Origin: Candidatus Gastranaerophilales bacterium
Lineage (GTDB): Bacteria > Cyanobacteriota > Vampirovibrionia > Gastranaerophilales > Gastranaerophilaceae
Assembly (NCBI GenBank): GCA_944323045.1
Contig: CALUQX010000009.1
Coordinates: forward strand, 11,903-75,902
Direction of reading: 5' to 3'
DNA length: 64,000 nucleotides
Shown: positions 1 to 64,000 of the stretch, piece after piece
How positions within the stretch are numbered: the stretch's first letter is position 1
Layout of the letters: each line of letters begins with the position of its first letter
The notes under the pieces: model-generated
Databases searched by the model: none
The model's input: the letters and a program-made list of their open reading frames with translations, nothing else
What the model was told of the DNA's origin: nothing
Program-made: the position numbers and the translations under genes

Positions 1-374
1 TGTCCAAGTTTTAATGTTTTATCATATATTATTTGAGCATTTATATTCTCTGCTTCAAAATCGCGTATCACAGCTTTTTTAAATATAAAAGGTAAAATTG
101 CGGCTTTAAGATAAGGTTTTTCAAGTTCTAATGCCTTGCTGCCATTATCATTAAGCAGGGCAAAATAATCAGCCTGAACAATAACAGCAGGACGAAGTCC
201 CATTTTTAATTTTGGATTTTTTAACTCGACTTTATACCCCTGCGCCGCTGCAAGAGTTTTAATCTGTTCTACCCTTGAAGGCAGATTCACAACAGCGGGA
301 ATTCCCCAGTAATAAACCCCGTATAAAAATGTAAGGCATCCTGCCAGTATTAAACTTTTGAAACTACCTCTCAT
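1..374 (-). CDS. hypothetical membrane-anchored protein, N-terminal part only (runs off window edge)
   Basis: Open minus-strand frame from ATG at 372-374 (MRGSFKSLILAGCLTFLYGVYYWGIPAVVNLP...). Hydrophobic N-terminus. No stop before position 1, so it is absent from the ORF track. Confidence 0.35.
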   Translation of the reverse strand, partial: MRGSFKSLILAGCLTFLYGVYYWGIPAVVNLPSRVEQIKTLAAAQGYKVELKNPKLKMGLRPAVIVQADYFALLNDNGSKALELEKPYLKAAILPFIFKKAVIRDFEAENINAQIIYDKTLKLG

Positions 375-463
375 ACATTGTAAATTATACGACTAAAACT
401 GTAAAAATTGAACTAATAACAGGAATATTTTTTCATTTTGTAACGGGATTTATAATAAGAAAT

Positions 464-1042
464 TTAATAATTTTCACACAGAACTTCAAAATATGCCTGT
501 GGATGGTGGCAGTTCGGGCATTCTTTCGGGGCTGATTTTCCGTAGTGTACATATCCGCATTCGCGACACATCCAGTTTGTTTCTTCATCTTTTTTAAATA
601 CAGTTTTGTTTTTCACATTTTCAAGCAGTTTTAGATATCTCTGATGATGATGTTTTTCAGCGTGGATTACATGGTGAAAAATTTCAGCGATTTTATCAAA
701 TCCTTCTTCTTTTGCGATTCTTTCGCCTTCTGCATAGAGAATTTTCCACTCTTCTTCTTCACCCTCTGCTGCACTTTCAAGATTTTCTTCTGTAGTACCC
801 AATTCAAATGGATATTCCGCATTTACAGTCCCTCGAATTTCACCGAGCGGTTCATAAAAGAGTTTAGCGTGTTCCTTTTCGTTTTCTGCTGTTTCCAAAA
901 ATATAGCGGCAATTTGTTCATAGCCTTCGTTTTTCGCAATTTTTGCAAAAAATGAATAACGATTTCTTGCCTGTGATTCGCCGGCAAAGGCATTGATTAA
1001 ATTCTGTTCTGTTTGTGTACCTTTTAATGATTCATTTGACAT
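464..1042 (-). CDS. rbr: rubrerythrin
   Basis: Ferritin-like diiron N-domain (ESQARNRY, EKEH, EE..W). C-terminal rubredoxin-like CxxC...CxxC (CRECGY...CPNCHHP). Confidence 0.9.
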   Translation of the reverse strand: MSNESLKGTQTEQNLINAFAGESQARNRYSFFAKIAKNEGYEQIAAIFLETAENEKEHAKLFYEPLGEIRGTVNAEYPFELGTTEENLESAAEGEEEEWKILYAEGERIAKEEGFDKIAEIFHHVIHAEKHHHQRYLKLLENVKNKTVFKKDEETNWMCRECGYVHYGKSAPKECPNCHHPQAYFEVLCENY

Positions 1043-1213
1043 ATTCTACCCCTTTCTATCACTGTAATGGTATGGAAAATCATGAGTTTATTCAATTAGA
1101 TTACAAGATTAGCCGGGATAACTATATTTTGACGGGCAATTCACTACTTTACGGGGATTATTATTGTTAAAAAAAATACGATAATAGAAATGTAGAAAAA
1201 GATGGAGGTGATT

Positions 1214-1378
1214 ATGAATTTACTTTCATACACTAAAAAAATCGCCGAAAAAATTAATTTTTACGATGAGATAGCGAAAAATTCACTATCTGAATTTAAT
1301 ATGTTTAATCCGTTTGCATCTCAGCCGCTGAATATCACAATAATCTGGATAGACGGAGATGATGACGATATTATCTGA
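1214..1378 (+). CDS. small hypothetical protein (54 aa, acidic C-terminus)
   Basis: ATG preceded by GGAGGTG RBS (1204-1210). Below the ORF-track size cut-off; no recognisable motif. Confidence 0.3.
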   Translation: MNLLSYTKKIAEKINFYDEIAKNSLSEFNMFNPFASQPLNITIIWIDGDDDDII

Positions 1379-1937
1379 CAGCCTCCAGCATTGTAGCCAG
1401 TGCATCCGGACACAACCCTATAATATTCTTTAAACTGCCCGAATATTCTTTTATATATCCGGCAGGCATTTCCTGAATTCCATAAGCTCCAGCTTTATCA
1501 AACGGCTTGAATTTCGTTACATATTCCTTAATTTTTTCATCACTTAAAGGGTAAAATTCAACCTCACTAGTTACTGATTGTTTTTTAACATTATTAGTTT
1601 TGGTGTTAATAACTACAATTGCAGTTACGACTCTATGCCTGCGTCCTGAAAGTCTTTTAAGCATATTACAGGCATTTTCAAAGTTTTCAGGCTTGCCTAA
1701 AATTTCATCATCCACCACAACCATTGTATCAGCCCCGATTATTATTGCATCTCCCTCTACTAAAGGAACAACGGCTTTTGCCTTGTTATACGCAAGCTCT
1801 TCTATATAATCATAAGAAAAAACCGTCCTCGTATGGTCTTCTTCATACGGTGACGGTACAATTTCATAACAATATCCACTTTCTTTCAGAATATTCGCTC
1901 TTCTGGGAGAAGAAGATGCCAGAATAATTTTTCCCAT
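1371..1937 (-). CDS. maf: Maf-like nucleotide pyrophosphatase / septum formation protein
   Basis: N-terminal ILASSSPRR motif, GADT, and the KAGAYGIQ motif typical of the Maf family. Confidence 0.85.
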   Translation of the reverse strand: MGKIILASSSPRRANILKESGYCYEIVPSPYEEDHTRTVFSYDYIEELAYNKAKAVVPLVEGDAIIIGADTMVVVDDEILGKPENFENACNMLKRLSGRRHRVVTAIVVINTKTNNVKKQSVTSEVEFYPLSDEKIKEYVTKFKPFDKAGAYGIQEMPAGYIKEYSGSLKNIIGLCPDALATMLEAVR

Positions 1938-2013
1938 TTTCCAATTCCTCTTTCTTTGACTATCATATCAAAAAAAGCTGAATTTCAAACTTTTTTCGGG
2001 AAATTGTTATGTA

Positions 2014-2250
2014 TTAATATCTTGATGTTTTGTTATATCTTGCTGTTCTGGCATTAATAGCATAACATGCAATGTTCAGACGTTGTTTTAAAACCATCAT
2101 ATTTCTGTACATACTTGCGTAATCATTCATGGCGCCCATCATCTTATTCGGGTCAACCATTGATTCCATATTGTCATGATTGTCAACTTTTTCATCTGCA
2201 TATTTTTTTACTAGCAGTTGATCAATGTAATCTTCAGCACCTATTGCCAT
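2014..2250 (-). CDS. hypothetical protein (78 aa)
   Basis: ORF only; no motif recognised. Confidence 0.3.
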   Translation of the reverse strand: MAIGAEDYIDQLLVKKYADEKVDNHDNMESMVDPNKMMGAMNDYASMYRNMMVLKQRLNIACYAINARTARYNKTSRY

Positions 2251-2439
2251 AAGTGTCCTCCCTGGTATTCGTGTTCCTATTGATTGTTTGAGAAAATATT
2301 ATCCTAAATATTCCTTATGTATATACTAAGTATTTTTTTCCCGCAAAATTGCTTTTTTTCACTCAATGCCTTAACATAATTTAACATTTCTCTGAATATC
2401 ATTTCTCTATGCTGAAATATAGTGGCGCTATTTTGAAAA

Positions 2440-4116
2440 ATGTGTTATAATTCAGAAATGAAAGAGATTAAAATTATTGCACCGGTCAAAAAACCTGATG
2501 ATATTCAGCTTTTCGCATCTAAAACGAATTGCCGCGACTATTACGTTTATTACAAGAAATTCCTTAATAATAATTTCGACTATGTGACGGAATTTGTATC
2601 CGCGGCAAAAAATAACAACTGTCGTATCTACATTAATTTTAAACACGATATCACAGAAGAAAATCTTGCAGAAATAAAAAAAATGCTTAAATTTCTGAAA
2701 ACAGCAGGTATTGACGGCATTTTTATAAACAGTTTTGCAATACTAGAGGCGATAAAAGTGTTTAATCTGCCTTTCAAAATAATTGTTGACAGCTATTTTG
2801 ATATACACAATATCGCAGGAATTGATTTTCTGAATAACTTTCATAAAATTGATGAAGTTATCATTACTGAAGAAATTTACATGAAGAATATTGCAAAAAT
2901 CAAAAAATACACAAAGTTGCCGCTGGCAATAGATTCCGACAATCTTCCGTGGTGTGCGGAGGATATACAAAAACTCAAAGCAATAGACAGTGTTGTAATA
3001 AAAGGAAAATTCGCGACATCCGAAGAAATTCTTGAAGGTATTGAACTTGTAGAAAAAATACTCGCTAACCCTAAAATGTTCAAAAATCAAAAACTGCCTT
3101 TTAAACACGTAAGAAAGAGCATTTATCAGACCAACCATTTTTCCGGCGAAGTTGTCAGCGCAGAAGGTAATGACTTTGAATTTAGTTGTAATATCAAGAA
3201 CTTTGACTGGGATATCAAGCCGCCGCGTATAAAGTCAGATTATGAAGGCGCCAGAAAAAATAAATACCGGATAAACTTACGCCTATCAGAACTCGCGCAT
3301 CTAAAAGAGTTAGAAAAATACATTAAAAAAGTTGGCAAATGTCCGATTTATTCTATTGAATATGGTGAAATACTTGCAACAAGTGATTTAGCGACCAGCA
3401 GTTTCAATGAAATAATAATGAAAGTCAAGAAATTTTGCGTAAAATACGGTATTGAATTTCAGTTATCAACTCCCAGAATCCTTATAGAACGTGACTTTGA
3501 CAGAGTTTATGAGTATGTAAAACAGATTATCCTCTCAGATCCTGAACCTTCATCCTTAATCATCAATAATATCGGGTATTTCTGGATGATTCTGAATGAT
3601 ACGGATATGGACGATTTGCCTTTAGAAATTGGGCAGGGAATAAATTTGTTGAACAGCCTTTCTATAAAGTGTTTAAACAGTCTTACGCCTTTAAATACAG
3701 TTGATTTCACGTCATTTAAAGATAAGGAAAGCGCTATTAAAACTATTAAGAAGATAAAAAATCTTATACCGAACCGCAAATATACAATTGCCGGAAATAT
3801 CAGAGTTCCGAGCTTAGGCTTGTGCCCGCTCAATAATGATAGCGCAATAATTTCGCGCCTGTCTTGTGCAGCACCGTGCCATAGAGGCGGATATGCATTG
3901 CATGACCCGTCACTGGATAAAGTCTATCCGTTTACCTGCGACGGTTTTTGCAGAATGCATATGTTTGAAGACCGGATACTGGCGGATTTTGATGATGTAG
4001 AAGAACTCGCCAAAGCCGGAGTTAACGAATTTGTATTTGATTTCAGCGCCCTGAACGCTAAATTTATACCCGTATTGCTTGAAAAATTTTTTAATAGAGC
4101 TGACTTAAAGGCTTGA
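2440..4116 (+). CDS. U32-peptidase-family-like protein (function uncertain)
   Basis: Long ORF with a TIM-barrel-like N-terminus (IKIIAPV...DGIFINS) and a Cys-rich C-terminal part (CAAPCHRGG...CDGFC). The true start may be M at 2458. Confidence 0.4.
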   Translation: MCYNSEMKEIKIIAPVKKPDDIQLFASKTNCRDYYVYYKKFLNNNFDYVTEFVSAAKNNNCRIYINFKHDITEENLAEIKKMLKFLKTAGIDGIFINSFAILEAIKVFNLPFKIIVDSYFDIHNIAGIDFLNNFHKIDEVIITEEIYMKNIAKIKKYTKLPLAIDSDNLPWCAEDIQKLKAIDSVVIKGKFATSEEILEGIELVEKILANPKMFKNQKLPFKHVRKSIYQTNHFSGEVVSAEGNDFEFSCNIKNFDWDIKPPRIKSDYEGARKNKYRINLRLSELAHLKELEKYIKKVGKCPIYSIEYGEILATSDLATSSFNEIIMKVKKFCVKYGIEFQLSTPRILIERDFDRVYEYVKQIILSDPEPSSLIINNIGYFWMILNDTDMDDLPLEIGQGINLLNSLSIKCLNSLTPLNTVDFTSFKDKESAIKTIKKIKNLIPNRKYTIAGNIRVPSLGLCPLNNDSAIISRLSCAAPCHRGGYALHDPSLDKVYPFTCDGFCRMHMFEDRILADFDDVEELAKAGVNEFVFDFSALNAKFIPVLLEKFFNRADLKA

Positions 4117-4405
4117 AAAAATTTGAGACATATGTAATAATGAGTATAAGAATGGCAAAAACTGAGGAATTTGGATGACAGAGTTGTTGGCAGACCGAAA
4201 AGAACAAAATGTAGTTTTGGGTTTCCACCCCGACAATTTCCGTAGGGTGGGCAAAGCAGAGCGTGCCCACCGCAATGTTGGTAACTCCCAGCAAACGGAA
4301 CTTACTCCACTCACAATCCTCACCCCCTTCACTTTTGGTGCGTGCAAACATGAGCCTTTTGCATCTTGCAAAGTGGCTGAAACCCGCATGAATACTGAGT
4401 TTTGC

Positions 4406-4416
4406 GGGGGGGGGGG
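4406..4416 (+). repeat. homopolymeric G11 tract
   Basis: Counted directly: GC-GGGGGGGGGGG-TGCC. The homologous site upstream of paralog B has G10. Confidence 0.95.
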
Positions 4417-4480
4417 TGCCAAACTCTAAGCCCCACAAGGCTTTCCGGCACATTGCAAAATCGTGTCATAGTCAAAACCC

Positions 4481-4536
4481 GTCATCCCGCAACAGGATTG
4501 CGGCAATACACAGAGATTGTGACCTTGCGGGATCTC
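4481..4536 (+). repeat. polar stem-loop element (GTCAT-stem-loop-stem-ATCTC), copy 1 of a perfect direct repeat
   Basis: GTCATCCCGCAACAGGATTGCGGCAATACACAGAGATTGTGACCTTGCGGGATCTC. CCCGCAA can pair with either of two TTGCGG(G) segments. Confidence 0.85.
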
Positions 4537-5036
4537 AAACAAAAATTTACAGTAGACCGTATTTCCCAATCCGCCAGCACCACCACAAGCCAAAAACTTG
4601 TGAATAAATCAATAGTCCTATTAAAACCTACTTAATAAATAGAATTTATGCTAAATTAGCATTATGACAAAGAAAAAACATAAGGATAAAGAATTATGCC
4701 AAAAGATGAAGAATTAAACCAACAATTGAAGAACCACAAAATTCCTCTCCAAGGGGGAGGAAAAGAATTTGTTAGCGAATGTAATGAGCTTACAAATTCA
4801 GGAGGGGGTCAGACCAGTCCGCATTTATACACTGAGTGGTTGCTAAAGAAGTCCAATCACCCAAATTCGACCCAAAACAACTTGTTTCAGGGTCTAGCCA
4901 ACGTGACAGAGGTCGATGAGTTGAATACCCAAACAGTCGTCGCATTAGTGACCCCTCACCAAGAAAGGCTAGCCTCATTACATTCGTCAAGCCTTTCTAT
5001 CCTCTCCCGCAAGGGGCGAGGAGAACGTCATCCCGC

Positions 5037-5092
5037 AACAGGATTGCGGCAATACACAGAGATTGTGACCTTGCGGGATCTCAAAAGAAAAG
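5037..5092 (+). repeat. polar stem-loop element, copy 2 (identical to 4481-4536)
   Basis: About 60 nt identical to the copy 556 bp upstream, extending one base 5' and three bases 3' of the element. Confidence 0.85.
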
Positions 5093-5118
5093 TAGTAACA
5101 AAAAAGGAGAATAAAACA

Positions 5119-6246
5119 ATGAAACTAAACAACAACAAAGCAGTGGCTCAGACCAATTCCAGAAACGGACTTAACGTCCTAACGTCTTATCGTCTTAACG
5201 TCTTTGGAAGACGCTCCGCGTTTACCCTCGCCGAAGTCCTCATCACCCTTGCGATAATCGGCGTAGTGGCGGCGATAACGATACCAAGCCTTGTTAAGAA
5301 CTACAATGAGCATGCATGGTTAACCGCACAGGATGTGTTCACCAAAAGACTTGAAGTCGCAACCCGCCAAATGAACACCGAGGAAAAACTTGCGGGTTAC
5401 AGTTCGACAATGGATTTTGTAAACGAATTAAAGAAGAAAATCAAAATAACCAACGTATGCGATAGCAACAATTTGAGTAAATGCTTTGAAAGCACAATCT
5501 TAACAGCAGACGGTCAGGAAATAGATGCTACTAATTTAAAGACATCCGCCAAACTTGCCAAAGAGGATTGGGGAACGGAAACAGTTGGCGTGCAGTTTGC
5601 AAATGGAATAAATGCATTAATAGCATATAATCCGCAGACAGACCAACAACCGTTCAATAATCAGTTTAGTGCGACTGAGGCAAGCATGGCAATATTGTAT
5701 GACGTATCCGGACACAAAAATCCGAATACCTTAGGTAAAGACGTGAATCAGAACGCGAATGTTAAAAAATTAGGCTGTTATATTAAGCCGGATTTAGTAG
5801 GCGGTATGTGCATAAGCCAGATACTCGTCCCAGGAACAGGCTATAGCCCTATGACGAAAGCAGAATGCGACCAAGCAGTATCCGACGGAGAATTAGGGGT
5901 AAAGGCTTGCCAATATAATGATGATTATTGGGCAGGAGCAGTGAAAGCATGTGGAGGAATAAACAACATGCCAACAGAATCGCAATTAATAGACCTAGCT
6001 AAGTACGTATATAATACAGACAGTATAAACGGCGGAACAAGTACAACACATGCAACCTTAGACACAGAAAAAGCCTCTCAATTCCTCTCAGCATCCCCAT
6101 ATTCTAATTCGTTCTATGTTTGGTCTGGGCAGGAGAGCAGCAGCCTCGGCGCGTACTACCGCGACTTTCGCTATACCTACACGCTCTGGTACGACAGCAG
6201 CGCCCGCGACAGCAGCATCATACTCGCGGTTTGTCTTGACCAGTAA
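5119..6246 (+). CDS. prepilin-type N-terminal methylation-domain protein with lectin-like hypervariable C-terminus (paralog A)
   Basis: AAAAAGGAGA RBS before ATG 5119. AFTLAEVLITLAIIGVVAAITIPSL class-III signal/hydrophobic helix with E at +5. C-terminal YWAGAVKACGG..MPT..QL..LAKYVY...FYVWSG...AVCLDQ resembles the DUF1566/C-type-lectin-like layout. The ORF is open in frame back to 4696 (see findings). Confidence 0.85.
   Translation: MKLNNNKAVAQTNSRNGLNVLTSYRLNVFGRRSAFTLAEVLITLAIIGVVAAITIPSLVKNYNEHAWLTAQDVFTKRLEVATRQMNTEEKLAGYSSTMDFVNELKKKIKITNVCDSNNLSKCFESTILTADGQEIDATNLKTSAKLAKEDWGTETVGVQFANGINALIAYNPQTDQQPFNNQFSATEASMAILYDVSGHKNPNTLGKDVNQNANVKKLGCYIKPDLVGGMCISQILVPGTGYSPMTKAECDQAVSDGELGVKACQYNDDYWAGAVKACGGINNMPTESQLIDLAKYVYNTDSINGGTSTTHATLDTEKASQFLSASPYSNSFYVWSGQESSSLGAYYRDFRYTYTLWYDSSARDSSIILAVCLDQ
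6121..6243 (+). other. candidate DGR variable region (VR-A)
   Basis: GC-rich island in an AT-rich gene. By hand count, 24 of 30 codons in 6136-6225 end in C. Identical flanks in paralog B, with internal differences mostly at codon positions 1-2. Confidence 0.55.
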
Positions 6247-6261
6247 GAGGCGGAGCCTCTT
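6245..6261 (+). other. stop-codon-overlapping hairpin AAGAGGC-GGA-GCCTCTT (IMH/cruciform-like boundary)
   Basis: Perfect 7-bp stem. Identical copies sit at the 3' ends of paralogs B (24975-24991) and C (48389-48405, minus strand). Confidence 0.8.
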
Positions 6262-6780
6262 AATGGCGTGACTAGGTGATTAAGTGATTAGGTGATTAAG
6301 AGGATTTCAAAATGAGGCAATGCAAGAATCAAGCGTTGCCTTATTTTTATTAACTACTTAGTGCCTCAGTGCCTCAGTGCCTTAGTAACTTAGTAACTTT
6401 CAAGAGAGATCCCGCAAGGCGTCGAATCTAGCGTGACGCGTAAATGCCGCTGCGGGATGACATGGGGCGTTGGCTGCTCAATGTAACAACTGTTCACAGA
6501 TTACTGTTCACTGAGAACCGGTTCGTCGAAATGACAGCACCCTACGACTACGTTCATATTATTTGACCCCTCACCAAGTATTGACATTGCCTGTACTTCT
6601 TTAGCGGGCACCCAAAGTGTAAAAGCGGACTTGTCCGCCCCGCAAGGGGCGAGGAAAATTCAGCGTTGCCTGATTCATGTAACCCGCTTAATCACTTAAT
6701 CACCCAGTCACTTAATCACTTTTGTAACAACCGTTCACCGGTCTTGGTTAAAGCTTAACAAAATCAGGTACTCTGTTTTT
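6262..6780. repeat. mosaic interspersed-repeat region downstream of paralog A
   Basis: Concatenated modules: GTGATTAA 8-mers, a terminator-like hairpin, TAGTGCCT 8-mers, a polar stem-loop (6406-6463), GTTCAC 7-mers, the AGAACCGGTTCGTCGAAATGACAGCACCCTACGAC module (6514-6548) and a 93-nt module (6646-6738). Confidence 0.85.
6646..6738 (+). repeat. 93-nt conserved module (GGGGCGAGGAAAATTCAGCGTTGCCTGATTCATGTAACCCGCTTAATCAC...TTTTGTAACAACCGTTCAC)
   Basis: Identical by eye to 25315-25407. Partial reverse-complement copies at 41084-41159 and 33868-33919. Confidence 0.85.
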
Positions 6781-6887
6781 TGCCACCTGCATGGTTAGAT
6801 ATTGTTCTTTTAATATTTACGCTCACATCACTCTAGCCAAAATCCGTAACTCGCAAATAGCAATTTCTCGCTCTATCTTCTTGCTAA

Positions 6888-6919
6888 TAAAAAAGAGCCA
6901 CTTATGTGACTCTTTTTTA
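6888..6919 (-). terminator. bidirectional Rho-independent terminator downstream of tRNA-Gly
   Basis: AAAAAAGAGCCAC-TTAT-GTGACTCTTTTTT: a hairpin flanked by an A-run and a T-run. Confidence 0.7.
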
Positions 6920-6921
6920 TT

Positions 6922-6993
6922 AGCGGGAGACGAGGCTCGAACTCGCGACATCCTCCTTGGCAAGGAGGCATTCTACCACTGAATTACCCCCGC
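6922..6993 (-). tRNA. tRNA-Gly (anticodon GCC)
   Basis: Reverse complement GCGGGGGTAATTCAGTGGTAGAATGCCTCCTTGCCAAGGAGGATGTCGCGAGTTCGAGCCTCGTCTCCCGCT folds as a cloverleaf. Anticodon loop is TTGCCAA; T-loop is GTTCGAGCC. CCA is not encoded. Confidence 0.9.
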
Positions 6994-7142
6994 GTATTTC
7001 AGGTTACTTTCTTATATTACATGCTAAAAAATAAAATGCAATACCTTTTTGTTAATTTATATATGTTCACAACTTACTACCATCTCAAAATCACAAAATA
7101 ATCCTAAATATCAACAAAATTGCCTCATTCATTCAAGATAAA

Positions 7143-7997
7143 TTATTTAACTGCGCCCTCGTTTTCTCCCGAAATAAAATATCTCTGCATCGCAAGGAAA
7201 AATATTATTATAGGAATTGTTGAAAGTATTGAACCTGCAGCAATAAAACGCCAGTTGGAACTGAACATACCCTGCAAATTATTCACTCCAACAGGCAGCG
7301 TGTACATTGCCTCTTTAGTTAAAACAATACTTGGCCATAAAAACTCACCCCATGAGCCTATAAAGGTAAATATTGCAAGTACAGCCAGAGATGGCTTAAC
7401 CATTGGTAAAAGAACCTTTAAAAATATTTGAAATACATTGCAGCCGTCAATTATTGCCGCTTCTTCCATTTCTTTAGGTATACCCAAAAACGCCTGACGC
7501 ATAAGAAATATCCCGAAAGCACTCACAGCAAAAGGCATTATAAGCCCGATGAATCCTGCAATATTATTTACACTATCAACAAGATGAAGTTTAATCGTAA
7601 TCAAATATACAGGCAGCATAATCGCCTGAAAAGGTATCATAATCGTTGCAAGTATCGCAAAAAACGTCACCTTCTTGCCTCTAAATTCCATTCTCGCAAG
7701 CGGATACCCCGCCATTGCAGAAAGTATCAGATTTAATAAAACTGTCCCGCCTGCAACTATCATACTGTTTACAAAATACCCGATAAAATCTACCTTCTGC
7801 CATACACCGGAATAATTACTCCATGTAAAATCCGACGGAATAATCTGCGGCGGATACGCAAAAATATTTTCTGCATTGCCTTTTAATGAGGTTGAAATCA
7901 ACCAGATAAACGGGAAAATTGACAATAATGAAACAAAAATCAATACTGCATGTGTCCAAAATCCTGATATGTGTTTTTTCATCACGTCTAACTTCAT
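7143..7997 (-). CDS. ABC transporter permease (carbohydrate uptake type, MalG-like)
   Basis: Six predicted TM segments. The EAA loop motif (EEAAIIDGCNVFQIFLKVLLPMVKP) is typical of binding-protein-dependent permeases. Confidence 0.85.
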   Translation of the reverse strand: MKLDVMKKHISGFWTHAVLIFVSLLSIFPFIWLISTSLKGNAENIFAYPPQIIPSDFTWSNYSGVWQKVDFIGYFVNSMIVAGGTVLLNLILSAMAGYPLARMEFRGKKVTFFAILATIMIPFQAIMLPVYLITIKLHLVDSVNNIAGFIGLIMPFAVSAFGIFLMRQAFLGIPKEMEEAAIIDGCNVFQIFLKVLLPMVKPSLAVLAIFTFIGSWGEFLWPSIVLTKEAMYTLPVGVNNLQGMFSSNWRFIAAGSILSTIPIIIFFLAMQRYFISGENEGAVK

Positions 7998-8866
7998 AAC
8001 TGATACCTGTTCTTTTCAAAACAAAAAATATTTATACAAGAAAATATCATTACAATTACCAGAAGAACAACCGCCATAGCAGATGCCATTCCCAAATCCA
8101 GATTCTCAAACGCTTTCTCGTATATATAATAAACAATAGTTTTGCTGGAATTTAGCGGACCGCCTTTGGTCATAACATAAATTTCTGCAAAAACTTTCAT
8201 TGCGGAAATTGCACTGATTGTTGTGACAAGTGCAATTGTCGGCATTATATGCGGAATTGTCACGGTTAGATGTTTGGTTAAAAAATTAGCCCCGTCAATG
8301 TCGCACGCTTCGTATAATTCTTTTGGAACACTCATTAAAGCCGCAAGATAAATTATCATATAATAACCGATACCCTTCCATATTGTAACAATCACAACAG
8401 AAAGAAGAGCCCATTTTGTATCCGTAAGCCAACCGATTTTTTCAAATCCTAAAGATGTAACAAGATAATTCAAAATCCCCTGATCTGCATAAAGCCATTT
8501 GAAAGCAATTGCAGCAACTACAATAGAAACAATTACCGGCAGATAAATCAAAATTTTATATAAAGTTATGCCGCGGATTTTCTGGTTGATTAAAATAGCC
8601 AGAAACAGCGGTATAACAGCCAGCACCGGCACTGCTAGTATAAGGTATAAAAATGTGTTTATCAAAACTTTATAAAAAATCGGATTGTGAAAAAGATTTA
8701 TATAATTTTGGAGCCCGTAAAATTCCGGAGAATAAATATTTGATGAATAATCTAAAAAACTGAGGATAAATGTCTGGAAAAACGGTATAAAGAAAAATAC
8801 CAGTAAAACAATTCCTGCTGGCAGTAAAAAAAGATATGGTGCGTATTTCCCGTAATATTTAAACAT
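7994..8866 (-). CDS. ABC transporter permease (carbohydrate uptake type, MalF-like)
   Basis: EAA-like loop (YEACDIDGANFLTKHLTVTIPHIMP). 4-nt overlap with the downstream permease gene. Confidence 0.85.
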   Translation of the reverse strand: MFKYYGKYAPYLFLLPAGIVLLVFFFIPFFQTFILSFLDYSSNIYSPEFYGLQNYINLFHNPIFYKVLINTFLYLILAVPVLAVIPLFLAILINQKIRGITLYKILIYLPVIVSIVVAAIAFKWLYADQGILNYLVTSLGFEKIGWLTDTKWALLSVVIVTIWKGIGYYMIIYLAALMSVPKELYEACDIDGANFLTKHLTVTIPHIMPTIALVTTISAISAMKVFAEIYVMTKGGPLNSSKTIVYYIYEKAFENLDLGMASAMAVVLLVIVMIFSCINIFCFEKNRYQL

Positions 8867-8869
8867 CTT

Positions 8870-10024
8870 CTACTCCACCGGCGGTAAAAATACCCTGCCG
8901 CGATCCTGCGCCTCTACATAATCTTCATCAATATCTTCAAGGAAAATCTTTTTAGAACCGCATGTTTTAAGGTTTTTCATCATAGTTTTATCGAGTTCAT
9001 CCGCAGAAACTAAGCGTCCGTCTACATAAGTTAGATTTCTATTTAAGAGTTGTTCTTTACTTAAGGCTTCAACAAAGTACTGCTGACCTTTTTCAGCTAT
9101 GTATTCTCTTGTTACATCGTTCATAACATCAAATATATATCTTTGGCGGTTAGTTGCGCCTTCGCTGTCCGTAATAAGTGAGGTTGCTTTTTCCATTTCA
9201 TCAAGCGATTCTTTATAATATTTCAAATGTCTTAAGAGCACTGCCAGATTGTAATGCGCTTCATAACTCATTGGAGAAAGCTGAATCGCTTTACAATAAG
9301 TTAATCCGGCATTGTGATAATCCCCCAGCAGGTGATAAGTCAAGGCTAAATTGTAACGCGCATCATAATCTTTTTTCAGAATTTTTACTGCCTTTTTGTA
9401 AGCGTCAAGCGCATCAGTCAAATACTTATGTCTCAATCCCCAGTCATCATCATTCAAATAAAGTGATTTTTGTTTATAAGCAATACCCATGTTGTAGTAT
9501 GCGCGTCCTTTATTAATTTTTGTACTGCGCCTGTTGTTATAAATAAAAGGAATTGATAAAAGATGACGTTTAGTATTCAATATAGCATTGTACTGCTGAA
9601 TAGCTCCGTCAAAATCCCCCAGTTTTTCAGCAGAAACTATCCCGTAATTCATCCTTGCTTTGACAAATTTCGGGTTGTGTTCAATAGCCTGTTCGTAAGC
9701 ATCAACCGCTGAATAGTAATCTTCAAATACCACATACAAATTACCGAGGTTGCACCATGCACTATAGTGTTCCGGATACAACTGCAGTCCTCTGTTATAA
9801 TAATCAATTGCCTTTTGCAATTTCATTTTGCGGTATGCTTTATCACCTTTGTGAACATAATACATCCCCTGAATCTTATGTAACTGGTGTTCAAAAAAAT
9901 TCGGGAAAAGATATACAAGTCCCGCCATAATTGCACAGGTAATTATAAATGCTAAAAAAGAAAGAAACTTTTTCAATTTAAACCTCTCTTCTAATATATT
10001 ATAAAATATGTGCAGAATGGGCAA
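8870..10024 (-). CDS. TPR-repeat protein with N-terminal membrane anchor
   Basis: Repeated 34-aa A..Y..A......P....A..NLG-type motifs (YNLALTYHLLGDY, HYNLAVLL). Hydrophobic N-terminal helix. Confidence 0.7.
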   Translation of the reverse strand: MPILHIFYNILEERFKLKKFLSFLAFIITCAIMAGLVYLFPNFFEHQLHKIQGMYYVHKGDKAYRKMKLQKAIDYYNRGLQLYPEHYSAWCNLGNLYVVFEDYYSAVDAYEQAIEHNPKFVKARMNYGIVSAEKLGDFDGAIQQYNAILNTKRHLLSIPFIYNNRRSTKINKGRAYYNMGIAYKQKSLYLNDDDWGLRHKYLTDALDAYKKAVKILKKDYDARYNLALTYHLLGDYHNAGLTYCKAIQLSPMSYEAHYNLAVLLRHLKYYKESLDEMEKATSLITDSEGATNRQRYIFDVMNDVTREYIAEKGQQYFVEALSKEQLLNRNLTYVDGRLVSADELDKTMMKNLKTCGSKKIFLEDIDEDYVEAQDRGRVFLPPVE

Positions 10025-10171
10025 ATATGTAAAGCATAACTCTGTTTAAAAAAGTAGAGTTACAGAAGTTTTGTTACAATTTCTTAATATATTTATTACA
10101 ATCCGCAATTTAAGAGTCACAAAATTGTTTATATAAGTAAGGTAGGTTAGACTCAAATTGGAGGTTAGGTT

Positions 10172-10999
10172 ATGGCAGGCGAAAATGTAGCCGCAACAAA
10201 TAGTGTAGGTTATACCGGCATGTCACCGTGGATGATGAGTAATTATGCAAATCAGGTAATGATGAATGATTTGTTTGACACTATGGGATATGGCGGTTTC
10301 GGAATGACAGATCCTATGATGAGTATGAACGGAAGTTTGTTCCCATACTGGGGCGGAACTAATACTGATGCCTGGATGGAAAACATGGACAAGTGGCAGG
10401 ATTATTCAATTGACCGACGAATCCGCTATCAGGAACAAACGAGAAATGCTGATTTAAGACTTAATTCACCAATGGAAGGTATCCATGAAGCTGGAGCAGC
10501 ATTAAAAGAAAAAATTCATAAAGATGAACAAGAACAAATTCTTCAAGCACTGGAACATTACAAAGAGGCTGTAAAAGCAGCTTTTCCAGCCGGAACAGAT
10601 GCTGATATTGCTAATCGTGCAAGAAGTATGTATAAACAAATGTTCGGAGTAGATATGGTTGATGACATTCGTGAAAACGGCAAAGACTCATTTACTCAAG
10701 GTTTTATACAAGCGTTGACATTTGGCTTAGCAGATAATAAGACAGCAGAAGAAAACATTGCCGATATAACACATCAACCTGTGGGACGCGGCGATCAGAC
10801 TAAAAAGATTCTCGGACGCGCATCAGGTGGCGCAGTAATCGGCGGTACAGGTGCATATCTGTTAAGTTTAAGCAAACATTTCAAATTCTTAGGCAAGAGC
10901 AAACCGCTTATTATAGCAGGTATAGGTGCTGTACTCGCAGGGTTAAGTGCACTTGCCGGAGGAGTTAAATCTGATACAGTAGTTGAACAACAATCATAA
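10172..10999 (+). CDS. hypothetical Met/Gly-rich protein with C-terminal TM segments
   Basis: GGAGG RBS. Low-complexity M/G/N N-terminus; hydrophobic Gly-rich C-terminus. Confidence 0.45.
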   Translation: MAGENVAATNSVGYTGMSPWMMSNYANQVMMNDLFDTMGYGGFGMTDPMMSMNGSLFPYWGGTNTDAWMENMDKWQDYSIDRRIRYQEQTRNADLRLNSPMEGIHEAGAALKEKIHKDEQEQILQALEHYKEAVKAAFPAGTDADIANRARSMYKQMFGVDMVDDIRENGKDSFTQGFIQALTFGLADNKTAEENIADITHQPVGRGDQTKKILGRASGGAVIGGTGAYLLSLSKHFKFLGKSKPLIIAGIGAVLAGLSALAGGVKSDTVVEQQS

Positions 11000-11032
11000 A
11001 TCCAAGTAGTGTGAATAAATTTAGTGTGTGTT

Positions 11033-11061
11033 AGAGGTTGGAAAAACAGCCTCTTTTTTTT
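11033..11061 (+). terminator. Rho-independent terminator
   Basis: AGAGGTTGGAAAAACAGCCTCT hairpin followed by a T8 run. Confidence 0.7.
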
Positions 11062-11146
11062 GCGTATACTACTGTTTTTTTACCCGTACGGGGAATGGAT
11101 ATTCTGAAAGATTGAGATACCTTTTTAATGATATGAGGATTTAAAT

Positions 11147-11722
11147 ATGATTAGATTTATTTTTGCACTTGTTATGTTGATGAATATCCAACTTGTAATA
11201 GCAGCACCGCGGTATGTGACTACATATAGCCAGAATCCAAATCAGTATTGTAGTTTTGCCGGTCAAAACAGAAATATTTCAAGATTGGAGAATAGAGTTT
11301 TTAACCGGACATATAATTATGACACACCGGAAGAGCGTATTTCAAGGTTAGAACGTCAGATGTTCGGAGCTACGCAATCAGGTGATTTAAAAACGCGGCT
11401 TGCGAAAGTAAAAAGGGCAAGTTCGCATATGAATAAACCTGTATATGATTACTCTGGTTATGATAATTATTACACCTCGCCGATAGCCGCAGGCAGCGGG
11501 TGGAAAAGTATAATGCATTCATTCGGGAATTATATGATGGGCGGAGTACCGACAGGAATAACACCGCAGATGGATCCTGCATATATGGATTATTTTGAGG
11601 CGCAAAGAGAAGCTATGAAATTCAATGACGGTGGCAATTACCGCGATGTACGAACAAATCACGGCTGGCGAAGACACAATGTGCGCCGCGGCAGCTCCAC
11701 AGGCGTGACAATTATAGATTAA
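11147..11722 (+). CDS. hypothetical secreted protein
   Basis: N-terminal signal-peptide-like segment (MIRFIFALVMLMNIQLVIAAP). No catalytic motif recognised. Confidence 0.45.
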   Translation: MIRFIFALVMLMNIQLVIAAPRYVTTYSQNPNQYCSFAGQNRNISRLENRVFNRTYNYDTPEERISRLERQMFGATQSGDLKTRLAKVKRASSHMNKPVYDYSGYDNYYTSPIAAGSGWKSIMHSFGNYMMGGVPTGITPQMDPAYMDYFEAQREAMKFNDGGNYRDVRTNHGWRRHNVRRGSSTGVTIID

Positions 11723-11846
11723 TTCTAGCAAAGTCGTAGATGATACTTGAGCATTGTTTTAATTGGAATAAGTGAAATGTTTTTTTCGCTTTTGTAGTTT
11801 TAATTTCTAACAGTTTGAGGTTCCAATAGCAGTTCAACTATGGCAT

Positions 11847-12089
11847 TTATCCCTGCATTAAATCATCATAATTTATATTATGTGCGCGGGCGTAATCTAT
11901 AAATTCTTTTTCTTTTTTGGAAACTCGTATCCGAAATTCCAAAACATTACCGGTCTTTGGTTTACGTCCGGCGTTCTCACGCTTTCCGCCCCATTTTAAT
12001 ATTGCTTTGTCTATATTTTCACGAATTTTTTGTTGACGCTCCAGTGGTAATTGATTGATTAAATCATCTGTTGTAATTTTGTTTCTCAT
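11847..12089 (-). CDS. putative antitoxin / small DNA-binding protein
   Basis: 4-nt overlap with the upstream RelE/Gp49-like gene. Basic GGKRENAGRKPK segment. Confidence 0.4.
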   Translation of the reverse strand: MRNKITTDDLINQLPLERQQKIRENIDKAILKWGGKRENAGRKPKTGNVLEFRIRVSKKEKEFIDYARAHNINYDDLMQG

Positions 12090-12430
12090 AATAGTAATTC
12101 CTTATTAGCTTCTAAATATCTGTCTATATTTCGGTGCGCTTGTTCTATATATCTTTTAGGTGCTTTTTGCGTTTTTTTCAATACAATAAATCCTATAATT
12201 ATTATTTTTTTCTTTGCATATTTAAAGTAAGCTCTTACGCCACTTGGTTTTATTTCATATAGCCCATCACCTGGCGAATTTATATTTTTGTATTTTGTGC
12301 CTATTTCTTCAAATACCTTTATTGCCTCCAATATTTTGTCCTGACTTTTTTCATCAAGTGCACTATATTGTTCAAGGGCTTCGTCTGTGTATTCTGCAAT
12401 AAATTGTGCCATAATTTCACCTGAATCCAT
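12086..12430 (-). CDS. RelE/ParE-superfamily toxin (phage Gp49-like)
   Basis: Size and motifs (LYEIKPSGVRAYFKY...IIIIGFIVLKKTQKAP) resemble Gp49/HigB-like killer proteins. Paired with a small downstream gene. Confidence 0.55.
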   Translation of the reverse strand: MDSGEIMAQFIAEYTDEALEQYSALDEKSQDKILEAIKVFEEIGTKYKNINSPGDGLYEIKPSGVRAYFKYAKKKIIIIGFIVLKKTQKAPKRYIEQAHRNIDRYLEANKELLL

Positions 12431-12534
12431 TTATATTATACTTGATTTCGTCCCAAAAATCAAGTATCTGAAAGAATTAATTTACAATGATTAATCTTAC
12501 GAAAAATAGAGAGGTTATATTGTGGAAAAGTAAC

Positions 12535-12710
12535 GTGAGTATTGCGTGTGCCGTTGTTGCGAAGTAATCAGGCAACGCTTAAATCTTGCATTGCCTGATT
12601 TTATTAACGAACTTATTGTATTAGCGCCCTAATGTCTTTTTCAAAACAACAGTACACTGTTCACCGGTCACTGAACAATTGGCGCAGTAGTGACAGCATC
12701 CTAAAAATTT
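12535..12710. repeat. mosaic repeat fragment downstream of prepilin gene P4
   Basis: GTGAGT unit, AATCAGGCAACGC...GCATTGCCTGATTTT terminator-like hairpin and GTTCAC units, shared with the other mosaic regions. Confidence 0.6.
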
Positions 12711-12827
12711 GAAAAATATATTAAATCCTTAAGGAAAAATTAATTATTTACGGAACAATGAATAGTAATGGAGAATTAGTAACCACCGCCATGCGATAAA
12801 ATAGTATAATTCGATAAATTTATAACC

Positions 12828-13820
12828 TTATTGCAAGTTTGTTGCACATAATATATTGTGCTTTTCTTCAGGAGTGTATCCATACCCACCATGCCAGCTA
12901 AAACATTTACACATGCGTTTACTGGAATTTTCAAAATAACTTGTTTCATTACCCCAATAGCAACTATCTGTAGGAAAAGGAATGCCATTATCCTCTATGT
13001 CATCGTGTAAATCTGACATATAGCTAAATGATAATGTTTGCATATTGGCGGCTTGACATATTTTTTCATAATCATACCAACTACTTTTTCCCATGTAAAC
13101 AAAACATTTATTATCAAATTCCAGGTCACATCCACTGGAAAAACGTGCTCCATTAAAACTTCTAATATCATTAATATTTTCACTATTAGTTTCTCGGTTA
13201 GGTGATTTTGCGCCGTTTACATCCGTAATATATGCTATCATATTTGTGCTATCAGATGTATATGCATACTCTTTGCTTTTGTTTTTACTGATTTTTATTG
13301 ATTTTTTAGTCCATTGTGGTGCTGATGTTGCATATACAGGTGATGACTGTGTATTATAGTTTAAAATTATGGATGTTCCATCTGCAAGTATTAACCCAAC
13401 ATTGTCAGTGGAATATCCATCGCCAAGACTTAAATTTTTACCTGTTTTTGCACGGCTAACATCAAACTCATTACCGTCATTATCAATAATTTTTGATGTA
13501 GACCAGCATGCCGCAATGTTATTTTTATTACATCTTTTTATTATTTTCAAATGTTTTTGTAAATTATCCACAAATTCATCTGTACTGTTATATGTAGTTT
13601 CTAACTCACCGAGAGCACGCATTTTATCAACAGCTTGCGTAATTTTATATGCAACATTAGCTTCTTTATTTGCCCATACAGTTGCAGTTATATTTTTCAT
13701 AATATTAGGTATTGTTATTGCTGCTACTACCCCGATTATCGCCATTGTAATAAGTACCTCTGCAAGTGTAAATGCTATTTCATGATTCTGTTTGTTAATC
13801 TGATTTTTTACAATTTTCAT
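12828..13820 (-). CDS. prepilin-type N-terminal methylation-domain protein (P4)
   Basis: MKIVKNQINKQNHEI-AFTLAEVLITMAIIGVVAAITIPNI. DVNGAKSPN motif shared with the other paralogs. Cys-rich C-terminal domain. Confidence 0.8.
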   Translation of the reverse strand: MKIVKNQINKQNHEIAFTLAEVLITMAIIGVVAAITIPNIMKNITATVWANKEANVAYKITQAVDKMRALGELETTYNSTDEFVDNLQKHLKIIKRCNKNNIAACWSTSKIIDNDGNEFDVSRAKTGKNLSLGDGYSTDNVGLILADGTSIILNYNTQSSPVYATSAPQWTKKSIKISKNKSKEYAYTSDSTNMIAYITDVNGAKSPNRETNSENINDIRSFNGARFSSGCDLEFDNKCFVYMGKSSWYDYEKICQAANMQTLSFSYMSDLHDDIEDNGIPFPTDSCYWGNETSYFENSSKRMCKCFSWHGGYGYTPEEKHNILCATNLQ

Positions 13821-13927
13821 CCTTTAACCTCCAAAATGATGTATAAATTTATTGGCATGACTTATAAATCAATATACATGAATTATAAATCATTTTTCAT
13901 ATTTGTCAAGGAAGGTAAAATGTTCAA

Positions 13928-14161
13928 ATGGAAAGAGAAAAAATAGTAAAGCTTTTTGCAGACAATCTGCGTGCCGAACGAGCCCGCAAGTATTATACGC
14001 AGGAATATTTAGCAGAATGTGCCGGCATTTCAACAGAATATCTCGCAAGAATAGAAGGCGGTAAATTCTCACCGTCGCTGGTTGTCATTGTTAATCTTGC
14101 CCTTGCATTAGGTGTCGCCATTGACAAACTCATTCCGCTTGACGAATTAAATAAAAAATGA
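13928..14161 (+). CDS. XRE-family helix-turn-helix transcriptional regulator
   Basis: YTQEYLAECAGISTEYLARIEGGKFSPSL matches the Cro/C1-type HTH pattern. Divergent from P4 across 107 bp. Confidence 0.8.
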   Translation: MEREKIVKLFADNLRAERARKYYTQEYLAECAGISTEYLARIEGGKFSPSLVVIVNLALALGVAIDKLIPLDELNKK

Positions 14162-14170
14162 ACTTGTCTG

Positions 14171-14935
14171 CTAAACTTCCTGCAAAATATCAGTTGAATG
14201 GAATTTCTTAGAGGAATGAAGCTGGATATATTTTTTCAAAAGCTCAAAACAAACAACACAAACCTTTTCGTTTGCAAGTTTTTCGTATTCTGATTGATAG
14301 TCAAAGTCGAATTGTAAAAGGGCATTCAAAAATTCACGTATTTTGTGATGCATGACTGTTTTATACCCGAAGTTTTCGTTACAGCGTGCACAAATAATTC
14401 CGCCCATTTTATCCGAGAAAAACATTTTTTCGTCTTTTATATGTTCTCCACAGCAGAGACAACATTCCAACTCTACGCCAAAACCTGAAATTTGCATCAT
14501 TTTTAGTTGAAATTTCAAAACCGAAAGCAGAATTTCGACTTTATTTTCTGCATTAGAAATTTTTTCAAGCGCTTTGTATAAAAGTTCGTAAACTTCTTTT
14601 GAACACGGGTCTTCTTCAACCCCGAAATTATTCACGACCTCGGAAATATACATTGAATAGAATATTTTATCCATGTTCTGGCGGATTTTATGGAAGGTGT
14701 TCAATGCCTCAGCCTGACAGATAGTATCCATGTTTTTGCCTTTGTAGAGCATCAATTTATTCGCGACGAGCAAATCCATCCGCGCGCCGAGCTTGCTTTT
14801 AGGCTTTTTAACCCCTTTGGCAACACCACGTATCAGCCCCTTGTCTTTTGAATACATGACAATAATTTTGTCAGCTTCACTAAGGTTATAAGATTTTAAA
14901 TTTATTGCATCAGTAACAAAGTTATTCATACACAA
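14171..14935 (-). CDS. recO: DNA repair protein RecO
   Basis: N-terminal OB-fold pattern (AINLKSYNLSEADKIIVMYSKDKGLIRGVAKG) and a central CxxC...CxxC zinc motif (CCLCCG...CARC). Confidence 0.8.
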   Translation of the reverse strand: MCMNNFVTDAINLKSYNLSEADKIIVMYSKDKGLIRGVAKGVKKPKSKLGARMDLLVANKLMLYKGKNMDTICQAEALNTFHKIRQNMDKIFYSMYISEVVNNFGVEEDPCSKEVYELLYKALEKISNAENKVEILLSVLKFQLKMMQISGFGVELECCLCCGEHIKDEKMFFSDKMGGIICARCNENFGYKTVMHHKIREFLNALLQFDFDYQSEYEKLANEKVCVVCFELLKKYIQLHSSKKFHSTDILQEV

Positions 14936-16036
14936 CTATCCTTGTGCAGCAAAAGTTCCGTGGTAAACGCCGCGCAGCGCCTGCTGTAATTCATTTTTAT
15001 TATCTGAAAATTCTAAAGCAGTTTCCGGTGTTATGTATCCGGCTTTGCAAAGCTGGTACAAAGAAGTGTTCATTGTAATCATTTTGTTGAATGAACCTTT
15101 TTTAACCAGATCATAAATCTCTTCTAATTCATCTTTTACAATAAAATCTTTTACAGTAGAAGTGCACACAAGAATTTCACATGCCGGACGTCTGCCAGTA
15201 CCGTCTTGAGTAGGTACGAGTTTTTGAGAGACAGTACCGCGTAATATTTGTGCTAGCTGTTCTCTTACAAATTGTCTGTCTCCCGGGTCGAACATATTTA
15301 CAATACGGTTAACTGTTTGTACAGCATCATTAGTGTGGATTGTTGCGTATACGAGGTGACCGGTTTCAGCAGCTTTGAGGGCGCTGATAATTGTTTCTTT
15401 ATCTCTTATTTCGCCGATAAATATAACATCAGGATCCTGACGCAATGCGTATTTTACCCCGTCAGGGAAAGACGGAGTATCAAGTAGAATCTGTCTTTGA
15501 GAGACAATACTCATATTGTTGGTAAAGATAAATTCAACCGGATCTTCTATTGTAATAATATGTTTTGCATAGTGATTGTTAATATAGTCAATCAAAGATG
15601 CGATAGTTGTAGATTTTCCGCTGCCTGTCGGACCTGTAATAAGTACAAGACCGTTATTTAGCATCGAAAACTGACTCATAGCAGCAGGAAGATTTAATTC
15701 TTTAATATCTTTGATTTTATAAGGAATAACACGAATAGCAAGCGCTCTGTGGTTCAACTGTCTGCTTGTGTTTACCCTGAAACGTGAACAGCCCGGTATT
15801 TCAAAAGAAAAGTCGAGGTCAAGATATTGTTCATAATTAGATTTTAAATGTTTTGGAACAAGCGTTTCCAAACTTCTATTAAGGTCATCATCGGTCAGTG
15901 TCGGCATTTCAGTAAATTTAAAAATTTCACCGTCTTTTCTCATGCACGGGTATTCTTCTACATACAGGTGTGCGTCCGATGCACCTATCGCAACAATGTT
16001 CCTTAAAAATTCTATTATATCAAAATCTTTCATCAT
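14936..16036 (-). CDS. pilT: type IV pilus twitching-motility ATPase PilT
   Basis: Walker A GPTGSGKST, Asp box, Walker B (DPDVIFIGEIRD), His box and the PilT signature AxxTGHLVxxTxHT. Start set at MMKDF (GGGAGA RBS) rather than the ORF-track start 16069. Confidence 0.9.
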   Translation of the reverse strand: MMKDFDIIEFLRNIVAIGASDAHLYVEEYPCMRKDGEIFKFTEMPTLTDDDLNRSLETLVPKHLKSNYEQYLDLDFSFEIPGCSRFRVNTSRQLNHRALAIRVIPYKIKDIKELNLPAAMSQFSMLNNGLVLITGPTGSGKSTTIASLIDYINNHYAKHIITIEDPVEFIFTNNMSIVSQRQILLDTPSFPDGVKYALRQDPDVIFIGEIRDKETIISALKAAETGHLVYATIHTNDAVQTVNRIVNMFDPGDRQFVREQLAQILRGTVSQKLVPTQDGTGRRPACEILVCTSTVKDFIVKDELEEIYDLVKKGSFNKMITMNTSLYQLCKAGYITPETALEFSDNKNELQQALRGVYHGTFAAQG

Positions 16037-16336
16037 ACTTCTCCCATAATACAGAATTATAACATCCAAATTATGCTTGGCAAAAATGCAAAGTTATGTA
16101 AAGCGGTAGGGTAATAACAAATTTATTTGTAACAAAAGTTTAACAAAAGACATAACACTGGCAATTTTTATCCGCCGAAATACTTTATTAAAATGTAAGG
16201 GAAATTTAAGATTAATAAAAAGGATTTTAATTGGATATTTAGAATAATCAAATAATTCTTCACGATGTAAGAAAAAAGATTATAAGAAAAGTTTATTTTT
16301 ATACTCTCTCTCTTAATATCCTCGTGTTTATTTAAT

Positions 16337-16370
16337 GTTGCCACTATTCATAATGGCAACTTTTTCTTTT
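16337..16370 (+). terminator. orphan terminator-like hairpin in a 400-bp intergenic region
   Basis: GTTGCCACTATTCATAATGGCAAC followed by TTTTTCTTTT. No annotated plus-strand gene lies upstream. Confidence 0.4.
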
Positions 16371-16426
16371 GTTATACGAGACACTAAAATAAACTGTATA
16401 TTCGTATTAATAGCTATATATCAGGC

Positions 16427-16455
16427 TTGACAAAGTGTCGTAAATTTGATACACT
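16427..16455 (+). promoter_or_regulatory. sigma-70-like promoter of the killer/antidote pair
   Basis: TTGACA, 17 nt, TACACT, ending 17 nt upstream of ATG 16473. Confidence 0.4.
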
Positions 16456-16472
16456 ATTATTAGGATAACGAA

Positions 16473-16811
16473 ATGCCAAAAGAAATAGAATACTATACAA
16501 CAAAAGATAATAAATGTCCTTACATTGAATGGTTCAACACTTTATCCAGAGATTACCAGTCTAAAGTAATCAAAAGAGTAAACAGACTTGAAGACGGGTT
16601 ATATGGCGATTGCAAACGTCTAACTAACAGCAAGTTAAGTGAATTACGTCTAGCCTTCGGTAAAGGGTATAGAATATATTTCAGAGAACTGGACAATGTA
16701 ATTATACTTATTCTCGCAGGCGGAGATAAATCAGACCAGAAGCGTACAATAAAACAGGCAGATATATACCTTGAAGACTACCTGAACAGGAGAAATAACA
16801 ATGACAATTAA
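16473..16811 (+). CDS. addiction-module killer protein (RelE/HigB-like)
   Basis: CPYIEWFNTL...VIKRVNRLEDGLYGDCKRL...LSELRLAFGKGYRIYF...VIILILAGGDKSDQ matches the putative addiction-module killer family pattern. Confidence 0.7.
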   Translation: MPKEIEYYTTKDNKCPYIEWFNTLSRDYQSKVIKRVNRLEDGLYGDCKRLTNSKLSELRLAFGKGYRIYFRELDNVIILILAGGDKSDQKRTIKQADIYLEDYLNRRNNNDN

Positions 16812-17106
16812 GCATAATGACTTTGTAAATGAATGGTTACAAGATAAAAATAATCAAAATATATACTTACGTGATAGTCTGCTTGAATTTTCTGAAGACG
16901 GGGACTATACAGAGTTCTTTCGTTCACTGGAACAGGTTATAAAGGCACGTACAACTGTTAAGCAGTTTGCAGAGGCAATAGGTATGCAAAGAACAAGTCT
17001 TGTTGATCTTTTGCATGGCAGAACAAAAGCTCCGACTATTGCAACTATAAATAAAATCCTTGACGGTCTTGGATACGAAATAAAAATACAAGAGAAATCT
17101 GCTTAG
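16801..17106 (+). CDS. addiction-module antidote protein (HigA-like HTH)
   Basis: Overlaps the killer gene by 11 nt. FAEAIGMQRTSLVDLLHGRTKAPTIATINKILDGLGYEIKI is HTH-like. Confidence 0.7.
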   Translation: MTIKHNDFVNEWLQDKNNQNIYLRDSLLEFSEDGDYTEFFRSLEQVIKARTTVKQFAEAIGMQRTSLVDLLHGRTKAPTIATINKILDGLGYEIKIQEKSA

Positions 17107-17176
17107 TCTGTCCAGTTTTTTAAATAACTTCATATGCATAAATAATTGAATTGAAAACATTTAAGGAGATTGGCAA

Positions 17177-17293
17177 ATGACTCAAAATGATATTTTTACA
17201 ATAGTTGCCGGTATTGTTCTTGTAATAATGAGTTTATATTACAACTACAAATTTAACCAGATAGGAAAAGAAGAACACAAAAAAAATCAGTAG
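17177..17293 (+). CDS. small hydrophobic peptide (38 aa)
   Basis: AAGGAG RBS and a single TM-like segment, followed by a GGGCGGTTGTGTACACAACCGCCC hairpin. Confidence 0.3.
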   Translation: MTQNDIFTIVAGIVLVIMSLYYNYKFNQIGKEEHKKNQ

Positions 17294-17501
17294 ATTAGAA
17301 ATTTTGTATAGCGGGCGGTTGTGTACACAACCGCCCCCCTATATGTAAATAAAGGAAACCCGCCCCAAGGAGAAGGACGGGTGTTAAATCAGTAAAAGAG
17401 ACATCAATAACAATATAAATCATATGTTTTTTTCGTCAAATTTTTTAAAATAAATTTTTAGTTGTCTGGAAAAATTTTTACGTTTATTTTATACTTTTTT
17501 T

Positions 17502-18128
17502 ATGAAGAGATTATTTTTAGTTCTAATAACATTGATATTCACAGCCGCAAACTGCCTTGCACTGGATGTGACTAACCTTATAAAGCCTAAAAAAGAGGTT
17601 CCTAAAAAGGCAAATTCTGCTATCGGACAACAAGCAAATATTTTATATGCGGAAAACGAAATTGATAAAGCTTTTGAACTTCTTGTGAGCATTCCTGCAG
17701 AAGAGAGAATTTCTCAGAACTGGCTTTTGATGGGAAATATTTTGCAGGATCAGGGCAAAGAAGCTGATGCTGTTTTTATGTATAATCAGGCTATTGCTGC
17801 TGATGAAAATGATTTTAAGGCTTATTACAATCTGGGAAACATCTATCTTTCTCAGGAAAAGCCTTATCTCGCAATTAAACAATACAAAAAAGTTCTTGAT
17901 ATTAATCCAGAATACCCTTATGCGTATTACAATATGGGCTGCGCTTATATTAAAGCCGGTGAACTTAGAAAGGCTAAAAATGCCTTTATCAGTGCAATTG
18001 AACTTAAAAATACAGAACCGGATTTTCATTACAATCTTGCCTATGTGTATAAAAAACTGAATGACGAAAAGAAGGCAAAATTATATCTTGAATACTACAA
18101 TAAAATTATAGAAAACAGATTGCAATAA
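17502..18128 (+). CDS. TPR-repeat protein with signal peptide
   Basis: Signal-like N-terminus. Repeated YYNLGNIY / YYNMGCAY / HYNLAYVY TPR motifs. Confidence 0.7.
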   Translation: MKRLFLVLITLIFTAANCLALDVTNLIKPKKEVPKKANSAIGQQANILYAENEIDKAFELLVSIPAEERISQNWLLMGNILQDQGKEADAVFMYNQAIAADENDFKAYYNLGNIYLSQEKPYLAIKQYKKVLDINPEYPYAYYNMGCAYIKAGELRKAKNAFISAIELKNTEPDFHYNLAYVYKKLNDEKKAKLYLEYYNKIIENRLQ

Positions 18129-18138
18129 AAGGGACATT

Positions 18139-18828
18139 ATGAAATATAGCGGCATAATATTTGATTTTAACGGTACATTGTTTTTCGATTCAGAAAAACA
18201 TCTTGAGGCGTGGCGGGAATTTTCAAGACGCCTGCGCGGCACAGCATTCACTGATGATGAAATGCGCAAATACATGTTTGGAAGAACAAATGAAGATATT
18301 ATTGCTTATGCAATACAAAAACAACCGACAAAAGAACAGGTTGAACAGCTTGCTAAGGAAAAAGAGTCCCTTTATCGTGATATGTGCAGAAAAGATCCTG
18401 AAAATTTCAAACTTGCACCTGGTGCTGTTGAATTTCTTGACTGGCTGAAAGAAAATAATATCCCCCGCACTATTGCAACCATGTCAGAAAAAGATAATGT
18501 GGATTTTTACATTGAAGGCTTTAATCTTGCCCGCTGGTTTGATGTTGATAAAATTGTCTATTCTGACGGTACTATGCGCGGAAAACCTGCACCTGATATT
18601 TATGAAATTGCAGCTGCAAAACTTGATTTAAAACCGGAGGAGTGTATTGTTGTTGAAGATGCACTTTCAGGGATTGAGGCTGCAAAAAATGCCGGTATAG
18701 GGAAAATTATTGCAATTGCATCAATGGATGGCAAAGATGTTTATGAAAATATTACCTGCGTAAGTCAAATTATTACTACATTTGATGAAATTGACAGAGA
18801 AATTTTTGAACAAAAAGTTACCTGCTAA
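18139..18828 (+). CDS. HAD-superfamily hydrolase (beta-phosphoglucomutase-like subfamily IA)
   Basis: Motif I (IFDFNGTL), motif II T, motif III K (RGKPAPDIY) and motif IV (VVEDALSGIEAAKNAG). Confidence 0.8.
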   Translation: MKYSGIIFDFNGTLFFDSEKHLEAWREFSRRLRGTAFTDDEMRKYMFGRTNEDIIAYAIQKQPTKEQVEQLAKEKESLYRDMCRKDPENFKLAPGAVEFLDWLKENNIPRTIATMSEKDNVDFYIEGFNLARWFDVDKIVYSDGTMRGKPAPDIYEIAAAKLDLKPEECIVVEDALSGIEAAKNAGIGKIIAIASMDGKDVYENITCVSQIITTFDEIDREIFEQKVTC

Positions 18829-19589
18829 TTGCCGCATTTGTGCTTGCCATTCCAACTTAAATCATTACAGTGCCAGTAATCCATGTTCCCGTTTTCAATA
18901 ACCCAGCCGGCGCATCCCCAGCCAGCAGCAGAATCTGACAGGCAACCGGTTTCAAAAACATAGCCCGCTGCTGTATAATTCCTCGCCCCTACAGGTACTA
19001 AAGTTCCACGCTTAGTGAGATTAAATATAAATAAATCCTTGCCATAAGTATTTGGCTTGGAAGACCCGTTCACATCTACAATATATTCCCCGCAGATATT
19101 AGTTAAATCTCCAGTACCCAAATTTATGCTGCATGCGCCATCAGCAGTCATATTGGCATAAATACCTACTATCATTCCGTCTGCAAGCTGCATGCCTGCT
19201 CTGCCGGTTCCGTCGCCGCCATTAAATACATGAGTATCCAGTTTCTCGCCTCTACGCATATATAATGTATCTGCTGTATGGCATTTGCTATTGCCGTCAT
19301 TACAGAATTTTGCATGCTTAATATACGGGAAAATCGTCGTAAGCAAAACATCAGGGACATCACTTGTTATCCCCCACATATCAGGTGTTCCGTGTTCAAT
19401 AACAGCCATTTGTACTGCTTGATTAATAGTCGAATAGAACTTTTTCAATGCTGTTACTCTTGCTTTTTCCTGATATTTTTGCACGAGAGAAGGTATTGTT
19501 ATAGCAGCAACAATACCGATTATTGCCATTGTGATAAGTACTTCTGCAAGTGTAAATGCAAAATTTTTAGTATGCAGCGATTTTGTCAT
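18825..19589 (-). CDS. prepilin-type N-terminal methylation-domain protein (P5)
   Basis: MTKSLHTKNF-AFTLAEVLITMAIIGIVAAITIPSL. VDVNGSSKPNTYGKDLFIF. Cys/Trp-rich C-terminus (WVIENGNMDYWHCNDLSWNGKHKC), paralogous to P7. Confidence 0.8.
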   Translation of the reverse strand: MTKSLHTKNFAFTLAEVLITMAIIGIVAAITIPSLVQKYQEKARVTALKKFYSTINQAVQMAVIEHGTPDMWGITSDVPDVLLTTIFPYIKHAKFCNDGNSKCHTADTLYMRRGEKLDTHVFNGGDGTGRAGMQLADGMIVGIYANMTADGACSINLGTGDLTNICGEYIVDVNGSSKPNTYGKDLFIFNLTKRGTLVPVGARNYTAAGYVFETGCLSDSAAGWGCAGWVIENGNMDYWHCNDLSWNGKHKCGN

Positions 19590-19700
19590 CTTTAATCCTC
19601 ACATATTAAGATTACTACTTATATTCAAGTAATATTACTTAAATACATGTAGTATAATAAACGATTTACCTATAAATGTCAAGTATTTTATAATGAAAAT

Positions 19701-19922
19701 ATGCAAGCAAGAAACATGATAAAATCACTGGCAGCATTAAGATGCGTCACTTTAACCAAACTGGCAGAAATGATGGCTCAGGCTACAGGCAAACCTTATA
19801 CATTCAAAAGCCTTGTAGGTAAAATGCAAAGAGGAACAGTTTCTCTGGATGAGGCATATTTGATAGCTGATCTTCTGGGATATAAACTTGAGTTTGTAGA
19901 CAAAAATACAAATAATAATTAG
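19701..19922 (+). CDS. small HTH-like regulator (antidote-like, no partner toxin)
   Basis: VTLTKLAEMM...MQRGTVSLDEAYLIADLLGYKLEF resembles the C-terminal half of the 16801 antidote protein. Divergent from P5 across 111 bp. Confidence 0.5.
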   Translation: MQARNMIKSLAALRCVTLTKLAEMMAQATGKPYTFKSLVGKMQRGTVSLDEAYLIADLLGYKLEFVDKNTNNN

Positions 19923-19962
19923 TTAGTGATGTGGTATAAAATATAAGTGGGTGAATTAATAA

Positions 19963-19991
19963 GGGGCGATTTTCTTTCAGAAAATCGCCCC
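19963..19991. terminator. bidirectional terminator hairpin
   Basis: GGGGCGATTTTC-TTTCA-GAAAATCGCCCC between convergent genes. Confidence 0.7.
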
Positions 19992-20018
19992 ACTTCATAA
20001 AATTAATTCTTAAAAAGA

Positions 20019-21176
20019 TTAGCAGGCTTTTACAATTTCGTATGCAACATCTGCAGTAATCGCACCTTTTTCGCCGAATGCAACATTGCGTTCTCTAAAG
20101 CGGTCTCTTATTTTTTCAGCCGCTTCTTCTGCGTCAATGCCGTAATCTGAAAGTCTTGTTTTCATGCCGATAGAGTTGTAAAATTCTTCAATCTTATCAA
20201 TCGCTATATCTGCGGCTTTCAAATCAACTGGTTCAGTTATACCAAACACTTCTCTTGCAATTTTAGCCAGTTTTTGAGATTTAGCAACTTTCTGATTTCT
20301 CAAAAGACGCGGTTCGACAATCGCTAAACTTTGACCGTGGTCAATGCCGTAGAATGCGGTTAATTCATGTCCTATCATATGTGTTGACCAGTCTTGCGGC
20401 ACACCGCAGGATATCCAGTAATTCAGACCGCAGGTTGCACACCAGAAAAGATTTGCACGTGCATCATAGTCTTCTGGATTTGCCAGAACTTTTGGCGCTT
20501 CAGAAATTAATGTTCTCAAAATTCCCATTGCCCAGATGTCCTGCAATGGTGAATTCACATCATAAGTACAATTGAATTCCATAGTATGGACAAACGTGTC
20601 AACAATGCCGTTAATTGTTTGTTTTACAGGCAGCGTAAATGTCACTGACGGATCGATTATTGAGAATTTCGGGAACACATCAGGATGGTGGAACGCCAGT
20701 TTTTCACTTGTTGAAATTCTGGAGATAACCCCGCCATTATTCATTTCAGAGCCGGTTGCCGGCAGAGTAATTACATCAGCCAGTTCTATAGCAGAATCCG
20801 GCATTTCACCCCTTACCATTATTGCGTCATATGCATCATCACCGTCGTATTTTGAAGCCAGTGCAATAAATTTAGTACCGTCTAAAACTGACCCGCCGCC
20901 GACGGCAAGCAGGAAATTTACGCCTTCGCGTTTTACAATTTCAATAGCTTTACTAAGTGTTTCATATTTTGGATTAGGCTCAATTCCGCCGAATTCCAAC
21001 AGGTCATATCCTTCAAGCGCCTTTTTAACCTGCTCATACACGCCGTTTTTCTTGATAGAGCCGCCGCCGTATGTCATAAGGATTTTTCTGTCACGCGGAA
21101 TCAGTCTTGATAACTCTTTTATTGTGTCTTTTCCAAACACTACACGTGTCGGACCGTAAAATTCAAAATTTTGCAT
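20019..21176 (-). CDS. iron-containing (group III) alcohol dehydrogenase, YqhD/BdhA-like
   Basis: GGGS(V/I)LD nucleotide-binding motif (AVGGGSVLDGTKF) and His-rich metal site (H...HxxxH: WSTHMIGHELTAFYGIDHG). Confidence 0.85.
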   Translation of the reverse strand: MQNFEFYGPTRVVFGKDTIKELSRLIPRDRKILMTYGGGSIKKNGVYEQVKKALEGYDLLEFGGIEPNPKYETLSKAIEIVKREGVNFLLAVGGGSVLDGTKFIALASKYDGDDAYDAIMVRGEMPDSAIELADVITLPATGSEMNNGGVISRISTSEKLAFHHPDVFPKFSIIDPSVTFTLPVKQTINGIVDTFVHTMEFNCTYDVNSPLQDIWAMGILRTLISEAPKVLANPEDYDARANLFWCATCGLNYWISCGVPQDWSTHMIGHELTAFYGIDHGQSLAIVEPRLLRNQKVAKSQKLAKIAREVFGITEPVDLKAADIAIDKIEEFYNSIGMKTRLSDYGIDAEEAAEKIRDRFRERNVAFGEKGAITADVAYEIVKAC

Positions 21177-21242
21177 AATTTTACTCCTCTTCTTCTGTAC
21201 AAACGTATAATACTCTATTTTGGCTAAGTCGTCAATAGAAGA

Positions 21243-21542
21243 TTATTTTTGATAAAACAAAATTCCGTCTCTATCTATGCTATTTTTCATTCCTTCGTGA
21301 GTCAAATTCTTATAATCTATGACATCAAACTTGTAAGGAGTAGGCAAATCATCCAATTCGCCGGCAATTCTGAAAAATGTTTTATGTTCATCTGTCCATA
21401 TTGCAAAATCAATGTCTGAACCGTTATGATAATTCCCCTTTGCACGCGAACCAAAAATCATTACCTTATCAATTTCAGGCTTTTGTGAAAAATAATTCAA
21501 AAGTTCATCCAAAGTCCTTTGCGGCAGTCCAAAATTACTCAT
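21243..21542 (-). CDS. MNT-type nucleotidyltransferase (antitoxin of a HEPN/MNT pair)
   Basis: GS-x10-DxD signature (IFGSRAKGNYHNGSDIDFAI). Confidence 0.8.
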   Translation of the reverse strand: MSNFGLPQRTLDELLNYFSQKPEIDKVMIFGSRAKGNYHNGSDIDFAIWTDEHKTFFRIAGELDDLPTPYKFDVIDYKNLTHEGMKNSIDRDGILFYQK

Positions 21543-21948
21543 GAAAATCCTTTATTTGTTCTTTAAACCTGTTTAATTCGTCAAAATAAATTCCAGCGAC
21601 ATCAGGTAAAACAGAATTAACCTTGTCTATATTATATTCATGCGACGTTGAATTTCGTACATTTAACATATCTATCCAAATTTGTCCGTCAGAAATAGTT
21701 TCATAAGAAAAAGCTTCCTTAATGACTTCCCGCGGTAAAGATACACTAACCCCGTTAACAGCAAGATAATCCTTTAACACTTTCCAGGCAAGTTCAAAAC
21801 AAACTTCAAACGACTGCACTAGCGCCATATGAGTGAGTACCACAGAACTATCTTTTTTGTATGCATTAACAGCGTCCGAAAAAATAAAGAAAAATCTATT
21901 AAAATTTTCAATGCTTTTCTGCAATCTAGACATATTTTTTTCTTTCAT
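21535..21948 (-). CDS. HEPN-domain nucleotidyltransferase substrate-binding protein (HI0074 family)
   Basis: FEVCFELAWKVLKDYL and the RN.TSHEY (Rx4-6H) motif. 8-nt overlap with the MNT gene. Confidence 0.75.
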   Translation of the reverse strand: MKEKNMSRLQKSIENFNRFFFIFSDAVNAYKKDSSVVLTHMALVQSFEVCFELAWKVLKDYLAVNGVSVSLPREVIKEAFSYETISDGQIWIDMLNVRNSTSHEYNIDKVNSVLPDVAGIYFDELNRFKEQIKDFHE

Positions 21949-21966
21949 TTACTTATGATAATTGTT

Positions 21967-22956
21967 TTACTCAACCGGTTCGCCAATAAGAACTGTTTCC
22001 AGAAGAACAGCACCGTCAACCGGTTTAACTATCTTGAATTTATAATTCAGTCCCCAGCTTTCAAGTAATGGTTTTACATCAAAAAACTGTTCAAAATTGT
22101 GATAAATACTTATCAGCAATTTTGGTTTTTGGGTTGTAATTGTTTCTTTTGCGCCAAGCAAAAACGGTATTTCATAGCCTTCAATATCGACTTTAATAAG
22201 TCCGGCATTTACATTATTGGCTTTTACATATTCATCAAGTGTAATCTGTTGGATTTTTTCTGCACCGTCTTCATTTACAGCACTCATTGAGCCTTTTGTT
22301 GCCAGCGCAACTTCTTTGCGGCAGTCACCGAGAACATATTTTTCAGTAACAATATTTGATAAATTATTCAACTCGATTGTTTTTTGCATCAGGGCGTAAT
22401 TTCTCTCATCCGGCTCAAAAACATATATTGGCGCCTCACTGTATTTTCTAAGCACAAGTGCACTATCGCCTATGTAACCGCCAACATCAATAATCGAACG
22501 GTCTTTCAATGAAGACAAATCATTGAATTCATTAATCAAACAATCATGAACAAATACATTACATTCAAAATGCGGAACAGGAAGGAGATATTTTTTGTAA
22601 GCCCAGACGTCTTCGGCAATTTGTATAATATGTCCGGTAAAATCATCCAAATTTTTAAATAATTGAGTTTTTTCTTCTAGGGTGAAAAAGTCAATATTTG
22701 TTTTATTCAAAGCAAGTATTGTTTTGGCGCGCCGAATAATTCTTTGAACAGTGATTATACTATCTTCATCAAGATTATTCACCAGTTTAAGATATTTATC
22801 TTTCAAATTAATATCAGTAAGCTGTGAAAAGTGCTTAAAAATGAAATTCACTTCAAAATTATGCTTGTAAAACATTTTATCATCCATCATTAGTTTAAGC
22901 ATATTTTCACAATTTTGGAGTTTTTGTTCTAACTCACGTAATTTTTCTTCTTCCAT
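21967..22956 (-). CDS. FkbM-family SAM-dependent methyltransferase
   Basis: IIDVGGYIGDSAL (SAM motif I), VYVFEPD, LIKVDIEGYE: the typical FkbM pattern. Confidence 0.7.
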   Translation of the reverse strand: MEEEKLRELEQKLQNCENMLKLMMDDKMFYKHNFEVNFIFKHFSQLTDINLKDKYLKLVNNLDEDSIITVQRIIRRAKTILALNKTNIDFFTLEEKTQLFKNLDDFTGHIIQIAEDVWAYKKYLLPVPHFECNVFVHDCLINEFNDLSSLKDRSIIDVGGYIGDSALVLRKYSEAPIYVFEPDERNYALMQKTIELNNLSNIVTEKYVLGDCRKEVALATKGSMSAVNEDGAEKIQQITLDEYVKANNVNAGLIKVDIEGYEIPFLLGAKETITTQKPKLLISIYHNFEQFFDVKPLLESWGLNYKFKIVKPVDGAVLLETVLIGEPVE

Positions 22957-23270
22957 AATCCACCACCTTTGTATATTATATTACCATAATCTGAATACAC
23001 AGGAGCAGGATTAATGAAAATTAACATAGAGGACTTGCAAAATTTAGCAACATATGTCATAATGAAAATGTGAACAAAAACCGAGGAGTTCAATGACAGG
23101 AAGTATGATGGAACGATTAGAAGAAAATAAATTCTTAATCACTCAATCACCTAATCACTTAATCACTTTAAAAAATGTATGTTTGGGGTTCCACCCAAGC
23201 AATATCCTCACCCCACTTACTTTTGCGCCATGCGATAGGGCTGAAACCCTTGCTATGACTGCATTTGCGC

Positions 23271-23280
23271 GGGGGGGGGG
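23271..23280 (+). repeat. homopolymeric G10 tract
   Basis: Counted directly. Same flanks as the G11 tract at 4406-4416. Confidence 0.95.
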
Positions 23281-23376
23281 TGCCAAACTCTAAGCCCCAC
23301 AAGGCTTTCCGGGCACACGAAGTGTGCTCTTACATATGGAAACCTGCTAAAGAAGTGCAGCCCCTGCCACATTCAT

Positions 23377-23403
23377 GTCATTCTGAACTTGTTTCAGAAT
23401 CTC
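23377..23403 (+). repeat. polar stem-loop element (short variant)
   Basis: GTCAT-TCTGAA-CTTGT-TTCAGA-ATCTC. Same flanks as the CCCGCAA elements but a different stem. Confidence 0.6.
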
Positions 23404-23836
23404 CTCATCGGTCAGTCAGTAGACCGTATTTCCCAATCCGCCAGAACCAACACAAGCCGAAAGCTTGTGCATAAGTCAATAGTCCTATTAAAGCCTACTT
23501 AATAAATAGAATTTGTGATAAATTAGTATTATAACAAAGAAAACATAAGGATAAAGAATTATGCTAAATGATGAAGAATCAAATCAACAATTGAAGAACC
23601 ACAAAATTCCTCTCCGTGGGGGAGGAAGAAATTTGTTGCCGAACGGAGAGAGGCTAGAAATTTCAGGAGGGGGTCGGACCAGACCACATATAGTCCCCCC
23701 ACCCGAACCACTAAACTCACGAAAGTTCGTTAAGTGGTTCCGCCCTCCCCTCAGGAGAGGGCACCAAGCCAACCACGAGGAAACAATCAGTAATACACAA
23801 TCAGAAGATAGAAACAACAGAAAGGAGCAACTCCAA

Positions 23837-24976
23837 ATGAAAACCAAAAACAAAATCAACGAATCAACCGCTCAGACCAATTCCAGAAACAACGGTACTC
23901 ACCATACTCACTTCACTCACTTAGTCACGTCCCCAAAAGCCGCGTTTACCCTCGCCGAAGTCCTAATCACCCTCGCAATCATCGGCGTAGTAGCGGCGAT
24001 AACGATACCGAGCTTAGTCAAGAATTACAATGAAAAGGCATGGGAAAGTGGACAAAAAGTTTTTGAAAACAGATTACTTGTAGCTACACGTCAGATGAAC
24101 ACAGAGGAAAAATTGGCAGGTTATTCTTCAACCATGGACTTTGTGAATGAGTTGAAAAAATATATTAAAATAACCCGTGTCTGCGATAATGACAACATTA
24201 CCAAATGCTTTAATAAAGAAGTAATCTGGAGTGCTGATGAAGAGCCGGTAGACATGTCAAAAGTAACAGATGCATCAGCTTTTGGTCTGGATTGGGAGAC
24301 TGATACGGTAGCAGTTCAGTTTGCGAACGGTGTAAATGCAGTAATTGCTTACAATCCGAATGCAACACAAGACCCATATAATAACCAGTTTGCGGCGACC
24401 TCAAAATCCATGGCAATATTGTATGATTTGTCAGGAAACAAGAATCCGAATACAAATGGTAAGGATATAAAAAATATAAATGTAGACCAGTTAGCCGGTG
24501 TAGAAGGCTGTTTGATACCTGAGTTAAAAGATACAATGTGCATAACGAAAATTATATCTCCGGAAGAATACGGATATTTATCATATTCAGAATGTACCGA
24601 GGCTAAGAATAACGGCGAAATAGACGTAGATGCATGTTATAATGGCTCAAGTCCAGATTATTTTGCGGGCGCAGTAAAAGCATGTGGAGGTAAGAAAGCA
24701 AACTTACCAAGCCAAGACCAGCTAACGCAGCTAGCAAAATATGTATATGGAACAGACAGTATAAACTCCAGCGGTTATACATATGACCTAGCTTTAGACA
24801 CAACCAAAGCCTCCCAATTCCGCTCAGCAAGAGGTACTGATTACTTCTATGTTTGGTCTGGGCAGGAGTATAGCCGCGACCGCGCGTACTTCCGCTTCTT
24901 CTACTCTACCGGCACGAACGGGAACGACTGCAACCGCCACTACAGCTACGCTCTTGCGGTTTGTCTAGACCAGTAA
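23837..24976 (+). CDS. prepilin-type N-terminal methylation-domain protein with lectin-like hypervariable C-terminus (paralog B)
   Basis: AAAGGAG RBS before ATG 23837. AFTLAEVLITLAIIGVVAAITIPSL. Central 79 aa identical to paralog C. C-terminal FYVWSGQE...AVCLDQ. The ORF is open in frame back to 23561. Confidence 0.85.
   Translation: MKTKNKINESTAQTNSRNNGTHHTHFTHLVTSPKAAFTLAEVLITLAIIGVVAAITIPSLVKNYNEKAWESGQKVFENRLLVATRQMNTEEKLAGYSSTMDFVNELKKYIKITRVCDNDNITKCFNKEVIWSADEEPVDMSKVTDASAFGLDWETDTVAVQFANGVNAVIAYNPNATQDPYNNQFAATSKSMAILYDLSGNKNPNTNGKDIKNINVDQLAGVEGCLIPELKDTMCITKIISPEEYGYLSYSECTEAKNNGEIDVDACYNGSSPDYFAGAVKACGGKKANLPSQDQLTQLAKYVYGTDSINSSGYTYDLALDTTKASQFRSARGTDYFYVWSGQEYSRDRAYFRFFYSTGTNGNDCNRHYSYALAVCLDQ
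24853..24973 (+). other. candidate DGR variable region (VR-B)
   Basis: By hand count, 22 of 29 codons in 24869-24955 end in C. Flanks identical to VR-A. Confidence 0.55.
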
Positions 24977-24991
24977 GAGGCGGAGCCTCTT
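24975..24991 (+). other. stop-codon-overlapping hairpin AAGAGGC-GGA-GCCTCTT
   Basis: Identical to 6245-6261. Confidence 0.8.
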
Positions 24992-25540
24992 AATGGAGGC
25001 ACTAAGTTACTAAGGCACTAAGGCACTAAGGATTAAATTGAAATAAGGTAATGTGAAACGCGCACATTGCCTTATTTTTTGTAAAGAACTTGTTCCCTTA
25101 ACAACAAGCAATGTGGAAAATTCCACGTTGTCTGTTGTTGTAACTACTTAGTGCCCTAGCCCCCTAGTGCCTTAGTAACTTCTGTTTCTGAGATCGCGCA
25201 ACTGCTTGGTTGCTCGCAATAAACGGGTCTACGGGCTGCTCCGCCGGCTCCACGCCGCCGTGTGCGCCCTGCGCCCTCTGCTCGCAATCCGCAAGTGCGC
25301 GATGACATGGTATAGGGGCGAGGAAAATTCAGCGTTGCCTGATTCATGTAACCCGCTTAATCACTTAATCACCCAGTCACTTAATCACTTTTGTAACAAC
25401 CGTTCACTGTTCACCGTTCACAATTCACAGAGAACCGGTGCGTCGAAACGACAGCACCCTACGAATAACTTCTTTAGCCGCCACCCAGAGTATAAGAGTA
25501 GGCTACGCCTACCTGCGCCTACCCACTTGTAAATGTTTTG
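24992..25540. repeat. mosaic interspersed-repeat region downstream of paralog B
   Basis: Same module set as 6262-6780 in a different order. It also holds a polar stem-loop (25190-25310) whose loop is a very GC-rich ~100-nt insert. Confidence 0.85.
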
Positions 25541-25594
25541 TGTTTAGTTTATTATTATTTTGCAGAATTTTACTTTAAAAAAAGGAGAGTTATT

Positions 25595-26389
25595 ATGTCA
25601 AGAAAACCAATTATCGCAGGAAACTGGAAAATGAACCTGCTTAGAGCTGATGCCGAAGCTTTATTTGAAGGCATTAAATCATTTGTTAAAGATTACAGTG
25701 CACAGGATTTGCCTACTGTAATCATCGCACCTACTTTCACTTCATTATCTGCTGTTCATGCAGAAAAATGTGACTGCGGATGCGGCGGCAACAGAATTAA
25801 TATCGCTGCTCAAAACTGCCACTGGGAATCTTCTGGTGCTTACACAGGTGAAGTTTCTGTTGAAATGGTTAAAGATGCAGGTTGTTCTTATGTTATCATC
25901 GGTCACTCTGAAAGAAGACAGTATTTCTCTGAAACTGATGAAATGATTAACAAAAAAGCAAAAGCTATTTTGGCTGGCGGTTTAATCCCTATCATCTGCT
26001 GCGGTGAAACTCTGGAACAACGTGAATCAGGTGTAACTGATCAACACATTGCTTCTCAAATCCGCGCTGCATTGTCTGGAATTTCCGCTGAAGATGTTGC
26101 AAAATCTGTAATCGCTTATGAACCAATCTGGGCTATCGGCACAGGCAAAACTTGTGACAGCGATGAGGCTAACCGCGTTATTGCAATGATTAGAAGTGTT
26201 GTTAAAGATGTTGCAGGGGCTGACGCTGCTGATTCTATCAGAATCCTTTACGGCGGCTCTGTTAAACCTTCTACAATCGCTGAACAAATGTCTAAATCTG
26301 ACATTGACGGCGCTTTAGTAGGCGGTGCTTCTCTTAAAGCTGACAGCTTTAACGAAATTATTGCAAACACTATGAAAGTAGCAGTATAA
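25595..26389 (+). CDS. tpiA: triose-phosphate isomerase
   Basis: IAGNWKMN, IIGHSERR, AYEPIWAIGTG, YGGSV motifs. AAAGGAGAG RBS before ATG 25595; the ORF-track start 25538 is rejected. Confidence 0.92.
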   Translation: MSRKPIIAGNWKMNLLRADAEALFEGIKSFVKDYSAQDLPTVIIAPTFTSLSAVHAEKCDCGCGGNRINIAAQNCHWESSGAYTGEVSVEMVKDAGCSYVIIGHSERRQYFSETDEMINKKAKAILAGGLIPIICCGETLEQRESGVTDQHIASQIRAALSGISAEDVAKSVIAYEPIWAIGTGKTCDSDEANRVIAMIRSVVKDVAGADAADSIRILYGGSVKPSTIAEQMSKSDIDGALVGGASLKADSFNEIIANTMKVAV

Positions 26390-26401
26390 ATAAATTCGGT
26401 G

Positions 26402-26433
26402 AACAGTGAACAGTTTACTGTTCACTGTTTTTT
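26402..26433 (+). terminator. Rho-independent terminator built from GTGAACA/TGTTCAC repeat units
   Basis: AACAGTGAACAG-TTTA-CTGTTCACTGTT: a 12-bp stem followed by TTTT. Confidence 0.75.
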
Positions 26434-26547
26434 AAATATCAAGTAATGAAAAATTACTACATATATTTAACCTCTGATCACAGATAACAGTTCACTGATT
26501 ACTTGAATAGCGTTTATCCAGTAAATTAAAATAAAGGAAAAATTTTT

Positions 26548-26796
26548 ATGTCACAGCAATTTAATGCACAAAATATCAAAAAAAGAATTTCAACATTAGT
26601 ATTCTTAAAAGGCTCAACAGCGCCGTTAGTTTTATACGTTGAAAATCCGCAGGAGATTTATGCGGAATTGACTCAACTTATGAAAAGTACATCTGCTGTT
26701 CTTGTGGAAAAAGAAACTCAAGGACCGCTCAAAAAAGTATGTTTTATCTCTAATCAGATAGCTGCTGTTGCGCTGCAAGAAGAACAGTATGTTTAA
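26548..26796 (+). CDS. hypothetical protein (82 aa)
   Basis: AAAGGAAA RBS-like sequence; no motif recognised. Confidence 0.4.
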   Translation: MSQQFNAQNIKKRISTLVFLKGSTAPLVLYVENPQEIYAELTQLMKSTSAVLVEKETQGPLKKVCFISNQIAAVALQEEQYV

Positions 26797-26802
26797 AAGA
26801 CA

Positions 26803-26908
26803 TTAAGACGTTAGGAAGTTAAATAAAACAGTCTTAGTTAAATTTTGTAAAATATATATTTATTGAAATGCACTTAACGTCTTAGCGTCTTAACGTCCCA
26901 ACGTCTTT
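26803..26908. repeat. inverted CTTAACGT-type 8-mer units flanking an AT-rich spacer (MITE-like)
   Basis: Left arm TTAAGACGTTAGG is the reverse complement of units in the right arm CTTAACGTCTTAGCGTCTTAACGTCCCAACGTCTTT. Confidence 0.6.
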
Positions 26909-26926
26909 AGCTCATGAGGTTAGTTA

Positions 26927-27421
26927 ATGTCTAAATTTATAAGCGTAGACACAATTGAAAATGCAGATAACAAAACACTGACCGTTGATTTTGAAGAAAT
27001 AATCGACGGTTTAGAGTGTGTTGAACCGGTTAAAGCTCATTTGACAGTTCAGTCGCTCGGTGAATTTATAGAAATTAAAGGAAATGTTAAGACAATTGTT
27101 AAGCTGCAATGTGACAGATGTTTGGAAAATTTTGATTATAAAATGGATTTTGATATAGATGAAATGTTCGCAAAAAACGCGCTGTTAGAAGATTACGGAC
27201 AGGAATATGAACTCAAAGACGGACAGTTTGTAACAGATTTGAACGGACAGGATAGCATAGATATTTATGACTTATTGTATCAATCTGTAATAATAAATTT
27301 ACCAAATCAAAAAGTTTGTGGTATAAATTGTAAGGGGAAGGATTTTCCAACAGAGGAAAACATGTCTGACCCGCGTCTGGATGTTTTTAAAAATATTCAG
27401 ATAGAACCGAAAAATAAATAG
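26927..27421 (+). CDS. yceD: YceD/DUF177-family protein (23S rRNA accumulation protein)
   Basis: Conserved position upstream of rpmF. CDRC...C..C Cys pattern and acidic composition typical of DUF177. Confidence 0.7.
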   Translation: MSKFISVDTIENADNKTLTVDFEEIIDGLECVEPVKAHLTVQSLGEFIEIKGNVKTIVKLQCDRCLENFDYKMDFDIDEMFAKNALLEDYGQEYELKDGQFVTDLNGQDSIDIYDLLYQSVIINLPNQKVCGINCKGKDFPTEENMSDPRLDVFKNIQIEPKNK

Positions 27422-27449
27422 TAGTATAAAATAAAAAGGAAAGAAGAAA

Positions 27450-27806
27450 ATGGCAGTACCTAAGAAAAGAACAGGACATTCCGCACAAGGACACAGAAGA
27501 TCAAATTGGAAAGCAACAAAACCGGAAACTACCGTATGCTCAAATTGCGGTGCAACAGTTTTAACACATACAGTTTGTACAGCTTGCGGCTACTACAAAG
27601 GTAAACCGGTAAGTCTTAAAGACAGAGTTGAAGAAACAGTAGAAGAAAAGAAACCGGCTAAAAAATCTTCTAAAAAAGCTGAAACAGCAGAAGAAAAACC
27701 GGTTGAAACTGTAGAAACAACTGAAGTTGAAGAAGTTAAGGCTGAAGAAACTGAAACAGCAGAAGAAAAAGCTGATGATACTGTTTCTGAAAAAGAAGCT
27801 GAATAA
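27450..27806 (+). CDS. rpmF: 50S ribosomal protein L32 with ~60-aa acidic/lysine-rich C-terminal extension
   Basis: MAVPKKRTGHSAQGHRRSNWK...CSNCG...H.VC..CGYYKGK is canonical L32. It is followed by an E/K/T/V low-complexity tail. Confidence 0.85.
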   Translation: MAVPKKRTGHSAQGHRRSNWKATKPETTVCSNCGATVLTHTVCTACGYYKGKPVSLKDRVEETVEEKKPAKKSSKKAETAEEKPVETVETTEVEEVKAEETETAEEKADDTVSEKEAE

Positions 27807-27914
27807 TAGACTTTTCTGTCATGCTGAAACTGTTTTGGCAACAACTTCAAAAGATGCACAAAATAAGCCTGCATGACAGATTTTATAAATAAGAGGATAT
27901 TTTGAGAGGGAAAT

Positions 27915-28970
27915 ATGACAAGAATAGCAATTGATGCAATGGGCGGAGATCATGCCCCACATGAAATAGTAGCAGGTGCTGTTTGGGCTGCACAGGAATA
28001 CGGGGTTGCTATAGAATTAGTCGGCAAACAGGATCGTATTGAACAAGAATTAGATAGAATTTCTAATGAAGGGTTCTATTCAGATTGCGGCAAGGCTGGT
28101 AAACAATATAAATTGAAAATTGATACCAGCAAATTGGATATAAAAATTACACATGCATCAGAAATTATAGAAATGGGTGAAGCTCCGGGTCAGGCTATTC
28201 GTAAGAAGAAAAAATCTTCTATTGTGTTAGCTGTAGATGCAGTAGCAACAGGCAGTTCAGATGCCGTGGTTGCTGCAGGGTCTACCGGCGCAGCTATGGC
28301 TGCCAGCCTTTTTGGTCTGGGCAGAATCCCGGGTATTGACAGACCTGCAATTGCAGTTACTTTACCAACTATCAAAAAACCTATTGTTGTAATTGACGGC
28401 GGCGCCAATAGTAATTGTACGCCTGAAATGCTTTATCAGTTTGCAATTATGGGTGCAACTTTCTCTAAAAATGTCCTCGGTATTGAACACCCGCGCATCG
28501 GCGTTTTGAATATCGGTGAAGAAGCAGGTAAAGGTAATGAACTGGCTCAATCTACTTATAAACTTCTGGAAGAACATAGCGGCAAACTGAATTTTGTCGG
28601 CAATATTGAAGGTAAAGAAATTTTCTTAAGCCTGTGTGACGTTGTTGTTTGTGACGGATTTGTCGGCAATGTGGCATTGAAAGTTACAGAAGGCACTTCT
28701 TCAATGCTTTTCAGAATGTTGAAACAGGAATTTAAAGCAGATTTAATGGGTAAAGTTATCGGCTTGCTTGCAAAACCGTTTATGAAAAGAATTTATACAA
28801 AGATTAATTATGAAGAATTTGGCGGAGCATTACTGCTTGGAGTTAAAGGTATTACCGTAATTTCACATGGCAGAAGCAAGGCTTATGCGATAAAAAATGC
28901 AGTAAGAGTTGCTAAAAATGCCGTAGAAACCGGCGTTAACGAAAAAATCGCTAAATTTTATGAGGAATAA
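27915..28970 (+). CDS. plsX: phosphate acyltransferase PlsX
   Basis: IAIDAMGGDHAP N-terminus, AGSTGA, VCDGFVGNV motifs. Confidence 0.92.
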   Translation: MTRIAIDAMGGDHAPHEIVAGAVWAAQEYGVAIELVGKQDRIEQELDRISNEGFYSDCGKAGKQYKLKIDTSKLDIKITHASEIIEMGEAPGQAIRKKKKSSIVLAVDAVATGSSDAVVAAGSTGAAMAASLFGLGRIPGIDRPAIAVTLPTIKKPIVVIDGGANSNCTPEMLYQFAIMGATFSKNVLGIEHPRIGVLNIGEEAGKGNELAQSTYKLLEEHSGKLNFVGNIEGKEIFLSLCDVVVCDGFVGNVALKVTEGTSSMLFRMLKQEFKADLMGKVIGLLAKPFMKRIYTKINYEEFGGALLLGVKGITVISHGRSKAYAIKNAVRVAKNAVETGVNEKIAKFYEE

Positions 28971-28976
28971 TAAAAT

Positions 28977-29987
28977 ATGACAAACAATATTATACCGTTA
29001 AGAATAGCGGGCGTAGGATACAGTTTACCCGAAACAGTTATAACAAACGACGATTTAACAAAATTGTATGATACATCAGATGAATGGATTTATACCCGTA
29101 CAGGTATAAAAGAAAGACGTGTAGTATCCGGTGAACAAAATGCGATAGATTTAGGCTTTGAAGCAGCACAGAAAGCGCTTGAAAAAGCTAAAATGCAGCC
29201 GGATGATATTGATTTAATTGTTGCAGCATCATCTGCCCCGCCGGATTTGTATCCTGCTATTGCTTGCCATATTCATCAAAGACTCGGAATTAAAGAACAA
29301 ATCCCTGCGTTTGATATCACAGCGGCTTGCTCCGGATTGATTTATGGCTTGAGCATTGCAAAGGCTTATATCGGCACAGGCATGTATAAAAATATTTTGA
29401 TAGTTGCAACTGATAACAACTCAAGACTTGTAGACTGGACAGATAGAGGTACATCAATCCTTTTCGGCGACGGTGCAGGCGCAATGGTTGTTACTCAGGC
29501 TGAAGACGGTATTGATGATGTTATAGCAATTGATATCAAGGCTGACGGAAATTACGGGCATTTGATTGAACTTGCTTTTGACGGAAAGAATTGTCCGCTT
29601 GTTGAACAATATCAGGAAAAACCAAAAGGTATAAGAATGAATGGTCGCGGCGTTTATACATTTGTCGCAAAGATTCTGCCGCATTATGTGGAAAATCTTA
29701 TTACAAATGCCGGTCTTAAGCCGGAAGATATAGATTATTTAATTCCGCATCAGGCAAATATCAGAATTATTCAAGCTGTTCAGGAAAGACTCGGATATCC
29801 TGATGAAAAAGTAGTAACAAATATTAAATATTATGGCAATACATCTGCTGCATCAATTCCAATTGCACTGGCAGAAAGCGTTGAAAAGGGGAATGTAAAA
29901 CTCGGAACAACAGCCGTGCTTTGCGGGTTTGGTGCCGGCATGACCTGGGGCGGGGCTATTGTCAGATTGCGCGAAGGTATTTGCTAA
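28977..29987 (+). CDS. fabH: 3-oxoacyl-ACP synthase III
   Basis: Active-site AACSG, HQAN and GNTSAAS motifs (Cys-His-Asn triad). Confidence 0.92.
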   Translation: MTNNIIPLRIAGVGYSLPETVITNDDLTKLYDTSDEWIYTRTGIKERRVVSGEQNAIDLGFEAAQKALEKAKMQPDDIDLIVAASSAPPDLYPAIACHIHQRLGIKEQIPAFDITAACSGLIYGLSIAKAYIGTGMYKNILIVATDNNSRLVDWTDRGTSILFGDGAGAMVVTQAEDGIDDVIAIDIKADGNYGHLIELAFDGKNCPLVEQYQEKPKGIRMNGRGVYTFVAKILPHYVENLITNAGLKPEDIDYLIPHQANIRIIQAVQERLGYPDEKVVTNIKYYGNTSAASIPIALAESVEKGNVKLGTTAVLCGFGAGMTWGGAIVRLREGIC

Positions 29988-30000
29988 AAACTTTTATACT

Positions 30001-30414
30001 ATGATTGAGACAATAAATTTATCTGTATTTGAAAAGACAGTTAAAAATTTAGATGAAATTATCGTTCGCTATAGGAGTAATACGGATGATGATATGATAC
30101 GTGATTCTGTCATTCATCGTTTTAAAATTACCTACTATTTAGTTTTTAAAACTTTGGGTAAATATTTTCGTCAATGTGCATTCATAGTTGGTGACATCTA
30201 TCAAATGTCTTTTAACGAAATGATACGAACAGCTAACCAATATGATTTGCTAAAATCCAATCTTGAAACATGGACAGAATTCAGAGAAATGCGAAACTTG
30301 ACATCTCATACTTATGATGAAAATATTGCTAATAAAGTAGTTAGTATTGTTCCTGATTTTTATGAAGAAGTTAGTTTTCTTTTGCAAAAATTAAAGGATA
30401 CACAAAATGGCTAA
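30001..30414 (+). CDS. HEPN-domain nucleotidyltransferase substrate-binding protein (HI0074 family)
   Basis: RDSVIHRFKITYYLVFKTL and RNLTSHTYDE (Rx4-6H). Start set at ATG 30001. Confidence 0.75.
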   Translation: MIETINLSVFEKTVKNLDEIIVRYRSNTDDDMIRDSVIHRFKITYYLVFKTLGKYFRQCAFIVGDIYQMSFNEMIRTANQYDLLKSNLETWTEFREMRNLTSHTYDENIANKVVSIVPDFYEEVSFLLQKLKDTQNG

Positions 30415-30700
30415 TCTTGATCTGGCAGATAGATATGTAGATTTTATTAGAAATACTATTACAAGTATTTTGCCTGATGTTGAAATTTTTATATATGGTT
30501 CACGTGTGCAGGGGAAAGCACGTGAATATTCTGATGTAGATATAGCCTTGAAAGGTGATATTGCTTTTAATAATTTGTTGAAATTAAGAGCCCTATTTGA
30601 AGACTCAACTTTCCCTTATAAAGTTGATGTGGTTGATTTGGATAGTTTAACACCTGAATTTTTAAACATAATTGAAAAAGATTTATATAAAATAAAGTAG
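30407..30700 (+). CDS. MNT-type nucleotidyltransferase (antitoxin of a HEPN/MNT pair)
   Basis: YGSRVQGKAREYSDVDIAL (GS...DxD). 8-nt overlap with the HEPN gene. Confidence 0.8.
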   Translation: MANLDLADRYVDFIRNTITSILPDVEIFIYGSRVQGKAREYSDVDIALKGDIAFNNLLKLRALFEDSTFPYKVDVVDLDSLTPEFLNIIEKDLYKIK

Positions 30701-30770
30701 TAAAGATTTTAAATGTAACGAAATGTAAACATAAATTTAAAATAGTCTGAAATCCAGTTATACTGCCTCA

Positions 30771-30802
30771 TAGGATAGGATAGGATAGGATGCGGTGCGG
30801 GG
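30771..30802 (+). repeat. pentamer tandem repeats (TAGGA)x4 then (TGCGG)x2
   Basis: TAGGATAGGATAGGATAGGATGCGGTGCGGGG read directly. Confidence 0.9.
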
Positions 30803-30892
30803 CTGGCAACTCTTTTCAACAAAAATACTTTATATCCATGTAAGCAATGTGTGCTTAAGAGAAAAAGTATAAACACGAAAGGAGAATTTTTT

Positions 30893-31369
30893 ATGTTTGG
30901 CGGTTATTTCGGAATAGATGGATTTTTGTTTAACAATAATAATGTAGGTGGTGTAAACTCATCAGTTGCGGGAAATACTATAGGTACGGGCTTATACAGT
31001 GAAGAGCCAGCTATAGGTGCACTTTTAGGTGCCAGTAATCCACAAACACCCGAATCGGAGCAGGAGCGGATGACCCCTTTAGGGTTTCGTCAAAGTCTTG
31101 GACTTAAGGGGAATCCAATTTTAACGGGCTCTACCATAGGAAAAGATGGAAGTAATACAGATATATATCAATTCGATGATGGAACCGGTGAAGTAAGAGT
31201 AAAAACGTCTAAGGATAAAAATACAAAAACTTATTCCTATTATAAATATGAGTTTTCGAAGAAAGATCCTATCGGTGTTTTTACAGAAAGAAAAATAACC
31301 GATGAATCTGGTGCCGTCGGCTACTACAATAGCTTTATTGATTATTTGAATGGTATCGCAACAAATTAA
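30893..31369 (+). CDS. hypothetical protein
   Basis: AAAGGAG RBS before ATG 30893. Gly-rich N-terminus; no motif recognised. Confidence 0.45.
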   Translation: MFGGYFGIDGFLFNNNNVGGVNSSVAGNTIGTGLYSEEPAIGALLGASNPQTPESEQERMTPLGFRQSLGLKGNPILTGSTIGKDGSNTDIYQFDDGTGEVRVKTSKDKNTKTYSYYKYEFSKKDPIGVFTERKITDESGAVGYYNSFIDYLNGIATN

Positions 31370-31477
31370 ATGTGATTCTTTGCAGAAATACTTCATCAAG
31401 AATGCTGTCTTTTTAAACATTTACTTTTGCCCTGTTTGTTATATAATTAATACAGGTATAGTTAAAGAATAGAGGGT

Positions 31478-32431
31478 ATGTTTATGACAAAAAAGATAGC
31501 ATTTTTATTTCCGGGACAGGGCTCACAGGCTGTCGGAATGGGAAAAGATTTGTATGAAAGTTTTGCGGCTGCAAAAAATGTTTTTGATACCGCTGATAAG
31601 ACTTTAGGTAAAAGTATTACAAAATTGTGTTTTGAAGGTCCTGATGAGGATTTGAAACAGACTGTAAATACTCAGCCATCAATTGTTACAATGTCAATTG
31701 CGGCACTGGAAAGCCTGATGTCTCAATTAGATATTAAACCGGATTACGTTGCAGGTCATTCACTCGGCGAATATTGTGCCATGTATGCTGCAGGTGTTAT
31801 GTCTTTAGAAAATGCTTTAAAAGCAATACAAAAACGTGCTGACTTAATGGGACAAACTAAAGGCGGTGCCATGGCGGCTGTTTTGAACGCATCAGAAGAT
31901 GCCTTAAAAGAAAGTTTGAAAGAAGCCTCAGAAGTCGGCTATGTCGATGTCGCAAATTACAATTCCCCTGCACAGGTTGTAATTACCGGTGATGAAAAAG
32001 CAGTTGCAAAAGCTGGTGAATTGCTGCTTGCAAAAGGCGCAAGAAGAGTTGTGCCGCTGGCGGTTTCAGGCGCTTTCCATTCAAAATTTATGGAAAATGC
32101 AGGGCATGAATTTGAAAGCTTTGTTTCAGAATTGGAACTTAACGACGCTAAAATTCCTGTAGTTACAAATGTTGACGCTCAGGCAACAACTTTAGCAGCA
32201 GATTTTAGAGTAAAGATGCCAAAACAAATATATTCATCAGTGCATTGGACACAAACTATTGAAAAAATGGCTGCTGACGGCGTTGAAATTTTTGTAGAAA
32301 TTGGACCGGGTAAAGTTCTTGCCGGTTTGAATAAAAAGATTGTGCCGGAGGCTAAAGTTTATAACGTGTTCGATAAAACATCACTGGATGCAACTGTAGA
32401 GGCACTAAAATCTGAATTAGTGATTGCTTAA
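31478..32431 (+). CDS. fabD: malonyl-CoA:ACP transacylase
   Basis: FPGQGSQ, GHSLGEY active-site serine motif, GAFHS. Confidence 0.92.
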   Translation: MFMTKKIAFLFPGQGSQAVGMGKDLYESFAAAKNVFDTADKTLGKSITKLCFEGPDEDLKQTVNTQPSIVTMSIAALESLMSQLDIKPDYVAGHSLGEYCAMYAAGVMSLENALKAIQKRADLMGQTKGGAMAAVLNASEDALKESLKEASEVGYVDVANYNSPAQVVITGDEKAVAKAGELLLAKGARRVVPLAVSGAFHSKFMENAGHEFESFVSELELNDAKIPVVTNVDAQATTLAADFRVKMPKQIYSSVHWTQTIEKMAADGVEIFVEIGPGKVLAGLNKKIVPEAKVYNVFDKTSLDATVEALKSELVIA

Positions 32432-32461
32432 GTAATTATAAACAAAAAATAAATTTGAAAA

Positions 32462-32485
32462 GCCGGTTATCTGACCGGCATTTTT
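32462..32485 (+). terminator. Rho-independent terminator after fabD
   Basis: GCCGGTTATCTGACCGGC hairpin followed by a T-run. Confidence 0.7.
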
Positions 32486-32493
32486 ATATTATT

Positions 32494-33288
32494 TTAGATT
32501 TTATACGGATAATTGTCTTTATACTCCCAATTGTCCATCCGTAGTAAATCTGAACAGTATTTGCCGTTTTGGGCGCATAAATCGTATATATGCTCATGGT
32601 AATTTTCGTAGCGAGATGGTTGGTACCCATAAGTCCCAAAGTATTGTTTGTTTGTTTCAAAATAGGTTTTTCTGGAGCTTACCAGTGGCGAAAAAAGGAA
32701 GCGGTATCTGTCATAACCCTCTTTATCCGGTCCTTCGTCTCCGTTAACATCATAAAAGAAATCTATACAATCCCCGTTGTTTACAAAAAATGTGGAGCCG
32801 TCATTTAGATAGACTTTAGTTAATTTGACAATTGTTCCATTATTTATTTCGATTGGTTGATTCTCTTCTATTTTTAGATATTTCATGTATGGCAGTATGT
32901 ATGTATTTACAAATTCAAATCCGTCTTTTGCATTGGTTAATCTGGCTTGTTCAATTTCATCCTCATCTTCCAGTTCATTTATGTTTATATACTCTTTTTT
33001 ATTCCAGTATTCTACGGCGCCGTTATGCACAGTTGACATTTCAATCGCCTGTTGCATTGTAGAGTAGAATTTTTGCAATTTTGTTGAATATTCTTTCTTT
33101 TTGTAACCTTGTATTAATGACGGAACAGTAATCGCTGCCACCACGCCGATTATTGCGAGGGTGATGAGAACTTCAGCGAGCGTAAACGCGTTGGCTCGTT
33201 TGAGGAAGTGAGTGCTGTGAGTAAAGTGAGTACCGTGGTTTCTTTGATTAGGCTTTGTACTTGTTTCTTCTTTTGTGTTGGTTTTCAT
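32494..33288 (-). CDS. prepilin-type N-terminal methylation-domain protein (P6)
   Basis: ...GTHFTHSTHFLKRAN-AFTLAEVLITLAIIGVVAAITVPSL. YDVNGDEGPDKEGYDRYRFLF motif. The leader is encoded by GTGAGT-type 9-mers (33205-33235). Confidence 0.8.
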   Translation of the reverse strand: MKTNTKEETSTKPNQRNHGTHFTHSTHFLKRANAFTLAEVLITLAIIGVVAAITVPSLIQGYKKKEYSTKLQKFYSTMQQAIEMSTVHNGAVEYWNKKEYININELEDEDEIEQARLTNAKDGFEFVNTYILPYMKYLKIEENQPIEINNGTIVKLTKVYLNDGSTFFVNNGDCIDFFYDVNGDEGPDKEGYDRYRFLFSPLVSSRKTYFETNKQYFGTYGYQPSRYENYHEHIYDLCAQNGKYCSDLLRMDNWEYKDNYPYKI

Positions 33289-33389
33289 TTCTTTTATCTC
33301 CTTTCTTGCTGTATAACGGCAAAAATATATGATATTTTTGTATCTTTGCTACTATTATATGCGCTTAACTCCAAATTGTCAATTGTTTT

Positions 33390-33761
33390 TTGGGGCTAAA
33401 GTTAGTTAACATGTTTGCAAATATGGATAAAAATATTAATATGTCTAATCTAAAGAAATTACTAGGGAAAAGAATTAAAGAATTACGGATATCAAAACAC
33501 TACACACAGGAATATCTTGCGGAATTAACTGATTTAGGGGCAACGAGTATAAGTAAGATAGAAACAGGACTTTATCATCCATCGGATGAAAATCTCGAAA
33601 AAATTGCGAAAGCACTTGATGTTGAACCTTATAAACTATATATGTTTAATCATTTGAAATCTGCCGGAGAAATAAAAGAAGAGCTTTTGAAACTTATAAG
33701 TAAAGCGAGCGACAACGATATTAAATTAATTTATCGTATTGTGAATGGAATAGTTGATTGA
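33390..33761 (+). CDS. XRE-family helix-turn-helix transcriptional regulator
   Basis: YTQEYLAELTDLGATSISKIETG is a Cro/C1 HTH. The likely true start is M at 33423 or 33441. Divergent from P6. Confidence 0.75.
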   Translation: MGLKLVNMFANMDKNINMSNLKKLLGKRIKELRISKHYTQEYLAELTDLGATSISKIETGLYHPSDENLEKIAKALDVEPYKLYMFNHLKSAGEIKEELLKLISKASDNDIKLIYRIVNGIVD

Positions 33762-33770
33762 AATCTTTTA

Positions 33771-33950
33771 GAGTGAGTAAGGTGAGTGAAGTGAGTATTG
33801 TGAGTAAAGAACTGTAGTCGTAGGGTGCCGTCGTTTCGACGCACCGGTACTCAGTGACCAGTGAATGGTGAACGGTTGTTACAAAAGTGATTAGGCGACT
33901 GGGTGATTAAGTGATTAAGAGGGTTTGAAGTGGACCCCTAAAAGTGGACC
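33771..33950. repeat. mosaic repeat fragment abutting the IS3 remnant
   Basis: GTGAGTNNN 9-mers (33771-33809), the GTCGTAGGGTGCCGTCGTTTCGACGCACCGGT module (33817-33848), GTGAAC units and the GTGATTAAG module. Confidence 0.8.
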
Positions 33951-33951
33951 T

Positions 33952-34650
33952 CTAAGCAGCGAGTAATTTCAGTGCGAACTGCTTAGGCGACAATTTGTTT
34001 TTATTCCACTGCGGTCTGTTATTGTAATCATACATGTATTTGTCCACAACGGCAACAACATCTTCAAAAGTTTTACAATTGTTAAATTCAACATAATCCT
34101 TCATATGCCCGAAAAAACTTTCTACAACAGCATTGTCCAATGGCGTTCCAGGACGTGACATAGAATGTATCTTCTGGTATTTAATCATTAAGTCATTAAA
34201 TGCTTTGCTTGTATATTGACAGCCTCTATCTGTATGCAACATCTTTATTCCTCGTTCCTTCCCTAATAATCGCTCTGTTGAATTTAGGATAAATTCCTTA
34301 CTTTGTTTTGAGGATAAAGCATATTCAAGAACTTCTCCTGTTTTGACATCTATATACACATTTAAATAACATTTATTGTTTTGGTAATAAATATACGTAA
34401 CATCTCCACAGACCACAGTCCTTACTCGCTGTGATTTAAAGTCGCGGTTTAATATATTTTCTTTAATGTATTGCTCTTCTCATAAACATTGATTAATTTT
34501 TTGTTTTTTACGTATTTGACATATTAAATTTTCTTTTTTCATTATTCGTTGCACCTTTTTTCTATTAATAGTAAGCCCATAAAGTTTTAAAGCAATGAGT
34601 TTAATTTGTCGTGACCCTTTTTTATTACAAAACAAAATAAAGGCAAGGTT
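33952..34650 (-). pseudogene. IS3-family transposase (OrfB/rve integrase) remnant, 5'-truncated with an in-frame TGA
   Basis: DDE/rve motifs (CGDVTYI, HTDRGCQYTS, SRPGTPLDNAVVESFF). The upstream frame continues (KKGSRQIKLIALKLYGLTINRKKVQRIMKKENL) but is interrupted by an in-frame TGA at 34480-34482. No OrfA and no terminal inverted repeats were seen. Confidence 0.75.
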
Positions 34651-34719
34651 TGTTTGAACGTGTAGAGTTATTGATTTTTTATTTTGTTTGTTGTGTAATA
34701 CTCTTACAGCAAATAAATT

Positions 34720-35622
34720 TTGCGAGTTCTACAGAAAGAAGACAATATTAAATTGCCTAAAAATATTACATTAGCGAAACTTGCGGGATTTTGTTACGGT
34801 GTAAAAAGAGCCGTTGAAACCGCTAAAAAATTAAAAGCCGAAAACCCTGATAAAAATGTTTTTGTACTTGGTGAATTAATACATAATTCACAGGTTATAA
34901 GCGAATTGGAAGCACTGGGGATTAAAACGCTTACAGAAATTCCTCAATCAGGTGAAGGTATTTGTGTAATCAGAAGTCATGGCGAGAGTCCGGAAGTTAT
35001 TGAGAAAATTAAAAATGCAGGGTTCACTCCTGTTGATTTGACCTGCCCTGACGTTAAAAAAGTGCAACAAAAAGCAATTGAACTTGCAAAAGAAGATTAT
35101 TTTGTTGTGATTGTAGGCAAATCCGAGCATCCGGAAGTAATCGCAATAAAGGCAAATGCAGAACTGTGGAGTAAAAATGTTGTTGTCGCAGCATCGGTTG
35201 AACAGCTTAAACCTTTTGAAAATGAACTTAAGTCGCATAAAAAAGTTGGAGTTGTTGTTCAAACTACACAGCGTATAACAACATTGAATGAAATTGTTGA
35301 ATATTTGACAGGCATTTCAAAAGAACTCCACATCGCAAACACAATCTGTGCAAGTACTGCAATGCGACAAAAAGAAGCAAAAGAACTTGCGCAAAACAGC
35401 GACTTAATGATTGTTGTCGGTTCAAAAAAGAGTGCAAACACAACCCATCTGGCAGAAATTCTGACCGGTATAACTAAGACTATCCACATTGAAAATGACG
35501 ATGAATTGGATAATTACAAAGATTTGATAAGTAAAGCTCAAAACATTTCAATAACAGCAGGGGCATCTACCCCGCAAAATATTATTGAAAAAGTTTTGGA
35601 TAAATTAAAAAAAGGAGAATAA
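34720..35622 (+). CDS. ispH: 4-hydroxy-3-methylbut-2-enyl diphosphate reductase
   Basis: AGFCYGVKRAV, three conserved Cys (C..C..C positions), HPEV, SANT motifs. Start codon uncertain (TTG in the ORF track). Confidence 0.85.
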   Translation: MRVLQKEDNIKLPKNITLAKLAGFCYGVKRAVETAKKLKAENPDKNVFVLGELIHNSQVISELEALGIKTLTEIPQSGEGICVIRSHGESPEVIEKIKNAGFTPVDLTCPDVKKVQQKAIELAKEDYFVVIVGKSEHPEVIAIKANAELWSKNVVVAASVEQLKPFENELKSHKKVGVVVQTTQRITTLNEIVEYLTGISKELHIANTICASTAMRQKEAKELAQNSDLMIVVGSKKSANTTHLAEILTGITKTIHIENDDELDNYKDLISKAQNISITAGASTPQNIIEKVLDKLKKGE

Positions 35623-35626
35623 AATA

Positions 35627-36730
35627 ATGACAGTAACATTAGAAAAAACATCAGCAGATGAATTTGAAAAATTGTTAGAAGAATCTTTCTCAAAGGCTTA
35701 CTCAGTAGCTGACATTGTAGAAGGAACAGTTATCAAAAAAGAACAGGACGGTTATTTAGTAAGTGTTAAAGGCGCTAAAACAGAAGCTTTTCTTCCTGAA
35801 AAAGAAATTTCTGGTACTGAAGGCTATGAATCAGTAGAAATAGGCGATGTTAAAGAATTTTATGTATTAAAAGAAGAAAACGATGAAGAAAGCATGCTTT
35901 TATCACTTAAAAGACTTGCTTTTGCTCAAGCATGGGCACAACTTAATGACGCAAAAATTCAAGGCGATACAATTCTTGCAAAAGTTATCTCTATTGTTAA
36001 AGGCGGAGTTCTGGTTGACGTTGCAGATTTAAAAGGGTTTATTCCTTCATCACAACTCAGAACTGGCACACCATTTGACGGTTTGATTGATACAAAAATT
36101 GAAGTAAAAGTTCTTGAAGCTGATCCTAAGAAAAATAAATTAATTCTTTCTCAAAGATTAGCAGTAGCAGAACAACGCGATCAGGTTGTTGACAACATTC
36201 TTTCTGAATTAGAAGAAGATCAGATTGTTAAGGGTGAAGTTGTAAGAATTGCTGATTTCGGTGCTTTTGTTGATATCAACGGCATTGACGGCTTGCTCCC
36301 TATTTCTGAAATTTCCTGGCAGAGAATTAAACATCCTTCTGATGTAATCAAACTCGGTGAAACAATCGAAGTTAAAATTATCAAAATTGATAATGAATTA
36401 AAGAGAATATCTTTATCATTAAAAAGAATGGGCGAAGATCCGTGGCAGCAGATTGAAGGACAATTCACTGAAGGTCAAATCATTACAGGAACTGTAAATA
36501 AAGTAACAGGATTCGGCGCATTTATAAATATCTTCCCGGGTGTTGAAGCATTACTGCCTGTTTCTGAAATGGCTGAAGAAAACGTAAATCCGTTTAACAA
36601 ATTCAAAGTAGGCGATAGTGTTGAAGTTCTGATTAAGAAATTCACCCCGCAAGAACACAGAATTGCTTTGAGCATAAAAGATATTAACAAAGAAACTAAA
36701 GAAGAAACAGTTTCTGAAGTTCAAGCTTAA
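35627..36730 (+). CDS. rpsA: 30S ribosomal protein S1-like (four S1 RNA-binding domains)
   Basis: Repeated G..V.G.V..i..fGaFV S1 motifs. Conserved ispH-rpsA adjacency. Confidence 0.8.
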   Translation: MTVTLEKTSADEFEKLLEESFSKAYSVADIVEGTVIKKEQDGYLVSVKGAKTEAFLPEKEISGTEGYESVEIGDVKEFYVLKEENDEESMLLSLKRLAFAQAWAQLNDAKIQGDTILAKVISIVKGGVLVDVADLKGFIPSSQLRTGTPFDGLIDTKIEVKVLEADPKKNKLILSQRLAVAEQRDQVVDNILSELEEDQIVKGEVVRIADFGAFVDINGIDGLLPISEISWQRIKHPSDVIKLGETIEVKIIKIDNELKRISLSLKRMGEDPWQQIEGQFTEGQIITGTVNKVTGFGAFINIFPGVEALLPVSEMAEENVNPFNKFKVGDSVEVLIKKFTPQEHRIALSIKDINKETKEETVSEVQA

Positions 36731-36746
36731 TTAATTCGGTATTTTT

Positions 36747-36780
36747 AAAGTGCGGACGCTTAAGTAAGCGTCCGCACTTT
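36747..36780 (+). terminator. terminator hairpin after rpsA
   Basis: AAAGTGCGGACGCTTAAGTAAGCGTCCGCACTTT: a long perfect stem. Confidence 0.7.
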
Positions 36781-36840
36781 ATACTTATATAAATATGTTT
36801 TTCACTTGCGCAATTTAACAAAACGCGCTAGAATAATACT

Positions 36841-37311
36841 ATGAAAATTTTAGGCATAGATCCGGGTATGGCAATAGTAGGGTATAGTCTTGTTGATTTT
36901 GACGGAGAAACGTCGCAACTCCTGCATTCAGGTTCTATAAGAACTTCTAAAGATGATTCTGAAGCCGCCAGATTACTGGAAATATTTGAGGACATGACAA
37001 CTATTGTTGAAAAATACAAACCTGACGCGGCATCAATTGAAAAACTGTTTTTCTTTAGAAATCAGACAACTGTAATGCCGGTTGCTCACGCCCGCGGGGT
37101 TATACTCACTGTACTGGAAAAATTTAAAATACCAATATTTGAATACACGCCGATGGAGGTCAAACAGATTCTTACAGGCTACGGACGCGCTGATAAAAAA
37201 GAAGTCGAACAGATGGTTAAACTCGCACTCGGTTGCGACAATCTGCCGAAATTGGATGACACCGTCGATTCCATTGCTATTGCTATCTGTCATACCCGTC
37301 ACTGTTTGTGA
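36841..37311 (+). CDS. ruvC: crossover junction endodeoxyribonuclease RuvC
   Basis: ILGIDPG, acidic catalytic residues and the C-terminal DAIAIAICH motif. Confidence 0.9.
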   Translation: MKILGIDPGMAIVGYSLVDFDGETSQLLHSGSIRTSKDDSEAARLLEIFEDMTTIVEKYKPDAASIEKLFFFRNQTTVMPVAHARGVILTVLEKFKIPIFEYTPMEVKQILTGYGRADKKEVEQMVKLALGCDNLPKLDDTVDSIAIAICHTRHCL

Positions 37312-37808
37312 TAAAATGTTTTTGGAGAAAGCTTATGAATAAAATTTTATTAAAGCAAATCAGTATTTTAAGTGTTATCGCAGGTATTATACTCGCATTT
37401 TTAACATTAATACCTTTTGTCGGTCAACTCGCTTTCATAGTACTTATGGCGTTTGTTGCAGCATTAGTTATTGTATTTATGGTAAAAATAGATTTGCTGG
37501 AAATTCTTTCTATACGCGAAAGTGTTGTGCTTGGGGCGTTAATCGGTTTTATTTCATTTATGGCTTTTGCAGTAGTTTATCTGCCTATAGTTGCGCTTCT
37601 CGGCAGATTTTTTAATCTTTATTATTTATATGGAATTTCTCTGATACTGAATGTTGGCAGTTTTGGTGTGATTTTTATGCTTACTGTTTTTGTGGCAACT
37701 CTGAGTGCCACGATTAATGCTTTTACTGCCTTTATTACGTTTTACGTGTTGGAATTTCTTAAATCTATAGATAAAAATGACAATAATAATGACAAATTTA
37801 AAATGTAG
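37308..37808 (+). CDS. hypothetical integral membrane protein
   Basis: Four or five hydrophobic helices. Probable start at 37335. Confidence 0.5.
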   Translation: MIKCFWRKLMNKILLKQISILSVIAGIILAFLTLIPFVGQLAFIVLMAFVAALVIVFMVKIDLLEILSIRESVVLGALIGFISFMAFAVVYLPIVALLGRFFNLYYLYGISLILNVGSFGVIFMLTVFVATLSATINAFTAFITFYVLEFLKSIDKNDNNNDKFKM

Positions 37809-37885
37809 CTTTAACTTTGAATAAGCAATTTGATATGTAGGAAATAGGAAAGGCGGACTTGCAAAATTGCAGCCGAAAATAAAAT

Positions 37886-38938
37886 ATGAGCGAATTTAAA
37901 TCAAAAATTAAAACAATTGAATGGATTGATAATTATTCAAAAATGGTGGATCAAACGGTTTTGCCATACGAATTTAAATATGTAAAAATCACAAACGGTC
38001 AACAGATGTATGATGCAATAAAAACAATGATTGTCCGCGGCGCTCCGGCAATAGGTGTTGCAGGTGCTCACGGGGTTGTATTGTATGCACAGGAACTTGC
38101 AGACAAGAATCTTTCACGTGATGAATTTATAAAAGAACTTAACGAAAAAGCTGATTATATGGCAAGCTCCCGCCCGACTGCCGTAAATTTGATGTGGGCA
38201 GTTAAAAAGCAGAAAGAAATTCTCAATAACTCAAAATCCGATATAAAAGGCATAGTCGAAGAACTTAAACAAAACGGAATAAAACTAGAAAACGAAGATA
38301 TTGAGATTAATAAAAAGATTGGTGATTATGGTGCAGAAGTTGTTCCTAAAGGCGCAACTATTTTAACTCATTGTAATGCAGGAGCACTCGCAACTGTAGG
38401 GTATGGAACAGCACTGGGCGTTGTACGTTCTGCTTTTGCAAATGATCCGACAATTCAGGTATTTGCTGACGAAACCCGTCCGCGTCAGCAAGGGGCAAGA
38501 ATTACTACACTTGAACTCACAATGGACGGTATTCCAACCACACTTATCACAGACGGTATGTGTTCTTACTTTATGAAAAAAGGCATGATAGATATGGTTG
38601 TGGTAGGCGCTGACAGAATTGCAGCAAACGGTGATGCTGCAAATAAAATAGGCACATATACAGTTGCAATTGCTGCAAAATATCATAATATTCCGTTTTA
38701 TGTAGCGGCTCCGCTTTCTACAATTGATACAAGTATCAAAACAGGTGATGAAATCGTCATAGAAGAGCGCTCAAGAGAAGAAGTTACACATATAAACGGA
38801 AAAATTATCTGTGCTCCGGAAGTCAACATTATTAATCCGGGATTTGATGTGACTCCGCACGAATTAATAACAGGAATCATCACTGAAAAAGGTATTTTAC
38901 GCGCGCCTTACGAAAAATCAATTGCACAGGCATTTTAA
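37886..38938 (+). CDS. mtnA: S-methyl-5-thioribose-1-phosphate isomerase (eIF-2B alpha/beta/delta family)
   Basis: VRGAPAIGVAGA, SSRPTAVNL, THCNAGALAT, VVGADRIAANGDAANKIGTY motifs. Confidence 0.85.
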   Translation: MSEFKSKIKTIEWIDNYSKMVDQTVLPYEFKYVKITNGQQMYDAIKTMIVRGAPAIGVAGAHGVVLYAQELADKNLSRDEFIKELNEKADYMASSRPTAVNLMWAVKKQKEILNNSKSDIKGIVEELKQNGIKLENEDIEINKKIGDYGAEVVPKGATILTHCNAGALATVGYGTALGVVRSAFANDPTIQVFADETRPRQQGARITTLELTMDGIPTTLITDGMCSYFMKKGMIDMVVVGADRIAANGDAANKIGTYTVAIAAKYHNIPFYVAAPLSTIDTSIKTGDEIVIEERSREEVTHINGKIICAPEVNIINPGFDVTPHELITGIITEKGILRAPYEKSIAQAF

Positions 38939-38950
38939 AAAGGAACTTTT

Positions 38951-40981
38951 ATGAAAAAGAAAGTAATAGCATATCTGCACACCCACTGGGACAGAGAATG
39001 GTATAGAGAATATGAAGTTTTTAGACTGCGGCTTTTGAGAGTATTTGACAATGTTCTTGATATGCTGACTCAGAAAAAAATTCCCTGTTTTTATTTTGAC
39101 GGTCAGGTGGGCGCATTGCTTGATTATCTGGAATTGCGACCGGAAAAAGAGCTGCTTGTCCGCAATCTGTGTGCAGAAAAAAAACTTTTTATTGGTCCTT
39201 GCTATTGCCTGCTTGATGAATACCTGACAGATAGAAAGGCATTTGAAAAAACTCTGGAAATAGGCTTGAAAATTTCACATGACTTTGGTTGTACTGATTT
39301 TATAGGCTATCTTGCAGATACTTTTGGACACAGCAAAAATATACCGCAGATTTTTAAAAAGTTTGGTATAGACAAATGCATGGTCTGGCGCGGATGCGGT
39401 GATATTCCTGCAGAATTCACCTTTAATGGGATTGATACGGTGAATCTCATCCGCGGGTATTATATGGATATTTTTTCTTCACCAATTTCAATAGATGAAA
39501 AAGCAGTCTGGTTGAAAGGTAATCTTGACAAAATTGCTGAAAAATCTTCCAATACCCTTCTTTTGCCAATCGGTGCCGATCATCTCGGTGTTGAAAAGAA
39601 TATTGCAGAACAGATTAGTGAAATTAATAAACGGCTTGATGATTATGAAATTGTTCTGGGTTCGCCTTTTGATTATTTTGACGCTGTGAAAGATAATTTT
39701 AAACAATTTATCTGGAACGATGAATTACGCGACAATTCTAAAACATTCATACTTTCTGGCTGTTATTCCGCAAGAACTAAGTTAAAGCAGATGAATGTAG
39801 AATCTTCATACAAACTTGCACTTGCTGACAAATACCAGCAGCACCGCGGCGCAAAGTATAATAATGCGATTGAATATGCTTACAAAATGCTTTTGAAAAA
39901 CTTGGCACATGACGGAATATGCGGCTGTTCAACAGATGCAGTGCATAGAGAAAATATGATTCGTTATGAAAAAATTCAACAGGTTGCAGATACAATTATA
40001 AAAGAATTAAAATTTGAACATCCGCAAACGGTTAACTTTAGTGATTATAATGGCGTTGTGGAATTTGAATCGCCTGAAATACTGCCGGATACTCAAGTTA
40101 TTGAGACGCGCTATGGATTTGAAGATTCTCTATTGTTTGATACACAGCGTATTCCGGTTACTGAAGATTACAAACCGATTTATAAGCAACTAAAAGAATT
40201 GTCGGTGTCGGATGATACTTTAGAAGCAGGTAATAATTTTATTAAAAACCGTCATATTACGTTAATAGTAGAGAATAATTTAATAAAAATTTCTTCAGAA
40301 AAAGAGAATTGCACGGTTGAATTTGAACGCTGGCATGATGAAGGCGATACTTATAATTTTGGTGCAGTTGAGGACGATATTCCAGAAGTTGCGGAAATTA
40401 CCGGTACAGAATTGGTTACGGAAGGCAAACTGCGTGTCGGACTGCTTATTAAAACAACATTTTTTAACGTTGTTGCATATTTAAATAAGAATTCAGAACT
40501 GATTAATTTTAAAATAGAATGGAATAATGAATTGCGTAATAGATTGTGGCAGGTGAAGTTTAATCTTGCAGCCCCTGTTTGTGAAACTTATTCTGAGGAT
40601 ATGAACAGTGTTATTTGCAGAGAATTCAATCCTGAATACAATATGCGGGAACATTTGCCAAAAGTACGCGGCATAGAGGTAAAAACAAATTTCGCGCCTA
40701 TGCAAAGATATGTCGGAACAGAAAATTTTGGTGTAATAACTAAAGGGCTTACGGAATATGAAGTCTGGAAAAATTCACTGAAAGTTACCTTGCTGCGTAG
40801 TACAGGAGTTATTTCAAATCCTAAAAACCCTTCGCGTTCTACACCTGCAGGACCACCGTTGCCGGTTGAAGAGGCACAACAGTTAGGATGTAATAACGCA
40901 GAATTCGCCGTAGGATTTTTTGCTCCAGAGGATTATCAGAAATATATAGATGAAGTATTTCCAATGAACATCGTTGTGTGA
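38951..40981 (+). CDS. glycoside hydrolase family 38 protein (alpha-mannosidase / mannosylglycerate hydrolase-like)
   Basis: N-terminal HTHWDREW metal-binding motif and the LADTFGH motif characteristic of GH38. Confidence 0.8.
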   Translation: MKKKVIAYLHTHWDREWYREYEVFRLRLLRVFDNVLDMLTQKKIPCFYFDGQVGALLDYLELRPEKELLVRNLCAEKKLFIGPCYCLLDEYLTDRKAFEKTLEIGLKISHDFGCTDFIGYLADTFGHSKNIPQIFKKFGIDKCMVWRGCGDIPAEFTFNGIDTVNLIRGYYMDIFSSPISIDEKAVWLKGNLDKIAEKSSNTLLLPIGADHLGVEKNIAEQISEINKRLDDYEIVLGSPFDYFDAVKDNFKQFIWNDELRDNSKTFILSGCYSARTKLKQMNVESSYKLALADKYQQHRGAKYNNAIEYAYKMLLKNLAHDGICGCSTDAVHRENMIRYEKIQQVADTIIKELKFEHPQTVNFSDYNGVVEFESPEILPDTQVIETRYGFEDSLLFDTQRIPVTEDYKPIYKQLKELSVSDDTLEAGNNFIKNRHITLIVENNLIKISSEKENCTVEFERWHDEGDTYNFGAVEDDIPEVAEITGTELVTEGKLRVGLLIKTTFFNVVAYLNKNSELINFKIEWNNELRNRLWQVKFNLAAPVCETYSEDMNSVICREFNPEYNMREHLPKVRGIEVKTNFAPMQRYVGTENFGVITKGLTEYEVWKNSLKVTLLRSTGVISNPKNPSRSTPAGPPLPVEEAQQLGCNNAEFAVGFFAPEDYQKYIDEVFPMNIVV

Positions 40982-41970
40982 CGTAGTTTGGGGACAATTG
41001 AAAAATAATAGCGGGCACCGATTCGGAGACCCGTGAGCAGTCGTAGGGAGCCGTCGTTTCGACGAACAGGTTCGCTGTGAATTGTGAACGGTTGTTACAA
41101 AAGTGATTAAGTGACTGGGTGATTAAGTGATTAAGCGGGTTACTTGAATCAGGCAACGCCACCATGTCATCGCGCAGCGGCATAGTCGCAATTCTAGCAA
41201 GTCGTAGATAATGCGCGATCTCTACCAATAACGTCATCCCGCAAGCGGCATTTACGCGTCACGCAAGAATCGTCGCCTTGCGGGATCTCTTATGGAGGTC
41301 GTTAAGTTACTAAGGCACTGAGGCACTAAGTAGTTAATAAAATCAGGTAATGTGGAATGCAGCATTGCTTGTGTTTTTCATGTCCTCCCCTGGAGGGAGG
41401 ACCGGAATTTTTAATTCCGAGGAGGGGGACGCGAACGTAGTGAGCGTTTAATAACTAGAACACTGTCAAGTGCAACATGGGCTAGATGCTGAAACAGTCT
41501 TGGTTGCTCGCGTGTGTCTTACTCGTTCGCGTTTAGCAGGTCTTCGGTTGACGCCAGCAATGGCAGAGCCATTTTGCCGTCAAGCCTCCGCCTTCCGCTC
41601 TCTCGCGCAACGGCGTTCCGGACTTTCTTTTCAGCGGCTTTGCCGCCTCCAAAGAAAGCTCCTACAGCCTCTGCTCGCAATCCGCAGTTCAGCATGACAA
41701 AAAATAAATAAGGCAACGCTTGAATCTTGCTTTGCCTTATTTTGAAATCCTCTTAATCACCTAATCACTCAGTCACCTAATCACTTTAAAACAGAGATCG
41801 CGCAACCCGTGCGCGATGACATGAAAACATCCGACAACATGGGATATCCACATTGCCTGATTAATTGTAAATACTTTACTCACATTACTCACCCCACTCA
41901 CTTTAGTCACTCTTTTTGAGATCACGCAAGTCATCAAGTCTTGTGCGCTCCGTCCTTCGATTCAATATAC
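40982..41970. repeat. orphan ~1-kb non-coding mosaic repeat region
   Basis: Module set of the paralog A/B downstream regions in inverted orientation. Includes two tandem polar stem-loops (41166-41222, 41233-41289), a third at 41794-41823 and a GC-rich island at 41470-41700. Only repeat-derived ORFs are present. Confidence 0.8.
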
Positions 41971-43131
41971 TCACGCATTATAGGCAGCAAAGAATGCTTT
42001 CAACAATTCGTGACCTTTGAGCATTGACTTATAATCCAGTGTTTCGTCTTTTGAATGCATATTGTATACTGTTGCAAAGCCTGCTAAATACGGAGCGAAC
42101 ACCTCACCATTTGCATTTTTCTTGCCTGCATAAATATGAGTTTCAGCGCCGGCGTGGAATGATGAAATCTTATAATCAACACCTGCTTTTCTAGCTGCTG
42201 TTTCAAACAATATCGGAATATATTCATCTTCAACTTTTTCAAATGGCGGCAAATGTTCTTCAAATGTTATTTCAGCTTTTGCAACACCTTCATACTCTTT
42301 ATTGCAATGTTCAATTTCGTTTTTCATCATTGTTTTTAATTCTTCTTCAACTGAACGGCTTGCACTTCTTATTGAATAAGTTGCTTCTGCATAAGTGTTA
42401 ATTACATTTGTTACATCGACATTTCCTGCTTTAATTCCACCGATATTGCAGGAAGTTATTACCTGACCGTTTTCGCTGTAGAAAACACCTTGCGGAAGAT
42501 TTGATACAATATCAGCAATTAATTTTGCGGCATTTTCTCTTGTTTTGTCGGCAATATCAATTCCTGAATGTCCGCCTTTGAATGTGTTAACCGTAATTTT
42601 AACAAGAGTATAACTGGCACCGGAAACTTCTAATTGTCCAAGACTGTCACTGTCACATACTAAAATATATTTAGACTGCAATTTAGAAAAATCAACATGT
42701 TTTATCCCTGACATACCTGATTCTTCATCTCTTGTAAACATCAATTCCAATCCACCGTGTTTCATTTCCGAATTTGCGACTTCTTTAGCCAGAAAAAGCG
42801 CATTGGCAACACCAGCCTTGTCGTCGCCGCCTAATGTTCTGCCCTTTGCTCTTATTAAATCACCGTCCAGATAAGTTTCAACCGGACTATCATCTCCGAT
42901 TACATCCATATGAGAGGACAACAACAAAGATGGTTTAGATGAATCTGTAGGCAAAACATGTGCATAAACATTGCCATAGCTGTCGTGTTCGCACGGAATA
43001 TTATTTTTTTTGCAGTAATCCAGAATCCAATTAGACACATTTTCTTCTTGCAAAGAAGGTGACGGTACTTCTGCAAGATTACAGAATAAATCAACTAACT
43101 CATTTTCTTTTCTTAAAACACTTAATTCCAT
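41971..43131 (-). CDS. M20-family metallopeptidase (PepT/PepD-like)
   Basis: SSHMDV, GGDDKAGVA, TRDEE(S)G metal-ligand motifs. Start set at MELSV (AGGAG RBS). Confidence 0.75.
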   Translation of the reverse strand: MELSVLRKENELVDLFCNLAEVPSPSLQEENVSNWILDYCKKNNIPCEHDSYGNVYAHVLPTDSSKPSLLLSSHMDVIGDDSPVETYLDGDLIRAKGRTLGGDDKAGVANALFLAKEVANSEMKHGGLELMFTRDEESGMSGIKHVDFSKLQSKYILVCDSDSLGQLEVSGASYTLVKITVNTFKGGHSGIDIADKTRENAAKLIADIVSNLPQGVFYSENGQVITSCNIGGIKAGNVDVTNVINTYAEATYSIRSASRSVEEELKTMMKNEIEHCNKEYEGVAKAEITFEEHLPPFEKVEDEYIPILFETAARKAGVDYKISSFHAGAETHIYAGKKNANGEVFAPYLAGFATVYNMHSKDETLDYKSMLKGHELLKAFFAAYNA

Positions 43132-43209
43132 TTTAATTACTCCTATTTTTGTAAGTGTACCTGCTATCATAAAGATGAGAGTAATTATTTAAACTAGTAT
43201 TTTAAAAAT

Positions 43210-45576
43210 TTATTTGATATCAATAACACTAACTCCGTCTCCGCCTTCTGAATTATTTCCGGGTCTGAAACCTGCTACGTAAGGAGATGTTGCTAAAAAA
43301 TCTCTGACGGCAGATTTTAATGCGCCGGTTCCGTGTCCATGAATTACTGTTACGGTAGAAATATTTGCAAGGCTTACCTCGTCCAGCCAGCTTTCCAGAT
43401 CATCCAGTGCATCTTCAACGCGATACCCCCGCAAATCCAATGTATTTGATACACTGTATTTTTTCAAGGTAAAGCTTTCCATACTTTTTGGCGAATAACT
43501 GTTGTTTTTCTTTTCAAACTTTTTGTCGTATGAAGCAAGTTTGCTTTTTTTAATTTTAGTTTTCAAATTACCCATTAAAACAGGTACATTATCATTTTTG
43601 TCCGGTAGAGCCAGAACTATAACGACCTGATTTAATTCTTTCAATAATAATTTATCACCAATTTTTATATTTGTCCAGTCTATTTCTTTATATTCTGTTT
43701 TTTCTTCATATTCGTCAAGTTTGCCGCGGAATTTCTGTTCTAAATTGGCAAGTCTTGCATATGAACGGCGTGCAATTTTTTCGGATTTTTCGCGCCTCAA
43801 TTCATCCAGTATGTCTTTTATTTCGGCTTTTACTGAAAGTAACTCGTAATCAAATTTATCTTTTATACGCTTTATAGTTTTTTTCTTATCCTTTTTAATT
43901 TCTGATAAATTCTCTTCATATTCTTTTTGTGTGGAAAGAGACTGCTCCTTAATTATTTCGGTTTCTTGAAGGTTTTGTGTTAATTTTTGCTGTGTTTCCT
44001 GAAGTTTTTCTACAACCAGAATAGAAGGGTCTTTCTGCGAAACAAGTTTATTTTTAGCCTCTTCAACTATTGATTGGTCTAATCCAAGATTTGATGATAT
44101 CAGTATAGCGTTGCTTAAACCGGGAATACCCATTAAAAGTCTATATGTCGGCTTCAAACTGGATGTATCAAATTCTACAGATGCGTTTTTGAAATAAGGA
44201 TTTGAATATTCAAGCGCTTTCAATTCGCCGTAATGGGTTGTAATTGTTGAATAAACACCTTTTTGTGCAAGATGTTCGAGTATTGTTCCTGCAAGCACAG
44301 CACCTTCCTGCGGATCTGTACCGGCACAAATTTCATCAAGCAGCACAAATGTATCATCATCACTTTTATTCAGAATGTCGATGATATTTGTCATGTGCGA
44401 TGAAAATGTTGATAAGTTCTGCAAAATACTCTGGTCATCGCCAATATCAGCAAAAATTTGTCTGAACGGATACACTTTTGCCATAGTGCATGGTAAAAAC
44501 ATGCCGGTTTTTGCCATCAGAATAAATAATCCTATTGTTTTTAGAGTAACAGTCTTGCCGCCTGTATTAGACCCGGTGATAATTACAGACTTGTAATCCT
44601 TTCCTATATCAAAATCATTTGCCACAACATTTTCAACATTGCCTATCAAAAGCGGATGTTTCATTTTTTCAAAAGATATAATCTTGTTTTTGCATATTTC
44701 CGGCTCAATGGCATGAATTTTTACCGCATATCTTGCTTTTGCAAAATGATAATCAATTTGGGCTAAAATCTTTTCTGTAGTCGCAAGTTCAGAAATTCTG
44801 TCACGTATAAGATTTGTTAATGCAACAAGAATTTTTACAAGTTCAGCATGAATCTGTGATTTTATTTCACGAATTTTGTTATTTATCGGAACAATAGATT
44901 CAGGTTCAATATAGAAAGTTTTATTTGAAGCAGAAACATCATGCACAATTCCTGCTACCTTGTTTTTGGAAGGCGCCATAACTTGAAAAACAATTCTGTC
45001 ATCACGCGTAGTATAAATATTTTCCTGCAAATATTTTTGAAAATCCGCATTATTAAGAAGTGCATTAACCTGCTTTTTCAAATTCTTTTCGGTTTCTCTT
45101 AATGAGGCATAAAGCCCTTTTAATTCAGGAGTTGCGTCAGGTTTGATGTTCAAAGAATCGTCAAATGTATCAAAAATCTGTTCTTCAATTTCGCGTTCAG
45201 ATATTAACCCTCTGGAAAGCGAGTGCAATAACGCATTTTCCTCCAGATTGTCATTCAAAAATTTTTTAACCAGTCTGGAAGAACGCAAAGTCTGTGCCGC
45301 ATCAATCAATTCTTCTTCATTAAGATATCCTGTAACAAGCGAGGATTGTAGTTGCTTTACGTCAGCAACAAACCCGACAGGAATTTCTGCAGGCAAATCC
45401 AGAATATACTTTGCTTCGCGTGTAAATTGCAGTTCTCGCTCAATATCACTTATGTTTTTAAGAGGTTTTGCCGCCAAACAAAGAGATTTGCTCTGTGAAA
45501 TTTTAGCAAATCCTGAAATTTTTTCGAGTATTTTATCAAATTCTAATGTTAATAATGTCTTTTCTTCAATGCTCAT
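43210..45576 (-). CDS. mutS2: endonuclease MutS2 (MutS domain V ATPase + C-terminal Smr domain)
   Basis: Walker A GSNTGGKT, DEICAGTDP, TTHY. C-terminal Smr (LDLRGYRVEDAL...VIHGHGTGALK). Confidence 0.9.
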   Translation of the reverse strand: MSIEEKTLLTLEFDKILEKISGFAKISQSKSLCLAAKPLKNISDIERELQFTREAKYILDLPAEIPVGFVADVKQLQSSLVTGYLNEEELIDAAQTLRSSRLVKKFLNDNLEENALLHSLSRGLISEREIEEQIFDTFDDSLNIKPDATPELKGLYASLRETEKNLKKQVNALLNNADFQKYLQENIYTTRDDRIVFQVMAPSKNKVAGIVHDVSASNKTFYIEPESIVPINNKIREIKSQIHAELVKILVALTNLIRDRISELATTEKILAQIDYHFAKARYAVKIHAIEPEICKNKIISFEKMKHPLLIGNVENVVANDFDIGKDYKSVIITGSNTGGKTVTLKTIGLFILMAKTGMFLPCTMAKVYPFRQIFADIGDDQSILQNLSTFSSHMTNIIDILNKSDDDTFVLLDEICAGTDPQEGAVLAGTILEHLAQKGVYSTITTHYGELKALEYSNPYFKNASVEFDTSSLKPTYRLLMGIPGLSNAILISSNLGLDQSIVEEAKNKLVSQKDPSILVVEKLQETQQKLTQNLQETEIIKEQSLSTQKEYEENLSEIKKDKKKTIKRIKDKFDYELLSVKAEIKDILDELRREKSEKIARRSYARLANLEQKFRGKLDEYEEKTEYKEIDWTNIKIGDKLLLKELNQVVIVLALPDKNDNVPVLMGNLKTKIKKSKLASYDKKFEKKNNSYSPKSMESFTLKKYSVSNTLDLRGYRVEDALDDLESWLDEVSLANISTVTVIHGHGTGALKSAVRDFLATSPYVAGFRPGNNSEGGDGVSVIDIK

Positions 45577-45617
45577 ATCCGTATTGTAAGCATAAAATCT
45601 GCCGCAATGCAAGGGAT

Positions 45618-46541
45618 TTAGTCTAAATAGACATCTTCCAGTAATTTAATTTCAAAGTTTGTACCTGCAGGGATAGAAATTCTTCCACCTTTAGAGAATA
45701 TAGCAAAAACAGGTGAGCCGACAATATTAACCCCGTAAACAACAACACCGGCGACAGCCGTGAATGGAGTTAATATCAATGTCCATGGATTCTGAGCAAG
45801 TTTTCCTGTTGCACGCATTGATTTTCTATAAAATTTTGCCCCTGGTCTGGTAGAATTAGCAACACCTTTCCAGTACTGACGTTTTCCTTTAATGTTATTT
45901 ACAAAAATCTTTTTCCCGTTTGCTTTTGTTATTTTGGCAGAAATATTACGTGTTGTACCGCGAAATACCATTTTATCGACATTTATGACAATGAGTCCGC
46001 CATTTCCGGTAAACTGCGGGGGATGAGAATCCTCTATTGTTGCTTTAAAAATTGTACCTGCAGGAATTGTTACATATCTTTGGGTTACACTTTCTGTTGT
46101 TTTAAAAGACATAGCAGCATTTTCAGGTGTGTAGTCAGAAATTGCTGTCAAGGATTTTACTTTGAATTTAGTACCTTTTTTAATTTTCATAGCCGCAATA
46201 CCTTCACGACTCAACTGGCTTTTTTCTTGCCCCGGAAGTGTTTGAATACGTCGCGGAGTTTTTTTGCCTGAATCAGTAACTACAGGCAGAGTCTTTGGCG
46301 GCGGAGCGGCAGGAGATGTTGTAGCAGGAGCTCCTGTCACAGATTTTTGCGGAGCTGATGTTGAAGCCGCATCAGTTTTAGGCAAAGGCGGCAACAAATC
46401 CTTTTCAATTTGAGAAGGATTGTAATGCTTTCTTATTTCTTCATCAACTGATACATCGAGTTCTAAAGCCAATGCTGACATTGAAAAAATTGACAATGCC
46501 AGCATTAGACTCAATATTTTTTTGAAAAGCGAACTTTTCAC
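45618..46541 (-). CDS. hypothetical secreted protein with Pro/Thr-rich linker
   Basis: Signal peptide (LALSIFSMSALA) and a PAAPPPKTLP linker. No enzymatic motif. Confidence 0.5.
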   Translation of the reverse strand: MKSSLFKKILSLMLALSIFSMSALALELDVSVDEEIRKHYNPSQIEKDLLPPLPKTDAASTSAPQKSVTGAPATTSPAAPPPKTLPVVTDSGKKTPRRIQTLPGQEKSQLSREGIAAMKIKKGTKFKVKSLTAISDYTPENAAMSFKTTESVTQRYVTIPAGTIFKATIEDSHPPQFTGNGGLIVINVDKMVFRGTTRNISAKITKANGKKIFVNNIKGKRQYWKGVANSTRPGAKFYRKSMRATGKLAQNPWTLILTPFTAVAGVVVYGVNIVGSPVFAIFSKGGRISIPAGTNFEIKLLEDVYLD

Positions 46542-46557
46542 CGCAAAATTCCTCTTG

Positions 46558-47928
46558 CTATTTTAGTAATTCATTAATTGCTTTAGCAGCTTTTTTACCG
46601 GCGCCCATTGCATTAATCGCGTTTGACTCACCAACAGGTGCGACATCACCGCCAGCATAAACAGTCGGAATATTGGTGCATCTTGTTTCGCCATCTACTG
46701 TGATATAGCCGCGTTTATCGGTGATTATTTCAAGTCCTTCTGCTTCTGCAGAACGCTGAATAATAGGGTTAGGACCTGTGCCTAATGCAACGATTACAGT
46801 ATCCAGTTCCATTCTTTCAACTTTTCCTGTAGAAACAGGTCTGCGGCGTCCGCTCTCATCAGGTTCACCGAGTTCCATAACTTCAAGGTCAACCGCTTTT
46901 ACATAACCGTCTTCGCCAATAATTTCTTTTGGCGCATAAAGGAATTTAAACACAACCCCTTCTTCTTTTGCGTGGCGAATTTCTTCAAGACGTGCCGGTA
47001 GTTCTTTTTCAGTACGTCTATAAATAATATAGACTTCTTCAAATCCAACACGAACAGCGGTTCTGGCAGCATCCATAGCAACATTACCGCCGCCGAATAC
47101 AGCAACTTTTTTACCAACTCTTAATGGAGTCGGGCTGTTTGGCTGACCAGCATGCATAAGATTTACGCGGGTAAGGAATTCGTTTGCAGAGAAAACCCCG
47201 TTCAGATTTTCACCTGGAACATGCAGCATTTTTGGAAGTCCGGCGCCTGAACAGATGAATATAGCATCAAATCCGTCTTCTTTTAACTGTTTTAAAGTGA
47301 TAGATTTTCCGACAATAACATTGGTAAAGAATTTTACCCCCATAGCTTTAAGGTTGTCAATTTCTCTATCAAGAACAGTTCGAGGAAGTCTGAATGGCGG
47401 AATACCATAACGCAGAACACCGCCCAATTCATGCAGTGCTTCAAATACAACGACTTCATGTCCTGCTTTTCTTAAATCCGCAGCGGCAGTAATACCAGCG
47501 CATCCGGAGCCTACAACCGCAACTTTTTTACCGGACGGTTTAATTTCCGGCATATCAGCTTTAGTGTTGTCGCCGACATATCTTTCTAATGCGCCGATTG
47601 CCACAGGCAGACCTTTGATACCTAAAACGCAATTGCCTTCACATTGACGTTCCTGCGGACAGACACGTCCACAAACAGAAGGCAGCATACTTGTTTCTCT
47701 AATAATTTCACCGGCTTTATCCAGATTATCTTCTTTAATAGCCTGAATAAACTGCGGAATTTGAATATTAACCGGACATCCCTGAACGCATCTTGGATTT
47801 TTGCAGTTCAGACAGCGGGACGCCTCAAGTTTAACCTGTTCCGGAGTCAAATTACTTTCAACCGGATCAAAGTTATGTCTTCTTTCCAGTTTATCTTGTT
47901 CTTGCACATGTTGTCTTTCTATTGCCAT
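46558..47928 (-). CDS. gltD: NAD(P)H-dependent glutamate synthase small-subunit-like oxidoreductase
   Basis: N-terminal Fe-S Cys clusters (CLNC..PRCVQGCPV; CGRVCP...CEGNC) and two dinucleotide folds (VVGSGCAG; VFGGGNVAMD). Confidence 0.85.
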   Translation of the reverse strand: MAIERQHVQEQDKLERRHNFDPVESNLTPEQVKLEASRCLNCKNPRCVQGCPVNIQIPQFIQAIKEDNLDKAGEIIRETSMLPSVCGRVCPQERQCEGNCVLGIKGLPVAIGALERYVGDNTKADMPEIKPSGKKVAVVGSGCAGITAAADLRKAGHEVVVFEALHELGGVLRYGIPPFRLPRTVLDREIDNLKAMGVKFFTNVIVGKSITLKQLKEDGFDAIFICSGAGLPKMLHVPGENLNGVFSANEFLTRVNLMHAGQPNSPTPLRVGKKVAVFGGGNVAMDAARTAVRVGFEEVYIIYRRTEKELPARLEEIRHAKEEGVVFKFLYAPKEIIGEDGYVKAVDLEVMELGEPDESGRRRPVSTGKVERMELDTVIVALGTGPNPIIQRSAEAEGLEIITDKRGYITVDGETRCTNIPTVYAGGDVAPVGESNAINAMGAGKKAAKAINELLK

Positions 47929-48009
47929 CTTATATCCCCTTTGTTAAATGTATAATTTAATAATTTTATTATAGAGCAAATAAATCAGATATGCAAGAAG
48001 TTCTTTTTG

Positions 48010-48388
48010 GAAAAGTGAAGAGAGTGAGTGATGTGAGTAAGGTGAGTGTAGTGAGTAAAGTGTTTACAAGTCGTAGGGTGCCGTCGTTTCGACGAACCGA
48101 TTTTCTGTGAACAGTGACCTGTGACCAGTGAACGGTTGTTTTGGAAAAGACGTTAGGACGATAAGACGTGTCTTGGATTTGCCCCACGCTCGGAAAGTTT
48201 CGCTTTTGAACCTGCGGTTCAACTCCGCTCAATTTCCTCGCTATCCGGATTTGTGCCTTCGGCACTCCATCCGTGCGCAAATCCGCTAAGTCCGTTAAGA
48301 AGAAACAGGCAATGTGGAAAAGCCTACGTTGTCTGTTGTTGTAACTACTTAGCCCCTTAGTGCCTTAGTAACTTAGTGCCTTTCCATT
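48010..48388. repeat. mosaic interspersed-repeat region downstream of paralog C
   Basis: GTGAGTNNN 9-mers (48015-48060), the GTCGTAGGGTGCCGTCGTTTCGACGAACCG module (48070-48099), GTGAAC/GTGACC units, ACGTTAGG units and TTAGTGCC units. Confidence 0.8.
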
Positions 48389-48405
48389 AAGAGGCTCCGC
48401 CTCTT
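48389..48405 (-). other. stop-codon-overlapping hairpin (same as at paralogs A and B)
   Basis: AAGAGGCTCCGCCTCTT on the plus strand, which is the reverse complement of AAGAGGCGGAGCCTCTT. Confidence 0.8.
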
Positions 48406-49516
48406 AATGGTCAAGACAAACCGCGAAGAATTTTTTGTTACGGTTGTCGTAGCGCGGACCTGTGCTGGTATAGCCGAAGTGTCTAGCGTCCTCTGCGGTA
48501 GATGACCAAACATAGAACCGTTCAGAATATGATGTTAAAGCTGAGAGGAATTGGTCTGCTTTTTCTGTATCTAATGTTATGCCTGATACACTCTTATGGG
48601 CGTCTATTGTGAATTTCAAATTATATAAATATGTCGCTAGTTCGCCTAGATGTGTCATTGTTGGCATGTTGTTTATTCCTCCGCATGCCGCCACTGCCCC
48701 TGCCCAATAATCATAGTCAGACGTACATTTGTTTATACCTAAGTCTTCCTTTTGTTCTTCACATAGAGCTTTACTTAATGGGCTATACAGTGAGAGTATT
48801 TGAGTTATGCAAAATCCTACTTCGTCTTCTGGCAGCAAGCAGCCTGTTACGCCTGCTAGTTGGGTTACATTTGCGTTATGGGCAATGTCTTTGCCGTTGG
48901 TATTCGGATTTTTGTTGCCGGAGACATCGTAAAGTATCGCCATGCTGTTACTTGTGGCGTTGAACTGGTTATTATACGGGTCTTGGGTCGCATTCGGATT
49001 GTAGGCAATTACTGCATTTACGCCATTCGCAAATTGCACTGCCACCGTATCAGTCTCCCAATCCAGACCAAAAGCTGATGCATCTGTTACTTTTGACATG
49101 TCTACTGGTTCCTCATCAGCACTCCAAATAACTTCTTTATTAAAGCATTTTGTAATATTGTCATTATCGCAGACTCTTGTGATTTTAATATATTTTTTCA
49201 ACTCATTCACAAAGTCCATGGTTGAATTGTAACCGGCTAGTTTTTCCTCTGTGTTCATTTGTCTTGTGGCTACCTCAAGGCGTTTTTCAAAGACATCTTT
49301 TGCGGTTAACCATGCATGCTCATTGTAATTTTTCACTAGGCTTGGTATCGTTATCGCTGCCACCACGCCGATGATTGCGAGGGTGATTAAGACCTCTGCC
49401 AAAGTAAACGCGGCTTTTGGGGAAGTGATTAAGTGAGTGAAGTGAGTACGGTGAGTACCGTTGTTTCTGGAATGGGTCTGAGCCATGGCTTCGTTGATTT
49501 TGTTGTTAGTTTTCAT
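48404..49516 (-). CDS. prepilin-type N-terminal methylation-domain protein with lectin-like C-terminus (paralog C)
   Basis: Start chosen by homology to paralog B (…CAACTCCAAATGAAAAC); the ORF track extends to 49564. AFTLAEVLITLAIIGVVAAITIPSL. C-terminal FYVWSS...AVCLDH. Confidence 0.85.
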   Translation of the reverse strand: MKTNNKINEAMAQTHSRNNGTHRTHFTHLITSPKAAFTLAEVLITLAIIGVVAAITIPSLVKNYNEHAWLTAKDVFEKRLEVATRQMNTEEKLAGYNSTMDFVNELKKYIKITRVCDNDNITKCFNKEVIWSADEEPVDMSKVTDASAFGLDWETDTVAVQFANGVNAVIAYNPNATQDPYNNQFNATSNSMAILYDVSGNKNPNTNGKDIAHNANVTQLAGVTGCLLPEDEVGFCITQILSLYSPLSKALCEEQKEDLGINKCTSDYDYWAGAVAACGGINNMPTMTHLGELATYLYNLKFTIDAHKSVSGITLDTEKADQFLSALTSYSERFYVWSSTAEDARHFGYTSTGPRYDNRNKKFFAVCLDH

Positions 49517-49709
49517 TTGGAGTTGTTCCTTTCCTGTTTTTCTAGCTTCTGTTTTGGTATTCATAAATATTCCTTATATTCTTAACTTATATTTACATTT
49601 TACCACATGTTTAAGATAAATACAACATGTTTGTTACAAATAATTTACCGGCGTGTTTATTAGCCCTGTATCAAGATGTAGGCTAAAATTTACCTATAGG
49701 GATAAAATA

Positions 49710-49985
49710 ATGACACAACGAACAAGAATAAAAATATCTGAACAAATTGATACAGAAATGAAAGACCGGATAAGACGCACTATTAAAACAGCGATTATTC
49801 AGAAATATAATACCTATATAGCTTTTTGCTCGGATTTTAACAAGCATCTTGAAAGCCGCGGCAAACGTAATAATTTTACAGACAGGGTACTTTCTAATAA
49901 ATTAAACCGTGGAGATATTCGTTTTTATGAAGTACTGGAGATTTTAGATTTCCTTGGTTATGATTTTAAAATCACAGCTAAATAA
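49710..49985 (+). CDS. small HTH-like regulator (antidote-like, no partner toxin)
   Basis: ...LSNKLNRGDIRFYEVLEILDFLGYDFKI shares its C-terminal pattern with 19701 and 56906. Divergent from paralog C. Confidence 0.5.
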   Translation: MTQRTRIKISEQIDTEMKDRIRRTIKTAIIQKYNTYIAFCSDFNKHLESRGKRNNFTDRVLSNKLNRGDIRFYEVLEILDFLGYDFKITAK

Positions 49986-50120
49986 ATAAACACGGCTATC
50001 ACTGACTCACAACCAAATTCTCCATCTAAAGTATGAAATTTTGTTAAAATTATTAAAGTTTTTTTCATGACATGCCGTATATATATACAAAGGCATGTAG
50101 TAGAAAAGGAATGAAATTTC

Positions 50121-51386
50121 ATGGACAATAAAGATTTGCAAAATGGTGTTTCGCTCTTCGGACAGTCCGAATACCTTGTCGGGCAGGATCCGCTTGAAGA
50201 GATTTTTGCGTTGAATCTCGGGGATTTTATCTCTGAACATCTTATTTCTGAAGATTTGGCAAAAAAAATCGGCTCAAGCGTTAAAGATAAAAAATCTGGA
50301 TTGAAAAACCAACTCGCTGAATTAATATCTATATATTCTTTGCAAAACACTCTGTGCGTTCTGAGTTTTAACAGCAAAGAAGATTATGCTATTTATACAT
50401 CTATTGCCCAATCTATCGCGCAAATGCTAGAGGTACCTGTTTGTCAAATATATCTGGCTAAAGATATTGCTAAAGGGCTTGATAACTCTGATAATAAACT
50501 TTCGCTTGCAGGATATTCCGGTGATGATAAGGCAGAACTGCACGATATTGTACAAAAAGCTTTCAATGAAAAAGAAACTGTCTCTGAAAACAATATGACA
50601 GCAATTCCGATGTACAGTCATTTAAAAACACTCGGCGTTATTTCTTTTTACAGTGAAAAAGAAATTCAAAAAGAGTATCTTGAACTGGTTGAAAGTATTG
50701 CGTCACTGTTCGCAACTTCAATGACTCTGCAAACCGAAATTGATCATACAAATAAACTTCTGGCTGATGAAAATTCAACAGTATCAGAATTACAGCACAT
50801 CAGAGCGGAATTAACCGCTTTAATCGGCGATTTGTGTGATTATCAGCAGATTTTTGTAGAACGGCTTGCAAATGCGGTTGATGCCAAAGGGCAGTACAAA
50901 GTTTCTCATTCTAAAAATACCGCAAATCTAGCGCGTAAAATCTGTCATGAACTCGGTTTAAACGAAAAAACAACAGATTTGATTTATTATGCAGGATTAC
51001 TGCTAAATATAGGTAAAATCGCACTTCCTGAAAAGATGTTTGCAACAAATGGCAAACTCTCACCGGAAGATTTGAAACGTATCAAAAACCATTCAAATAT
51101 CGGGGTACACTTCCTGATGAACATCAACTTCCTGTCAGAAGTTGTGCCATATATTACCTATCAGACAGAACGCGTTGACGGCTCAGGTTCGCCGGAAGGT
51201 CTGAAAGGGCAGTCTATTCCTTTAGGTTCAAGGATTATTGCCGCAGCAGATGCATTTTCTGCAATGACCTCTGACAGACCTTACAGAAAAGCGATGTCTA
51301 AAGAACAGGCAATAGAAATTATGCAAAAAGAGGCTGGGACTAAGTGGGACAATGATGTTGTACAAGCCCTGACCCATATCATATAA
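50121..51386 (+). CDS. GAF-like + degenerate HD-GYP domain protein
   Basis: HD-GYP-family layout (ERVDGSGSPEGLKG...RIIAAADAFSAMTSDRPYRKA). However, HD is replaced by LN (LLLNIGKI), HHE by QTE, and GYP by GSP. Confidence 0.7.
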   Translation: MDNKDLQNGVSLFGQSEYLVGQDPLEEIFALNLGDFISEHLISEDLAKKIGSSVKDKKSGLKNQLAELISIYSLQNTLCVLSFNSKEDYAIYTSIAQSIAQMLEVPVCQIYLAKDIAKGLDNSDNKLSLAGYSGDDKAELHDIVQKAFNEKETVSENNMTAIPMYSHLKTLGVISFYSEKEIQKEYLELVESIASLFATSMTLQTEIDHTNKLLADENSTVSELQHIRAELTALIGDLCDYQQIFVERLANAVDAKGQYKVSHSKNTANLARKICHELGLNEKTTDLIYYAGLLLNIGKIALPEKMFATNGKLSPEDLKRIKNHSNIGVHFLMNINFLSEVVPYITYQTERVDGSGSPEGLKGQSIPLGSRIIAAADAFSAMTSDRPYRKAMSKEQAIEIMQKEAGTKWDNDVVQALTHII

Positions 51387-51390
51387 AATA

Positions 51391-51419
51391 AAAGGTGAGT
51401 TTTAAAACTCACCTTTTTT
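51391..51419. terminator. bidirectional terminator
   Basis: AAAGGTGAGTTTTAAAACTCACCTTTTTT between convergent genes. Confidence 0.75.
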
Positions 51420-51424
51420 ATTGC

Positions 51425-51718
51425 CTACTGAACTATACTGAATGCAACTATATCATCTATATTAATATTAAGCCAGTCATATCTGAAACAAATATAATCA
51501 TTGCATTCACAGCTTTCGTCATCACATGCACAGTAATCCTCCAGGCGGCATATCAATGCGTTTTCCAGTGTTAAATATTCATCGTTGCATTCATCGCATC
51601 TGCCTTCTGCTTTGAATATTCTGCCGTCAATTTTTAAATGTGATGTAAATACCGTAATTTTGTCAGACCCGCTTGACTCCATAATTTTATCCAGTGTTTT
51701 TAATAATTTTTTAGACAT
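51425..51718 (-). CDS. hypothetical Cys-rich small protein
   Basis: Nine Cys, including CDEC and C.C...C.C patterns. No family recognised. Confidence 0.4.
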   Translation of the reverse strand: MSKKLLKTLDKIMESSGSDKITVFTSHLKIDGRIFKAEGRCDECNDEYLTLENALICRLEDYCACDDESCECNDYICFRYDWLNINIDDIVAFSIVQ

Positions 51719-51836
51719 AAATATTCCTCCTTACCCTGTGTATTATAAACTTATATTTATTAAAAATTATGCGAAAAACCGGCTATATAACCGTGGATAC
51801 ACAAAAGTCGAAAAATAATAAAATAAATTTTTATAA

Positions 51837-52916
<1,080 letters not shown>

Positions 52917-52937
52917 TTGGAATAAGAGATAAGAATA

Positions 52938-53780
52938 ATGTTTAGTACAGAAGCGATATACGAAGTAATACAATTTTCAATAGGCGATACAAAAGCCGGC
53001 ACAAAAATGGGCAAATTACAGTTAAAAAATACAGAAGATGATACGGTTTTAAACTGTATTCTCTGGGAAGAAACACTCAACCGTATGGATGCAAAAATTT
53101 TTCGCACCGGCAATTTAGTGCGTATAATTTCAGCATCATTCAACGAAAAATATAACAACTGCCTTGTCTCTGTTTTGGAACTTGTCAAAGAGGCAAAAAC
53201 AGGGTTAGATGCGGCTGAACGCGAAAAGGCTTTTAAAGAATTAACTGCATACTTTGACAAAATTTCTGATGACGGGAAACGAACATTCTTGAAAGAATTT
53301 TTCTCAAAATACGGGGAAAAAATCAAAATTGCACCTGCTGCAAAAGTTATGCACCACAATTACATCGGCGGGCTGCTTGTTCATATACTGGAATGCCTAA
53401 AATTTGCAGAAAACAATCTTGAATTGTGCGAAGTTAAATTGAATAAAGATGATATTTTTATGGCTTGTATTCTGCATGATATCGGCAAAATTTTTGAGTA
53501 CACAGTTGATTTGGAAAACGGACTGATTGATTATGATGAACATTTCCATAAAGATTGGATAACACATTCACAGTACGGGTTTTCTATCTGTATGACAGAA
53601 GGCTACAAAGAGGTCGCCAGAATGATTGCCGCCCACCACGGACGCGCAGACTGGGGCGCTATAATTGATTTGAATGAAAAAGACCTTGAACCGGCGCTTT
53701 ATTTCATTCACATTGTAGACAATCTGTCTGCCAAGTTCGGAAAAATAAATGTTGCTTTATTAGAAAAAAATGAGGGTTAA
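52938..53780 (+). CDS. OB-fold + HD-domain phosphohydrolase (YhaM-like 3'-5' exoribonuclease family)
   Basis: N-terminal OB-like segment. HD motif (ACILHDIGKI), upstream H (HHNYIGGLLVH) and downstream AAHHG. Confidence 0.6.
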   Translation: MFSTEAIYEVIQFSIGDTKAGTKMGKLQLKNTEDDTVLNCILWEETLNRMDAKIFRTGNLVRIISASFNEKYNNCLVSVLELVKEAKTGLDAAEREKAFKELTAYFDKISDDGKRTFLKEFFSKYGEKIKIAPAAKVMHHNYIGGLLVHILECLKFAENNLELCEVKLNKDDIFMACILHDIGKIFEYTVDLENGLIDYDEHFHKDWITHSQYGFSICMTEGYKEVARMIAAHHGRADWGAIIDLNEKDLEPALYFIHIVDNLSAKFGKINVALLEKNEG

Positions 53781-53783
53781 TAT

Positions 53784-54458
53784 TTGTCTAAACTTACTGA
53801 AAAACATAATTTAAAAGGAACTTTAGTCTGTGTTGAAGGGATTGACGGGTCAGGCAAATCCACACAGCTTACACTGCTTAGAGACTGGTTAAAATCAATC
53901 GGTCAGGATGTTATTTTTACGGAGTGGAATTCTTCTGAATTAATCTGTCAGACGACCAAACTTGCCAAGAAAAAAAATCTTTTGTCGCCGAGGACATTTT
54001 CTCTTTTGCATGCAGTGGATTTTGCAGATAGGTTTAAACAGGTTATTGCCCCTGCGCTTAAAGCCGGATTTATTGTCCTTGCAGATAGATATGCCTATAC
54101 AGCTTTTGCAAGAGATGTTGCGCGAGGGGCTGATCCGCAATGGGTAAGACAGGTTTATAATTTTGCGATTAAGCCTGATTTAGCTGTTTATTTTGATATA
54201 GATCCGCAGGCATCTATGGAGAGAATATGTTCCAACCGCGCTCCAAAATTCTATGAAGCAGGTATGGATTTAAAACTCAGCAATGACCCTTATGAAAGCT
54301 ATATTATTTTTCAAGGAAGAGTAATCCGTGAATATCAAAAAATGGTCGATGAATTCGGACTCGTTAAACTGGATGCAAAAGATTCAATCCACACAAAACA
54401 GGTTGAAATAAGACGTCTTTTAAAAGAGATATTAAAAGCAAAAGGAGTGGAAATTTAA
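53784..54458 (+). CDS. thymidylate-kinase-family protein (paralog 1)
   Basis: P-loop VEGIDGSGKSTQ and the DRY motif (LADRYAYTAFA). TTG start with a GAGGG RBS. Confidence 0.65.
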   Translation: MSKLTEKHNLKGTLVCVEGIDGSGKSTQLTLLRDWLKSIGQDVIFTEWNSSELICQTTKLAKKKNLLSPRTFSLLHAVDFADRFKQVIAPALKAGFIVLADRYAYTAFARDVARGADPQWVRQVYNFAIKPDLAVYFDIDPQASMERICSNRAPKFYEAGMDLKLSNDPYESYIIFQGRVIREYQKMVDEFGLVKLDAKDSIHTKQVEIRRLLKEILKAKGVEI

Positions 54459-55129
54459 TGACTGAATTTAAGAAAAAACATAATTATGAAGGCTTGTTAA
54501 TAGTTATTGAAGGAACTGACGGGTCAGGCAAATCCACACAGCTTGAGCTTTTAAAACGCTCTATGCAGGCACAGTCTTACGGGGTTATTGTTTCTGAATG
54601 GAAAACTTCACGGCTTATTGCAAATGTTATTGATGATGCAAAAGAACGGAATCTTTTAAATGCAACAACATACAGTCTTTTATATGCAGCAGACTTTACA
54701 GACAGACTGGAAAACCAGATTATTCCTGCACTTCAATCTGGATTTATAGTGCTTTTAGACCGCTACTATTACACTGCACTTGCACGTGATGTTGTAAGAG
54801 GGCAGGATATAGAATGGGTTAAAAATTTGTACGATTACGCGCCTGAACCTGATTTGATTTTCTATCTCGATATGCCTGTAGATGTTTTATTAAAAAGAAT
54901 TATCGGCACAACAGGTCTTGATTTTTACGAAAGCGGACGCGATGTCGGATTCTCCACGGATTTTTACAACAGTTTTGAAATTTATCAGAACAAATGTCTT
55001 GAACAGTATAACAAAATGAAGAAGGAATATAATTTTATCTCAATAGACGGCACAAAATCTATTGAAGAAATTCACGAAATTATGCTTACAGAAGTTCAAA
55101 AAATTCTTGATTCCGGCGTTTTATACTAA
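54458..55129 (+). CDS. thymidylate-kinase-family protein (paralog 2)
   Basis: P-loop IEGTDGSGKSTQ and DRY (LLDRYYYTALA). The start overlaps the stop of paralog 1. Confidence 0.65.
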   Translation: MTEFKKKHNYEGLLIVIEGTDGSGKSTQLELLKRSMQAQSYGVIVSEWKTSRLIANVIDDAKERNLLNATTYSLLYAADFTDRLENQIIPALQSGFIVLLDRYYYTALARDVVRGQDIEWVKNLYDYAPEPDLIFYLDMPVDVLLKRIIGTTGLDFYESGRDVGFSTDFYNSFEIYQNKCLEQYNKMKKEYNFISIDGTKSIEEIHEIMLTEVQKILDSGVLY

Positions 55130-55239
55130 CAAATGTTAATTTTTAACATAAAAATTTACGTTGCGAAACATTTTGATTTTTTCTATATATTTTATGCTAA
55201 ATTATAATAGTTAAAAGATTTTAGTAAGGAGATTAATGA

Positions 55240-55902
55240 ATGTCTGAATACTTGAGCAAAGAAGAGATAAAACAATGGAGAAGCTCATTGGAAAAGATTA
55301 CATTAGAAGAATTCGCTGCCAGACTGGGGAAAAAAATAGAAGAAGCTAAACATACAAATGACCTTGTAGATATAGTTCTTAAAGGTAAACCTGTTGTCTC
55401 TAATGACGATAGCTGGATGCAAACCCGCACAGAAAGATTAAGCACAATAGCTGAACGTGCTATGGTTAGAGAACGTGAAATTTCTCCAACTCCTTTCTCT
55501 GTAGGCAAACTAAAATTGGATGACGGCGTAAAAGTAGAAAAAGCAGAGAAAACATCTGCTCAAAAAATCAAAATAGAAAAAGAGAAAAAAGTAAAAACAA
55601 CTAAAAAAACAGCTAAACCTGCTGCTAAACGCGAAAAGAAAACAACTGTAAAAGCAGTAGCTGCAACTTCATTGAGAGATGAAGTAAGAATAGTTTTCAA
55701 AAAAGCATTGACAGACAGAGAACAAAAAGTATTTGATTACTTCTGTGAAAACTCTAATAAAATTGTTTATGCTAAAGATTTAGCAGCACTTCTTGAACTG
55801 CCTAGAGATTATGTTTACAAGTACATAAAAAATCTCAGAGCAAAAATTGATGGCGACAACCTTCAAAATGCTGATAAGGGCGGATTTATACTGAATGTTT
55901 AA
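55240..55902 (+). CDS. hypothetical protein with Lys-rich linker and C-terminal winged-helix-like segment
   Basis: AAGGAG RBS. KKVKTTKKTAKPAAKREKK linker. C-terminal LTDREQKVFDYF...DLAALLELPRDYVYKYIKNLR is HTH-like. Confidence 0.45.
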   Translation: MSEYLSKEEIKQWRSSLEKITLEEFAARLGKKIEEAKHTNDLVDIVLKGKPVVSNDDSWMQTRTERLSTIAERAMVREREISPTPFSVGKLKLDDGVKVEKAEKTSAQKIKIEKEKKVKTTKKTAKPAAKREKKTTVKAVAATSLRDEVRIVFKKALTDREQKVFDYFCENSNKIVYAKDLAALLELPRDYVYKYIKNLRAKIDGDNLQNADKGGFILNV

Positions 55903-55910
55903 ATAAATTT

Positions 55911-55937
55911 AACGCCGGTCAATTGACCGGCGTTTTT
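55911..55937. terminator. bidirectional terminator
   Basis: AACGCCGGTCAATTGACCGGCGTT followed by TTT, between convergent genes. Confidence 0.75.
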
Positions 55938-55954
55938 ACAATATTTTTTGATAT

Positions 55955-56782
55955 TTAATCACATTTTGTTTTACTGCCCCAATCTAAGTCATTGCATCTT
56001 AGGTAGTCCATATTCCCGTTAATTATAACCCAGGCTGTACACGCATAACCTGCATATATATCATCGTGTGTCATATTGCAATTTTCGTCAAATATATATT
56101 GTTCACTTAATGTTGAATCGTGCGTTCCTGTTGGATATATACCGTATTTAGTAAACAAAAATCTGAATGAATCTACCCCTGTTCTGTTAGGTCCTTTTTC
56201 GCCATTCATATCTATAACGAAGTTACCACAGACATTTTCCAAATATCTGCCGGAGCCAAATTTTAGATTACAGTTTCCTTCAAACCAGCTTGAAACTATT
56301 GATGTGCCATCTGCAAGTGTGATATGGCGTGCATATTCGGAACTAAGCAATTGATCCCCTCGTAAATTATATATAGAATATGTTTGACCACAGTTCTGTG
56401 ATGCAAATGAACAAAATTTATCAACCTTTAAATAAGGCAGAATTCGCTGCCAGACTAAGTCATACCGGGCGTGTGCCGCATCAACTTCATCCTGATTAGA
56501 GTTATCTTCGTTGGGCAGCACAGATGTTGGCAAATCCCACGTATCCAATGTACCGTGTTCAAGCATTGCAAGATTTGCGGCATTAGTTATTACAGAATAA
56601 AATTTCTTAACTTTGGTTATCATGACTTTTTCCTGATATTTTTGAACAAGTGTTGGAATTGTCATTGCGGCAACTACTCCTATTATTGCGAGTGTTATTA
56701 ATACCTCGGCAAGAGTAAATGCTGTATTCCAGTTCGCTGCGTAATCTTTTCCAGACAATTTAATTTGCGTAATGTTTTTCAT
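55955..56782 (-). CDS. prepilin-type N-terminal methylation-domain protein (P7)
   Basis: ...AANWNT-AFTLAEVLITLAIIGVVAAMTIPTL. IDMNGEKGPNRTGVDSFRFLF. The C-terminus (WVIINGNMDYLRCNDLDWGSKTKC) is paralogous to P5. Confidence 0.8.
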   Translation of the reverse strand: MKNITQIKLSGKDYAANWNTAFTLAEVLITLAIIGVVAAMTIPTLVQKYQEKVMITKVKKFYSVITNAANLAMLEHGTLDTWDLPTSVLPNEDNSNQDEVDAAHARYDLVWQRILPYLKVDKFCSFASQNCGQTYSIYNLRGDQLLSSEYARHITLADGTSIVSSWFEGNCNLKFGSGRYLENVCGNFVIDMNGEKGPNRTGVDSFRFLFTKYGIYPTGTHDSTLSEQYIFDENCNMTHDDIYAGYACTAWVIINGNMDYLRCNDLDWGSKTKCD

Positions 56783-56905
56783 TAATACCCTCCTGTTATA
56801 TTTTATTGAATATATATTATACTTGTATACATATAAATTGTATTCAATTTGCTATAACATGTCAAGATGTTTGTTATTTATGCACTAAAAAGCTAAAATT
56901 AAAAA

Positions 56906-57139
56906 ATGGATTATAAATTCGAAAACATAAGTATAATTGACTTTGTTAAAACTCTATGCATATTAAAGGGGTCAAATCTTCGCAAAATTCTACAAAAACT
57001 AGTCGAAGAAAAACATTACAGTAATGCATATGCAAATTTTTATAATAAACTAAAAAATAATACAATAAGATTTAGTGAAATCGCTGATATTGCAGAGTCT
57101 CTCGGGTATGAAATTGTTTTTAGAAACAAAAACAATTAA
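56906..57139 (+). CDS. small HTH-like regulator (antidote-like, no partner toxin)
   Basis: ...LKNNTIRFSEIADIAESLGYEIVF shares its C-terminal pattern with 19701 and 49710. Divergent from P7 across 123 bp. Confidence 0.5.
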   Translation: MDYKFENISIIDFVKTLCILKGSNLRKILQKLVEEKHYSNAYANFYNKLKNNTIRFSEIADIAESLGYEIVFRNKNN

Positions 57140-57146
57140 TATTTTG

Positions 57147-58568
57147 TTATTTTCTCATCAGAACATTCATACCGGCTTTGAAGTAGTTACGAAATTCAGT
57201 GAGTGAACGAATGCTTAGTAACATTCTCCAGATGTATTTTGGACGCAGGTAAAAACGTCTTATTGCCTGTTTATGTAATTCAAAAACTCTTTCTTTAGGC
57301 AGGCAATGAGTATCTACAGCCGGATAGTAATAGGCATTTTCAAAAGATGTTTCATTATCAAACAAGCCGTTCTCTCTTGCATAATTATAAAATCTTGTGC
57401 CCGGAAGAGGGGTTGCGGTGTAAAAACTTACAAAGTCGCTGTCAAGTTCACATGCAAAATCTATTGTATCTTCAATAGTTTCCTCGTCATCCCATGGCAG
57501 ACCAATAACAAAATAGTTATAAATTTTTATATGTGCCTGTTTAAAAATTTTGACAGTTTTTCTTACATCATCAAGTGTAATTTTCTTGCCTATTTTGTCT
57601 AAAATATATTGCGAGCCGCTTTCAACACCGATACTTACGAGACTGCATCCAGCTTCATACATCGCATCAGCCATTTCCTGATCCGCAGTATCTGCACGGG
57701 TATTTGCAGACCATGTTATCTCCAGTCCGCTGTCTATAATTTTACGACACAAATCCATAACCCATTCTTTATCCAGATTGAAAATATCAGACCAGAAAAT
57801 AAAATTACGAATACCATATTTTTCAACGCATTCTTTAATTTCTTCCATAATATTATCAGTACTGCGTTTTCTGACTCTTGCCCCTGAAACAGGCGTTGCC
57901 AGACAAAAGAAACAATGATAAGGACAGCCGCGTGAAACTTTTATAACAGCTTGCACCTCATTATTATCAGGTCTTCTGTATTTTTTATTGTTTATTAAAT
58001 GGCGCGCAGGAAATGGTAAGTCATCCAATTTTTCTATCAAGCGGCGTTTTCCCGTAAACTTAATCAGCAAATCATCACGGTAATAAATACCGGATATCCA
58101 GCGTTTAGATTTTCCTGATACAATTTCTCTCAGAGTTTCTTCAGCTTCACCGATAATCACTATATCAAGAGCTTTATGATTAGCAAGGACTTCATTTGCA
58201 AGTGTTAAAAATGCTGCCCCTTTAGCTATTGTTACAATTTCCGGACAAATAAGCTTTGCTCTTTCAAATACGGACAGGTCGTTTTCAAGGGTTGGCGTTG
58301 CAACATTTGCGACCAGATAATCCGGTTGAAAATTCCTTAAATCTTCATCCAGATCACCTTCCTGACTGTAATCTCTAATCATAGCTTCCAGTCCTGCTTT
58401 TTCAGCCACAGCCGCAAGATACATTAAATCAGTCGGCGGTAATGGAGGTATTACTATTAACTCCTTTGTCGGCTGCTGGCATCTATCCTCTCTGTTTAAA
58501 ACAGGTGAAGGCGGGTATATTAATAAAATTCTTTTCTTAACTTCCGTATCTTTTTCTTTTTCACTCAA
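57147..58568 (-). CDS. B12-binding-domain radical SAM protein
   Basis: N-terminal cobalamin-binding-like domain. CxxxCxxC (SRGCPYHCFFC) radical SAM cluster motif. Confidence 0.85.
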   Translation of the reverse strand: MSEKEKDTEVKKRILLIYPPSPVLNREDRCQQPTKELIVIPPLPPTDLMYLAAVAEKAGLEAMIRDYSQEGDLDEDLRNFQPDYLVANVATPTLENDLSVFERAKLICPEIVTIAKGAAFLTLANEVLANHKALDIVIIGEAEETLREIVSGKSKRWISGIYYRDDLLIKFTGKRRLIEKLDDLPFPARHLINNKKYRRPDNNEVQAVIKVSRGCPYHCFFCLATPVSGARVRKRSTDNIMEEIKECVEKYGIRNFIFWSDIFNLDKEWVMDLCRKIIDSGLEITWSANTRADTADQEMADAMYEAGCSLVSIGVESGSQYILDKIGKKITLDDVRKTVKIFKQAHIKIYNYFVIGLPWDDEETIEDTIDFACELDSDFVSFYTATPLPGTRFYNYARENGLFDNETSFENAYYYPAVDTHCLPKERVFELHKQAIRRFYLRPKYIWRMLLSIRSLTEFRNYFKAGMNVLMRK

Positions 58569-58574
58569 TCTTAT

Positions 58575-59957
58575 TTATTCCTTCTCTTTAATTGTATTAG
58601 TAACAAACATTGCTAAAGCAAGGCATACAGCACCTATTAAAAATGCGTATTCCCAGTGATAATTAACGGCATCTGCTCCTTGAGAAAATGCACATTTAGA
58701 AATAAATCCTGCGACCAGTGTACAAACAAGTACCTGCGGACCTGCGATGAATATATTGAAAATACCCATTACAGAGCCTTCTGTGCCTTTTTTAATATAT
58801 TGAGAAAGCATTGCAAAAGGCAGTGCGCAAATACTTGCCCAGCCAATACCGGCAAGTCCCATTAATGCGGCAACCAGTTTTACATCTTTGGCAAAAGCTA
58901 AGCCGAGATACGCCAGAATCATTGTAAGCAGTGAGATTATGTGAACTTTTTTATTTGTGTATTTTGCTGACAAAACTCCGATTGGAATAGCAACAACAAA
59001 ACAAATAAAGTTGAATATAGCAAAACATACAGATGAAAAATTTGTACCGACAAGGGTTGCATTTTCAAACAAAATTCTTTCTTCTTCACTAACAGTTGAA
59101 AGATCCGGAACTTCAAAAATAGTATGAACAGAATACTGCGTGAAGAATATCAGCAGACACATTACACCAATCCATGTAAAGAACTGCATAAGACAAATTT
59201 TGGAAACTTCAGGAGAGAGGGCAAAAAAGTTTTTGACCGAATCTATAAAAGTATCCTCCTGTTTTTCTGCCACAGCAACATCTTTTAATTCTTCGCGTTT
59301 GGTCTGGTGTTCTTTGATTGTCATACATGTCCAGAGCATAGCAAGCGCGAACGCCAGAGCCGCCATGATGAATTGTGCAGGAATTGACATTTGATAATTA
59401 AACGCCCATTTCAAAAACGGAGCAGTTGCCGCAGCAACAACAGACCCGAGCCCTATAGACAAACTCATATAAGAGTTTGCAATTGAATATTGTTCTTCCG
59501 GAACAACATCAGGTACAAGCGCGCGGTAAGGTCCTTGAGCAATATTAATGCAGGCATCAATAACCCAAATCATTATTGCGGCAATGAATAATGCAGTCAG
59601 TGCGGGCAATTGTATACCTGTTAAATTTTGGAGCCAATCAGCAATATTGGCAGAATTTGGAAAAATCCATAATGCTATCGCAGCGATTAATGCACCACCT
59701 AATAAATAAGGTCTTCTGCGCCCGAAAGGGGAAACTGTTTTGTCTGACAATGCACCTACAAGAGGCTGAACAACCATACCTGTGAATGGTCCGGCAAGCC
59801 AGATTAAACCGTATAAAAATGGTGAAGCTCCGAGGCTTTCAGTAACTGGTCCGGATAGAATAATTCTCATCTGCCAGGCGAATTGCAACCCGAAAAATCC
59901 GAGTGCAAAGTTTAAAAACATAGGTGTAGTAAATTTTTTTAATTGATTATTTTCCAT
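58575..59957 (-). CDS. MFS transporter (glycoside-pentoside-hexuronide / sucrose-H+ symporter-like)
   Basis: Twelve hydrophobic segments. Loop 2-3 motif (GALSDKTVSPFGRRRPY) typical of GPH/SLC45-like sugar transporters. Confidence 0.75.
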   Translation of the reverse strand: MENNQLKKFTTPMFLNFALGFFGLQFAWQMRIILSGPVTESLGASPFLYGLIWLAGPFTGMVVQPLVGALSDKTVSPFGRRRPYLLGGALIAAIALWIFPNSANIADWLQNLTGIQLPALTALFIAAIMIWVIDACINIAQGPYRALVPDVVPEEQYSIANSYMSLSIGLGSVVAAATAPFLKWAFNYQMSIPAQFIMAALAFALAMLWTCMTIKEHQTKREELKDVAVAEKQEDTFIDSVKNFFALSPEVSKICLMQFFTWIGVMCLLIFFTQYSVHTIFEVPDLSTVSEEERILFENATLVGTNFSSVCFAIFNFICFVVAIPIGVLSAKYTNKKVHIISLLTMILAYLGLAFAKDVKLVAALMGLAGIGWASICALPFAMLSQYIKKGTEGSVMGIFNIFIAGPQVLVCTLVAGFISKCAFSQGADAVNYHWEYAFLIGAVCLALAMFVTNTIKEKE

Positions 59958-59977
59958 ATCTTCTCCATAACAACAAA

Positions 59978-61645
<1,668 letters not shown>

Positions 61646-61678
61646 TTAAATAAAAACATGCCGGTCATAATCCGATAA

Positions 61679-61960
61679 TTAATTTATTTTCGGAACTCTG
61701 AAAAATCCGTTTTCTTCTTCAGGCGCATTTGCCATCAATTCTTCTTTTGTGTGTTCATAATAAACTTTGTCTTCGCGCATGACATTAACAAAATCTATTA
61801 CCTGTGTCATCGGTTTAACATTGGATGTATCAACTTCATTCATCTGGTCAACATATTTGAGTACATCACCGAGTTGTTTTGTATAAAGTTCTTTTTCTTC
61901 TTCTGTCAATTCTAATCGTGCAAGTTTTGCAACATGTTCTACATCTTTTATTGTTATCAT
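61679..61960 (-). CDS. gatC: Asp/Glu-tRNA amidotransferase subunit C
   Basis: VEHVAKLARLELTEEE...L..IL.YV..L..VDT pattern; about 93 aa. Confidence 0.85.
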   Translation of the reverse strand: MITIKDVEHVAKLARLELTEEEKELYTKQLGDVLKYVDQMNEVDTSNVKPMTQVIDFVNVMREDKVYYEHTKEELMANAPEEENGFFRVPKIN

Positions 61961-62065
61961 CTTTAGTTAACTCCATCTATTTATATATATAATAATAGCA
62001 CAAATATTTTAAGCATGCAGATTTTATACAAAATAACTTAAAAAACTTTTATTTTTTACAGAATT

Positions 62066-62872
62066 ATGTTATTATATGTAAATAAGAGAGGAGATATTTT
62101 GGAAGAAGCTCAAAAAAAGACAATTGAACTTGATGAACTTTTGATTGCATACAAAAACTGTACTGACAAGAAAAAGAAACAAATGCTTCACATTAATATT
62201 GTTGAAGAATCAATGTCTTTTGTAAAAAAAATTTCCAATAGCATTGCCTCTCAATCCGGAATATCAAACGAAGATTTACTGCAGGTCGGTTCTATAGGAC
62301 TTATTAAAGCAATTGAATTTTATAATCCTGATAAAAATACTAAATTCAAAACTTATGCGTCATATTTTATCAAAGGCGAAATAAAACACTATCTAAGAGA
62401 TAAAGCCTCATTAATCAAAGCCCCGCGTGAACTTCAAGAATTAGTATTCAAAATCAGCAGTACAATAAAAAATCTGAATGAACGCGGAATTAATGAGCCT
62501 TCTGTAGCACAAATCGCCGCTGAATTAGGTCTGCCGGAAAGCAAAATTCAAGAAGTCATGGAGATTGAATACTGCAAAACAACTCTGTCTCTGGATCAAA
62601 CGCTTTCCACAGACGATGAAGAATTGTATTTGATAGATAAAATTCCGGCAGGCGATTATCAAGAACTCATGAATTCTAATGAAAATAAAATAATGCTTGC
62701 TGCCGCAATAAAAAAATTGCCTGAAGATTTGAGAAAAATACTTGAATTAAGTTATTATGAGGATTTGAATCAACGCGAAATATCAGAACGTCTCGGAATA
62801 TCTCAAATGCAGGTTTCAAGAAGAATTAAAAAAGCTTTAAGCAAAATGTACGAAATTATTAAATATAATTGA
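62066..62872 (+). CDS. RNA polymerase sigma factor, group 3 (SigF/SigB/FliA-like)
   Basis: Region 2 (DLLQVGSIGLIKAIEFYNP...FKTYASYFIKGEIKHYLRD) and region 4.2 HTH (NQREISERLGISQMQVSRRIKKAL). An alternative TTG start at 62099 has a GAGAGGAG RBS. Confidence 0.85.
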   Translation: MLLYVNKRGDILEEAQKKTIELDELLIAYKNCTDKKKKQMLHINIVEESMSFVKKISNSIASQSGISNEDLLQVGSIGLIKAIEFYNPDKNTKFKTYASYFIKGEIKHYLRDKASLIKAPRELQELVFKISSTIKNLNERGINEPSVAQIAAELGLPESKIQEVMEIEYCKTTLSLDQTLSTDDEELYLIDKIPAGDYQELMNSNENKIMLAAAIKKLPEDLRKILELSYYEDLNQREISERLGISQMQVSRRIKKALSKMYEIIKYN

Positions 62873-62886
62873 TGAGGTGAAAAACT

Positions 62887-63918
62887 ATGAGTGTTAACAC
62901 TTTTTTTATCCTGATAGGCTTTGTATTTATTATTGGCTTATGTATAGGAAGTTTTTTAAATGTTGTTATTTTACGGGCGCTGTCAAATGAATCTATTATC
63001 TTTCCGCCGTCAAAATGTCCTGTATGCGGAAACAGTCTGAAATGGTGGCATAACATTCCTGTATTGTCTTATATTCTACTGAAGGGCAAATGCGGGTTCT
63101 GTAAATGTAAAATCAGTATTCAATATCCGATTGTAGAACTTTTAACAGGAATTTTATTCACATTTGTATTCATTAAATTTTTTATAGGCTCCGCAATATT
63201 AACCGGAATAACTGCAGGTACATATATTAATACAATTTATGCATGGATAGTTATATCCCTGCTAATTGTTATGGCAGTAACTGATATAAAAGAAAAAGTT
63301 GTGTTTGATGCGCACACATATTCTCTGATTGGCGCCGGACTTGTTTATGCAATGCTTATCACGGGTTCTGCAATATATTTTAGTTTAACAAGCACAGGCA
63401 AACTGCCGCTGAATACATCTTTCCTTATAAACAATCCTCTGACAGATGCATTATTAGGTCTTGCTGCAGGAGTTATTATAATGGAACTTCTTGCGCGTAG
63501 CGGATATCTATTCGCTGGCACAAGGGCTTTTGGTGAAGGTGATACCTTCATTGCTGCAGGTATCGGGGCTGTCTTTGGCTGGAAAAAGCTTATCGCGGCT
63601 CTGGTCTTAAGTATAATAATCCAGCTTATCATCACATTACCATTATTTTTGAAAAAATTATTTGACAACAAGGAGTATTTTACATTTGGAACGCTTTCAG
63701 GTTTCTTCATTTATGCGGCGGCATTTTTGATTCTGCAAAGCAAAGGACTGCTTTCAAATAGTATTGTATATTTAGTTGCGGCTGTTTTACTTGCAATCAT
63801 CGGAATTACTGCCTGCATTAACATTATTAAAGGTATTAAAAGCAATCCGGATAACATGATTTATCTTCCATTTGGACCGGCTATGGCTATTGCGGCTTTA
63901 ATTATGATTTGCATATAA
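62887..63918 (+). CDS. pilD: prepilin peptidase / N-methyltransferase (A24 family)
   Basis: N-terminal CPVCG...CGFC zinc motif. Polytopic membrane protein with two conserved Asp motifs (VTDIKEK; GEGDTFIAAGIGAVFGW). Confidence 0.85.
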   Translation: MSVNTFFILIGFVFIIGLCIGSFLNVVILRALSNESIIFPPSKCPVCGNSLKWWHNIPVLSYILLKGKCGFCKCKISIQYPIVELLTGILFTFVFIKFFIGSAILTGITAGTYINTIYAWIVISLLIVMAVTDIKEKVVFDAHTYSLIGAGLVYAMLITGSAIYFSLTSTGKLPLNTSFLINNPLTDALLGLAAGVIIMELLARSGYLFAGTRAFGEGDTFIAAGIGAVFGWKKLIAALVLSIIIQLIITLPLFLKKLFDNKEYFTFGTLSGFFIYAAAFLILQSKGLLSNSIVYLVAAVLLAIIGITACINIIKGIKSNPDNMIYLPFGPAMAIAALIMICI

Positions 63919-63940
63919 ACTGTATACAGAATAATTTACG

Positions 63941-63974
63941 AAAAAACGCTCCTGCAATTTGCAGGAGCGTTTTT
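63941..63974 (+). terminator. Rho-independent terminator after pilD
   Basis: AAAAAACGCTCCTGCAATTTGCAGGAGCGTTTTT. Confidence 0.8.
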
Positions 63975-64000
63975 CTATCTTACTATCCCAAGTTTTATGT

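What the first reader, a model, noticed from the sequence alone, without database searches (positions are those of the whole stretch)
6262..6780. Mosaic interspersed elements assembled from a small vocabulary of 7-, 8- and 9-mer tandem units and longer modules
The non-coding DNA after paralog A is a concatenation of recognisable modules that recur across the window in varying order and orientation. The modules are: (GTGATTAA/CTTAATCA)n 8-mers, (TTAGTGCC/TTAGTAAC)n 8-mers, (GTTCACN)n 7-mers, (GTGAGTNNN)n 9-mers, (CTTAACGT)n 8-mers, terminator-like hairpins AAGGCAA(C/T)G...TTGCCTTATTTTT, a ~35-nt module AGAACCGGT(T/G)CGTCGAAA(T/C)GACAGCACCCTACGA (five copies: 6514, 25431, 33817rc, 41040rc, 48070rc), an ACTTCTTTAGCNGNCACCCARAG module, and a 93-nt module identical at 6646-6738 and 25315-25407. 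The organisation resembles BIME/REP mosaics of enterobacteria and the heptameric STRR repeats of heterocystous cyanobacteria. The units themselves are not ones I recognise. They cluster at the 3' ends of prepilin-type genes.
Basis: seen in the sequence. Interest (0 to 1): 0.65.

Follow-up and report, generated by a model that had tools for sequence, protein, structure and literature searches.

The report
Mosaic of hairpins and four-unit repeats
The DNA after this pilin-like gene is a real patchwork of small hairpin repeats and short tandem arrays of 7, 8 or 9 bases. It resembles repeat mosaics already known in E. coli and cyanobacteria. What is unusual is that the arrays follow a strict orientation rule and are even translated inside the signal peptides of a huge, variable pilin-like gene family.

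Summary
Window 6262-6780 is a concatenation of modules that recur at about ten other sites. There are 25 arrays of period 7-9, against about 1.4 in shuffles. Three independent metagenome assemblies give the same sequence, so it is not an artefact.

The modules are:
- Arrays of about four units: (CYYANNNN)4CTT, usually 35 nt, plus 7- and 9-base versions.
- Terminator-like hairpins flanked by outward-facing arrays.
- A GTAG-tagged palindrome of REP type (the 35-nt module).
- Palindromes whose loops hold further insertions.
- A 104-110-nt element with inverted ends, inserted inside arrays.

Mosaics occupy 5 of 6 flanks of the three 375-aa prepilin genes and 2 of 34 other intergenic regions. The same arrays are read in frame inside prepilin leader peptides. 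Unit number and array type differ between near-identical strains.

Throughout the window the G-rich strand follows stop codons and the C-rich strand precedes or enters genes.

I read it as a BIME/REP- and STRR-like mosaic. It was probably built by nested insertion, gene conversion and slippage, and it supplies terminators and recombination boundaries for variable prepilin cassettes. The spreading mechanism is inferred. No transposase was found. It is a new variant of a known kind.

The parts
6244..6262 (+). Stop codon of prepilin A inside an 8-bp hairpin, TAAGAGGC-GGA-GCCTCTTA. The same 23-nt motif ends prepilin genes B (24974) and C (48384, minus strand).
6266..6300 (-). Octamer array of the CTTAATCA type. 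The G-rich strand (GTGATTAA) lies in the prepilin A transcript, directly after the stop codon. It is complementary to 6687-6721.
6314..6351 (+). H1 hairpin: GAGGCAATGC, 9-nt loop, GCGTTGCCTT, then ATTTTTATT. It looks like the intrinsic terminator of prepilin A. It belongs to the AGGCAAYG...CRTTGCCT hairpin family, which is usually flanked by outward-facing arrays.
   Evidence: direct reading; fold; flanks of arrays. The consensus terminator scan missed it because the loop exceeds 8 nt.
6357..6399 (+). Octamer array, C-rich strand: CTTAGTGC CTCAGTGC CTCAGTGC CTTAGTAA CTTAGTAA CTT (5 units). It is preceded by ATTAACTA.
6406..6465 (+). Palindrome E: GAGATCCCGCA, about 38-nt loop, TGCGGGATGACATGG. 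Minimal copies with a 5-nt loop exist at 41786-41818 and at L001 18636. Copies with 30-100-nt loops lie at 4480-4539, 5026-5085, 25190-25310 and 41233-41289.
6483..6513 (+). GTAACAAC followed by a heptamer-type array: CTGTTCA CAGATTA CTGTTCA CTGAGAA.
6514..6547 (-). The 35-nt module. It is a GTAG-tagged imperfect palindrome (minus strand: TCGTAG GGTGCTGTCA TTT CGACGAACC), REP-like. In all 5 window copies a (GTGAAYN)n heptamer array follows; in the L001 copy at 9843 an octamer array follows instead.
6595..6617 (+). ACTTCTTTAGCGGGCACCCAAAG module. A second copy lies at 25468. Reverse-complement GCTAAAGAAGT cores lie at 4838 and 23338.
6645..6738 (+). 94-nt module, 100% identical to 25314-25407 and 98.7% identical over 76 nt to 41084-41159. 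It holds a hairpin arm, the 6687-6721 array, the linker TTTTGTAACAAC and the first heptamer unit.
6687..6721 (+). Octamer array CTTAATCA CTTAATCA CCCAGTCA CTTAATCA CTT. It is the inverted partner of 6266-6300, so the finding region is bounded by inverted 35-nt arrays.
5170..5204 (+). (CTTAACGT)4CTT array inside the coding sequence of the prepilin A leader peptide. It is translated as GLNVLTSYRLNVF. The gene starts at 5119 with RBS AAGGAG.
24996..25181 (+). 3' flank of prepilin B: G-rich array, two hairpins, then a complementary C-rich array. Together they fold into one long stem-loop.
   Evidence: -96.3 kcal/mol, z = -11.5
25356..25464 (+). Upstream of tpiA: octamer array, linker, heptamer array (25399-25428) and the 35-nt module (25431-25464). 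The right-hand boundary of the strain-variable prepilin B cassette lies at 25428.
33772..33925 (+). After the HTH gene: 9-mer array, 35-nt module, 7-mer array, octamer array. Synteny with the related strain L001 ends at 33869.
41041..41914 (.). Largest mosaic, lying between the convergent GH38 and M20 genes with no prepilin gene present. It contains the 35-nt module, arrays of all three periods, H1 hairpins, E palindromes and a segment (41370-41420) that is translated in the leader peptides of other paralogs.
48022..48403 (.). 3' flank of prepilin C and 5' region of gltD: 9-mer array, 35-nt module, 7-mer array, and an octamer array interrupted by a 110-nt element with inverted ends (48175-48284, GGATTTGC...GCAAATCC), then an H1 hairpin and another octamer array.
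26399..26430 (+). (GTGAACA)2 ... (TGTTCAC)2 inverted heptamer arrays followed by a T-run. This looks like the terminator of tpiA and is built from array units.
26873..26907 (+). (CTTAACGT)4CTT array ending 19 nt upstream of the yceD start codon.

Best explanation
Window 6262-6780 is non-coding filler of the BIME/REP type combined with STRR-type tandem arrays.

**Components.** It is a compound of at least five families of small, non-autonomous repeats:
- Four-unit tandem arrays, (CYYANNNN)4CTT, with 7-mer (CNNTTCA) and 9-mer (CNNYACTCA) versions.
- H1 hairpins that double as intrinsic terminators and carry outward-facing arrays on both sides.
- A GTAG-tagged REP-like palindrome.
- The E palindrome.
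- A short element with inverted ends.

**How it was built.** The mosaic grew by repeated insertion of these pieces into each other, into hairpin loops and between array units. It is kept homogeneous by gene conversion between dispersed copies, and the arrays themselves gain and lose units.

**Which steps are shown.** The module inventory, the nesting, unit-number and array-type polymorphism between strains, perfect identity of modules next to diverged genes, the orientation rule, and in-frame translation in leader peptides.

**Which steps are inferred.**
- The elements spread by a DNA-level copy mechanism, with the enzyme unknown.
- Selection tolerates only those orientations and unit variants that do not disturb gene expression.
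- The cell uses the mosaics as terminators or insulators, and as homology patches at which prepilin cassettes are exchanged, lost or gained.
For: 1. **Vocabulary and excess over chance.**
2. **Array length.** Arrays are 35 nt in 24 cases, 27 nt in 7 and 43 nt in 3.
3. **Nesting.** The E palindrome occurs with a 5-nt loop (41786-41818; L001 18636) and with 30-100-nt loops. An octamer array is split by a 104-110-nt element with inverted ends at 48175-48284 and at L001 18315-18418, while intact arrays lie at 5170 and 26873. The same element also sits inside an E palindrome in L036 and L037.
4. **Recent copying.** A 94-nt module is 100% identical at 6645 and 25314, while the adjacent prepilin genes are about 66% identical.
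5. **Instability between strains.** Four strains are identical over 330 nt of mosaic, yet one array has 1, 4, 4 or 5 units (alignment A1). At the orthologous site after the HTH gene, the window and L001 (97% identical) differ in unit number and array type.
6. **Boundaries of variable DNA.**
   - The 2.4-kb prepilin B cassette (23027-25428) is replaced by other genes in L001, and the right junction falls at the 35-nt module.
   - Synteny ends at 33869, inside a mosaic.
   - Short-read contigs break inside the mosaics.
7. **Terminator role.** H1 is a stable hairpin followed by a T-run directly after prepilin A. Arrays pair around the hairpins (z = -11.5, z = -5).
8. **Tolerance filter.** Modules are read in frame in the leader peptides of many paralogs. 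Variant units there (CCCAGTCA, CTTATCGT, CTCAGTGC) remove the stop codons that a pure array would create (and direct reading).
9. **Composition.** Mosaics are 42-48% G+C, against 15-33% (one outlier at 40%) for ordinary intergenic DNA.
Against: - No transposase that could move the pieces was seen: no Y1/RAYT and no intact IS in the window or in the gene lists of about 200 kb of related loci.
- No clean target-site duplication could be defined for the element with inverted ends.
- The seven copies of the 35-nt module vary without compensatory changes.
- The strict orientation rule and the narrow four-unit length are more than a purely selfish model predicts. They could mean that the arrays have a function of their own at the RNA level.
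- The prepilin paralogs are homologous, so their flanks are not independent observations.
- The whole genome was not available. The 35-nt module was absent from the 185,579-species genome collection.
Confidence: 0.5

Rival explanations
1. The arrays are RNA-level regulatory elements. C-rich copies in 5' UTRs, upstream ORFs and leader codons are targets. G-rich copies placed between a stop codon and an intrinsic terminator are released as 3'-UTR-derived antisense RNAs, or fold back in cis. By pairing with complementary arrays they would set which of the many prepilin paralogs is translated.
For: - The orientation rule has no exception in the window. The G-rich strand lies in the transcript right after the stop codons of A, B, C, the HTH gene (33772), M20 (41873), tpiA (26399) and GH38 (41043-41135). 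The C-rich strand lies in 5' regions and leaders (5170, 23134, 25356, 26873, and 48023-48131 for gltD).
- A seed followed by a terminator hairpin is the usual anatomy of 3'-UTR small RNAs (established knowledge).
- Complementary arrays do pair in predicted folds.
- In L026, L030 and L033, the 3' antisense arrays match the gene's own 5' arrays.
Against: - Self-complementarity is seen in only 3 of 6 loci, about what five array types would give by chance.
- Any inverted arrangement around a bidirectional terminator gives the same orientation seen from both sides. Selection against SD-like and GTG-rich sequence upstream of start codons would also produce the rule without any function.
- There is no expression data and no Rfam match.
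Confidence: 0.15
2. The arrays are contingency-locus microsatellites. Slipped-strand gain or loss of one 8-nt unit in the leader-peptide array shifts the reading frame and switches individual prepilin genes on and off. The intergenic copies are by-products.
For: - Unit number differs between near-identical strains: 1/4/4/5 units, and 3 against 4 and 3 against 5.
- Octamer arrays lie inside the coding leaders of several paralogs, where a change of one unit cannot keep the frame.
- The same loci carry a 9-14-G tract at the end of an upstream ORF, a classic phase-variation device.
Against: - Arrays are short (4 units) and imperfect (70-94% matches), which makes slippage slow.
- Every leader array seen is the in-frame 35-nt form, and no frameshifted allele was found.
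- Most arrays are non-coding, where length has no obvious effect.
- 9-mer arrays cannot shift the frame.
Confidence: 0.15
3. The modules are not mobile at all. They are remnants of prepilin gene flanks and leaders, carried along by segmental duplication of the gene family and then eroded.
For: - Five of seven mosaics flank family members.
- The stop-codon hairpin plus antisense array is conserved at the ends of A, B and C.
- Part of the gene-free mosaic at 41370-41420 is translated in leaders of other paralogs.
Against: - A module is 100% identical where the adjacent genes are about 66% identical.
- The order and orientation of modules differ at every locus.
- Arrays and hairpins also occur at tpiA, yceD, GH38/M20 and after HTH genes.
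- Array type is swapped between otherwise identical leaders, for example in P0042, P0075, P0095 and P0044.
Confidence: 0.1
4. Assembly artefact: collapsed or chimeric repeats.
For: Short-read contigs often end inside the mosaics.
Against: - Three assemblies from different samples give identical, gap-free sequence across 6262-6780.
- Two assemblies agree across 25201-25600.
- The same architecture appears in more distant relatives.
Confidence: 0.02

Closest known systems
REP elements and BIMEs of enterobacteria and pseudomonads (GTAG-tagged REP superfamily)
   Same: - The 35-nt module is an extragenic, GC-rich imperfect palindrome with an unpaired GTAG at one end.
- It occurs in both orientations and mostly downstream of genes.
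- The region as a whole is a mosaic of conserved modules, like a BIME.
- REPs are also thought to act as terminators or RNA stabilisers (PMC3733652).
   Different: - Copies are solitary rather than in inverted pairs.
- In all five window copies it is fused to a heptamer array.
- No RAYT gene was seen.
- BIMEs contain no tandem 7-9-mers.
- The host is a low-GC uncultured gut bacterium, not a proteobacterium.
STRR (short tandemly repeated repetitive) sequences of filamentous cyanobacteria, and the small dispersed repeats that insert into them (Mazel et al. 1990 and Elhai et al. 2008, both recalled from memory)
   Same: - Short tandem arrays of several unit types lie side by side in intergenic DNA.
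- They can form hairpins, and their function is unknown (PMC2670836).
- Small elements are found inserted within arrays.
   Different: - Units here are 7, 8 and 9 nt with other sequences.
- Arrays are held near four units.
- They obey a transcription-related orientation rule.
- They are translated in leader peptides.
- The taxon is not established. Gene content (flagella, secretin, type IV pilus genes, ycf45-like ATPase) is compatible with non-photosynthetic gut relatives of cyanobacteria, but this was not tested.
Rickettsia palindromic elements (RPE)
   Same: Small palindromic repeats that are inserted in frame into protein-coding genes and translated (knowledge from memory: Ogata et al. 2000).
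   Different: Here the insertions are confined to the cleaved leader peptide and an upstream ORF. They are mostly tandem arrays rather than one 100-150-nt palindrome.
Neisseria pilE/pilS loci with Correia elements, RS repeats and the upstream G4 element
   Same: A variable pilin gene family is embedded in small repeats, with a G-run upstream and signs of cassette exchange. One paralog without RBS and start codon (L036) looks like a silent copy.
   Different: - No evidence of a single expression locus.
- The G-run is a homopolymer at the end of an upstream ORF, not a G-quadruplex motif.
- The repeats are unrelated in sequence.
Simple-sequence contingency loci (Haemophilus, Neisseria, Campylobacter)
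   Same: Repeat tracts inside 5' coding regions whose unit length is not a multiple of three, copy-number differences between strains, and a poly-G tract.
   Different: Units of 8 nt, only about four imperfect copies, and no out-of-frame allele observed.

Membership tests
GTAG-tagged REP superfamily | Imperfect palindrome of 20-40 bp | tested here: met
   GGTGCCGTCG-TTT-CGACGCACC: a 9-bp stem with one bulge inside a 34-nt conserved unit.
GTAG-tagged REP superfamily | Unpaired GTAG tetranucleotide at one end | tested here: met
   All 7 copies read (T)CGTAG immediately 5' of the stem. Definition from PMC3733652.
GTAG-tagged REP superfamily | Many extragenic copies per genome | tested here: inconclusive
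   There are 5 copies in 64 kb, all intergenic, and 2 more in L001. The genome was not available, and the module is absent from the species-representative genome collection and from the more distant relatives L026-L038.
GTAG-tagged REP superfamily | RAYT (Y1 transposase) gene in the same genome | not testable with these tools
   No Y1_Tnp hit among the genes of the window or of about 200 kb of related loci. The rest of the genome is unseen.
BIME | REPs in alternating orientation separated by conserved linker motifs | tested here: not met
   Conserved linkers exist (for example TTTTGTAACAAC between the octamer and heptamer arrays). But the REP-like module is single in each mosaic, and the partners are tandem arrays and other hairpins.
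STRR | Tandem repeats of about 7 bp, several unit types, in intergenic DNA | tested here: met
   There are 25 arrays of period 7, 8 or 9. The octamer is the commonest unit, not the heptamer.
STRR | Host is a filamentous or heterocystous cyanobacterium | not testable with these tools
   The source is an uncultured MAG lineage (GCA_949291475.1 is 97% identical), and no taxonomy was returned by any tool. No photosynthesis genes lie in the window.
MITE | Terminal inverted repeats, no coding capacity, size about 100-600 bp | tested here: met
   GGATTTGC...GCAAATCC, 104-110 nt, at 48175-48284, L001 18315-18418, L036 and L037.
MITE | Target-site duplication and a related autonomous IS | tested here: inconclusive
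   The junctions fall inside array units, so a duplication cannot be told apart from the repeat itself. The only IS trace is a truncated IS3-type integrase at 33952-34416, with unrelated ends.
Contingency-locus microsatellite | Copy number varies between closely related strains | tested here: met
   1/4/4/5 units in alignment A1. 3 against 4 and 3 against 5 units.
Contingency-locus microsatellite | Out-of-frame (off) alleles of the same gene exist | tested here: inconclusive
   All leader arrays seen are 35 nt and in frame. P0077/L036 lacks RBS and ATG because of a deletion, not a unit change. Read-level data were not available.
Known RNA families (Rfam 15) | Match to a curated covariance model | tested here: not met
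   Only tRNA-Gly matches in 4000-7000 at E <= 1, and in the whole window at gathering score.

The most novel reading that the evidence does not exclude
The four-unit arrays would be a functional RNA code rather than tolerated filler. C-rich arrays in front of or just inside genes, and complementary G-rich arrays in 3' UTRs ahead of terminators, would form an antisense network that coordinates expression of dozens of prepilin paralogs. C-rich octamer arrays abutting start codons would be a more general translation-initiation-region device.

In unrelated metagenome contigs, arrays of the same unit lie 0-25 nt upstream of the true start codons of housekeeping genes. This holds in 18 of 59 cases in the C-rich orientation, against 3 in the other orientation.

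One caution applies. A scrambled control octamer is just as frequent as the real unit in the viral collection. The wide occurrence by itself therefore says nothing about function.
Probability: 0.12. Interest if true: 0.8.

Novelty: new variant of a known kind. Interest (0 to 1): 0.55.

Why it matters
If the reading is right, an uncultured gut bacterium packages a very large, fast-evolving family of pilin-like surface proteins between blocks of small repeats. These blocks terminate transcription, mark the edges of strain-variable cassettes, and change between near-identical strains. More than 4,200 relatives of the protein were found in public data.

This gives a concrete, sequence-defined system for studying how REP-, MITE- and STRR-type repeats spread, and how they drive surface variation. 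Three features are not part of the textbook picture of such repeats and can be tested directly with metatranscriptomes and read-level population data:
- the strict orientation rule;
- the near-fixed four-unit length;
- the in-frame use of arrays in cleaved leader peptides.

There is also a practical point. These mosaics break short-read assemblies, so the gene family will be under-represented in MAGs.

Tried and rejected
- **Genome-wide census.** A scan of 185,579 species genomes with the 35-nt module gave one chance hit, inside a planctomycete PAS-domain gene. The lineage is not in that collection, so copy number and RAYT presence could not be settled.
- **Taxonomy.** Cluster look-ups, NCBIfam and literature searches for the accession and sample names returned nothing. 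The Gastranaerophilales idea rests only on gene content.
- **The long ORFs 4696-6246 and 23561-24976.** I rejected them as real genes. The prepilin genes start at 5119 and 23837 with good ribosome-binding sites. The homologous upstream frame carries a stop in L001 and L036. The 'ORF' also contains a repeated 60-nt palindrome.
- **Inverted leader and 3' arrays as an invertible-gene switch.** The array types match in only some loci and no inverted allele was seen, so I dropped this.
- **Resemblance of AATCACCT units to the 3' end of 16S rRNA.** Only one unit variant fits and the other array types do not, so I did not pursue it.
- **Wide occurrence of (CYYAATCA)n as evidence of a conserved element.** There are at least 120 metagenome contigs of 17-70% G+C. 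In the viral collection, however, the real unit gave 8 hits, scrambled controls gave 8 and 2, CYYAACGT gave 0 and CYYAGTGC gave 7. I therefore rejected this argument.
- **Literature on the octamer units.** A search for them as words found nothing relevant. Elhai 2008 could not be read.
- **Terminator scan.** The consensus scan did not flag H1 because its loop is 9 nt.
Full report

Yes.
- Tandem Repeats Finder reports octamer arrays at 6268-6300, 6360-6399 and 6687-6721. It reports the other units elsewhere in the window.
- A self-comparison finds the same modules at 23134-23169, 24956-25464, 33773-33925, 41039-41342, 41706-41914 and 48022-48430. This includes a 94-nt stretch that is 100% identical at 6645-6738 and 25314-25407.
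- The 35-nt module has exactly the five copies listed.
- The window holds 25 arrays of period 7-9. Thirty second-order Markov shuffles give a mean of 1.4.
- Contigs from three different samples and assemblers are 99.94-100% identical and gap-free across the region. Two assemblies agree across the tpiA-proximal mosaic. It is therefore not a collapsed-repeat artefact. Many short-read contigs do end inside mosaics.

**2. Anatomy of the arrays**

Read in one orientation, every octamer array fits (CYYANNNN)n followed by CTT.
- In the window and five related loci, 24 arrays are 35 nt (four units), 7 are 27 nt and 3 are 43 nt.
- The variable half of the unit comes in a few types: ATCA, ACGT, GTGC/GTAA, GCCC and TTCC. 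Types can be mixed within one array.
- Nine-base arrays, (CNNYACTCA)4, and seven-base arrays, (CNNTTCA)3-4, look like spaced variants of the ATCA type.
- Arrays are usually preceded by (T)GTAA(C) or ATTAA plus 2-4 nt. In intergenic DNA that motif follows the 3' arm of a hairpin of the family AGGCAAYG-loop-CRTTGCCT plus a T-run.
- The typical unit is therefore array(reverse) - hairpin - array(forward).

**3. Layout of the finding region**
- The stop codon of prepilin A sits in a small hairpin (6244-6262).
- Next comes a reverse array (6266-6300), then the H1 hairpin and T-run (6314-6351), then a forward array (6357-6399).
- An E palindrome follows (6406-6465), then a heptamer-type array and the 35-nt module (6483-6547).
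- The 94-nt module follows at 6645-6738, after the ACTTCTTTAGC module (6595-6617). Its array (6687-6721) is the inverted partner of 6266-6300.
- Predicted folding pairs these two arrays (z = -5).
- At prepilin B, the reverse and forward arrays close a 185-nt stem-loop around two hairpins (-96.3 kcal/mol, z = -11.5).

**4. The longer modules**
- On its other strand, the 35-nt module reads TCGTAG-GGTGCCGTCG-TTT-CGACGCACC. That is a GC-rich imperfect palindrome with an unpaired GTAG tag, which is the defining look of the GTAG REP superfamily (PMC3733652). In all five window copies a heptamer array follows it.
- The E palindrome (GAGATCSCGCA...TGCGSGATGACATGG) exists with a 5-nt loop (41786-41818; L001 18636) and with loops of 30-100 nt (6406-6465, 4480-4539, 25190-25310). 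This indicates insertions into the loop.
- A 104-110-nt element with inverted ends (GGATTTGC...GCAAATCC) splits an octamer array at 48175-48284 and at L001 18315-18418. It also sits inside an E palindrome in L036 and L037.
- No Rfam family matches.

**5. Surroundings**
- Prepilin A really starts at 5119, after AAGGAG. Its N-methylation motif lies at residues 172-195 of the longer ORF.
- Its (CTTAACGT)4 array at 5170-5204 is inside the leader-peptide coding sequence.
- Genes B, C and D carry 9-mer arrays in the same place.
- A homology search found more than 4,200 relatives, all unnamed proteins from metagenomes and MAGs.
- Their leaders are mosaics of translated modules: GTHRTHFTHLVT (9-mers), GLNVLTSYRLNVF (ACGT type), LVPQCLSALVTS (GTGC type) and NHLITQSLSHLITS (ATCA type). 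The non-coding window segment 41370-41420 also appears there (LSCPPLEGGPEFLIPRRG), as does the element with inverted ends.
- Leaders that are otherwise identical carry different array types (P0042, P0075, P0095, P0044).
- Within coding arrays, the variant units are exactly those that remove the stop codon a pure array would create in that frame (direct reading).

**6. Distribution in the window**
- Of 40 intergenic regions of at least 30 nt, seven are mosaics.
- Mosaics are 42-48% G+C, against 15-33% for the rest apart from one region at 40%.
- Five of the six flanks of the three 375-aa prepilin genes are mosaics, against two of 34 other regions (Fisher p = 1.8e-4).
- Four other pilin-like genes have no mosaic at their 3' ends.
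- Small array-only sites flank tpiA and yceD.

**7. Orientation rule**

I found no exception in the window.
- Immediately after a stop codon the transcript carries the G-rich strand of the array. This holds for A, B, C, the HTH gene at 33772, M20 at 41873, tpiA at 26399 and GH38 at 41043-41135.
- In 5' UTRs, upstream ORFs and leaders the transcript carries the C-rich strand: 5170, 23134, 25356, 26873, and 48023-48131 for gltD.
- The automated classification is noisier because of spurious ORFs.
- The prepilin loci of more distant relatives follow the same rule.

**8. Strain comparisons**
- L001 (GCA_949291475.1) is about 97% identical to the window.
- The whole prepilin B cassette (23027-25428) is replaced there by five other genes. 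That replacement ends with its own mosaic, and the sequences rejoin at the 35-nt module.
- After the HTH gene, synteny ends at 33869, inside a mosaic. L001 continues into a prepilin cassette, whereas the window has a truncated IS3-type integrase.
- At that orthologous site the arrays differ in unit number and type.
- Four strains of a more distant relative are identical over 330 nt of mosaic, except for one array that has 1, 4, 4 or 5 units.

**9. Interpretation**

The shown facts are nesting, perfect copies next to diverged genes, unstable arrays and cassette boundaries. They fit a BIME/REP-like and STRR-like mosaic of non-autonomous repeats that spread by insertion and gene conversion. In this reading the H1 hairpins serve as terminators, and selection permits only harmless orientations and unit variants.

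The enzyme is unknown. No RAYT or intact transposase appears in the window or in about 200 kb of related loci.

The orientation rule and the four-unit length leave room for two rivals:
- an RNA-level function (an antisense or UTR code);
- a phase-variation role for the coding arrays.

**10. Beyond this lineage**
The G+C of the 80 loci analysed ranges from 17% to 70%. Most of those loci carry further arrays of period 6-10.
- In 18 of 59 loci, an ATG-initiated ORF starts 0-25 nt after the array in the C-rich orientation. The figure is 3 in the other orientation and 7% at random positions.
- Ten of ten tested ORFs are real genes (ilvC, hisF, hemL-type, ychF, ptsI, rpsS and others) whose domains begin in the first 5-40 residues, five of them at residue 3-5.
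- In the viral collection, however, scrambled control octamers are as frequent as the real unit. The wide occurrence does not by itself show a conserved element. The orientation bias may simply reflect what is tolerated upstream of a start codon.

**11. Verdict**

This is a new variant of known repeat mosaics, of moderate interest. What raises it above the ordinary is:
- the orientation rule;
- the fixed array length;
- translation of arrays in leader peptides;
- the link to a very large variable prepilin family.

Noticed in passing
window 4175-4429 and 23093-23293 (poly-G at 4406-4416 and 23271-23280); also L001 19034, L026 9790, L030 67, L033 9739: Each 375-aa prepilin gene examined that has a mosaic 5' region is preceded by a promoter-like site (TTGAAA-17-AATAAT at 4113; TTGCAA-17-CATAAT at 23026) and a conserved upstream ORF. 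That ORF ends 1-4 codons after a run of 9-14 G. In every assembled allele, adding or removing one G would extend translation by 40-70 codons into the long 5' UTR. This looks like a phase-variable switch.
   Followed up: partly
window 5119-5235, 23837-23945, 49516-49400 (minus), 33288-33190 (minus); proteins P0001-P0120: Leader peptides of the prepilin family are 25-90 residues long and are mosaics of translated repeat modules. Paralogs with the same flanks carry different array types.
   Followed up: yes
window 23027-25428 versus L001 7145-9834: The whole prepilin B cassette (promoter, upstream ORF, gene and 3' mosaic) is replaced in a 97%-identical strain by five unrelated small genes, ending with an HTH gene and another mosaic.
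   Followed up: partly
window 33928-34416: A truncated IS3-family integrase (154 aa, rve domain) with a 14-nt tandem repeat at its end abuts a mosaic. The related strain L001 has a complete prepilin cassette at this position, which suggests an IS-linked deletion.
   Followed up: partly
L036 1500-1700: A prepilin paralog with the full 5' UTR but without ribosome-binding site and start codon. The sequence runs from the E palindrome straight into '...AQTHSRNY' and the array. It may be a silent copy or a pseudogene.
   Followed up: no
window 4696-6246 and 23561-24976: These long ORFs (516 and 471 aa) are open-frame artefacts that run through the 5' UTR into the prepilin genes. Gene callers in public data have deposited the 516-aa version (P0001).
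   Followed up: yes
L039-L118 (metagenome contigs): Octamer arrays of the AATCAC type lie directly upstream of the start codons of housekeeping genes in contigs of very different G+C, often with no Shine-Dalgarno sequence in between. One lies between ribosomal protein genes, upstream of rpsS (L101).
   Followed up: partly
window 62066-63918 and 14936-16069; L030 5205-10323: The window also encodes a prepilin peptidase (A24 family) next to a sigma-70-type factor, and a PilT/T2SSE-type ATPase next to recO. Relatives encode a secretin, MshE-type ATPase and platform protein, so the machinery for processing the prepilin family is present.
   Followed up: no
window 53784-55129: Two adjacent thymidylate-kinase-family genes share a 38-nt stretch (53833-53870 and 54507-54544, 95% identical).
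   Followed up: no
window 4480-4539 and 5026-5085: A 60-nt E-type palindrome is duplicated with 100% identity 546 nt apart within the 5' UTR of prepilin A.
   Followed up: no

Follow-up and report, generated by a model that had tools for sequence, protein, structure and literature searches.

Divergent prepilin-regulator gene pairs

The window, that is, the entire analysed stretch of 64,000 nucleotides, comes from the genome of an uncultured chicken-gut member of the Gastranaerophilales, a relative of cyanobacteria (genome size 1.98 Mb, GC 0.36). It contains five pairs of divergent genes, each consisting of a prepilin-type gene on the minus strand and a gene for a small, established or putative helix-turn-helix (HTH) protein on the plus strand, and all five were found where the original prediction had placed them.

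Pair 1: pilin 12828-13820, minus strand, 330 aa; partner 13928-14161, plus strand, 77 aa, XRE-family HTH
Pair 2: pilin 18825-19589, minus strand, 254 aa; partner 19701-19922, plus strand, 73 aa, putative HTH of class 2
Pair 3: pilin 32494-33288, minus strand, 264 aa, DUF6613; partner 33390-33761, plus strand, long-class XRE
Pair 4: pilin 48404-49564, minus strand, 386 aa, paralog C; partner 49653-49985, plus strand, putative HTH of class 2
Pair 5: pilin 55955-56782, minus strand, 275 aa; partner 56906-57139, plus strand, 77 aa, putative HTH of class 2

The pair 3 partner is 123 aa long as called, but probably comprises about 106 aa from an internal Met, and the start of the pair 4 partner is uncertain (49653 or, as previously annotated, 49710), with the HTH located within the C-terminal ~75 aa. 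The divergent spacers of the five pairs are AT-rich, as had been claimed, with a GC content of 0.20-0.28 compared to 0.36 for the genome, and are 88-123 bp long.

All five pilins in the window carry the AFTLAEVLIT motif together with a hydrophobic helix, and four reach the Pfam N_methyl cut-off of 21.2 bits, the fifth scoring 20.7. The pair 1 pilin has a class III signal (AFTLAE, Glu+5; N_methyl score 22.9 bits), and its AF2 model (pLDDT 81) consists of an N-terminal helix of 50 residues (H19-69), a sheet resembling that of pilins and, at the C terminus, a domain similar to C-type lectins; a Foldseek search of the PDB retrieved C-type lectin domains (E 1.5e-4) and the C-terminal domain of Legionella Lcl. 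Two components of the pilus machinery are encoded in the window as well.

14936-16069, minus strand: PilT-like T2SSE ATPase (Pfam T2SSE, 9.5e-45)
62887-63918, plus strand: prepilin peptidase PilD, peptidase A24 (A24_N_bact, 4.9e-34; Peptidase_A24, 2e-10)

PilD is the enzyme expected to process all prepilin-type proteins. The pilus-assembly operon itself sits on another contig (C13), in agreement with the claim that none of the five pairs belongs to it; it includes a single T2SSF gene (PilC) and a single secretin gene, and the size and location of the 671-aa gene between them suggest that it is PilB. Pair 1 lies only two genes away from the PilT-like ATPase. The neighbours of the pair 1 regulator gene are its prepilin gene and recO, and the surroundings consist of housekeeping genes.

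Two classes of small putative regulators

The assignment of the partners as small HTH proteins is clear for pairs 1 and 3, which match Pfam HTH_3 (6.1e-10, 39.4 bits, and 5.6e-17, 62 bits, respectively; cut-off 23), whereas the partners in pairs 2, 4 and 5 form a divergent second class. The pair 1 regulator is an HTH domain only, with no S24 or oligomerisation domain at its C terminus, and its sequence neighbours in the PDB are a Neisseria regulator, HigA, C.AhdI and C.BclI; those of the pair 3 partner are C.AhdI (6e-7), C.BclI and full-length SinR. For the class-2 partners (19701, 49653 and 56906), no Pfam HTH match was obtained, DUF6471 scored 17.3 bits against a cut-off of 26.8, and a search of PDB sequences with the class-2 profile yielded chance matches only. 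Comparison of this profile with an XRE-only profile by hhalign gave a probability of 87% (E 3.9e-6; reversed control, E 0.23), and the AF2 model is a four-helix bundle (pLDDT 92) for which all top Foldseek matches are lambda-repressor-like HTH domains, with TM scores of 0.55-0.65 at non-significant E values above 0.1. Remote evidence of this kind suggests that the class-2 partners are HTH proteins. Elsewhere in the genome, two partners look AbrB-like by eye, with no Pfam match. No sensor domain is present in the ~70 aa regulators, and Peptidase_M78 (ImmA/IrrE type), a candidate shared anti-repressor protease, is absent from the genome.

Pairing across the genome

Across the whole 1.98 Mb genome, 73 of the 91 prepilin ORFs (~80%) have a divergent small DNA-binding partner, and 56 of these 73 partners match Pfam HTH_3 at E<=0.01. 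Conversely, 62 of the 97 XRE-HMM matches in the genome face a prepilin gene, compared to ~2 expected (binomial P = 1.6e-78). These counts are the reverse of the outcome that had been named as adverse to the original prediction, namely, that most prepilin genes lack such a partner and that small HTH genes are equally frequent next to unrelated genes. The regulators are diverse, with only 2 of the 73 having a paralog above a normalised score of 0.6, compared to 36 of the 73 pilin bodies, and the columns of the recognition helix rank near the top in variability. No toxin gene was found beside the paired regulators, which face prepilin genes; genuine pairs of Gp49/HigB-like toxins and XRE proteins exist separately, for example, at 16473-17106 in the window.

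The control region of pair 1

The features of the divergent region between the two genes of pair 1 are the following.

13821-13927: divergent control region, 107 bp, GC 0.24, with both predicted promoters and both predicted operator copies inside
13858-13871: predicted operator copy O2, TGACTTATAAATCA, an imperfect dyad whose centre falls at about +10.5 relative to the inferred pilin start
13879-13892: predicted operator copy O1, TGAATTATAAATCA, overlapping the pilin -10
13882-13887, minus strand: pilin -10, TATAAT, scoring 11.5/12 together with the -35, at a spacing of 16 bp
13904-13909, minus strand: pilin -35, TTGACA, inside the spacer of the regulator promoter
13916-13921, plus strand: regulator -10, TAAAAT, 6 nt ahead of the ATG

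The two predicted operator copies are 14-bp imperfect dyads that end 36 bp (O1) and 57 bp (O2) ahead of the regulator ATG; the two are direct repeats 21 bp apart that agree at 13 of the 14 bases. The centre of O1 is located at about -10.5 from the pilin start, predicted near 13875, and at -42.5 from the inferred start of the regulator transcript, predicted at the A of the ATG (13928). In the entire genome, this operator motif occurs twice, both times at its own locus. There is no Shine-Dalgarno (SD) sequence upstream of the ATG of the pair 1 regulator, which, together with a -10 element only 6 nt from the ATG, implies a leaderless regulator mRNA.

Promoters and operators across the modules

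Near-consensus pilin promoters are predicted in three of the other window pairs.

Pair 2: TTGACA-17-TATTAT, minus strand, -35 at 19677-19682, -10 at 19654-19659
Pair 3: perfect TTGACA-17-TATAAT, minus strand, -35 at 33377-33382, -10 at 33354-33359
Pair 5: TTGACA-17-TACAAT, minus strand, -35 at 56860-56865, -10 at 56837-56842

Genome-wide, 50 of the 73 paired pilin genes have a promoter that scores at least 10 of 12 against TTGACA-N17-TATAAT, a level reached by 6.8% of shuffles, compared to only 4 of 73 in the regulator direction. The distance between the regulator ATG and the start of the pilin -35 is 17-22 nt for the short regulators and ~55-72 nt for the long ones, values that are affected by the uncertainty of several partner start codons. 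Among the 49 short regulators, only 3 have an SD sequence, in contrast to 56% of all genes and 79% of the pilins, whereas a TAnnnT element ends 5-8 nt ahead of the ATG in 29 (15% of all genes) and exactly 6 nt ahead in 21; in pair 2, TATAAT is found 6 nt ahead of the regulator ATG. The long-class modules differ in spacing and have an SD sequence. The predicted regulator promoter is weak and interleaved with the near-consensus promoter of the pilin gene, and the regulator mRNA is probably leaderless.

Motif discovery in the divergent spacers had been suggested as a check of the original prediction. The best direct 14-mer repeat is spaced by 20-22 bp in 18 of 68 spacers (shuffles: mean 4.35, maximum 11), mostly with the copies at the pilin -10 and at about +15 to +25, but this spacing is the only clearly non-random one and is seen in about one quarter of the loci; the generic 14-mer repeat signal, direct or inverted, is weak, with a best match per spacer of 12.1 compared to 11.5 in shuffled spacers. 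The putative operators are essentially private to their loci, with only 2 stray matches in the spacers of other modules across 13 loci. The near-consensus pilin promoters, the essentially unique locus-specific repeats and the fact that every regulator is different all point to a dedicated local regulator at each pilin-like gene, as had been proposed, with regulation itself read from the sequence.

A mutually exclusive poly-G layout

Two prepilin-type genes in the window lack an HTH partner and instead have a run of G in the leader.

Paralog A: G11 run 4406-4416, ORF 4696-6246, plus strand
Paralog B: G10 run 23271-23280, ORF 23561-24976, plus strand

These are the only two G-runs of at least 8 in the window. 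Across the genome, a G10-12 leader is present upstream of 9 of the 18 unpaired pilins and none of the 73 paired ones (Fisher P = 6e-8). The HTH-partner and poly-G layouts are mutually exclusive, and the claim that one protein family uses two alternative control architectures thus extends from the window to the genome.

Evolution of the modules

Co-evolution of each HTH with its partner had been put forward as a further check, and the pair had been expected to be a co-evolving unit. This possibility was ruled out: the phylogenies of the partners are uncoupled (Spearman -0.09, permutation P = 0.998), and near-identical pilin bodies adjoin unrelated regulators. In the sister species G004, the pair 1 operator, promoter and XRE gene (orthologue of 78 aa) are kept beside recO, but the regulator and operator face a different pilin; O2 is conserved in this genome, whereas O1 is weaker, retaining only 9 of 14 positions. 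Module 1 is missing beside recO in G001, G002 and G005; in G003, the DNA similarity likewise extends over recO only. Module 2 occupies 1203 nt in G000; the corresponding site in G002 is cleanly empty and measures 65 nt, and the module is eroded in G003. The ORF lists at the examined modules contained no noticeable integrase, transposase or terminal repeats.

Within the species, the pair 1 module is the same in four chicken-gut metagenomes, with differences of at most ~1%, and no pilin swapping at pair 1 was seen in these metagenomes. With a single mismatch, the 41-nt segment from O2 to O1 is found again in a second context in 4 of 4 metagenomes. Across 32 genomes, the copy numbers of XRE and pilin genes covary (Spearman 0.65, P = 6e-5); some genomes are pilin-rich and XRE-poor, with an XRE/pilin ratio down to 0.11. 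Among 12 loci from other MAGs that were read by hand, a sample biased to the large lectin-type subfamily, only 4 show pairing.

A proposed array of private switches

We consider it probable that each module is a self-contained switch in which a private XRE repressor gates one pilin-like gene. The pilin-like gene would be transcribed from a strong sigma-70-type promoter that is constitutive if unblocked. The small HTH protein, probably a dimer, would bind two locus-specific 14-bp sites located two helical turns apart, on the pilin -10 and just past the pilin start, and once bound, would repress the pilin gene until repression is relieved, conceivably by a signal or by noise. In the short class (~67-94 aa, with the clearest spacing at ~68-80 aa), the regulator would be translated from a leaderless mRNA, and its promoter, with a weak -35, is predicted to be interleaved with the pilin promoter such that RNA polymerase could occupy only one at a time. 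In lambda PRM and the C-protein systems of restriction-modification (R-M) loci, occupancy of a site at about -42 serves to activate transcription of the regulator gene itself; here, the promoter-proximal operator would occupy this same position, ~-42 from the regulator start, so that autoregulation can be envisaged. The putative operators and the regulators differ at every locus, which implies that the ~70 pilin-like genes are gated separately. The cargo would be prepilin-peptidase substrates with variable C-terminal modules, such as the C-type-lectin-like domain in pair 1, all presumably handled by one PilB/PilC/PilQ/PilT/PilD machine.

A more elaborate version, which appears rather unlikely to us, holds that the modules are bistable, heritable switches that flip stochastically and independently, with no DNA change: the regulator would activate itself from -42 and repress the pilin gene and, at low levels of the regulator, its promoter would be occluded by the strong pilin promoter. 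Promoters that cannot be occupied together, a regulator promoter with a good -10 and a poor -35, and an O1 placed relative to the inferred leaderless start much as OR2 is placed at ~-42 of the lambda PRM start are all compatible with such behaviour, and the other layout of the family, the poly-G tract, is a classic phase-variation device suggestive of on/off control. These arguments are, however, purely geometric; activation by XRE proteins of this small size is known for the C proteins and would apply here by analogy, and the distinct spacing and SD sequences of the long-class modules do not conform to the scheme. Extended to the whole array, bistability would yield parallel, mutually orthogonal lambda-like PRM/PR units without Cro, with occlusion as the second negative arm, epigenetic and independent flipping of the pilins, and a fixed regulator-operator-promoter socket for exchangeable pilin bodies, a combination that we regard as doubtful.

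The pairing could also be a matter of shared descent rather than regulation, with the HTH and pilin genes merely travelling together as a two-gene cassette that is mobile or duplicates. The modules indeed act as indel units between sister species, as the absence of module 1 beside recO in three genomes and the empty site of module 2 demonstrate. Nevertheless, a cassette origin is improbable given the lack of co-phylogeny, the near-identical pilin bodies with unrelated regulators, the G004 locus with the same regulator and a different pilin, and the lack of noticeable integrase or transposase genes or terminal repeats in the ORF lists at the examined modules; furthermore, it leaves the conserved anatomy of promoters and operators unexplained. 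Still less can be said for the view that the regulators are orphan antitoxin-like proteins or prophage remnants, adjacent to pilin genes by coincidence or via shared AT-rich insertion sites: although bona fide XRE antitoxins accompany Gp49/HigB-like toxins in this genome and HigA ranks high among the PDB sequence matches, the excess of pairings over expectation, the strictly divergent orientation with fixed promoter spacing, the lack of adjoining toxin genes and the covariation of XRE and pilin copy numbers make this account highly improbable.

If private repression of individual pilin-like genes is the correct reading, this small genome would commit ~7-8% of its genes to lectin-tipped pilin-like proteins under individual control, which would be an uncommon means of varying adhesion in a gut bacterium, alongside the poly-G route. 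This leads to a testable model in which one type IV pilus-like machine serves ~100 substrates that are not all expressed together. Regulators and cargo evolve independently, diverged private regulators being found beside near-identical pilin bodies. Should the socket arrangement also be real, pilin bodies would recombine in and out, the surface repertoire would vary on two time-scales, and each genome would amount to a natural collection of ~70 non-cross-reacting repressor-operator pairs. Given private repression, the order as a whole would supply thousands of repressors of ~70 aa with 14-bp operators, apparently selected for non-cross-reactivity, and such compact orthogonal repressors could be useful as parts for synthetic circuits.

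Comparison with known systems

The C proteins of R-M systems (C.AhdI, C.BclI, C.PvuII, C.Esp1396I) are, like the regulators described here, small XRE HTH proteins, and they are the best or near-best sequence relatives of solved structure. C proteins are 70-80 aa long, with paired dyad operators near their own gene, leaderless transcripts and system-specific specificities. They keep a potentially costly neighbour gene off, the function that we propose here, but their target is a co-transcribed endonuclease gene, rather than a divergent pilin-like gene; each mobile system has one C protein, compared to ~70 copies per genome here; and, unlike in C-protein systems, the predicted operators lie on the -10 and the start of the target gene. 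By analogy, the pair 1 regulator may work like a C protein, yet it is not a member of this group, given that there are no R-M genes among the neighbours of pair 1.

The lambda immunity region, in which cI and PRM face PR, shares with these modules back-to-back promoters with common operators and, as inferred here, a leaderless regulator mRNA and an operator at ~-42 of the regulator start that blocks the opposing strong promoter. Unlike in lambda, there is no Cro-like second regulator, no prophage context and no ImmA/IrrE protease in the genome, and the short-class regulators differ from CI in lacking a C-terminal cleavable or oligomerisation domain. The long-class partners align with full-length Bacillus subtilis SinR (86 residues, including part of the C-terminal helical domain of SinR). 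SinR represses operons for extracellular fibre and matrix, and the partners here are likewise proposed to repress genes for surface fibre proteins; however, SinR is a single master regulator with an antagonist, SinI, whereas here dozens of private regulators are present and no antagonist was found.

On the cargo side, modular type IV pilins with adhesive modules include PilB and PilC of Streptococcus sanguinis, and expanded prepilin families are known in Elusimicrobium and in Planctomycetes (DUF1559). Such proteins combine, as here, a class III signal and pilin helix with a C-terminal binding module that varies (C-type-lectin-like in our case), and the families are likewise large in relation to a single machine, but these genes are located in or near pilus operons or have no dedicated regulator, unlike the paired pilins. 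Neisseria offers two parallels, the poly-G tract of pilC, matched by the minority of this family with an upstream G10-12 tract, and mobility of the pilS type, given that pilin bodies here appear to shift between loci independently of their flanks. A silent-cassette reading was nonetheless discarded because, in contrast to the silent partial cassettes of pilS, the paired genes are full-length and have a consensus promoter, an SD sequence and a signal peptide of their own. Furthermore, variation in Neisseria involves DNA change, whereas control by a protein repressor is proposed for the paired genes.

A full-text literature search, including papers on the Gastranaerophilales, turned up no published description of a one-regulator-per-pilin layout or anything similar, in line with the suspicion voiced in the original prediction. 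The components are familiar, but their scale and layout are new, and the pairing array looks like an undescribed set of switches by which components of a changeable, sugar-binding cell surface are turned on and off independently.

Pairs of prepilin and HTH genes in the window

The window lies on contig C9 of a draft genome of 1.98 Mb (36% GC), and the same stretch is present in chicken-gut metagenomes. The relatives of the pilin-like proteins come almost exclusively from gut MAGs of Candidatus Gastranaerophilales (Melainabacteria). All five pairs claimed in the original prediction, each with a prepilin-type gene on the minus strand and a small HTH gene on the plus strand, are present:

12828-14161, pair 1, prepilin (-) and small HTH gene (+)
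18825-19922, pair 2, prepilin (-) and small HTH gene (+)
32494-33761, pair 3, prepilin (-) and small HTH gene (+)
48404-49985, pair 4, prepilin (-) and small HTH gene (+)
55955-57139, pair 5, prepilin (-) and small HTH gene (+)

Each minus-strand ORF encodes a hydrophobic helix as well as the class III signal AFTLAEVLIT. The Pfam N_methyl cut-off (21.2) is reached by four of these pilins, and the fifth scores 20.7. The spacers are 88-123 bp long, with a GC content of 20-28%, and the plus-strand partners consist of 73-123 aa. HTH_3 (Pfam) is clearly matched by the partners at 13928 and 33390, and the remaining three (19701, 49653, and 56906) form part of a second class (class 2) with 14 members genome-wide. 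Class 2 is not recognized by Pfam; it is collinear with a clean XRE profile (hhalign probability 87%, E = 3.9e-6, against 0.23 for the reversed control), and its predicted fold is a confident four-helix domain (pLDDT 92). The solved folds closest to it all come from lambda-repressor-like HTH domains (HigA2, HipB, ComR, POU-specific), with E-values that are non-significant for this very small domain.

Two Gp49/HigB-like toxin-antitoxin pairs (11847-12430 and 16473-17106) flank the region of recO, pilT, and module 1. In one metagenome strain (X4), positions 11995-12410, most of the toxin gene of the first of these pairs, are replaced by 399 unrelated letters.

Genome-wide pairing

ORFs were called mechanically across the whole genome and prepilins were identified by a motif pattern; profile searches revealed a few extra ones that the pattern missed. 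By the pattern count, there are 91 prepilin-type ORFs, and 73 of these (80%) have a divergent small DNA-binding gene at most ~300 bp upstream. HTH_3 is matched by 56 of the 73 partners and HTH_26 by 55, the remaining ones being class 2 or, in two cases, AbrB-like by eye. An XRE profile built from the partners matches 97 ORFs, 62 of which face a prepilin gene; the other XRE genes are mostly antitoxins adjoining Gp49/HigB-like toxins, or face other genes. Prepilins make up 4% of the ORFs, so that chance alone would give ~2 pairings (binomial P = 1.6e-78). Thus, it is clearly not the case that most prepilin genes lack an HTH partner and that small HTH genes are equally frequent elsewhere.

Pilin promoters and regulator starts

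A promoter in the pilin direction with a score of at least 10 of 12 against TTGACA-N17-TATAAT is found in 50 of the 73 spacers (6.8% in shuffles), and 31 spacers reach at least 11 of 12 (0.3% in shuffles); only 4 of the 73 contain a promoter of at least 10 of 12 in the regulator direction. The pilin promoter lies at a fixed distance from the start codon of the regulator, which defines two regulator classes. In the short class (<95 aa), the pilin -35 element starts 17-22 nt from the ATG, a spacing that is clearest at ~68-80 aa, and in the long class (~100-113 aa), it starts ~55-72 nt from the ATG. A Shine-Dalgarno sequence precedes 3 of the 49 short regulators and 15 of the 24 long ones, compared to 56% of all genes and 79% of the pilins. 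The motif TAnnnT ends 5-8 nt before the ATG in 29 of the 49 short regulators (15% of all genes), and exactly 6 nt before it in 21. Judging from the sequence, this is the signature of a leaderless mRNA, with a putative promoter interleaved with that of the pilin gene.

Across the whole genome, 137 of the 1448 genes of at least 150 aa carry TAnnnT exactly 6 nt before the start, a clear peak over the neighboring distances, and leaderless mRNAs may be common in this organism.

Locus-specific candidate operators

A general repeat test on the spacers gave a weak signal. The best direct 14-mer repeat was spaced 20-22 bp, that is, two helical turns, in 18 of 68 spacers, a clearly non-random number (mean 4.35 and maximum 11 in 100 shuffle sets). 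In most cases, one copy overlaps the pilin -10 and the other is located ~15-25 bp further downstream. The copies in pair 1 are:

13879-13892, O1, candidate operator, TGAATTATAAATCA
13858-13871, O2, candidate operator, TGACTTATAAATCA

Each is an imperfect dyad of the form TGA-N-TTATAA-N-TCA. With the pilin start inferred to be at ~13875 and the regulator start at the ATG (13928), the center of O1 falls at -10.5 from the pilin start and at -42.5 from the regulator start, and that of O2 at +10.5 from the pilin start. In the whole genome, the motif TGATTTATAANTCA is found at exactly two positions, both within this locus, and 13 locus-specific motifs yield only 2 stray matches in the spacers of other modules, which argues that the candidate operators are private to their loci.

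The 41-nt segment spanning O2 and O1 (13857-13897) recurs with one mismatch in a second context in all four of the chicken-gut metagenomes (4/4), with unrelated flanks on both sides and a depth ratio to this genome that varies by sample. This recurrence appears to be an incidental footprint of selection that acted precisely on the operators; the second context is probably a module in a co-resident relative, in which the operators alone were kept.

Several long-class XRE genes face proteins of 310-342 aa from another repeated family (e.g., MKKIKWFSFRDIDSHYVIKIF...), not a pilin:

C10:13547-15048, long-class XRE gene facing the non-pilin family
C11:37291-38859, long-class XRE gene facing the non-pilin family
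C17:50103-51506, long-class XRE gene facing the non-pilin family

Therefore, the private-regulator design may reach other gene families.

Unpaired pilins, cargo, and assembly machinery

A sense-strand run of G10-12 lies 180-380 nt upstream of 9 of the 18 unpaired pilins; all 73 paired ones lack it (Fisher P = 6e-8). Only 21 G/C runs of at least 8 exist in the genome, and the two G-runs of the window sit upstream of the unpaired prepilins A and B (4696-6246 and 23561-24976). The proposal that one protein family employs two control designs is thus upheld.

The model of the pair-1 pilin (pLDDT 81) shows an N-terminal helix of 50 residues, a pilin-like sheet, and a domain at the C terminus. Structurally, this last domain best matches C-type lectin domains (E = 1.5e-4, TM ~0.6 on the target) and the C-terminal domain of Legionella Lcl; several homologues of this pilin carry PF07603 (Pfam). 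A single PilC and a single secretin are encoded in the genome, on a contig other than that of the window, and the 671-aa gene between them is taken to be PilB from its position and size. The genes for PilT and the prepilin peptidase are inside the window.

In other Gastranaerophilales MAGs (loci L019, L024, L042, and L088), many large pilin ORFs contain, within a long repeat-derived leader, an in-frame decoy prepilin motif (AFTLAEG...) ~20-30 codons before the real AFTLAEVLIT. The pair-3 pilin (32494-33288) has a 33-residue His/Thr-rich leader peptide (…NHGTHFTHSTHF…) that is missing in the sister species (G004:C49), where the module is otherwise conserved; thus, the length of the pre-cleavage leader varies between species.

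Evolution of regulators, pilins, and modules

Only 2 of the 73 regulators have a paralog with a normalised score above 0.6 (median nearest neighbour 0.40), as opposed to 36 of the 73 pilin bodies (up to 0.99). Among the 95 most similar pairs of pilin bodies, regulator similarity is 0.11, not above the background of 0.15, and a check for co-evolution of regulators and pilins found none (Mantel-type Spearman -0.09, permutation P = 0.998). In the HTH core, the opening residues of the recognition helix belong to the columns that vary most.

Modules 1, 2, 3, and 5, all but that of pair 4, were searched in sister species. In the species represented by G004 (L094, G004:C3 962-1961), the module 1 regulator (78 aa), its -10, the pilin -35, and O2 are kept adjoining recO; the facing pilin is an unrelated 211-aa DUF6613-type protein, and the far flank differs. 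Module 1 is absent at recO in three other species, and the DNA match in G003 is likewise limited to recO. Module 2 is whole in two species, eroded in one, and replaced by a clean empty site in another (1203 nt vs 65 nt). In G004, module 3 is kept as a unit (83% identity for the regulator, 70% for the pilin), and module 5 is 96% identical, against the usual ~80%.

The 96% identity to G004 spans 2.3 kb (55400-57700), including module 5 and both flanks, and other compared stretches are at ~80%, which hints at a recent exchange between the two species. At the module 1 locus of G004, groES lies downstream; in the present genome, it is found next to a different XRE gene on a separate contig, suggesting that rearrangement breakpoints fall at modules.

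Within the species, the pair-1 module is stable (four metagenomes). Its pilin has close homologues in other MAGs; these are faced by a long XRE or a class-2 HTH, or have no regulator. Of 12 loci from other MAGs that were sampled by hand, 4 have a divergent regulator. Across 32 Gastranaerophilales genomes, counts of prepilin motifs (10-172) covary with XRE-profile matches (7-149; Spearman 0.65, P = 6e-5); the XRE/prepilin ratio ranges from 0.11 to 2.2, so the prevalence of pairing differs by lineage.

In a yak-abomasum MAG, a 185-aa ORF (L013 1642-2199) precedes the closest homologue of the pair-1 pilin in the same orientation, in the place of the HTH gene. By eye, it resembles a tyrosine-recombinase fragment, and a similar-looking small ORF lies beside an XRE gene on contig C24 of this genome.

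A proposed private repressor and its relation to known systems

The best-supported reading of the sequence is that each small HTH protein would act as a private repressor, directed at the strong promoter of the facing pilin-like gene. By binding two locus-specific sites, on the pilin -10 and in the start region, it would repress the pilin promoter, and it would probably also regulate itself because the pilin and regulator promoters overlap. The short-class regulators have no sensor domain, and no ImmA/IrrE protease that could lift repression is encoded in the genome. A less likely alternative, suggested by the geometry, is that the module is a stochastic, bistable switch.

No published description of the divergent pilin/XRE layout was found in full-text searches of the literature, including that on Melainabacteria/Gastranaerophilales pilins; the Gastranaerophilales papers examined note only that type IV pilus genes are present, or do not touch on pili. 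Among solved structures, the HTH proteins are closest in sequence to the restriction-modification controller proteins C.AhdI and C.BclI, and then to SinR and HigA; in layout, the lambda PRM/PR region comes closest. However, the modules include no restriction-modification genes and, unlike a lambda-type repressor, have neither a prophage context nor a C-terminal domain. Thus, by analogy, they would work like controller proteins and lambda PRM/PR without belonging to either; the components are familiar, but the scale and organisation are not.

What the first reader, a model, noticed from the sequence alone, without database searches (positions are those of the whole stretch)
23050..23836. Homologous 0.8-1 kb leaders of A and B look like a modular structured RNA
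The conserved blocks are shared at nucleotide level, including would-be synonymous positions. They are separated by different inserted hairpin modules in A and B. Several segments offer mutually exclusive pairings. In A, CCACCC / GGGTGGGCA / TGCCCACC lie at ~4215-4270, and CCCGCAA pairs with either of two TTGCGG(G). In both, TTCCTCTCC-NN-GGGGGAGGAA occurs. In B, GAACCACTAAAC...GTTAAGTGGTTC and GCCCTCCCC-TCAG-GAGAGGGC occur. This is more consistent with a cis-regulatory RNA or an independent ncRNA than with protein coding. I cannot assign it to any known RNA family.
Basis: partly seen in the sequence, partly recalled or inferred. Interest (0 to 1): 0.6.

Follow-up and report, generated by a model that had tools for sequence, protein, structure and literature searches.

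The report
Repeat-built pilin leader with poly-G switch
The 0.8-1 kb "leaders" in front of two pilin-like surface-protein genes of an uncultured gut relative of cyanobacteria are not one structured RNA. They are a patchwork of small hairpin repeats threaded onto reading frames that are kept open, and a run of 10-12 Gs decides how far ribosomes read, which looks like a per-gene on/off switch.

Summary

The leader belongs to a genus-restricted family, with about 16 copies in this Gastranaerophilales genome, each upstream of a ~380-400 aa pilin-like gene. Its order is:
- a conserved sigma-70 promoter;
- a small leader ORF (uORF1, B 23093-23293) holding a G10-12 tract;
- a hairpin-module array;
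- an AT-rich spacer;
- in A and B, a second ORF (from 23561) that runs in frame into the prepilin gene.

uORF1 has no stop in 27 distinct copies (5,968 nt). The other two frames have 133 and 154. Its substitutions look neutral, so being translated is conserved and the peptide is not. After the G tract one frame stops at once. The other two stay open through unrelated modules (stops 67/0/10).

One locus differs between samples by a single G, G10 against G11, which switches the long and short forms.

The hairpins covary, but they are dispersed repeats. One type is a sub-threshold relative of Rfam whalefall-1, and another is REP-like.

My best reading is a poly-G-gated, translated leader. The effect on pilin expression is inferred, not shown.

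The parts
23035..23063 (+). Leader B: sigma-70-type promoter P1, TTGCAA-17-CATAAT with an extended -10 TG
   Evidence: Consensus scan. The same TTGAAA/TTGCAA-N17-(ATATGT)AATAAT block is conserved in 27 distinct leader copies, with the uORF1 ATG 29-33 nt downstream of it in nearly all (12 nt in two).
23093..23293 (+). Leader B: uORF1 in its short state, 66 aa, MTGS...ARGGGAKL*. The SD GAGGAG lies at 23083-23088.
   Evidence: The ATG frame has no stop in 27 distinct copies (5,968 nt), against 133 and 154 stops in the other frames. Substitutions show no codon-position bias. No Pfam match.
23134..23159 (+). Tandem TAATCAC-type octamer array inside uORF1
   Evidence: About 61 copies of the double unit occur genome-wide. 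It is also present across the family.
23271..23280 (+). Poly-G tract, G10 here and G11 in A at 4406-4416
   Evidence: Sixteen of the 21 G/C runs of 8 or more in the genome sit at this position of this leader family (plus one interrupted variant on C11), with lengths of 10-13 among copies. The same locus reads G10 against G11 between samples.
23281..23310 (+). Conserved block E1, TGCCAAACTCTAAGCCCCACAAGGCTTTCC, carrying the immediate TAA (23291-23293) of the short frame
   Evidence: It is present in G000, G004 and one further Gastranaerophilales MAG only.
23278..23502 (+). The two open extension frames after the G tract: 23280-23474 (VPNSKPHKAF...KPKACA*) and 23278-23502 (CQTLSPTRLS...LLKPT*)
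   Evidence: Across 21 loci, stops between E1 and the CACAAGC hairpin are 67 in the TAA frame, 0 in one extension frame and 10 in the other. The minus strand has 69/49/70. Real genes of this genome carry 23 and 35 off-frame stops per kb.
23313..23327 (+). Hairpin module GCACACGAAGTGTGC
   Evidence: Seven copies in the genome.
23377..23403 (+). GTCAT...ATCTC hairpin repeat, GTCATTCTGAACTTGTTTCAGAATCTC
   Evidence: Exact or near-exact copies occur in many genomes of the family and order.
23417..23469 (+). C-rich block M plus the hairpin CACAAGCCGAAAGCTTGTG, at which the long uORF1 frames end
23476..23560 (+). AT-rich spacer with stops in all frames and the SD AAGGAT (23547-23552)
   Evidence: About 95% identical among the six class I loci.
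23561..23837 (+). In-frame N-terminal extension (uORF2) of the pilin-like ORF 23561-24976, probably a giant repeat-laden prepilin leader peptide
   Evidence: Between the ATG and the FTLAE motif there are 0 stops in-frame against 5-15 off-frame, in five loci with three different module sets. G004 has a ~265-codon equivalent. The N_methyl motif lies at residues 126-148.
23606..23675 (+). Two-hairpin repeat (the H-R module), whalefall-1-like
   Evidence: RF01762 at 21.5 bits against a gathering score of 37. Covariation is shown.
23695..23764 (-). Second whalefall-1-like repeat in the opposite orientation. It contains the GAACCACTAAAC...GTTAAGTGGTTC and GCCCTCCCC...GAGAGGGC hairpins.
   Evidence: RF01762 at 19.1 bits on the minus strand. 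The reverse complement shows the same layout.
23822..23840 (+). Canonical SD (AAGGAG) and ATG (23838) of the prepilin gene, the start used by paralogues that lack the long leader
4113..4141 (+). Leader A: promoter P1, TTGAAA-17-AATAAT with TG
4175..4429 (+). Leader A: uORF1 in its short state (84 aa). It holds a REP-like hairpin GTAGGGTGGGCA...TGCCCACC at 4242-4271 and G11 at 4406-4416.
4414..4635 (+). Leader A: the two open extension frames, ending at 4605-4607 and 4633-4635, running through the GTCATCCCGCAA element (4481-4536) and block M
4696..5119 (+). Leader A: 141-codon in-frame extension of the pilin-like ORF. It holds a whalefall-1-like repeat (4741-4810) and a second copy of the GTCAT element (5027-5082).

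Best explanation
The region is the 5' control region of one subfamily of pilin-like, variable-tip surface-protein genes in a Candidatus Gastranaerophilales genome. It is a composite, not a single RNA.

Shown by the sequence analysis:
- A conserved sigma-70 promoter (B 23035-23063) lies 29-33 nt upstream of the start codon of a small leader ORF, uORF1.
- uORF1 is kept open in every copy, but its peptide evolves neutrally.
- A G10-12 tract sits in the middle of uORF1. One reading frame meets a conserved TAA immediately after the tract. The other two frames stay open for 130-250 nt through whatever hairpin repeats are present, and end at or just after a conserved hairpin (CACAAGC...GCTTGTG).
- In A and B an AT-rich spacer follows, and then a second ORF that runs in frame into the prepilin gene.
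- The 'inserted modules' are dispersed hairpin repeats (whalefall-1-like two-hairpin units, GTCAT...ATCTC hairpins, REP-like GTAG hairpins) and tandem octamers. They occur elsewhere in this and related genomes in both orientations. They keep their pairing by compensatory change, and they are tolerated inside translated DNA.

Inferred:
- The G tract works as a slipped-strand (or transcriptional-slippage) switch that sets how far ribosomes travel along the leader.
- Ribosome transit through the hairpin array changes the yield of the downstream pilin-like gene, for example by keeping RNA polymerase moving or by protecting or unfolding the mRNA.
- This would give each of about 16 genes its own stochastic switch.
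- The A/B sequence blocks are shared because the loci are paralogues that keep exchanging sequence.
For: - Family and context: leader blocks occur in about 16 loci of the genome in mosaic combinations. Of the 16 E1 copies, all 14 with enough downstream sequence to show the whole gene (a 15th, at a contig end, shows only its start) lie 255-793 nt upstream of the FTLAE motif of a ~380-400 aa pilin-like gene ending ...LAVC...
- Promoter and SD: both are conserved in 27 distinct copies.
- uORF1 is kept open: 0 stops in the ATG frame against 133 and 154 in the others over 5,968 nt. The expectation was about 143.
- The peptide is not constrained: variable columns fall 30/31/24 by codon position, and the synonymous fraction is 0.22 against a neutral 0.24.
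- After the tract: plus-strand stops are 67/0/10 by frame in 21 loci carrying different modules, and 69/49/70 on the minus strand. In real genes an off-frame stretch of 200 nt is stop-free less than 1% of the time.
- G tracts: 16 of the 21 G/C runs of 8 or more in a 36% G+C genome are in this element (17 counting an interrupted variant on C11). Lengths among copies are 10-13.
- Tract polymorphism: the same locus in another sample (L058) differs from G000 C7:38437 over about 650 nt by 4 substitutions plus G10 against G11, which switches long and short uORF1. A 715-nt leader cassette is 99.6% identical between G000 and G004, with 2 mismatches and one gap. The tract reads G11 in one copy and G12 in the other, again switching long and short.
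- Both states are seen among gene calls in public assemblies.
- In-frame extension: 0 stops against 5-15 in five loci with three module sets. A paralogue pair shows a 141-nt module inserted in frame in a prepilin leader peptide.
- Modules are dispersed repeats.
- Hairpin covariation.
Against:
- At loci A and B themselves the tract length is the same in two other samples each.
- The one same-locus polymorphism comes from a 3x-coverage metagenome contig, so a homopolymer error is possible.
- The repeat elements are intrinsically poor in stops even outside leaders. Part of the 'two open frames' signal is therefore a property of the elements, and many loci share modules by descent, so the loci are not independent.
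- No Rho factor is detectable and no convincing intrinsic terminator lies in the leader. The physical link between leader translation and pilin expression is therefore unknown, and the direction (long = ON or OFF) is a guess.
- The canonical prepilin start (23838) has its own strong SD, and there may be a second promoter in the AT-rich spacer. Either could uncouple the gene from the switch.
Confidence: 0.55

Rival explanations
1. Passive patchwork. The leaders are recently duplicated and gene-converted upstream regions that have collected selfish hairpin repeats (REP/MITE-like). The open frames follow from the repeats being GC-rich and stop-poor. The poly-G tract and uORF1 have no regulatory role.
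For: The modules are dispersed and multi-copy, and occur in both orientations. GTCAT elements outside leaders also have 0-1 closed frames. A RAYT-type Y1 transposase flanked by GTAG-headed REPs exists in the genome. Truncated 'solo' leaders exist. Tract length did not change at loci A and B in other samples.
Against: Composition cannot explain 0 stops against 133/154 in uORF1. It also cannot explain all 67 stops falling in one frame while the minus strand shows no such bias (31). The same module has its stops purged in different frames depending on its phase: C34 has both frames open, C16 only one. The promoter, SD, ATG and tract are conserved in position in 27 copies. G runs are essentially confined to this element.
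Confidence: 0.2
2. One reading: a dedicated structured cis-regulatory RNA, riboswitch- or thermometer-like, or an independent ncRNA, whose conserved blocks form a defined fold.
For: The predicted folding is strong, z = -5.8. There are compensatory changes in hairpins. There is no peptide-level constraint. One module resembles the Rfam sRNA motif whalefall-1.
Against: The modules are present or absent independently and are shared with unrelated sites, including 3' gene ends in inverted orientation. The most conserved block (E1) shows sequence conservation but little covariation. No Rfam family reaches threshold. The frame-specific absence of stops is not expected for an untranslated RNA.
Confidence: 0.08
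3. Recombination scaffold. The conserved blocks exist mainly as homology tracts that let pilin-like cassettes be swapped between expression sites, as in pilE/pilS-type gene conversion. The leader sequence matters as DNA.
For: In other samples, the same flanking genes and the 5' half of leader A or B are joined to a different downstream half and a different pilin-like gene. A 715-nt leader cassette is 99.6% identical between two species while the adjacent coding sequence is 88% identical and the upstream flank is unrelated. Many contigs end inside leaders. Solo leaders exist.
Against: The junctions lie in repeats, and the contigs have 3-5x coverage, so chimeric assembly cannot be excluded. This view does not explain the open-frame constraints or the G tract. 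It is compatible with the main explanation rather than exclusive of it.
Confidence: 0.12
4. uORF1 and the extension encode functional proteins, for example a small regulator or a functional pro-domain.
For: The frames are kept open, and gene callers predict them in public assemblies.
Against: The substitution pattern is neutral. There is no Pfam family. The peptides are translations of palindromic repeats, and their content differs wholesale between copies. In G003 the same H-R module carries stops in all frames when it lies outside such ORFs.
Confidence: 0.05

Closest known systems
Translational phase variation by homopolymeric or short repeats in the 5' or signal-peptide region of surface-protein gene families (Neisseria pilC poly-G, opa CTCTT repeats; from general knowledge)
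   Same: A multigene family of surface proteins in which each copy has its own hypermutable repeat inside a translated 5' region. Repeat length sets the reading frame. Most copies are in the terminated state (21 of 27 short).
   Different: The tract is not in the structural gene. It lies in a separate leader ORF 255-793 nt upstream, whose peptide is unconstrained. Two of the three frames are kept open. The link to downstream expression is unknown.
Poly-G tracts upstream of paralogous surface genes (Treponema pallidum tpr subfamily II promoters; Moraxella catarrhalis uspA1 5' UTR poly-G; from general knowledge)
   Same: A G tract in a conserved 5' region shared by paralogous surface-protein genes.
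   Different: Those tracts act on promoter or UTR function without a reading frame. Here the tract is embedded in a maintained ORF downstream of the promoter.
Mosaic intergenic repeats: E. coli REP/BIME with RAYT transposases, Neisseria NIME/Correia elements, and cyanobacterial STRR heptamers and small dispersed repeats (from general knowledge)
   Same: Short GC-rich palindromes and tandem 7-8-mers combined in varying mosaics, with compensatory changes in the stems. A single-copy Y1 transposase is flanked by GTAG-headed palindromes. The repeats are concentrated near surface-protein genes.
   Different: Here many copies lie inside translated frames and are kept stop-free in the frames used. Most module types lack the GTAG head.
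Rickettsia palindromic elements (RPE; from general knowledge)
   Same: Palindromic repeats inserted in frame into ORFs without breaking them (a 141-nt module in a prepilin leader peptide).
   Different: No sequence relationship was tested. Here the insertions are confined to parts of proteins that are discarded (leader peptides) or to leader ORFs.
Rfam RF01762 whalefall-1 RNA motif (Weinberg et al. 2010, PMC2864571)
   Same: The same layout and several conserved letters: CUCUCC-loop-GGGGAG hairpin, AGA, a second variable hairpin, and a UCAGG.G.GG.C tail.
   Different: The scores are 19-31 bits against a gathering score of 37. The second hairpin is much longer. Here it is a dispersed repeat with 4-26 copies per genome, occurs in both orientations, and often lies inside ORFs. 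In the paper it was classed as a free-standing non-coding RNA known only from a whale-fall metagenome.

Membership tests
Rfam whalefall-1 (RF01762) | Covariance-model score at or above the gathering score (37 bits) | tested here: not met
   21.5 bits at 23606-23675(+) and 19.1 bits at 23695-23764(-). The best score in the own genome is 26.3 bits, and in the genus 30.7.
Rfam whalefall-1 (RF01762) | Two-hairpin architecture with conserved CUCUCC/GGGGAG stem and UCAGG..GG.C tail | tested here: met
   Alignment to the model over positions 1-56. Both helices are supported by covariation in 22 copies.
Simple-sequence contingency locus (phase variation) | Long homopolymer, far beyond chance, at a conserved position | tested here: met
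   G10-13 in every copy. Sixteen of the 21 G/C runs of 8 or more in the genome are at this position, plus one interrupted variant on C11.
Simple-sequence contingency locus (phase variation) | Tract lies in a translated frame, so that +/-1 changes the product | tested here: met
   Upstream, only the ATG frame is open, with stops 0/133/154. Downstream, one frame stops at once and two continue. That uORF1 is actually translated is inferred, not shown.
Simple-sequence contingency locus (phase variation) | Tract length differs between cells or strains at the same locus | tested here: inconclusive
   G10 against G11 at one otherwise 99% identical locus. G11 against G12 in a 99.6% identical cassette of another species. 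No difference at loci A and B in 2+2 other samples. All of these are consensus assemblies at low coverage.
Simple-sequence contingency locus (phase variation) | Tract length changes expression of the controlled gene | not testable with these tools
   No RNA or protein data.
REP / RAYT repeats | GTAG head followed by a GC-rich imperfect palindrome, with a cognate Y1 (RAYT) transposase flanked by such repeats | tested here: inconclusive
   The genome has one Y1 transposase (PF01797) flanked by inverted GTAGGGTGCGTCG..CGACGCACC repeats. Leader A has GTAGGGTGGGCA..TGCCCACC at 4242-4271. Leader B has no GTAG-headed palindrome, and its modules have other heads (GTCAT, CCTCTCC).
Riboswitch or dedicated cis-regulatory structured RNA | One conserved multi-helix architecture kept across homologues, supported by covariation | tested here: not met
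   Only local hairpins covary. Modules are gained, lost and swapped between copies. The invariant E1 block shows almost no covariation. There are no Rfam hits.
Leader-peptide transcription attenuation or Rho-dependent polarity | Terminator/antiterminator alternatives or a Rho factor that reads untranslated leader RNA | tested here: not met
   No Rho_RNA_bind domain in a 97%-complete genome. No hairpin followed by a U run between uORF1 and the pilin start. The only terminator-like call, at 23607-23627, is hairpin 1 of a repeat.
Type IV prepilin (N_methyl) leader peptide | Short N-terminal leader directly before the methylation/cleavage motif | tested here: not met
   If translation starts at 23561, the motif sits at residues 126-148. 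From the canonical ATG at 23838 the leader is about 35 aa. Which start is used could not be tested.

The most novel reading that the evidence does not exclude
A new kind of contingency switch. The leader ORF exists only to be translated. The length of its G tract decides whether ribosomes stop at once or plough through an array of mobile hairpin repeats up to the next gene. Selection therefore keeps two of the three frames open through whatever repeats land there. About 16 variable-tip pilin-like genes would each carry such a switch, in a lineage without Rho. In addition, prepilin leader peptides of 90-260 residues made of translated repeats would be tolerated because they stay cytoplasmic and are cleaved off.
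Probability: 0.35. Interest if true: 0.75.

Novelty: new variant of a known kind. Interest (0 to 1): 0.58.

Why it matters
If this reading is right, it matters in four ways.
- It gives a testable model for how an uncultured gut Melainabacteria lineage varies a large family of adhesin-like pseudopilins one gene at a time. This would add to the DGR-type tip variation and the private repressors noted elsewhere in this genome.
- It would be an example of selection for translatability without selection on the peptide. It would also show mobile hairpin repeats shaped to live inside reading frames. Both are traps for gene callers, which already call these ORFs as proteins in public assemblies.
- It links an orphan Rfam motif, whalefall-1, to a dispersed repeat family with an identifiable host lineage.
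- In practice, these leaders break metagenome assemblies. Many contigs end in them.

Tried and rejected
- Rfam, at gathering and permissive thresholds: only tRNA-Gly and sub-threshold whalefall-1 matches.
- Rho-dependent polarity as the link between leader translation and pilin expression: rejected, because no Rho RNA-binding domain is detectable.
- Classical attenuator: no hairpin followed by a U run in the right place. I noticed a possible pairing between block M (AATCCGCC) and GGTGGATT in class III leaders by eye, but it is absent from A and B, so I dropped it.
- Functional peptide: no Pfam family for uORF1 in its short or long form, and the substitution pattern is neutral.
- Scan of JGI metagenome contigs for the E1 block: nothing found.
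- Positional orthology between G000 and G004 leaders: the flanks are unrelated, so these are not strict orthologues.
- Treating the strain-level differences at loci A and B as proven cassette exchange: not accepted, because the junctions lie in repeats on low-coverage contigs.
- An early estimate of a 350-codon repeat-only ORF on C7 was corrected to 262 codons.
Full report
**What is there**

The window is contig C9:11903-75902 of a 1.98-Mb, 36% G+C, 97%-complete MAG. Related records carrying the same element are titled Candidatus Gastranaerophilales. The genome encodes at least 72 prepilin-type proteins with the motif AFTLAEVLITLAIIG.

The finding concerns the region upstream of one of them, gene B (canonical ATG at 23838), and its paralogue A (ATG at 5120). 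The two upstream regions align with 76% column identity and long identical runs. The B leader folds much better than shuffled sequence, z = -5.8.

**The leader is a multi-copy family**

BLAST of A and B against the whole genome finds the blocks in about 16 loci, in different combinations, and many contigs end inside them. Of the 16 copies of the most conserved block (E1, TGCCAAACTCTAAGCCCCACAAGGCTTTCC or its TATCTAACTTCAAGCC variant), all 14 with enough downstream sequence to show the whole gene lie 255-793 nt upstream of the FTLAE motif of a ~380-400 aa pilin-like gene ending ...LAVC... A 15th, at a contig end, shows only the start of such a gene.

Outside this genome, the E1 block with its G tract was found in only two other species representatives: 16 copies in G004 (BRZ_AS bin11) and one in BRZ_DC bin16. 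It was not found in JGI metagenome contigs.

**Anatomy**

All copies share the same order.
1. A sigma-70-type promoter comes first: TTGAAA or TTGCAA, a 17-nt spacer ending ATATGT, then AATAAT or CATAAT.
2. In nearly all copies (12 nt in two), an SD (GAGGAG or GAGGAA) and an ATG follow 29-33 nt later.
3. An ORF (uORF1) runs 113-387 nt to a G10-13 tract.
4. The E1 block follows.
5. A variable set of hairpin modules comes next.
6. A conserved hairpin, CACAAG(C/T)...CTTGTG, closes the array.
7. An AT-rich spacer with stops in all frames follows.
8. The pilin-like gene is last.

In six 'class I' loci, including A and B, the spacer carries another SD and ATG (B 23561). From there an ORF runs in frame into the prepilin gene.

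**Reading frames are under selection, peptides are not**

In 27 distinct uORF1 5' parts (5,968 nt) the ATG frame has no stop. The other two frames have 133 and 154, and the minus strand has 64/105/44. Seven equal-length copies show variable columns of 30/31/24 by codon position. Their synonymous fraction is 0.22, against 0.24 expected from random non-stop mutation. The frame is therefore kept open while the peptide drifts.

Downstream of the tract, up to the CACAAGC hairpin, I counted plus-strand stops by frame in 21 loci of G000 and G004. There are 67 in the frame that also holds the immediate TAA, 0 in the KPHKAF frame, and 10 in the SPTRLS frame, the last confined to three loci. The minus strand has 69/49/70. 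In real genes of this genome the two off-frames carry 23 and 35 stops per kb, and a 200-nt off-frame stretch is stop-free less than 1% of the time.

The modules in this stretch differ between loci. The same module can sit in different phases with its stops purged accordingly. In C34 both extension frames are open, while in C16 only one is.

There are caveats. The repeat elements are intrinsically stop-poor, and the loci share modules by descent. The counts therefore overstate independence, but the frame specificity is not explained by composition.

**The G tract**

Sixteen of the 21 G/C runs of 8 or more in this AT-rich genome sit at this position of this element, and a further interrupted variant lies in a leader on C11. 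Two others lie inside glycosyltransferase-like ORFs on C1.

Of the 27 distinct copies, 21 are in the short state (...GGGGAKL* or ...GGGGI*), 5 are in the long KPHKAF state and 1 is in the long SPTRLS state.

A protein search with a hybrid query recovered both short and long gene calls from other assemblies. Fetching one of them showed a 1.5-kb contig from sample BRZ_FQ. Over about 650 nt, from the promoter to the pilin start, it differs from the G000 locus C7:38437 by four substitutions and by G10 against G11. That difference converts the 89-aa short uORF1 into a 147-aa long form.

A 715-nt leader cassette is 99.6% identical between G000 (C2:81597-82310) and G004, with 2 mismatches and one gap. 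The tract reads G11 in one copy and G12 in the other, again switching long and short.

At loci A and B themselves, two other samples each show the same tract length as the window. Tract instability is therefore supported, but not demonstrated at the locus in question, and all the evidence comes from low-coverage consensus assemblies.

**The second ORF**

From the ATG at 23561 (4696 in A) to the FTLAE motif, the in-frame count is 0 stops, against 5-15 in each other frame. This holds in five loci with three different module sets. A G004 locus has a ~265-codon in-frame extension with a different start. A leader-only locus, C7:229-1017, is a 262-codon ORF made of repeats.

A paralogue pair, C2:82197 and C8:33896, shows a 141-nt module inserted in frame inside an otherwise identical prepilin leader peptide.

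Prepilin leader peptides stay on the cytoplasmic side and are removed by the prepilin peptidase; this is established knowledge of type IV pilin biogenesis. Very long, sequence-unconstrained leaders are therefore topologically plausible. Which start codon is used could not be tested. The canonical ATG at 23838 has its own strong SD.

**What the modules are**

Each is a dispersed repeat.
- The TAATCAC-type octamer array has about 61 copies and is found across the family.
- The GTCATTCTGAAC...ATCTC hairpin recurs exactly in many genera.
- GTCATCCCGCA elements have 29 copies.
- The unit containing TTCCTCTCC-NN-GGGGGAGGAA is a 70-nt two-hairpin element. It matches Rfam whalefall-1 below threshold, at 21.5 bits against a gathering score of 37.

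Such sub-threshold copies number 4-26 per genome in this genus and one sister genus, and none elsewhere among 25 relatives.

In 22 copies of the two-hairpin unit from four genomes, 7 of 21 pairs show changes on both sides (28 cells). This was matched by 0 of 500 shuffles, and by 0-2 pairs when the partners were slid.

Leader A also holds a GTAG-headed palindrome. The genome has a single Y1 transposase flanked by inverted GTAG-headed palindromes, a REP/RAYT arrangement.

In G003 the two-hairpin unit occurs in other contexts, with stops in all frames. Covariation therefore shows that the hairpins matter, as RNA or as single-stranded DNA. It does not show that the leader is one designed RNA.

**Mechanism**

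Shown: the promoter, SD and ATG are conserved; the frames are kept open; the G tract lies at the frame junction; there is a tract polymorphism; and the modules are dispersed repeats.

Inferred: uORF1 is translated; tract length sets the distance ribosomes travel; and this alters expression of the downstream gene. I considered Rho-dependent polarity, but no Rho RNA-binding domain is detectable. No convincing intrinsic terminator or antiterminator pair was found either. What remains is ribosome-assisted passage of RNA polymerase through the hairpin array, or ribosome-dependent protection or unfolding of the mRNA. The predominance of the short state (21 of 27) would fit 'short = off', as in other contingency families, but that is a guess.

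**Comparison with what is known**

The nearest functional analogues are repeat-controlled surface-protein families (Neisseria pilC and opa, T. pallidum tpr, M. catarrhalis uspA1; from general knowledge). The difference is a separate leader ORF with two maintained extension frames.

The nearest structural analogues are mosaic repeat systems (REP/BIME, NIME, cyanobacterial STRR and small dispersed repeats) and the in-frame Rickettsia palindromic elements. The nearest RNA family is whalefall-1, which Weinberg et al. 2010 described as a free-standing ncRNA known only from a whale-fall metagenome. Membership is not met on score.

An earlier agent of this scan reached a similar 'poly-G frame switch' reading for leader A. 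I reached mine before seeing that note and tested it with independent counts.

**Verdict**

The 'structured RNA' label is partly right for the hairpins but wrong as a description of the whole. The leader is best described as a translated, poly-G-gated 5' region built from mobile hairpin repeats. I rate it a new variant of known kinds, moderately to highly interesting, with the regulatory consequence still untested.

Noticed in passing
G000 contig C1:111138-111147 and C1:115524-115535 (outside the window): Two further G10/G12 tracts lie inside ordinary ORFs in a glycosyltransferase-like region. They look like classical translational phase-variation sites for surface-sugar genes.
   Followed up: partly
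G000 contig C6:46346-46870; related repeat in window 25430-25470: A single Y1 (IS200/RAYT-type) transposase gene is flanked by inverted GTAGGGTGCGTCG(T/A)TTCGACGCACC palindromes. The same palindrome lies downstream of gene B in the window.
   Followed up: partly
Loci L051 (sample BRZ_I) and L056 (sample BRZ_GG), compared with window 22901-24000 and 4001-5300: In other samples, the same flanking genes and the 5' half of leader B or A continue into a different 3' leader half and a different pilin-like gene, the cassette that sits at C8:1-2091 in this genome. This is either cassette exchange at leader blocks or chimeric assembly in repeats.
   Followed up: partly
G000 C2:81597-82310 compared with L044 7022-7736 (G004): A 715-nt leader cassette is 99.6% identical between two species. 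The adjoining coding sequence is 88% identical, and the upstream flank is unrelated.
   Followed up: partly
G000 C15:28080-28900, C4:29220-30100, C7:76000-76860, C7:229-1017: 'Solo' leaders: promoter plus the start of uORF1, or the spacer ATG, followed only by repeat modules and 3'-type trailer repeats, with no pilin gene. One is a 262-codon ORF made only of repeats.
   Followed up: partly
window 25000-25180: Downstream of gene B, two arrays of GGCACTAA-type octamers in inverted orientation bracket a terminator-like hairpin (25108-25131). These are the same kind of tandem octamers as in the leader and in the prepilin leader peptides.
   Followed up: no
window 4091-4453, minus strand: Two minus-strand ORFs of 120 and 105 aa overlap uORF1 of leader A. 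They are most likely a by-product of the stop-poor GC-rich repeats, because across all copies the minus strand carries many stops.
   Followed up: yes
G003 locus L019 about 400-760: In another species of the genus, the two-hairpin repeat and a second module are read in a different frame as part of a prepilin leader peptide (MLKPTQNNAQFLSKGEE...GEGNRAAFTLAEV).
   Followed up: no
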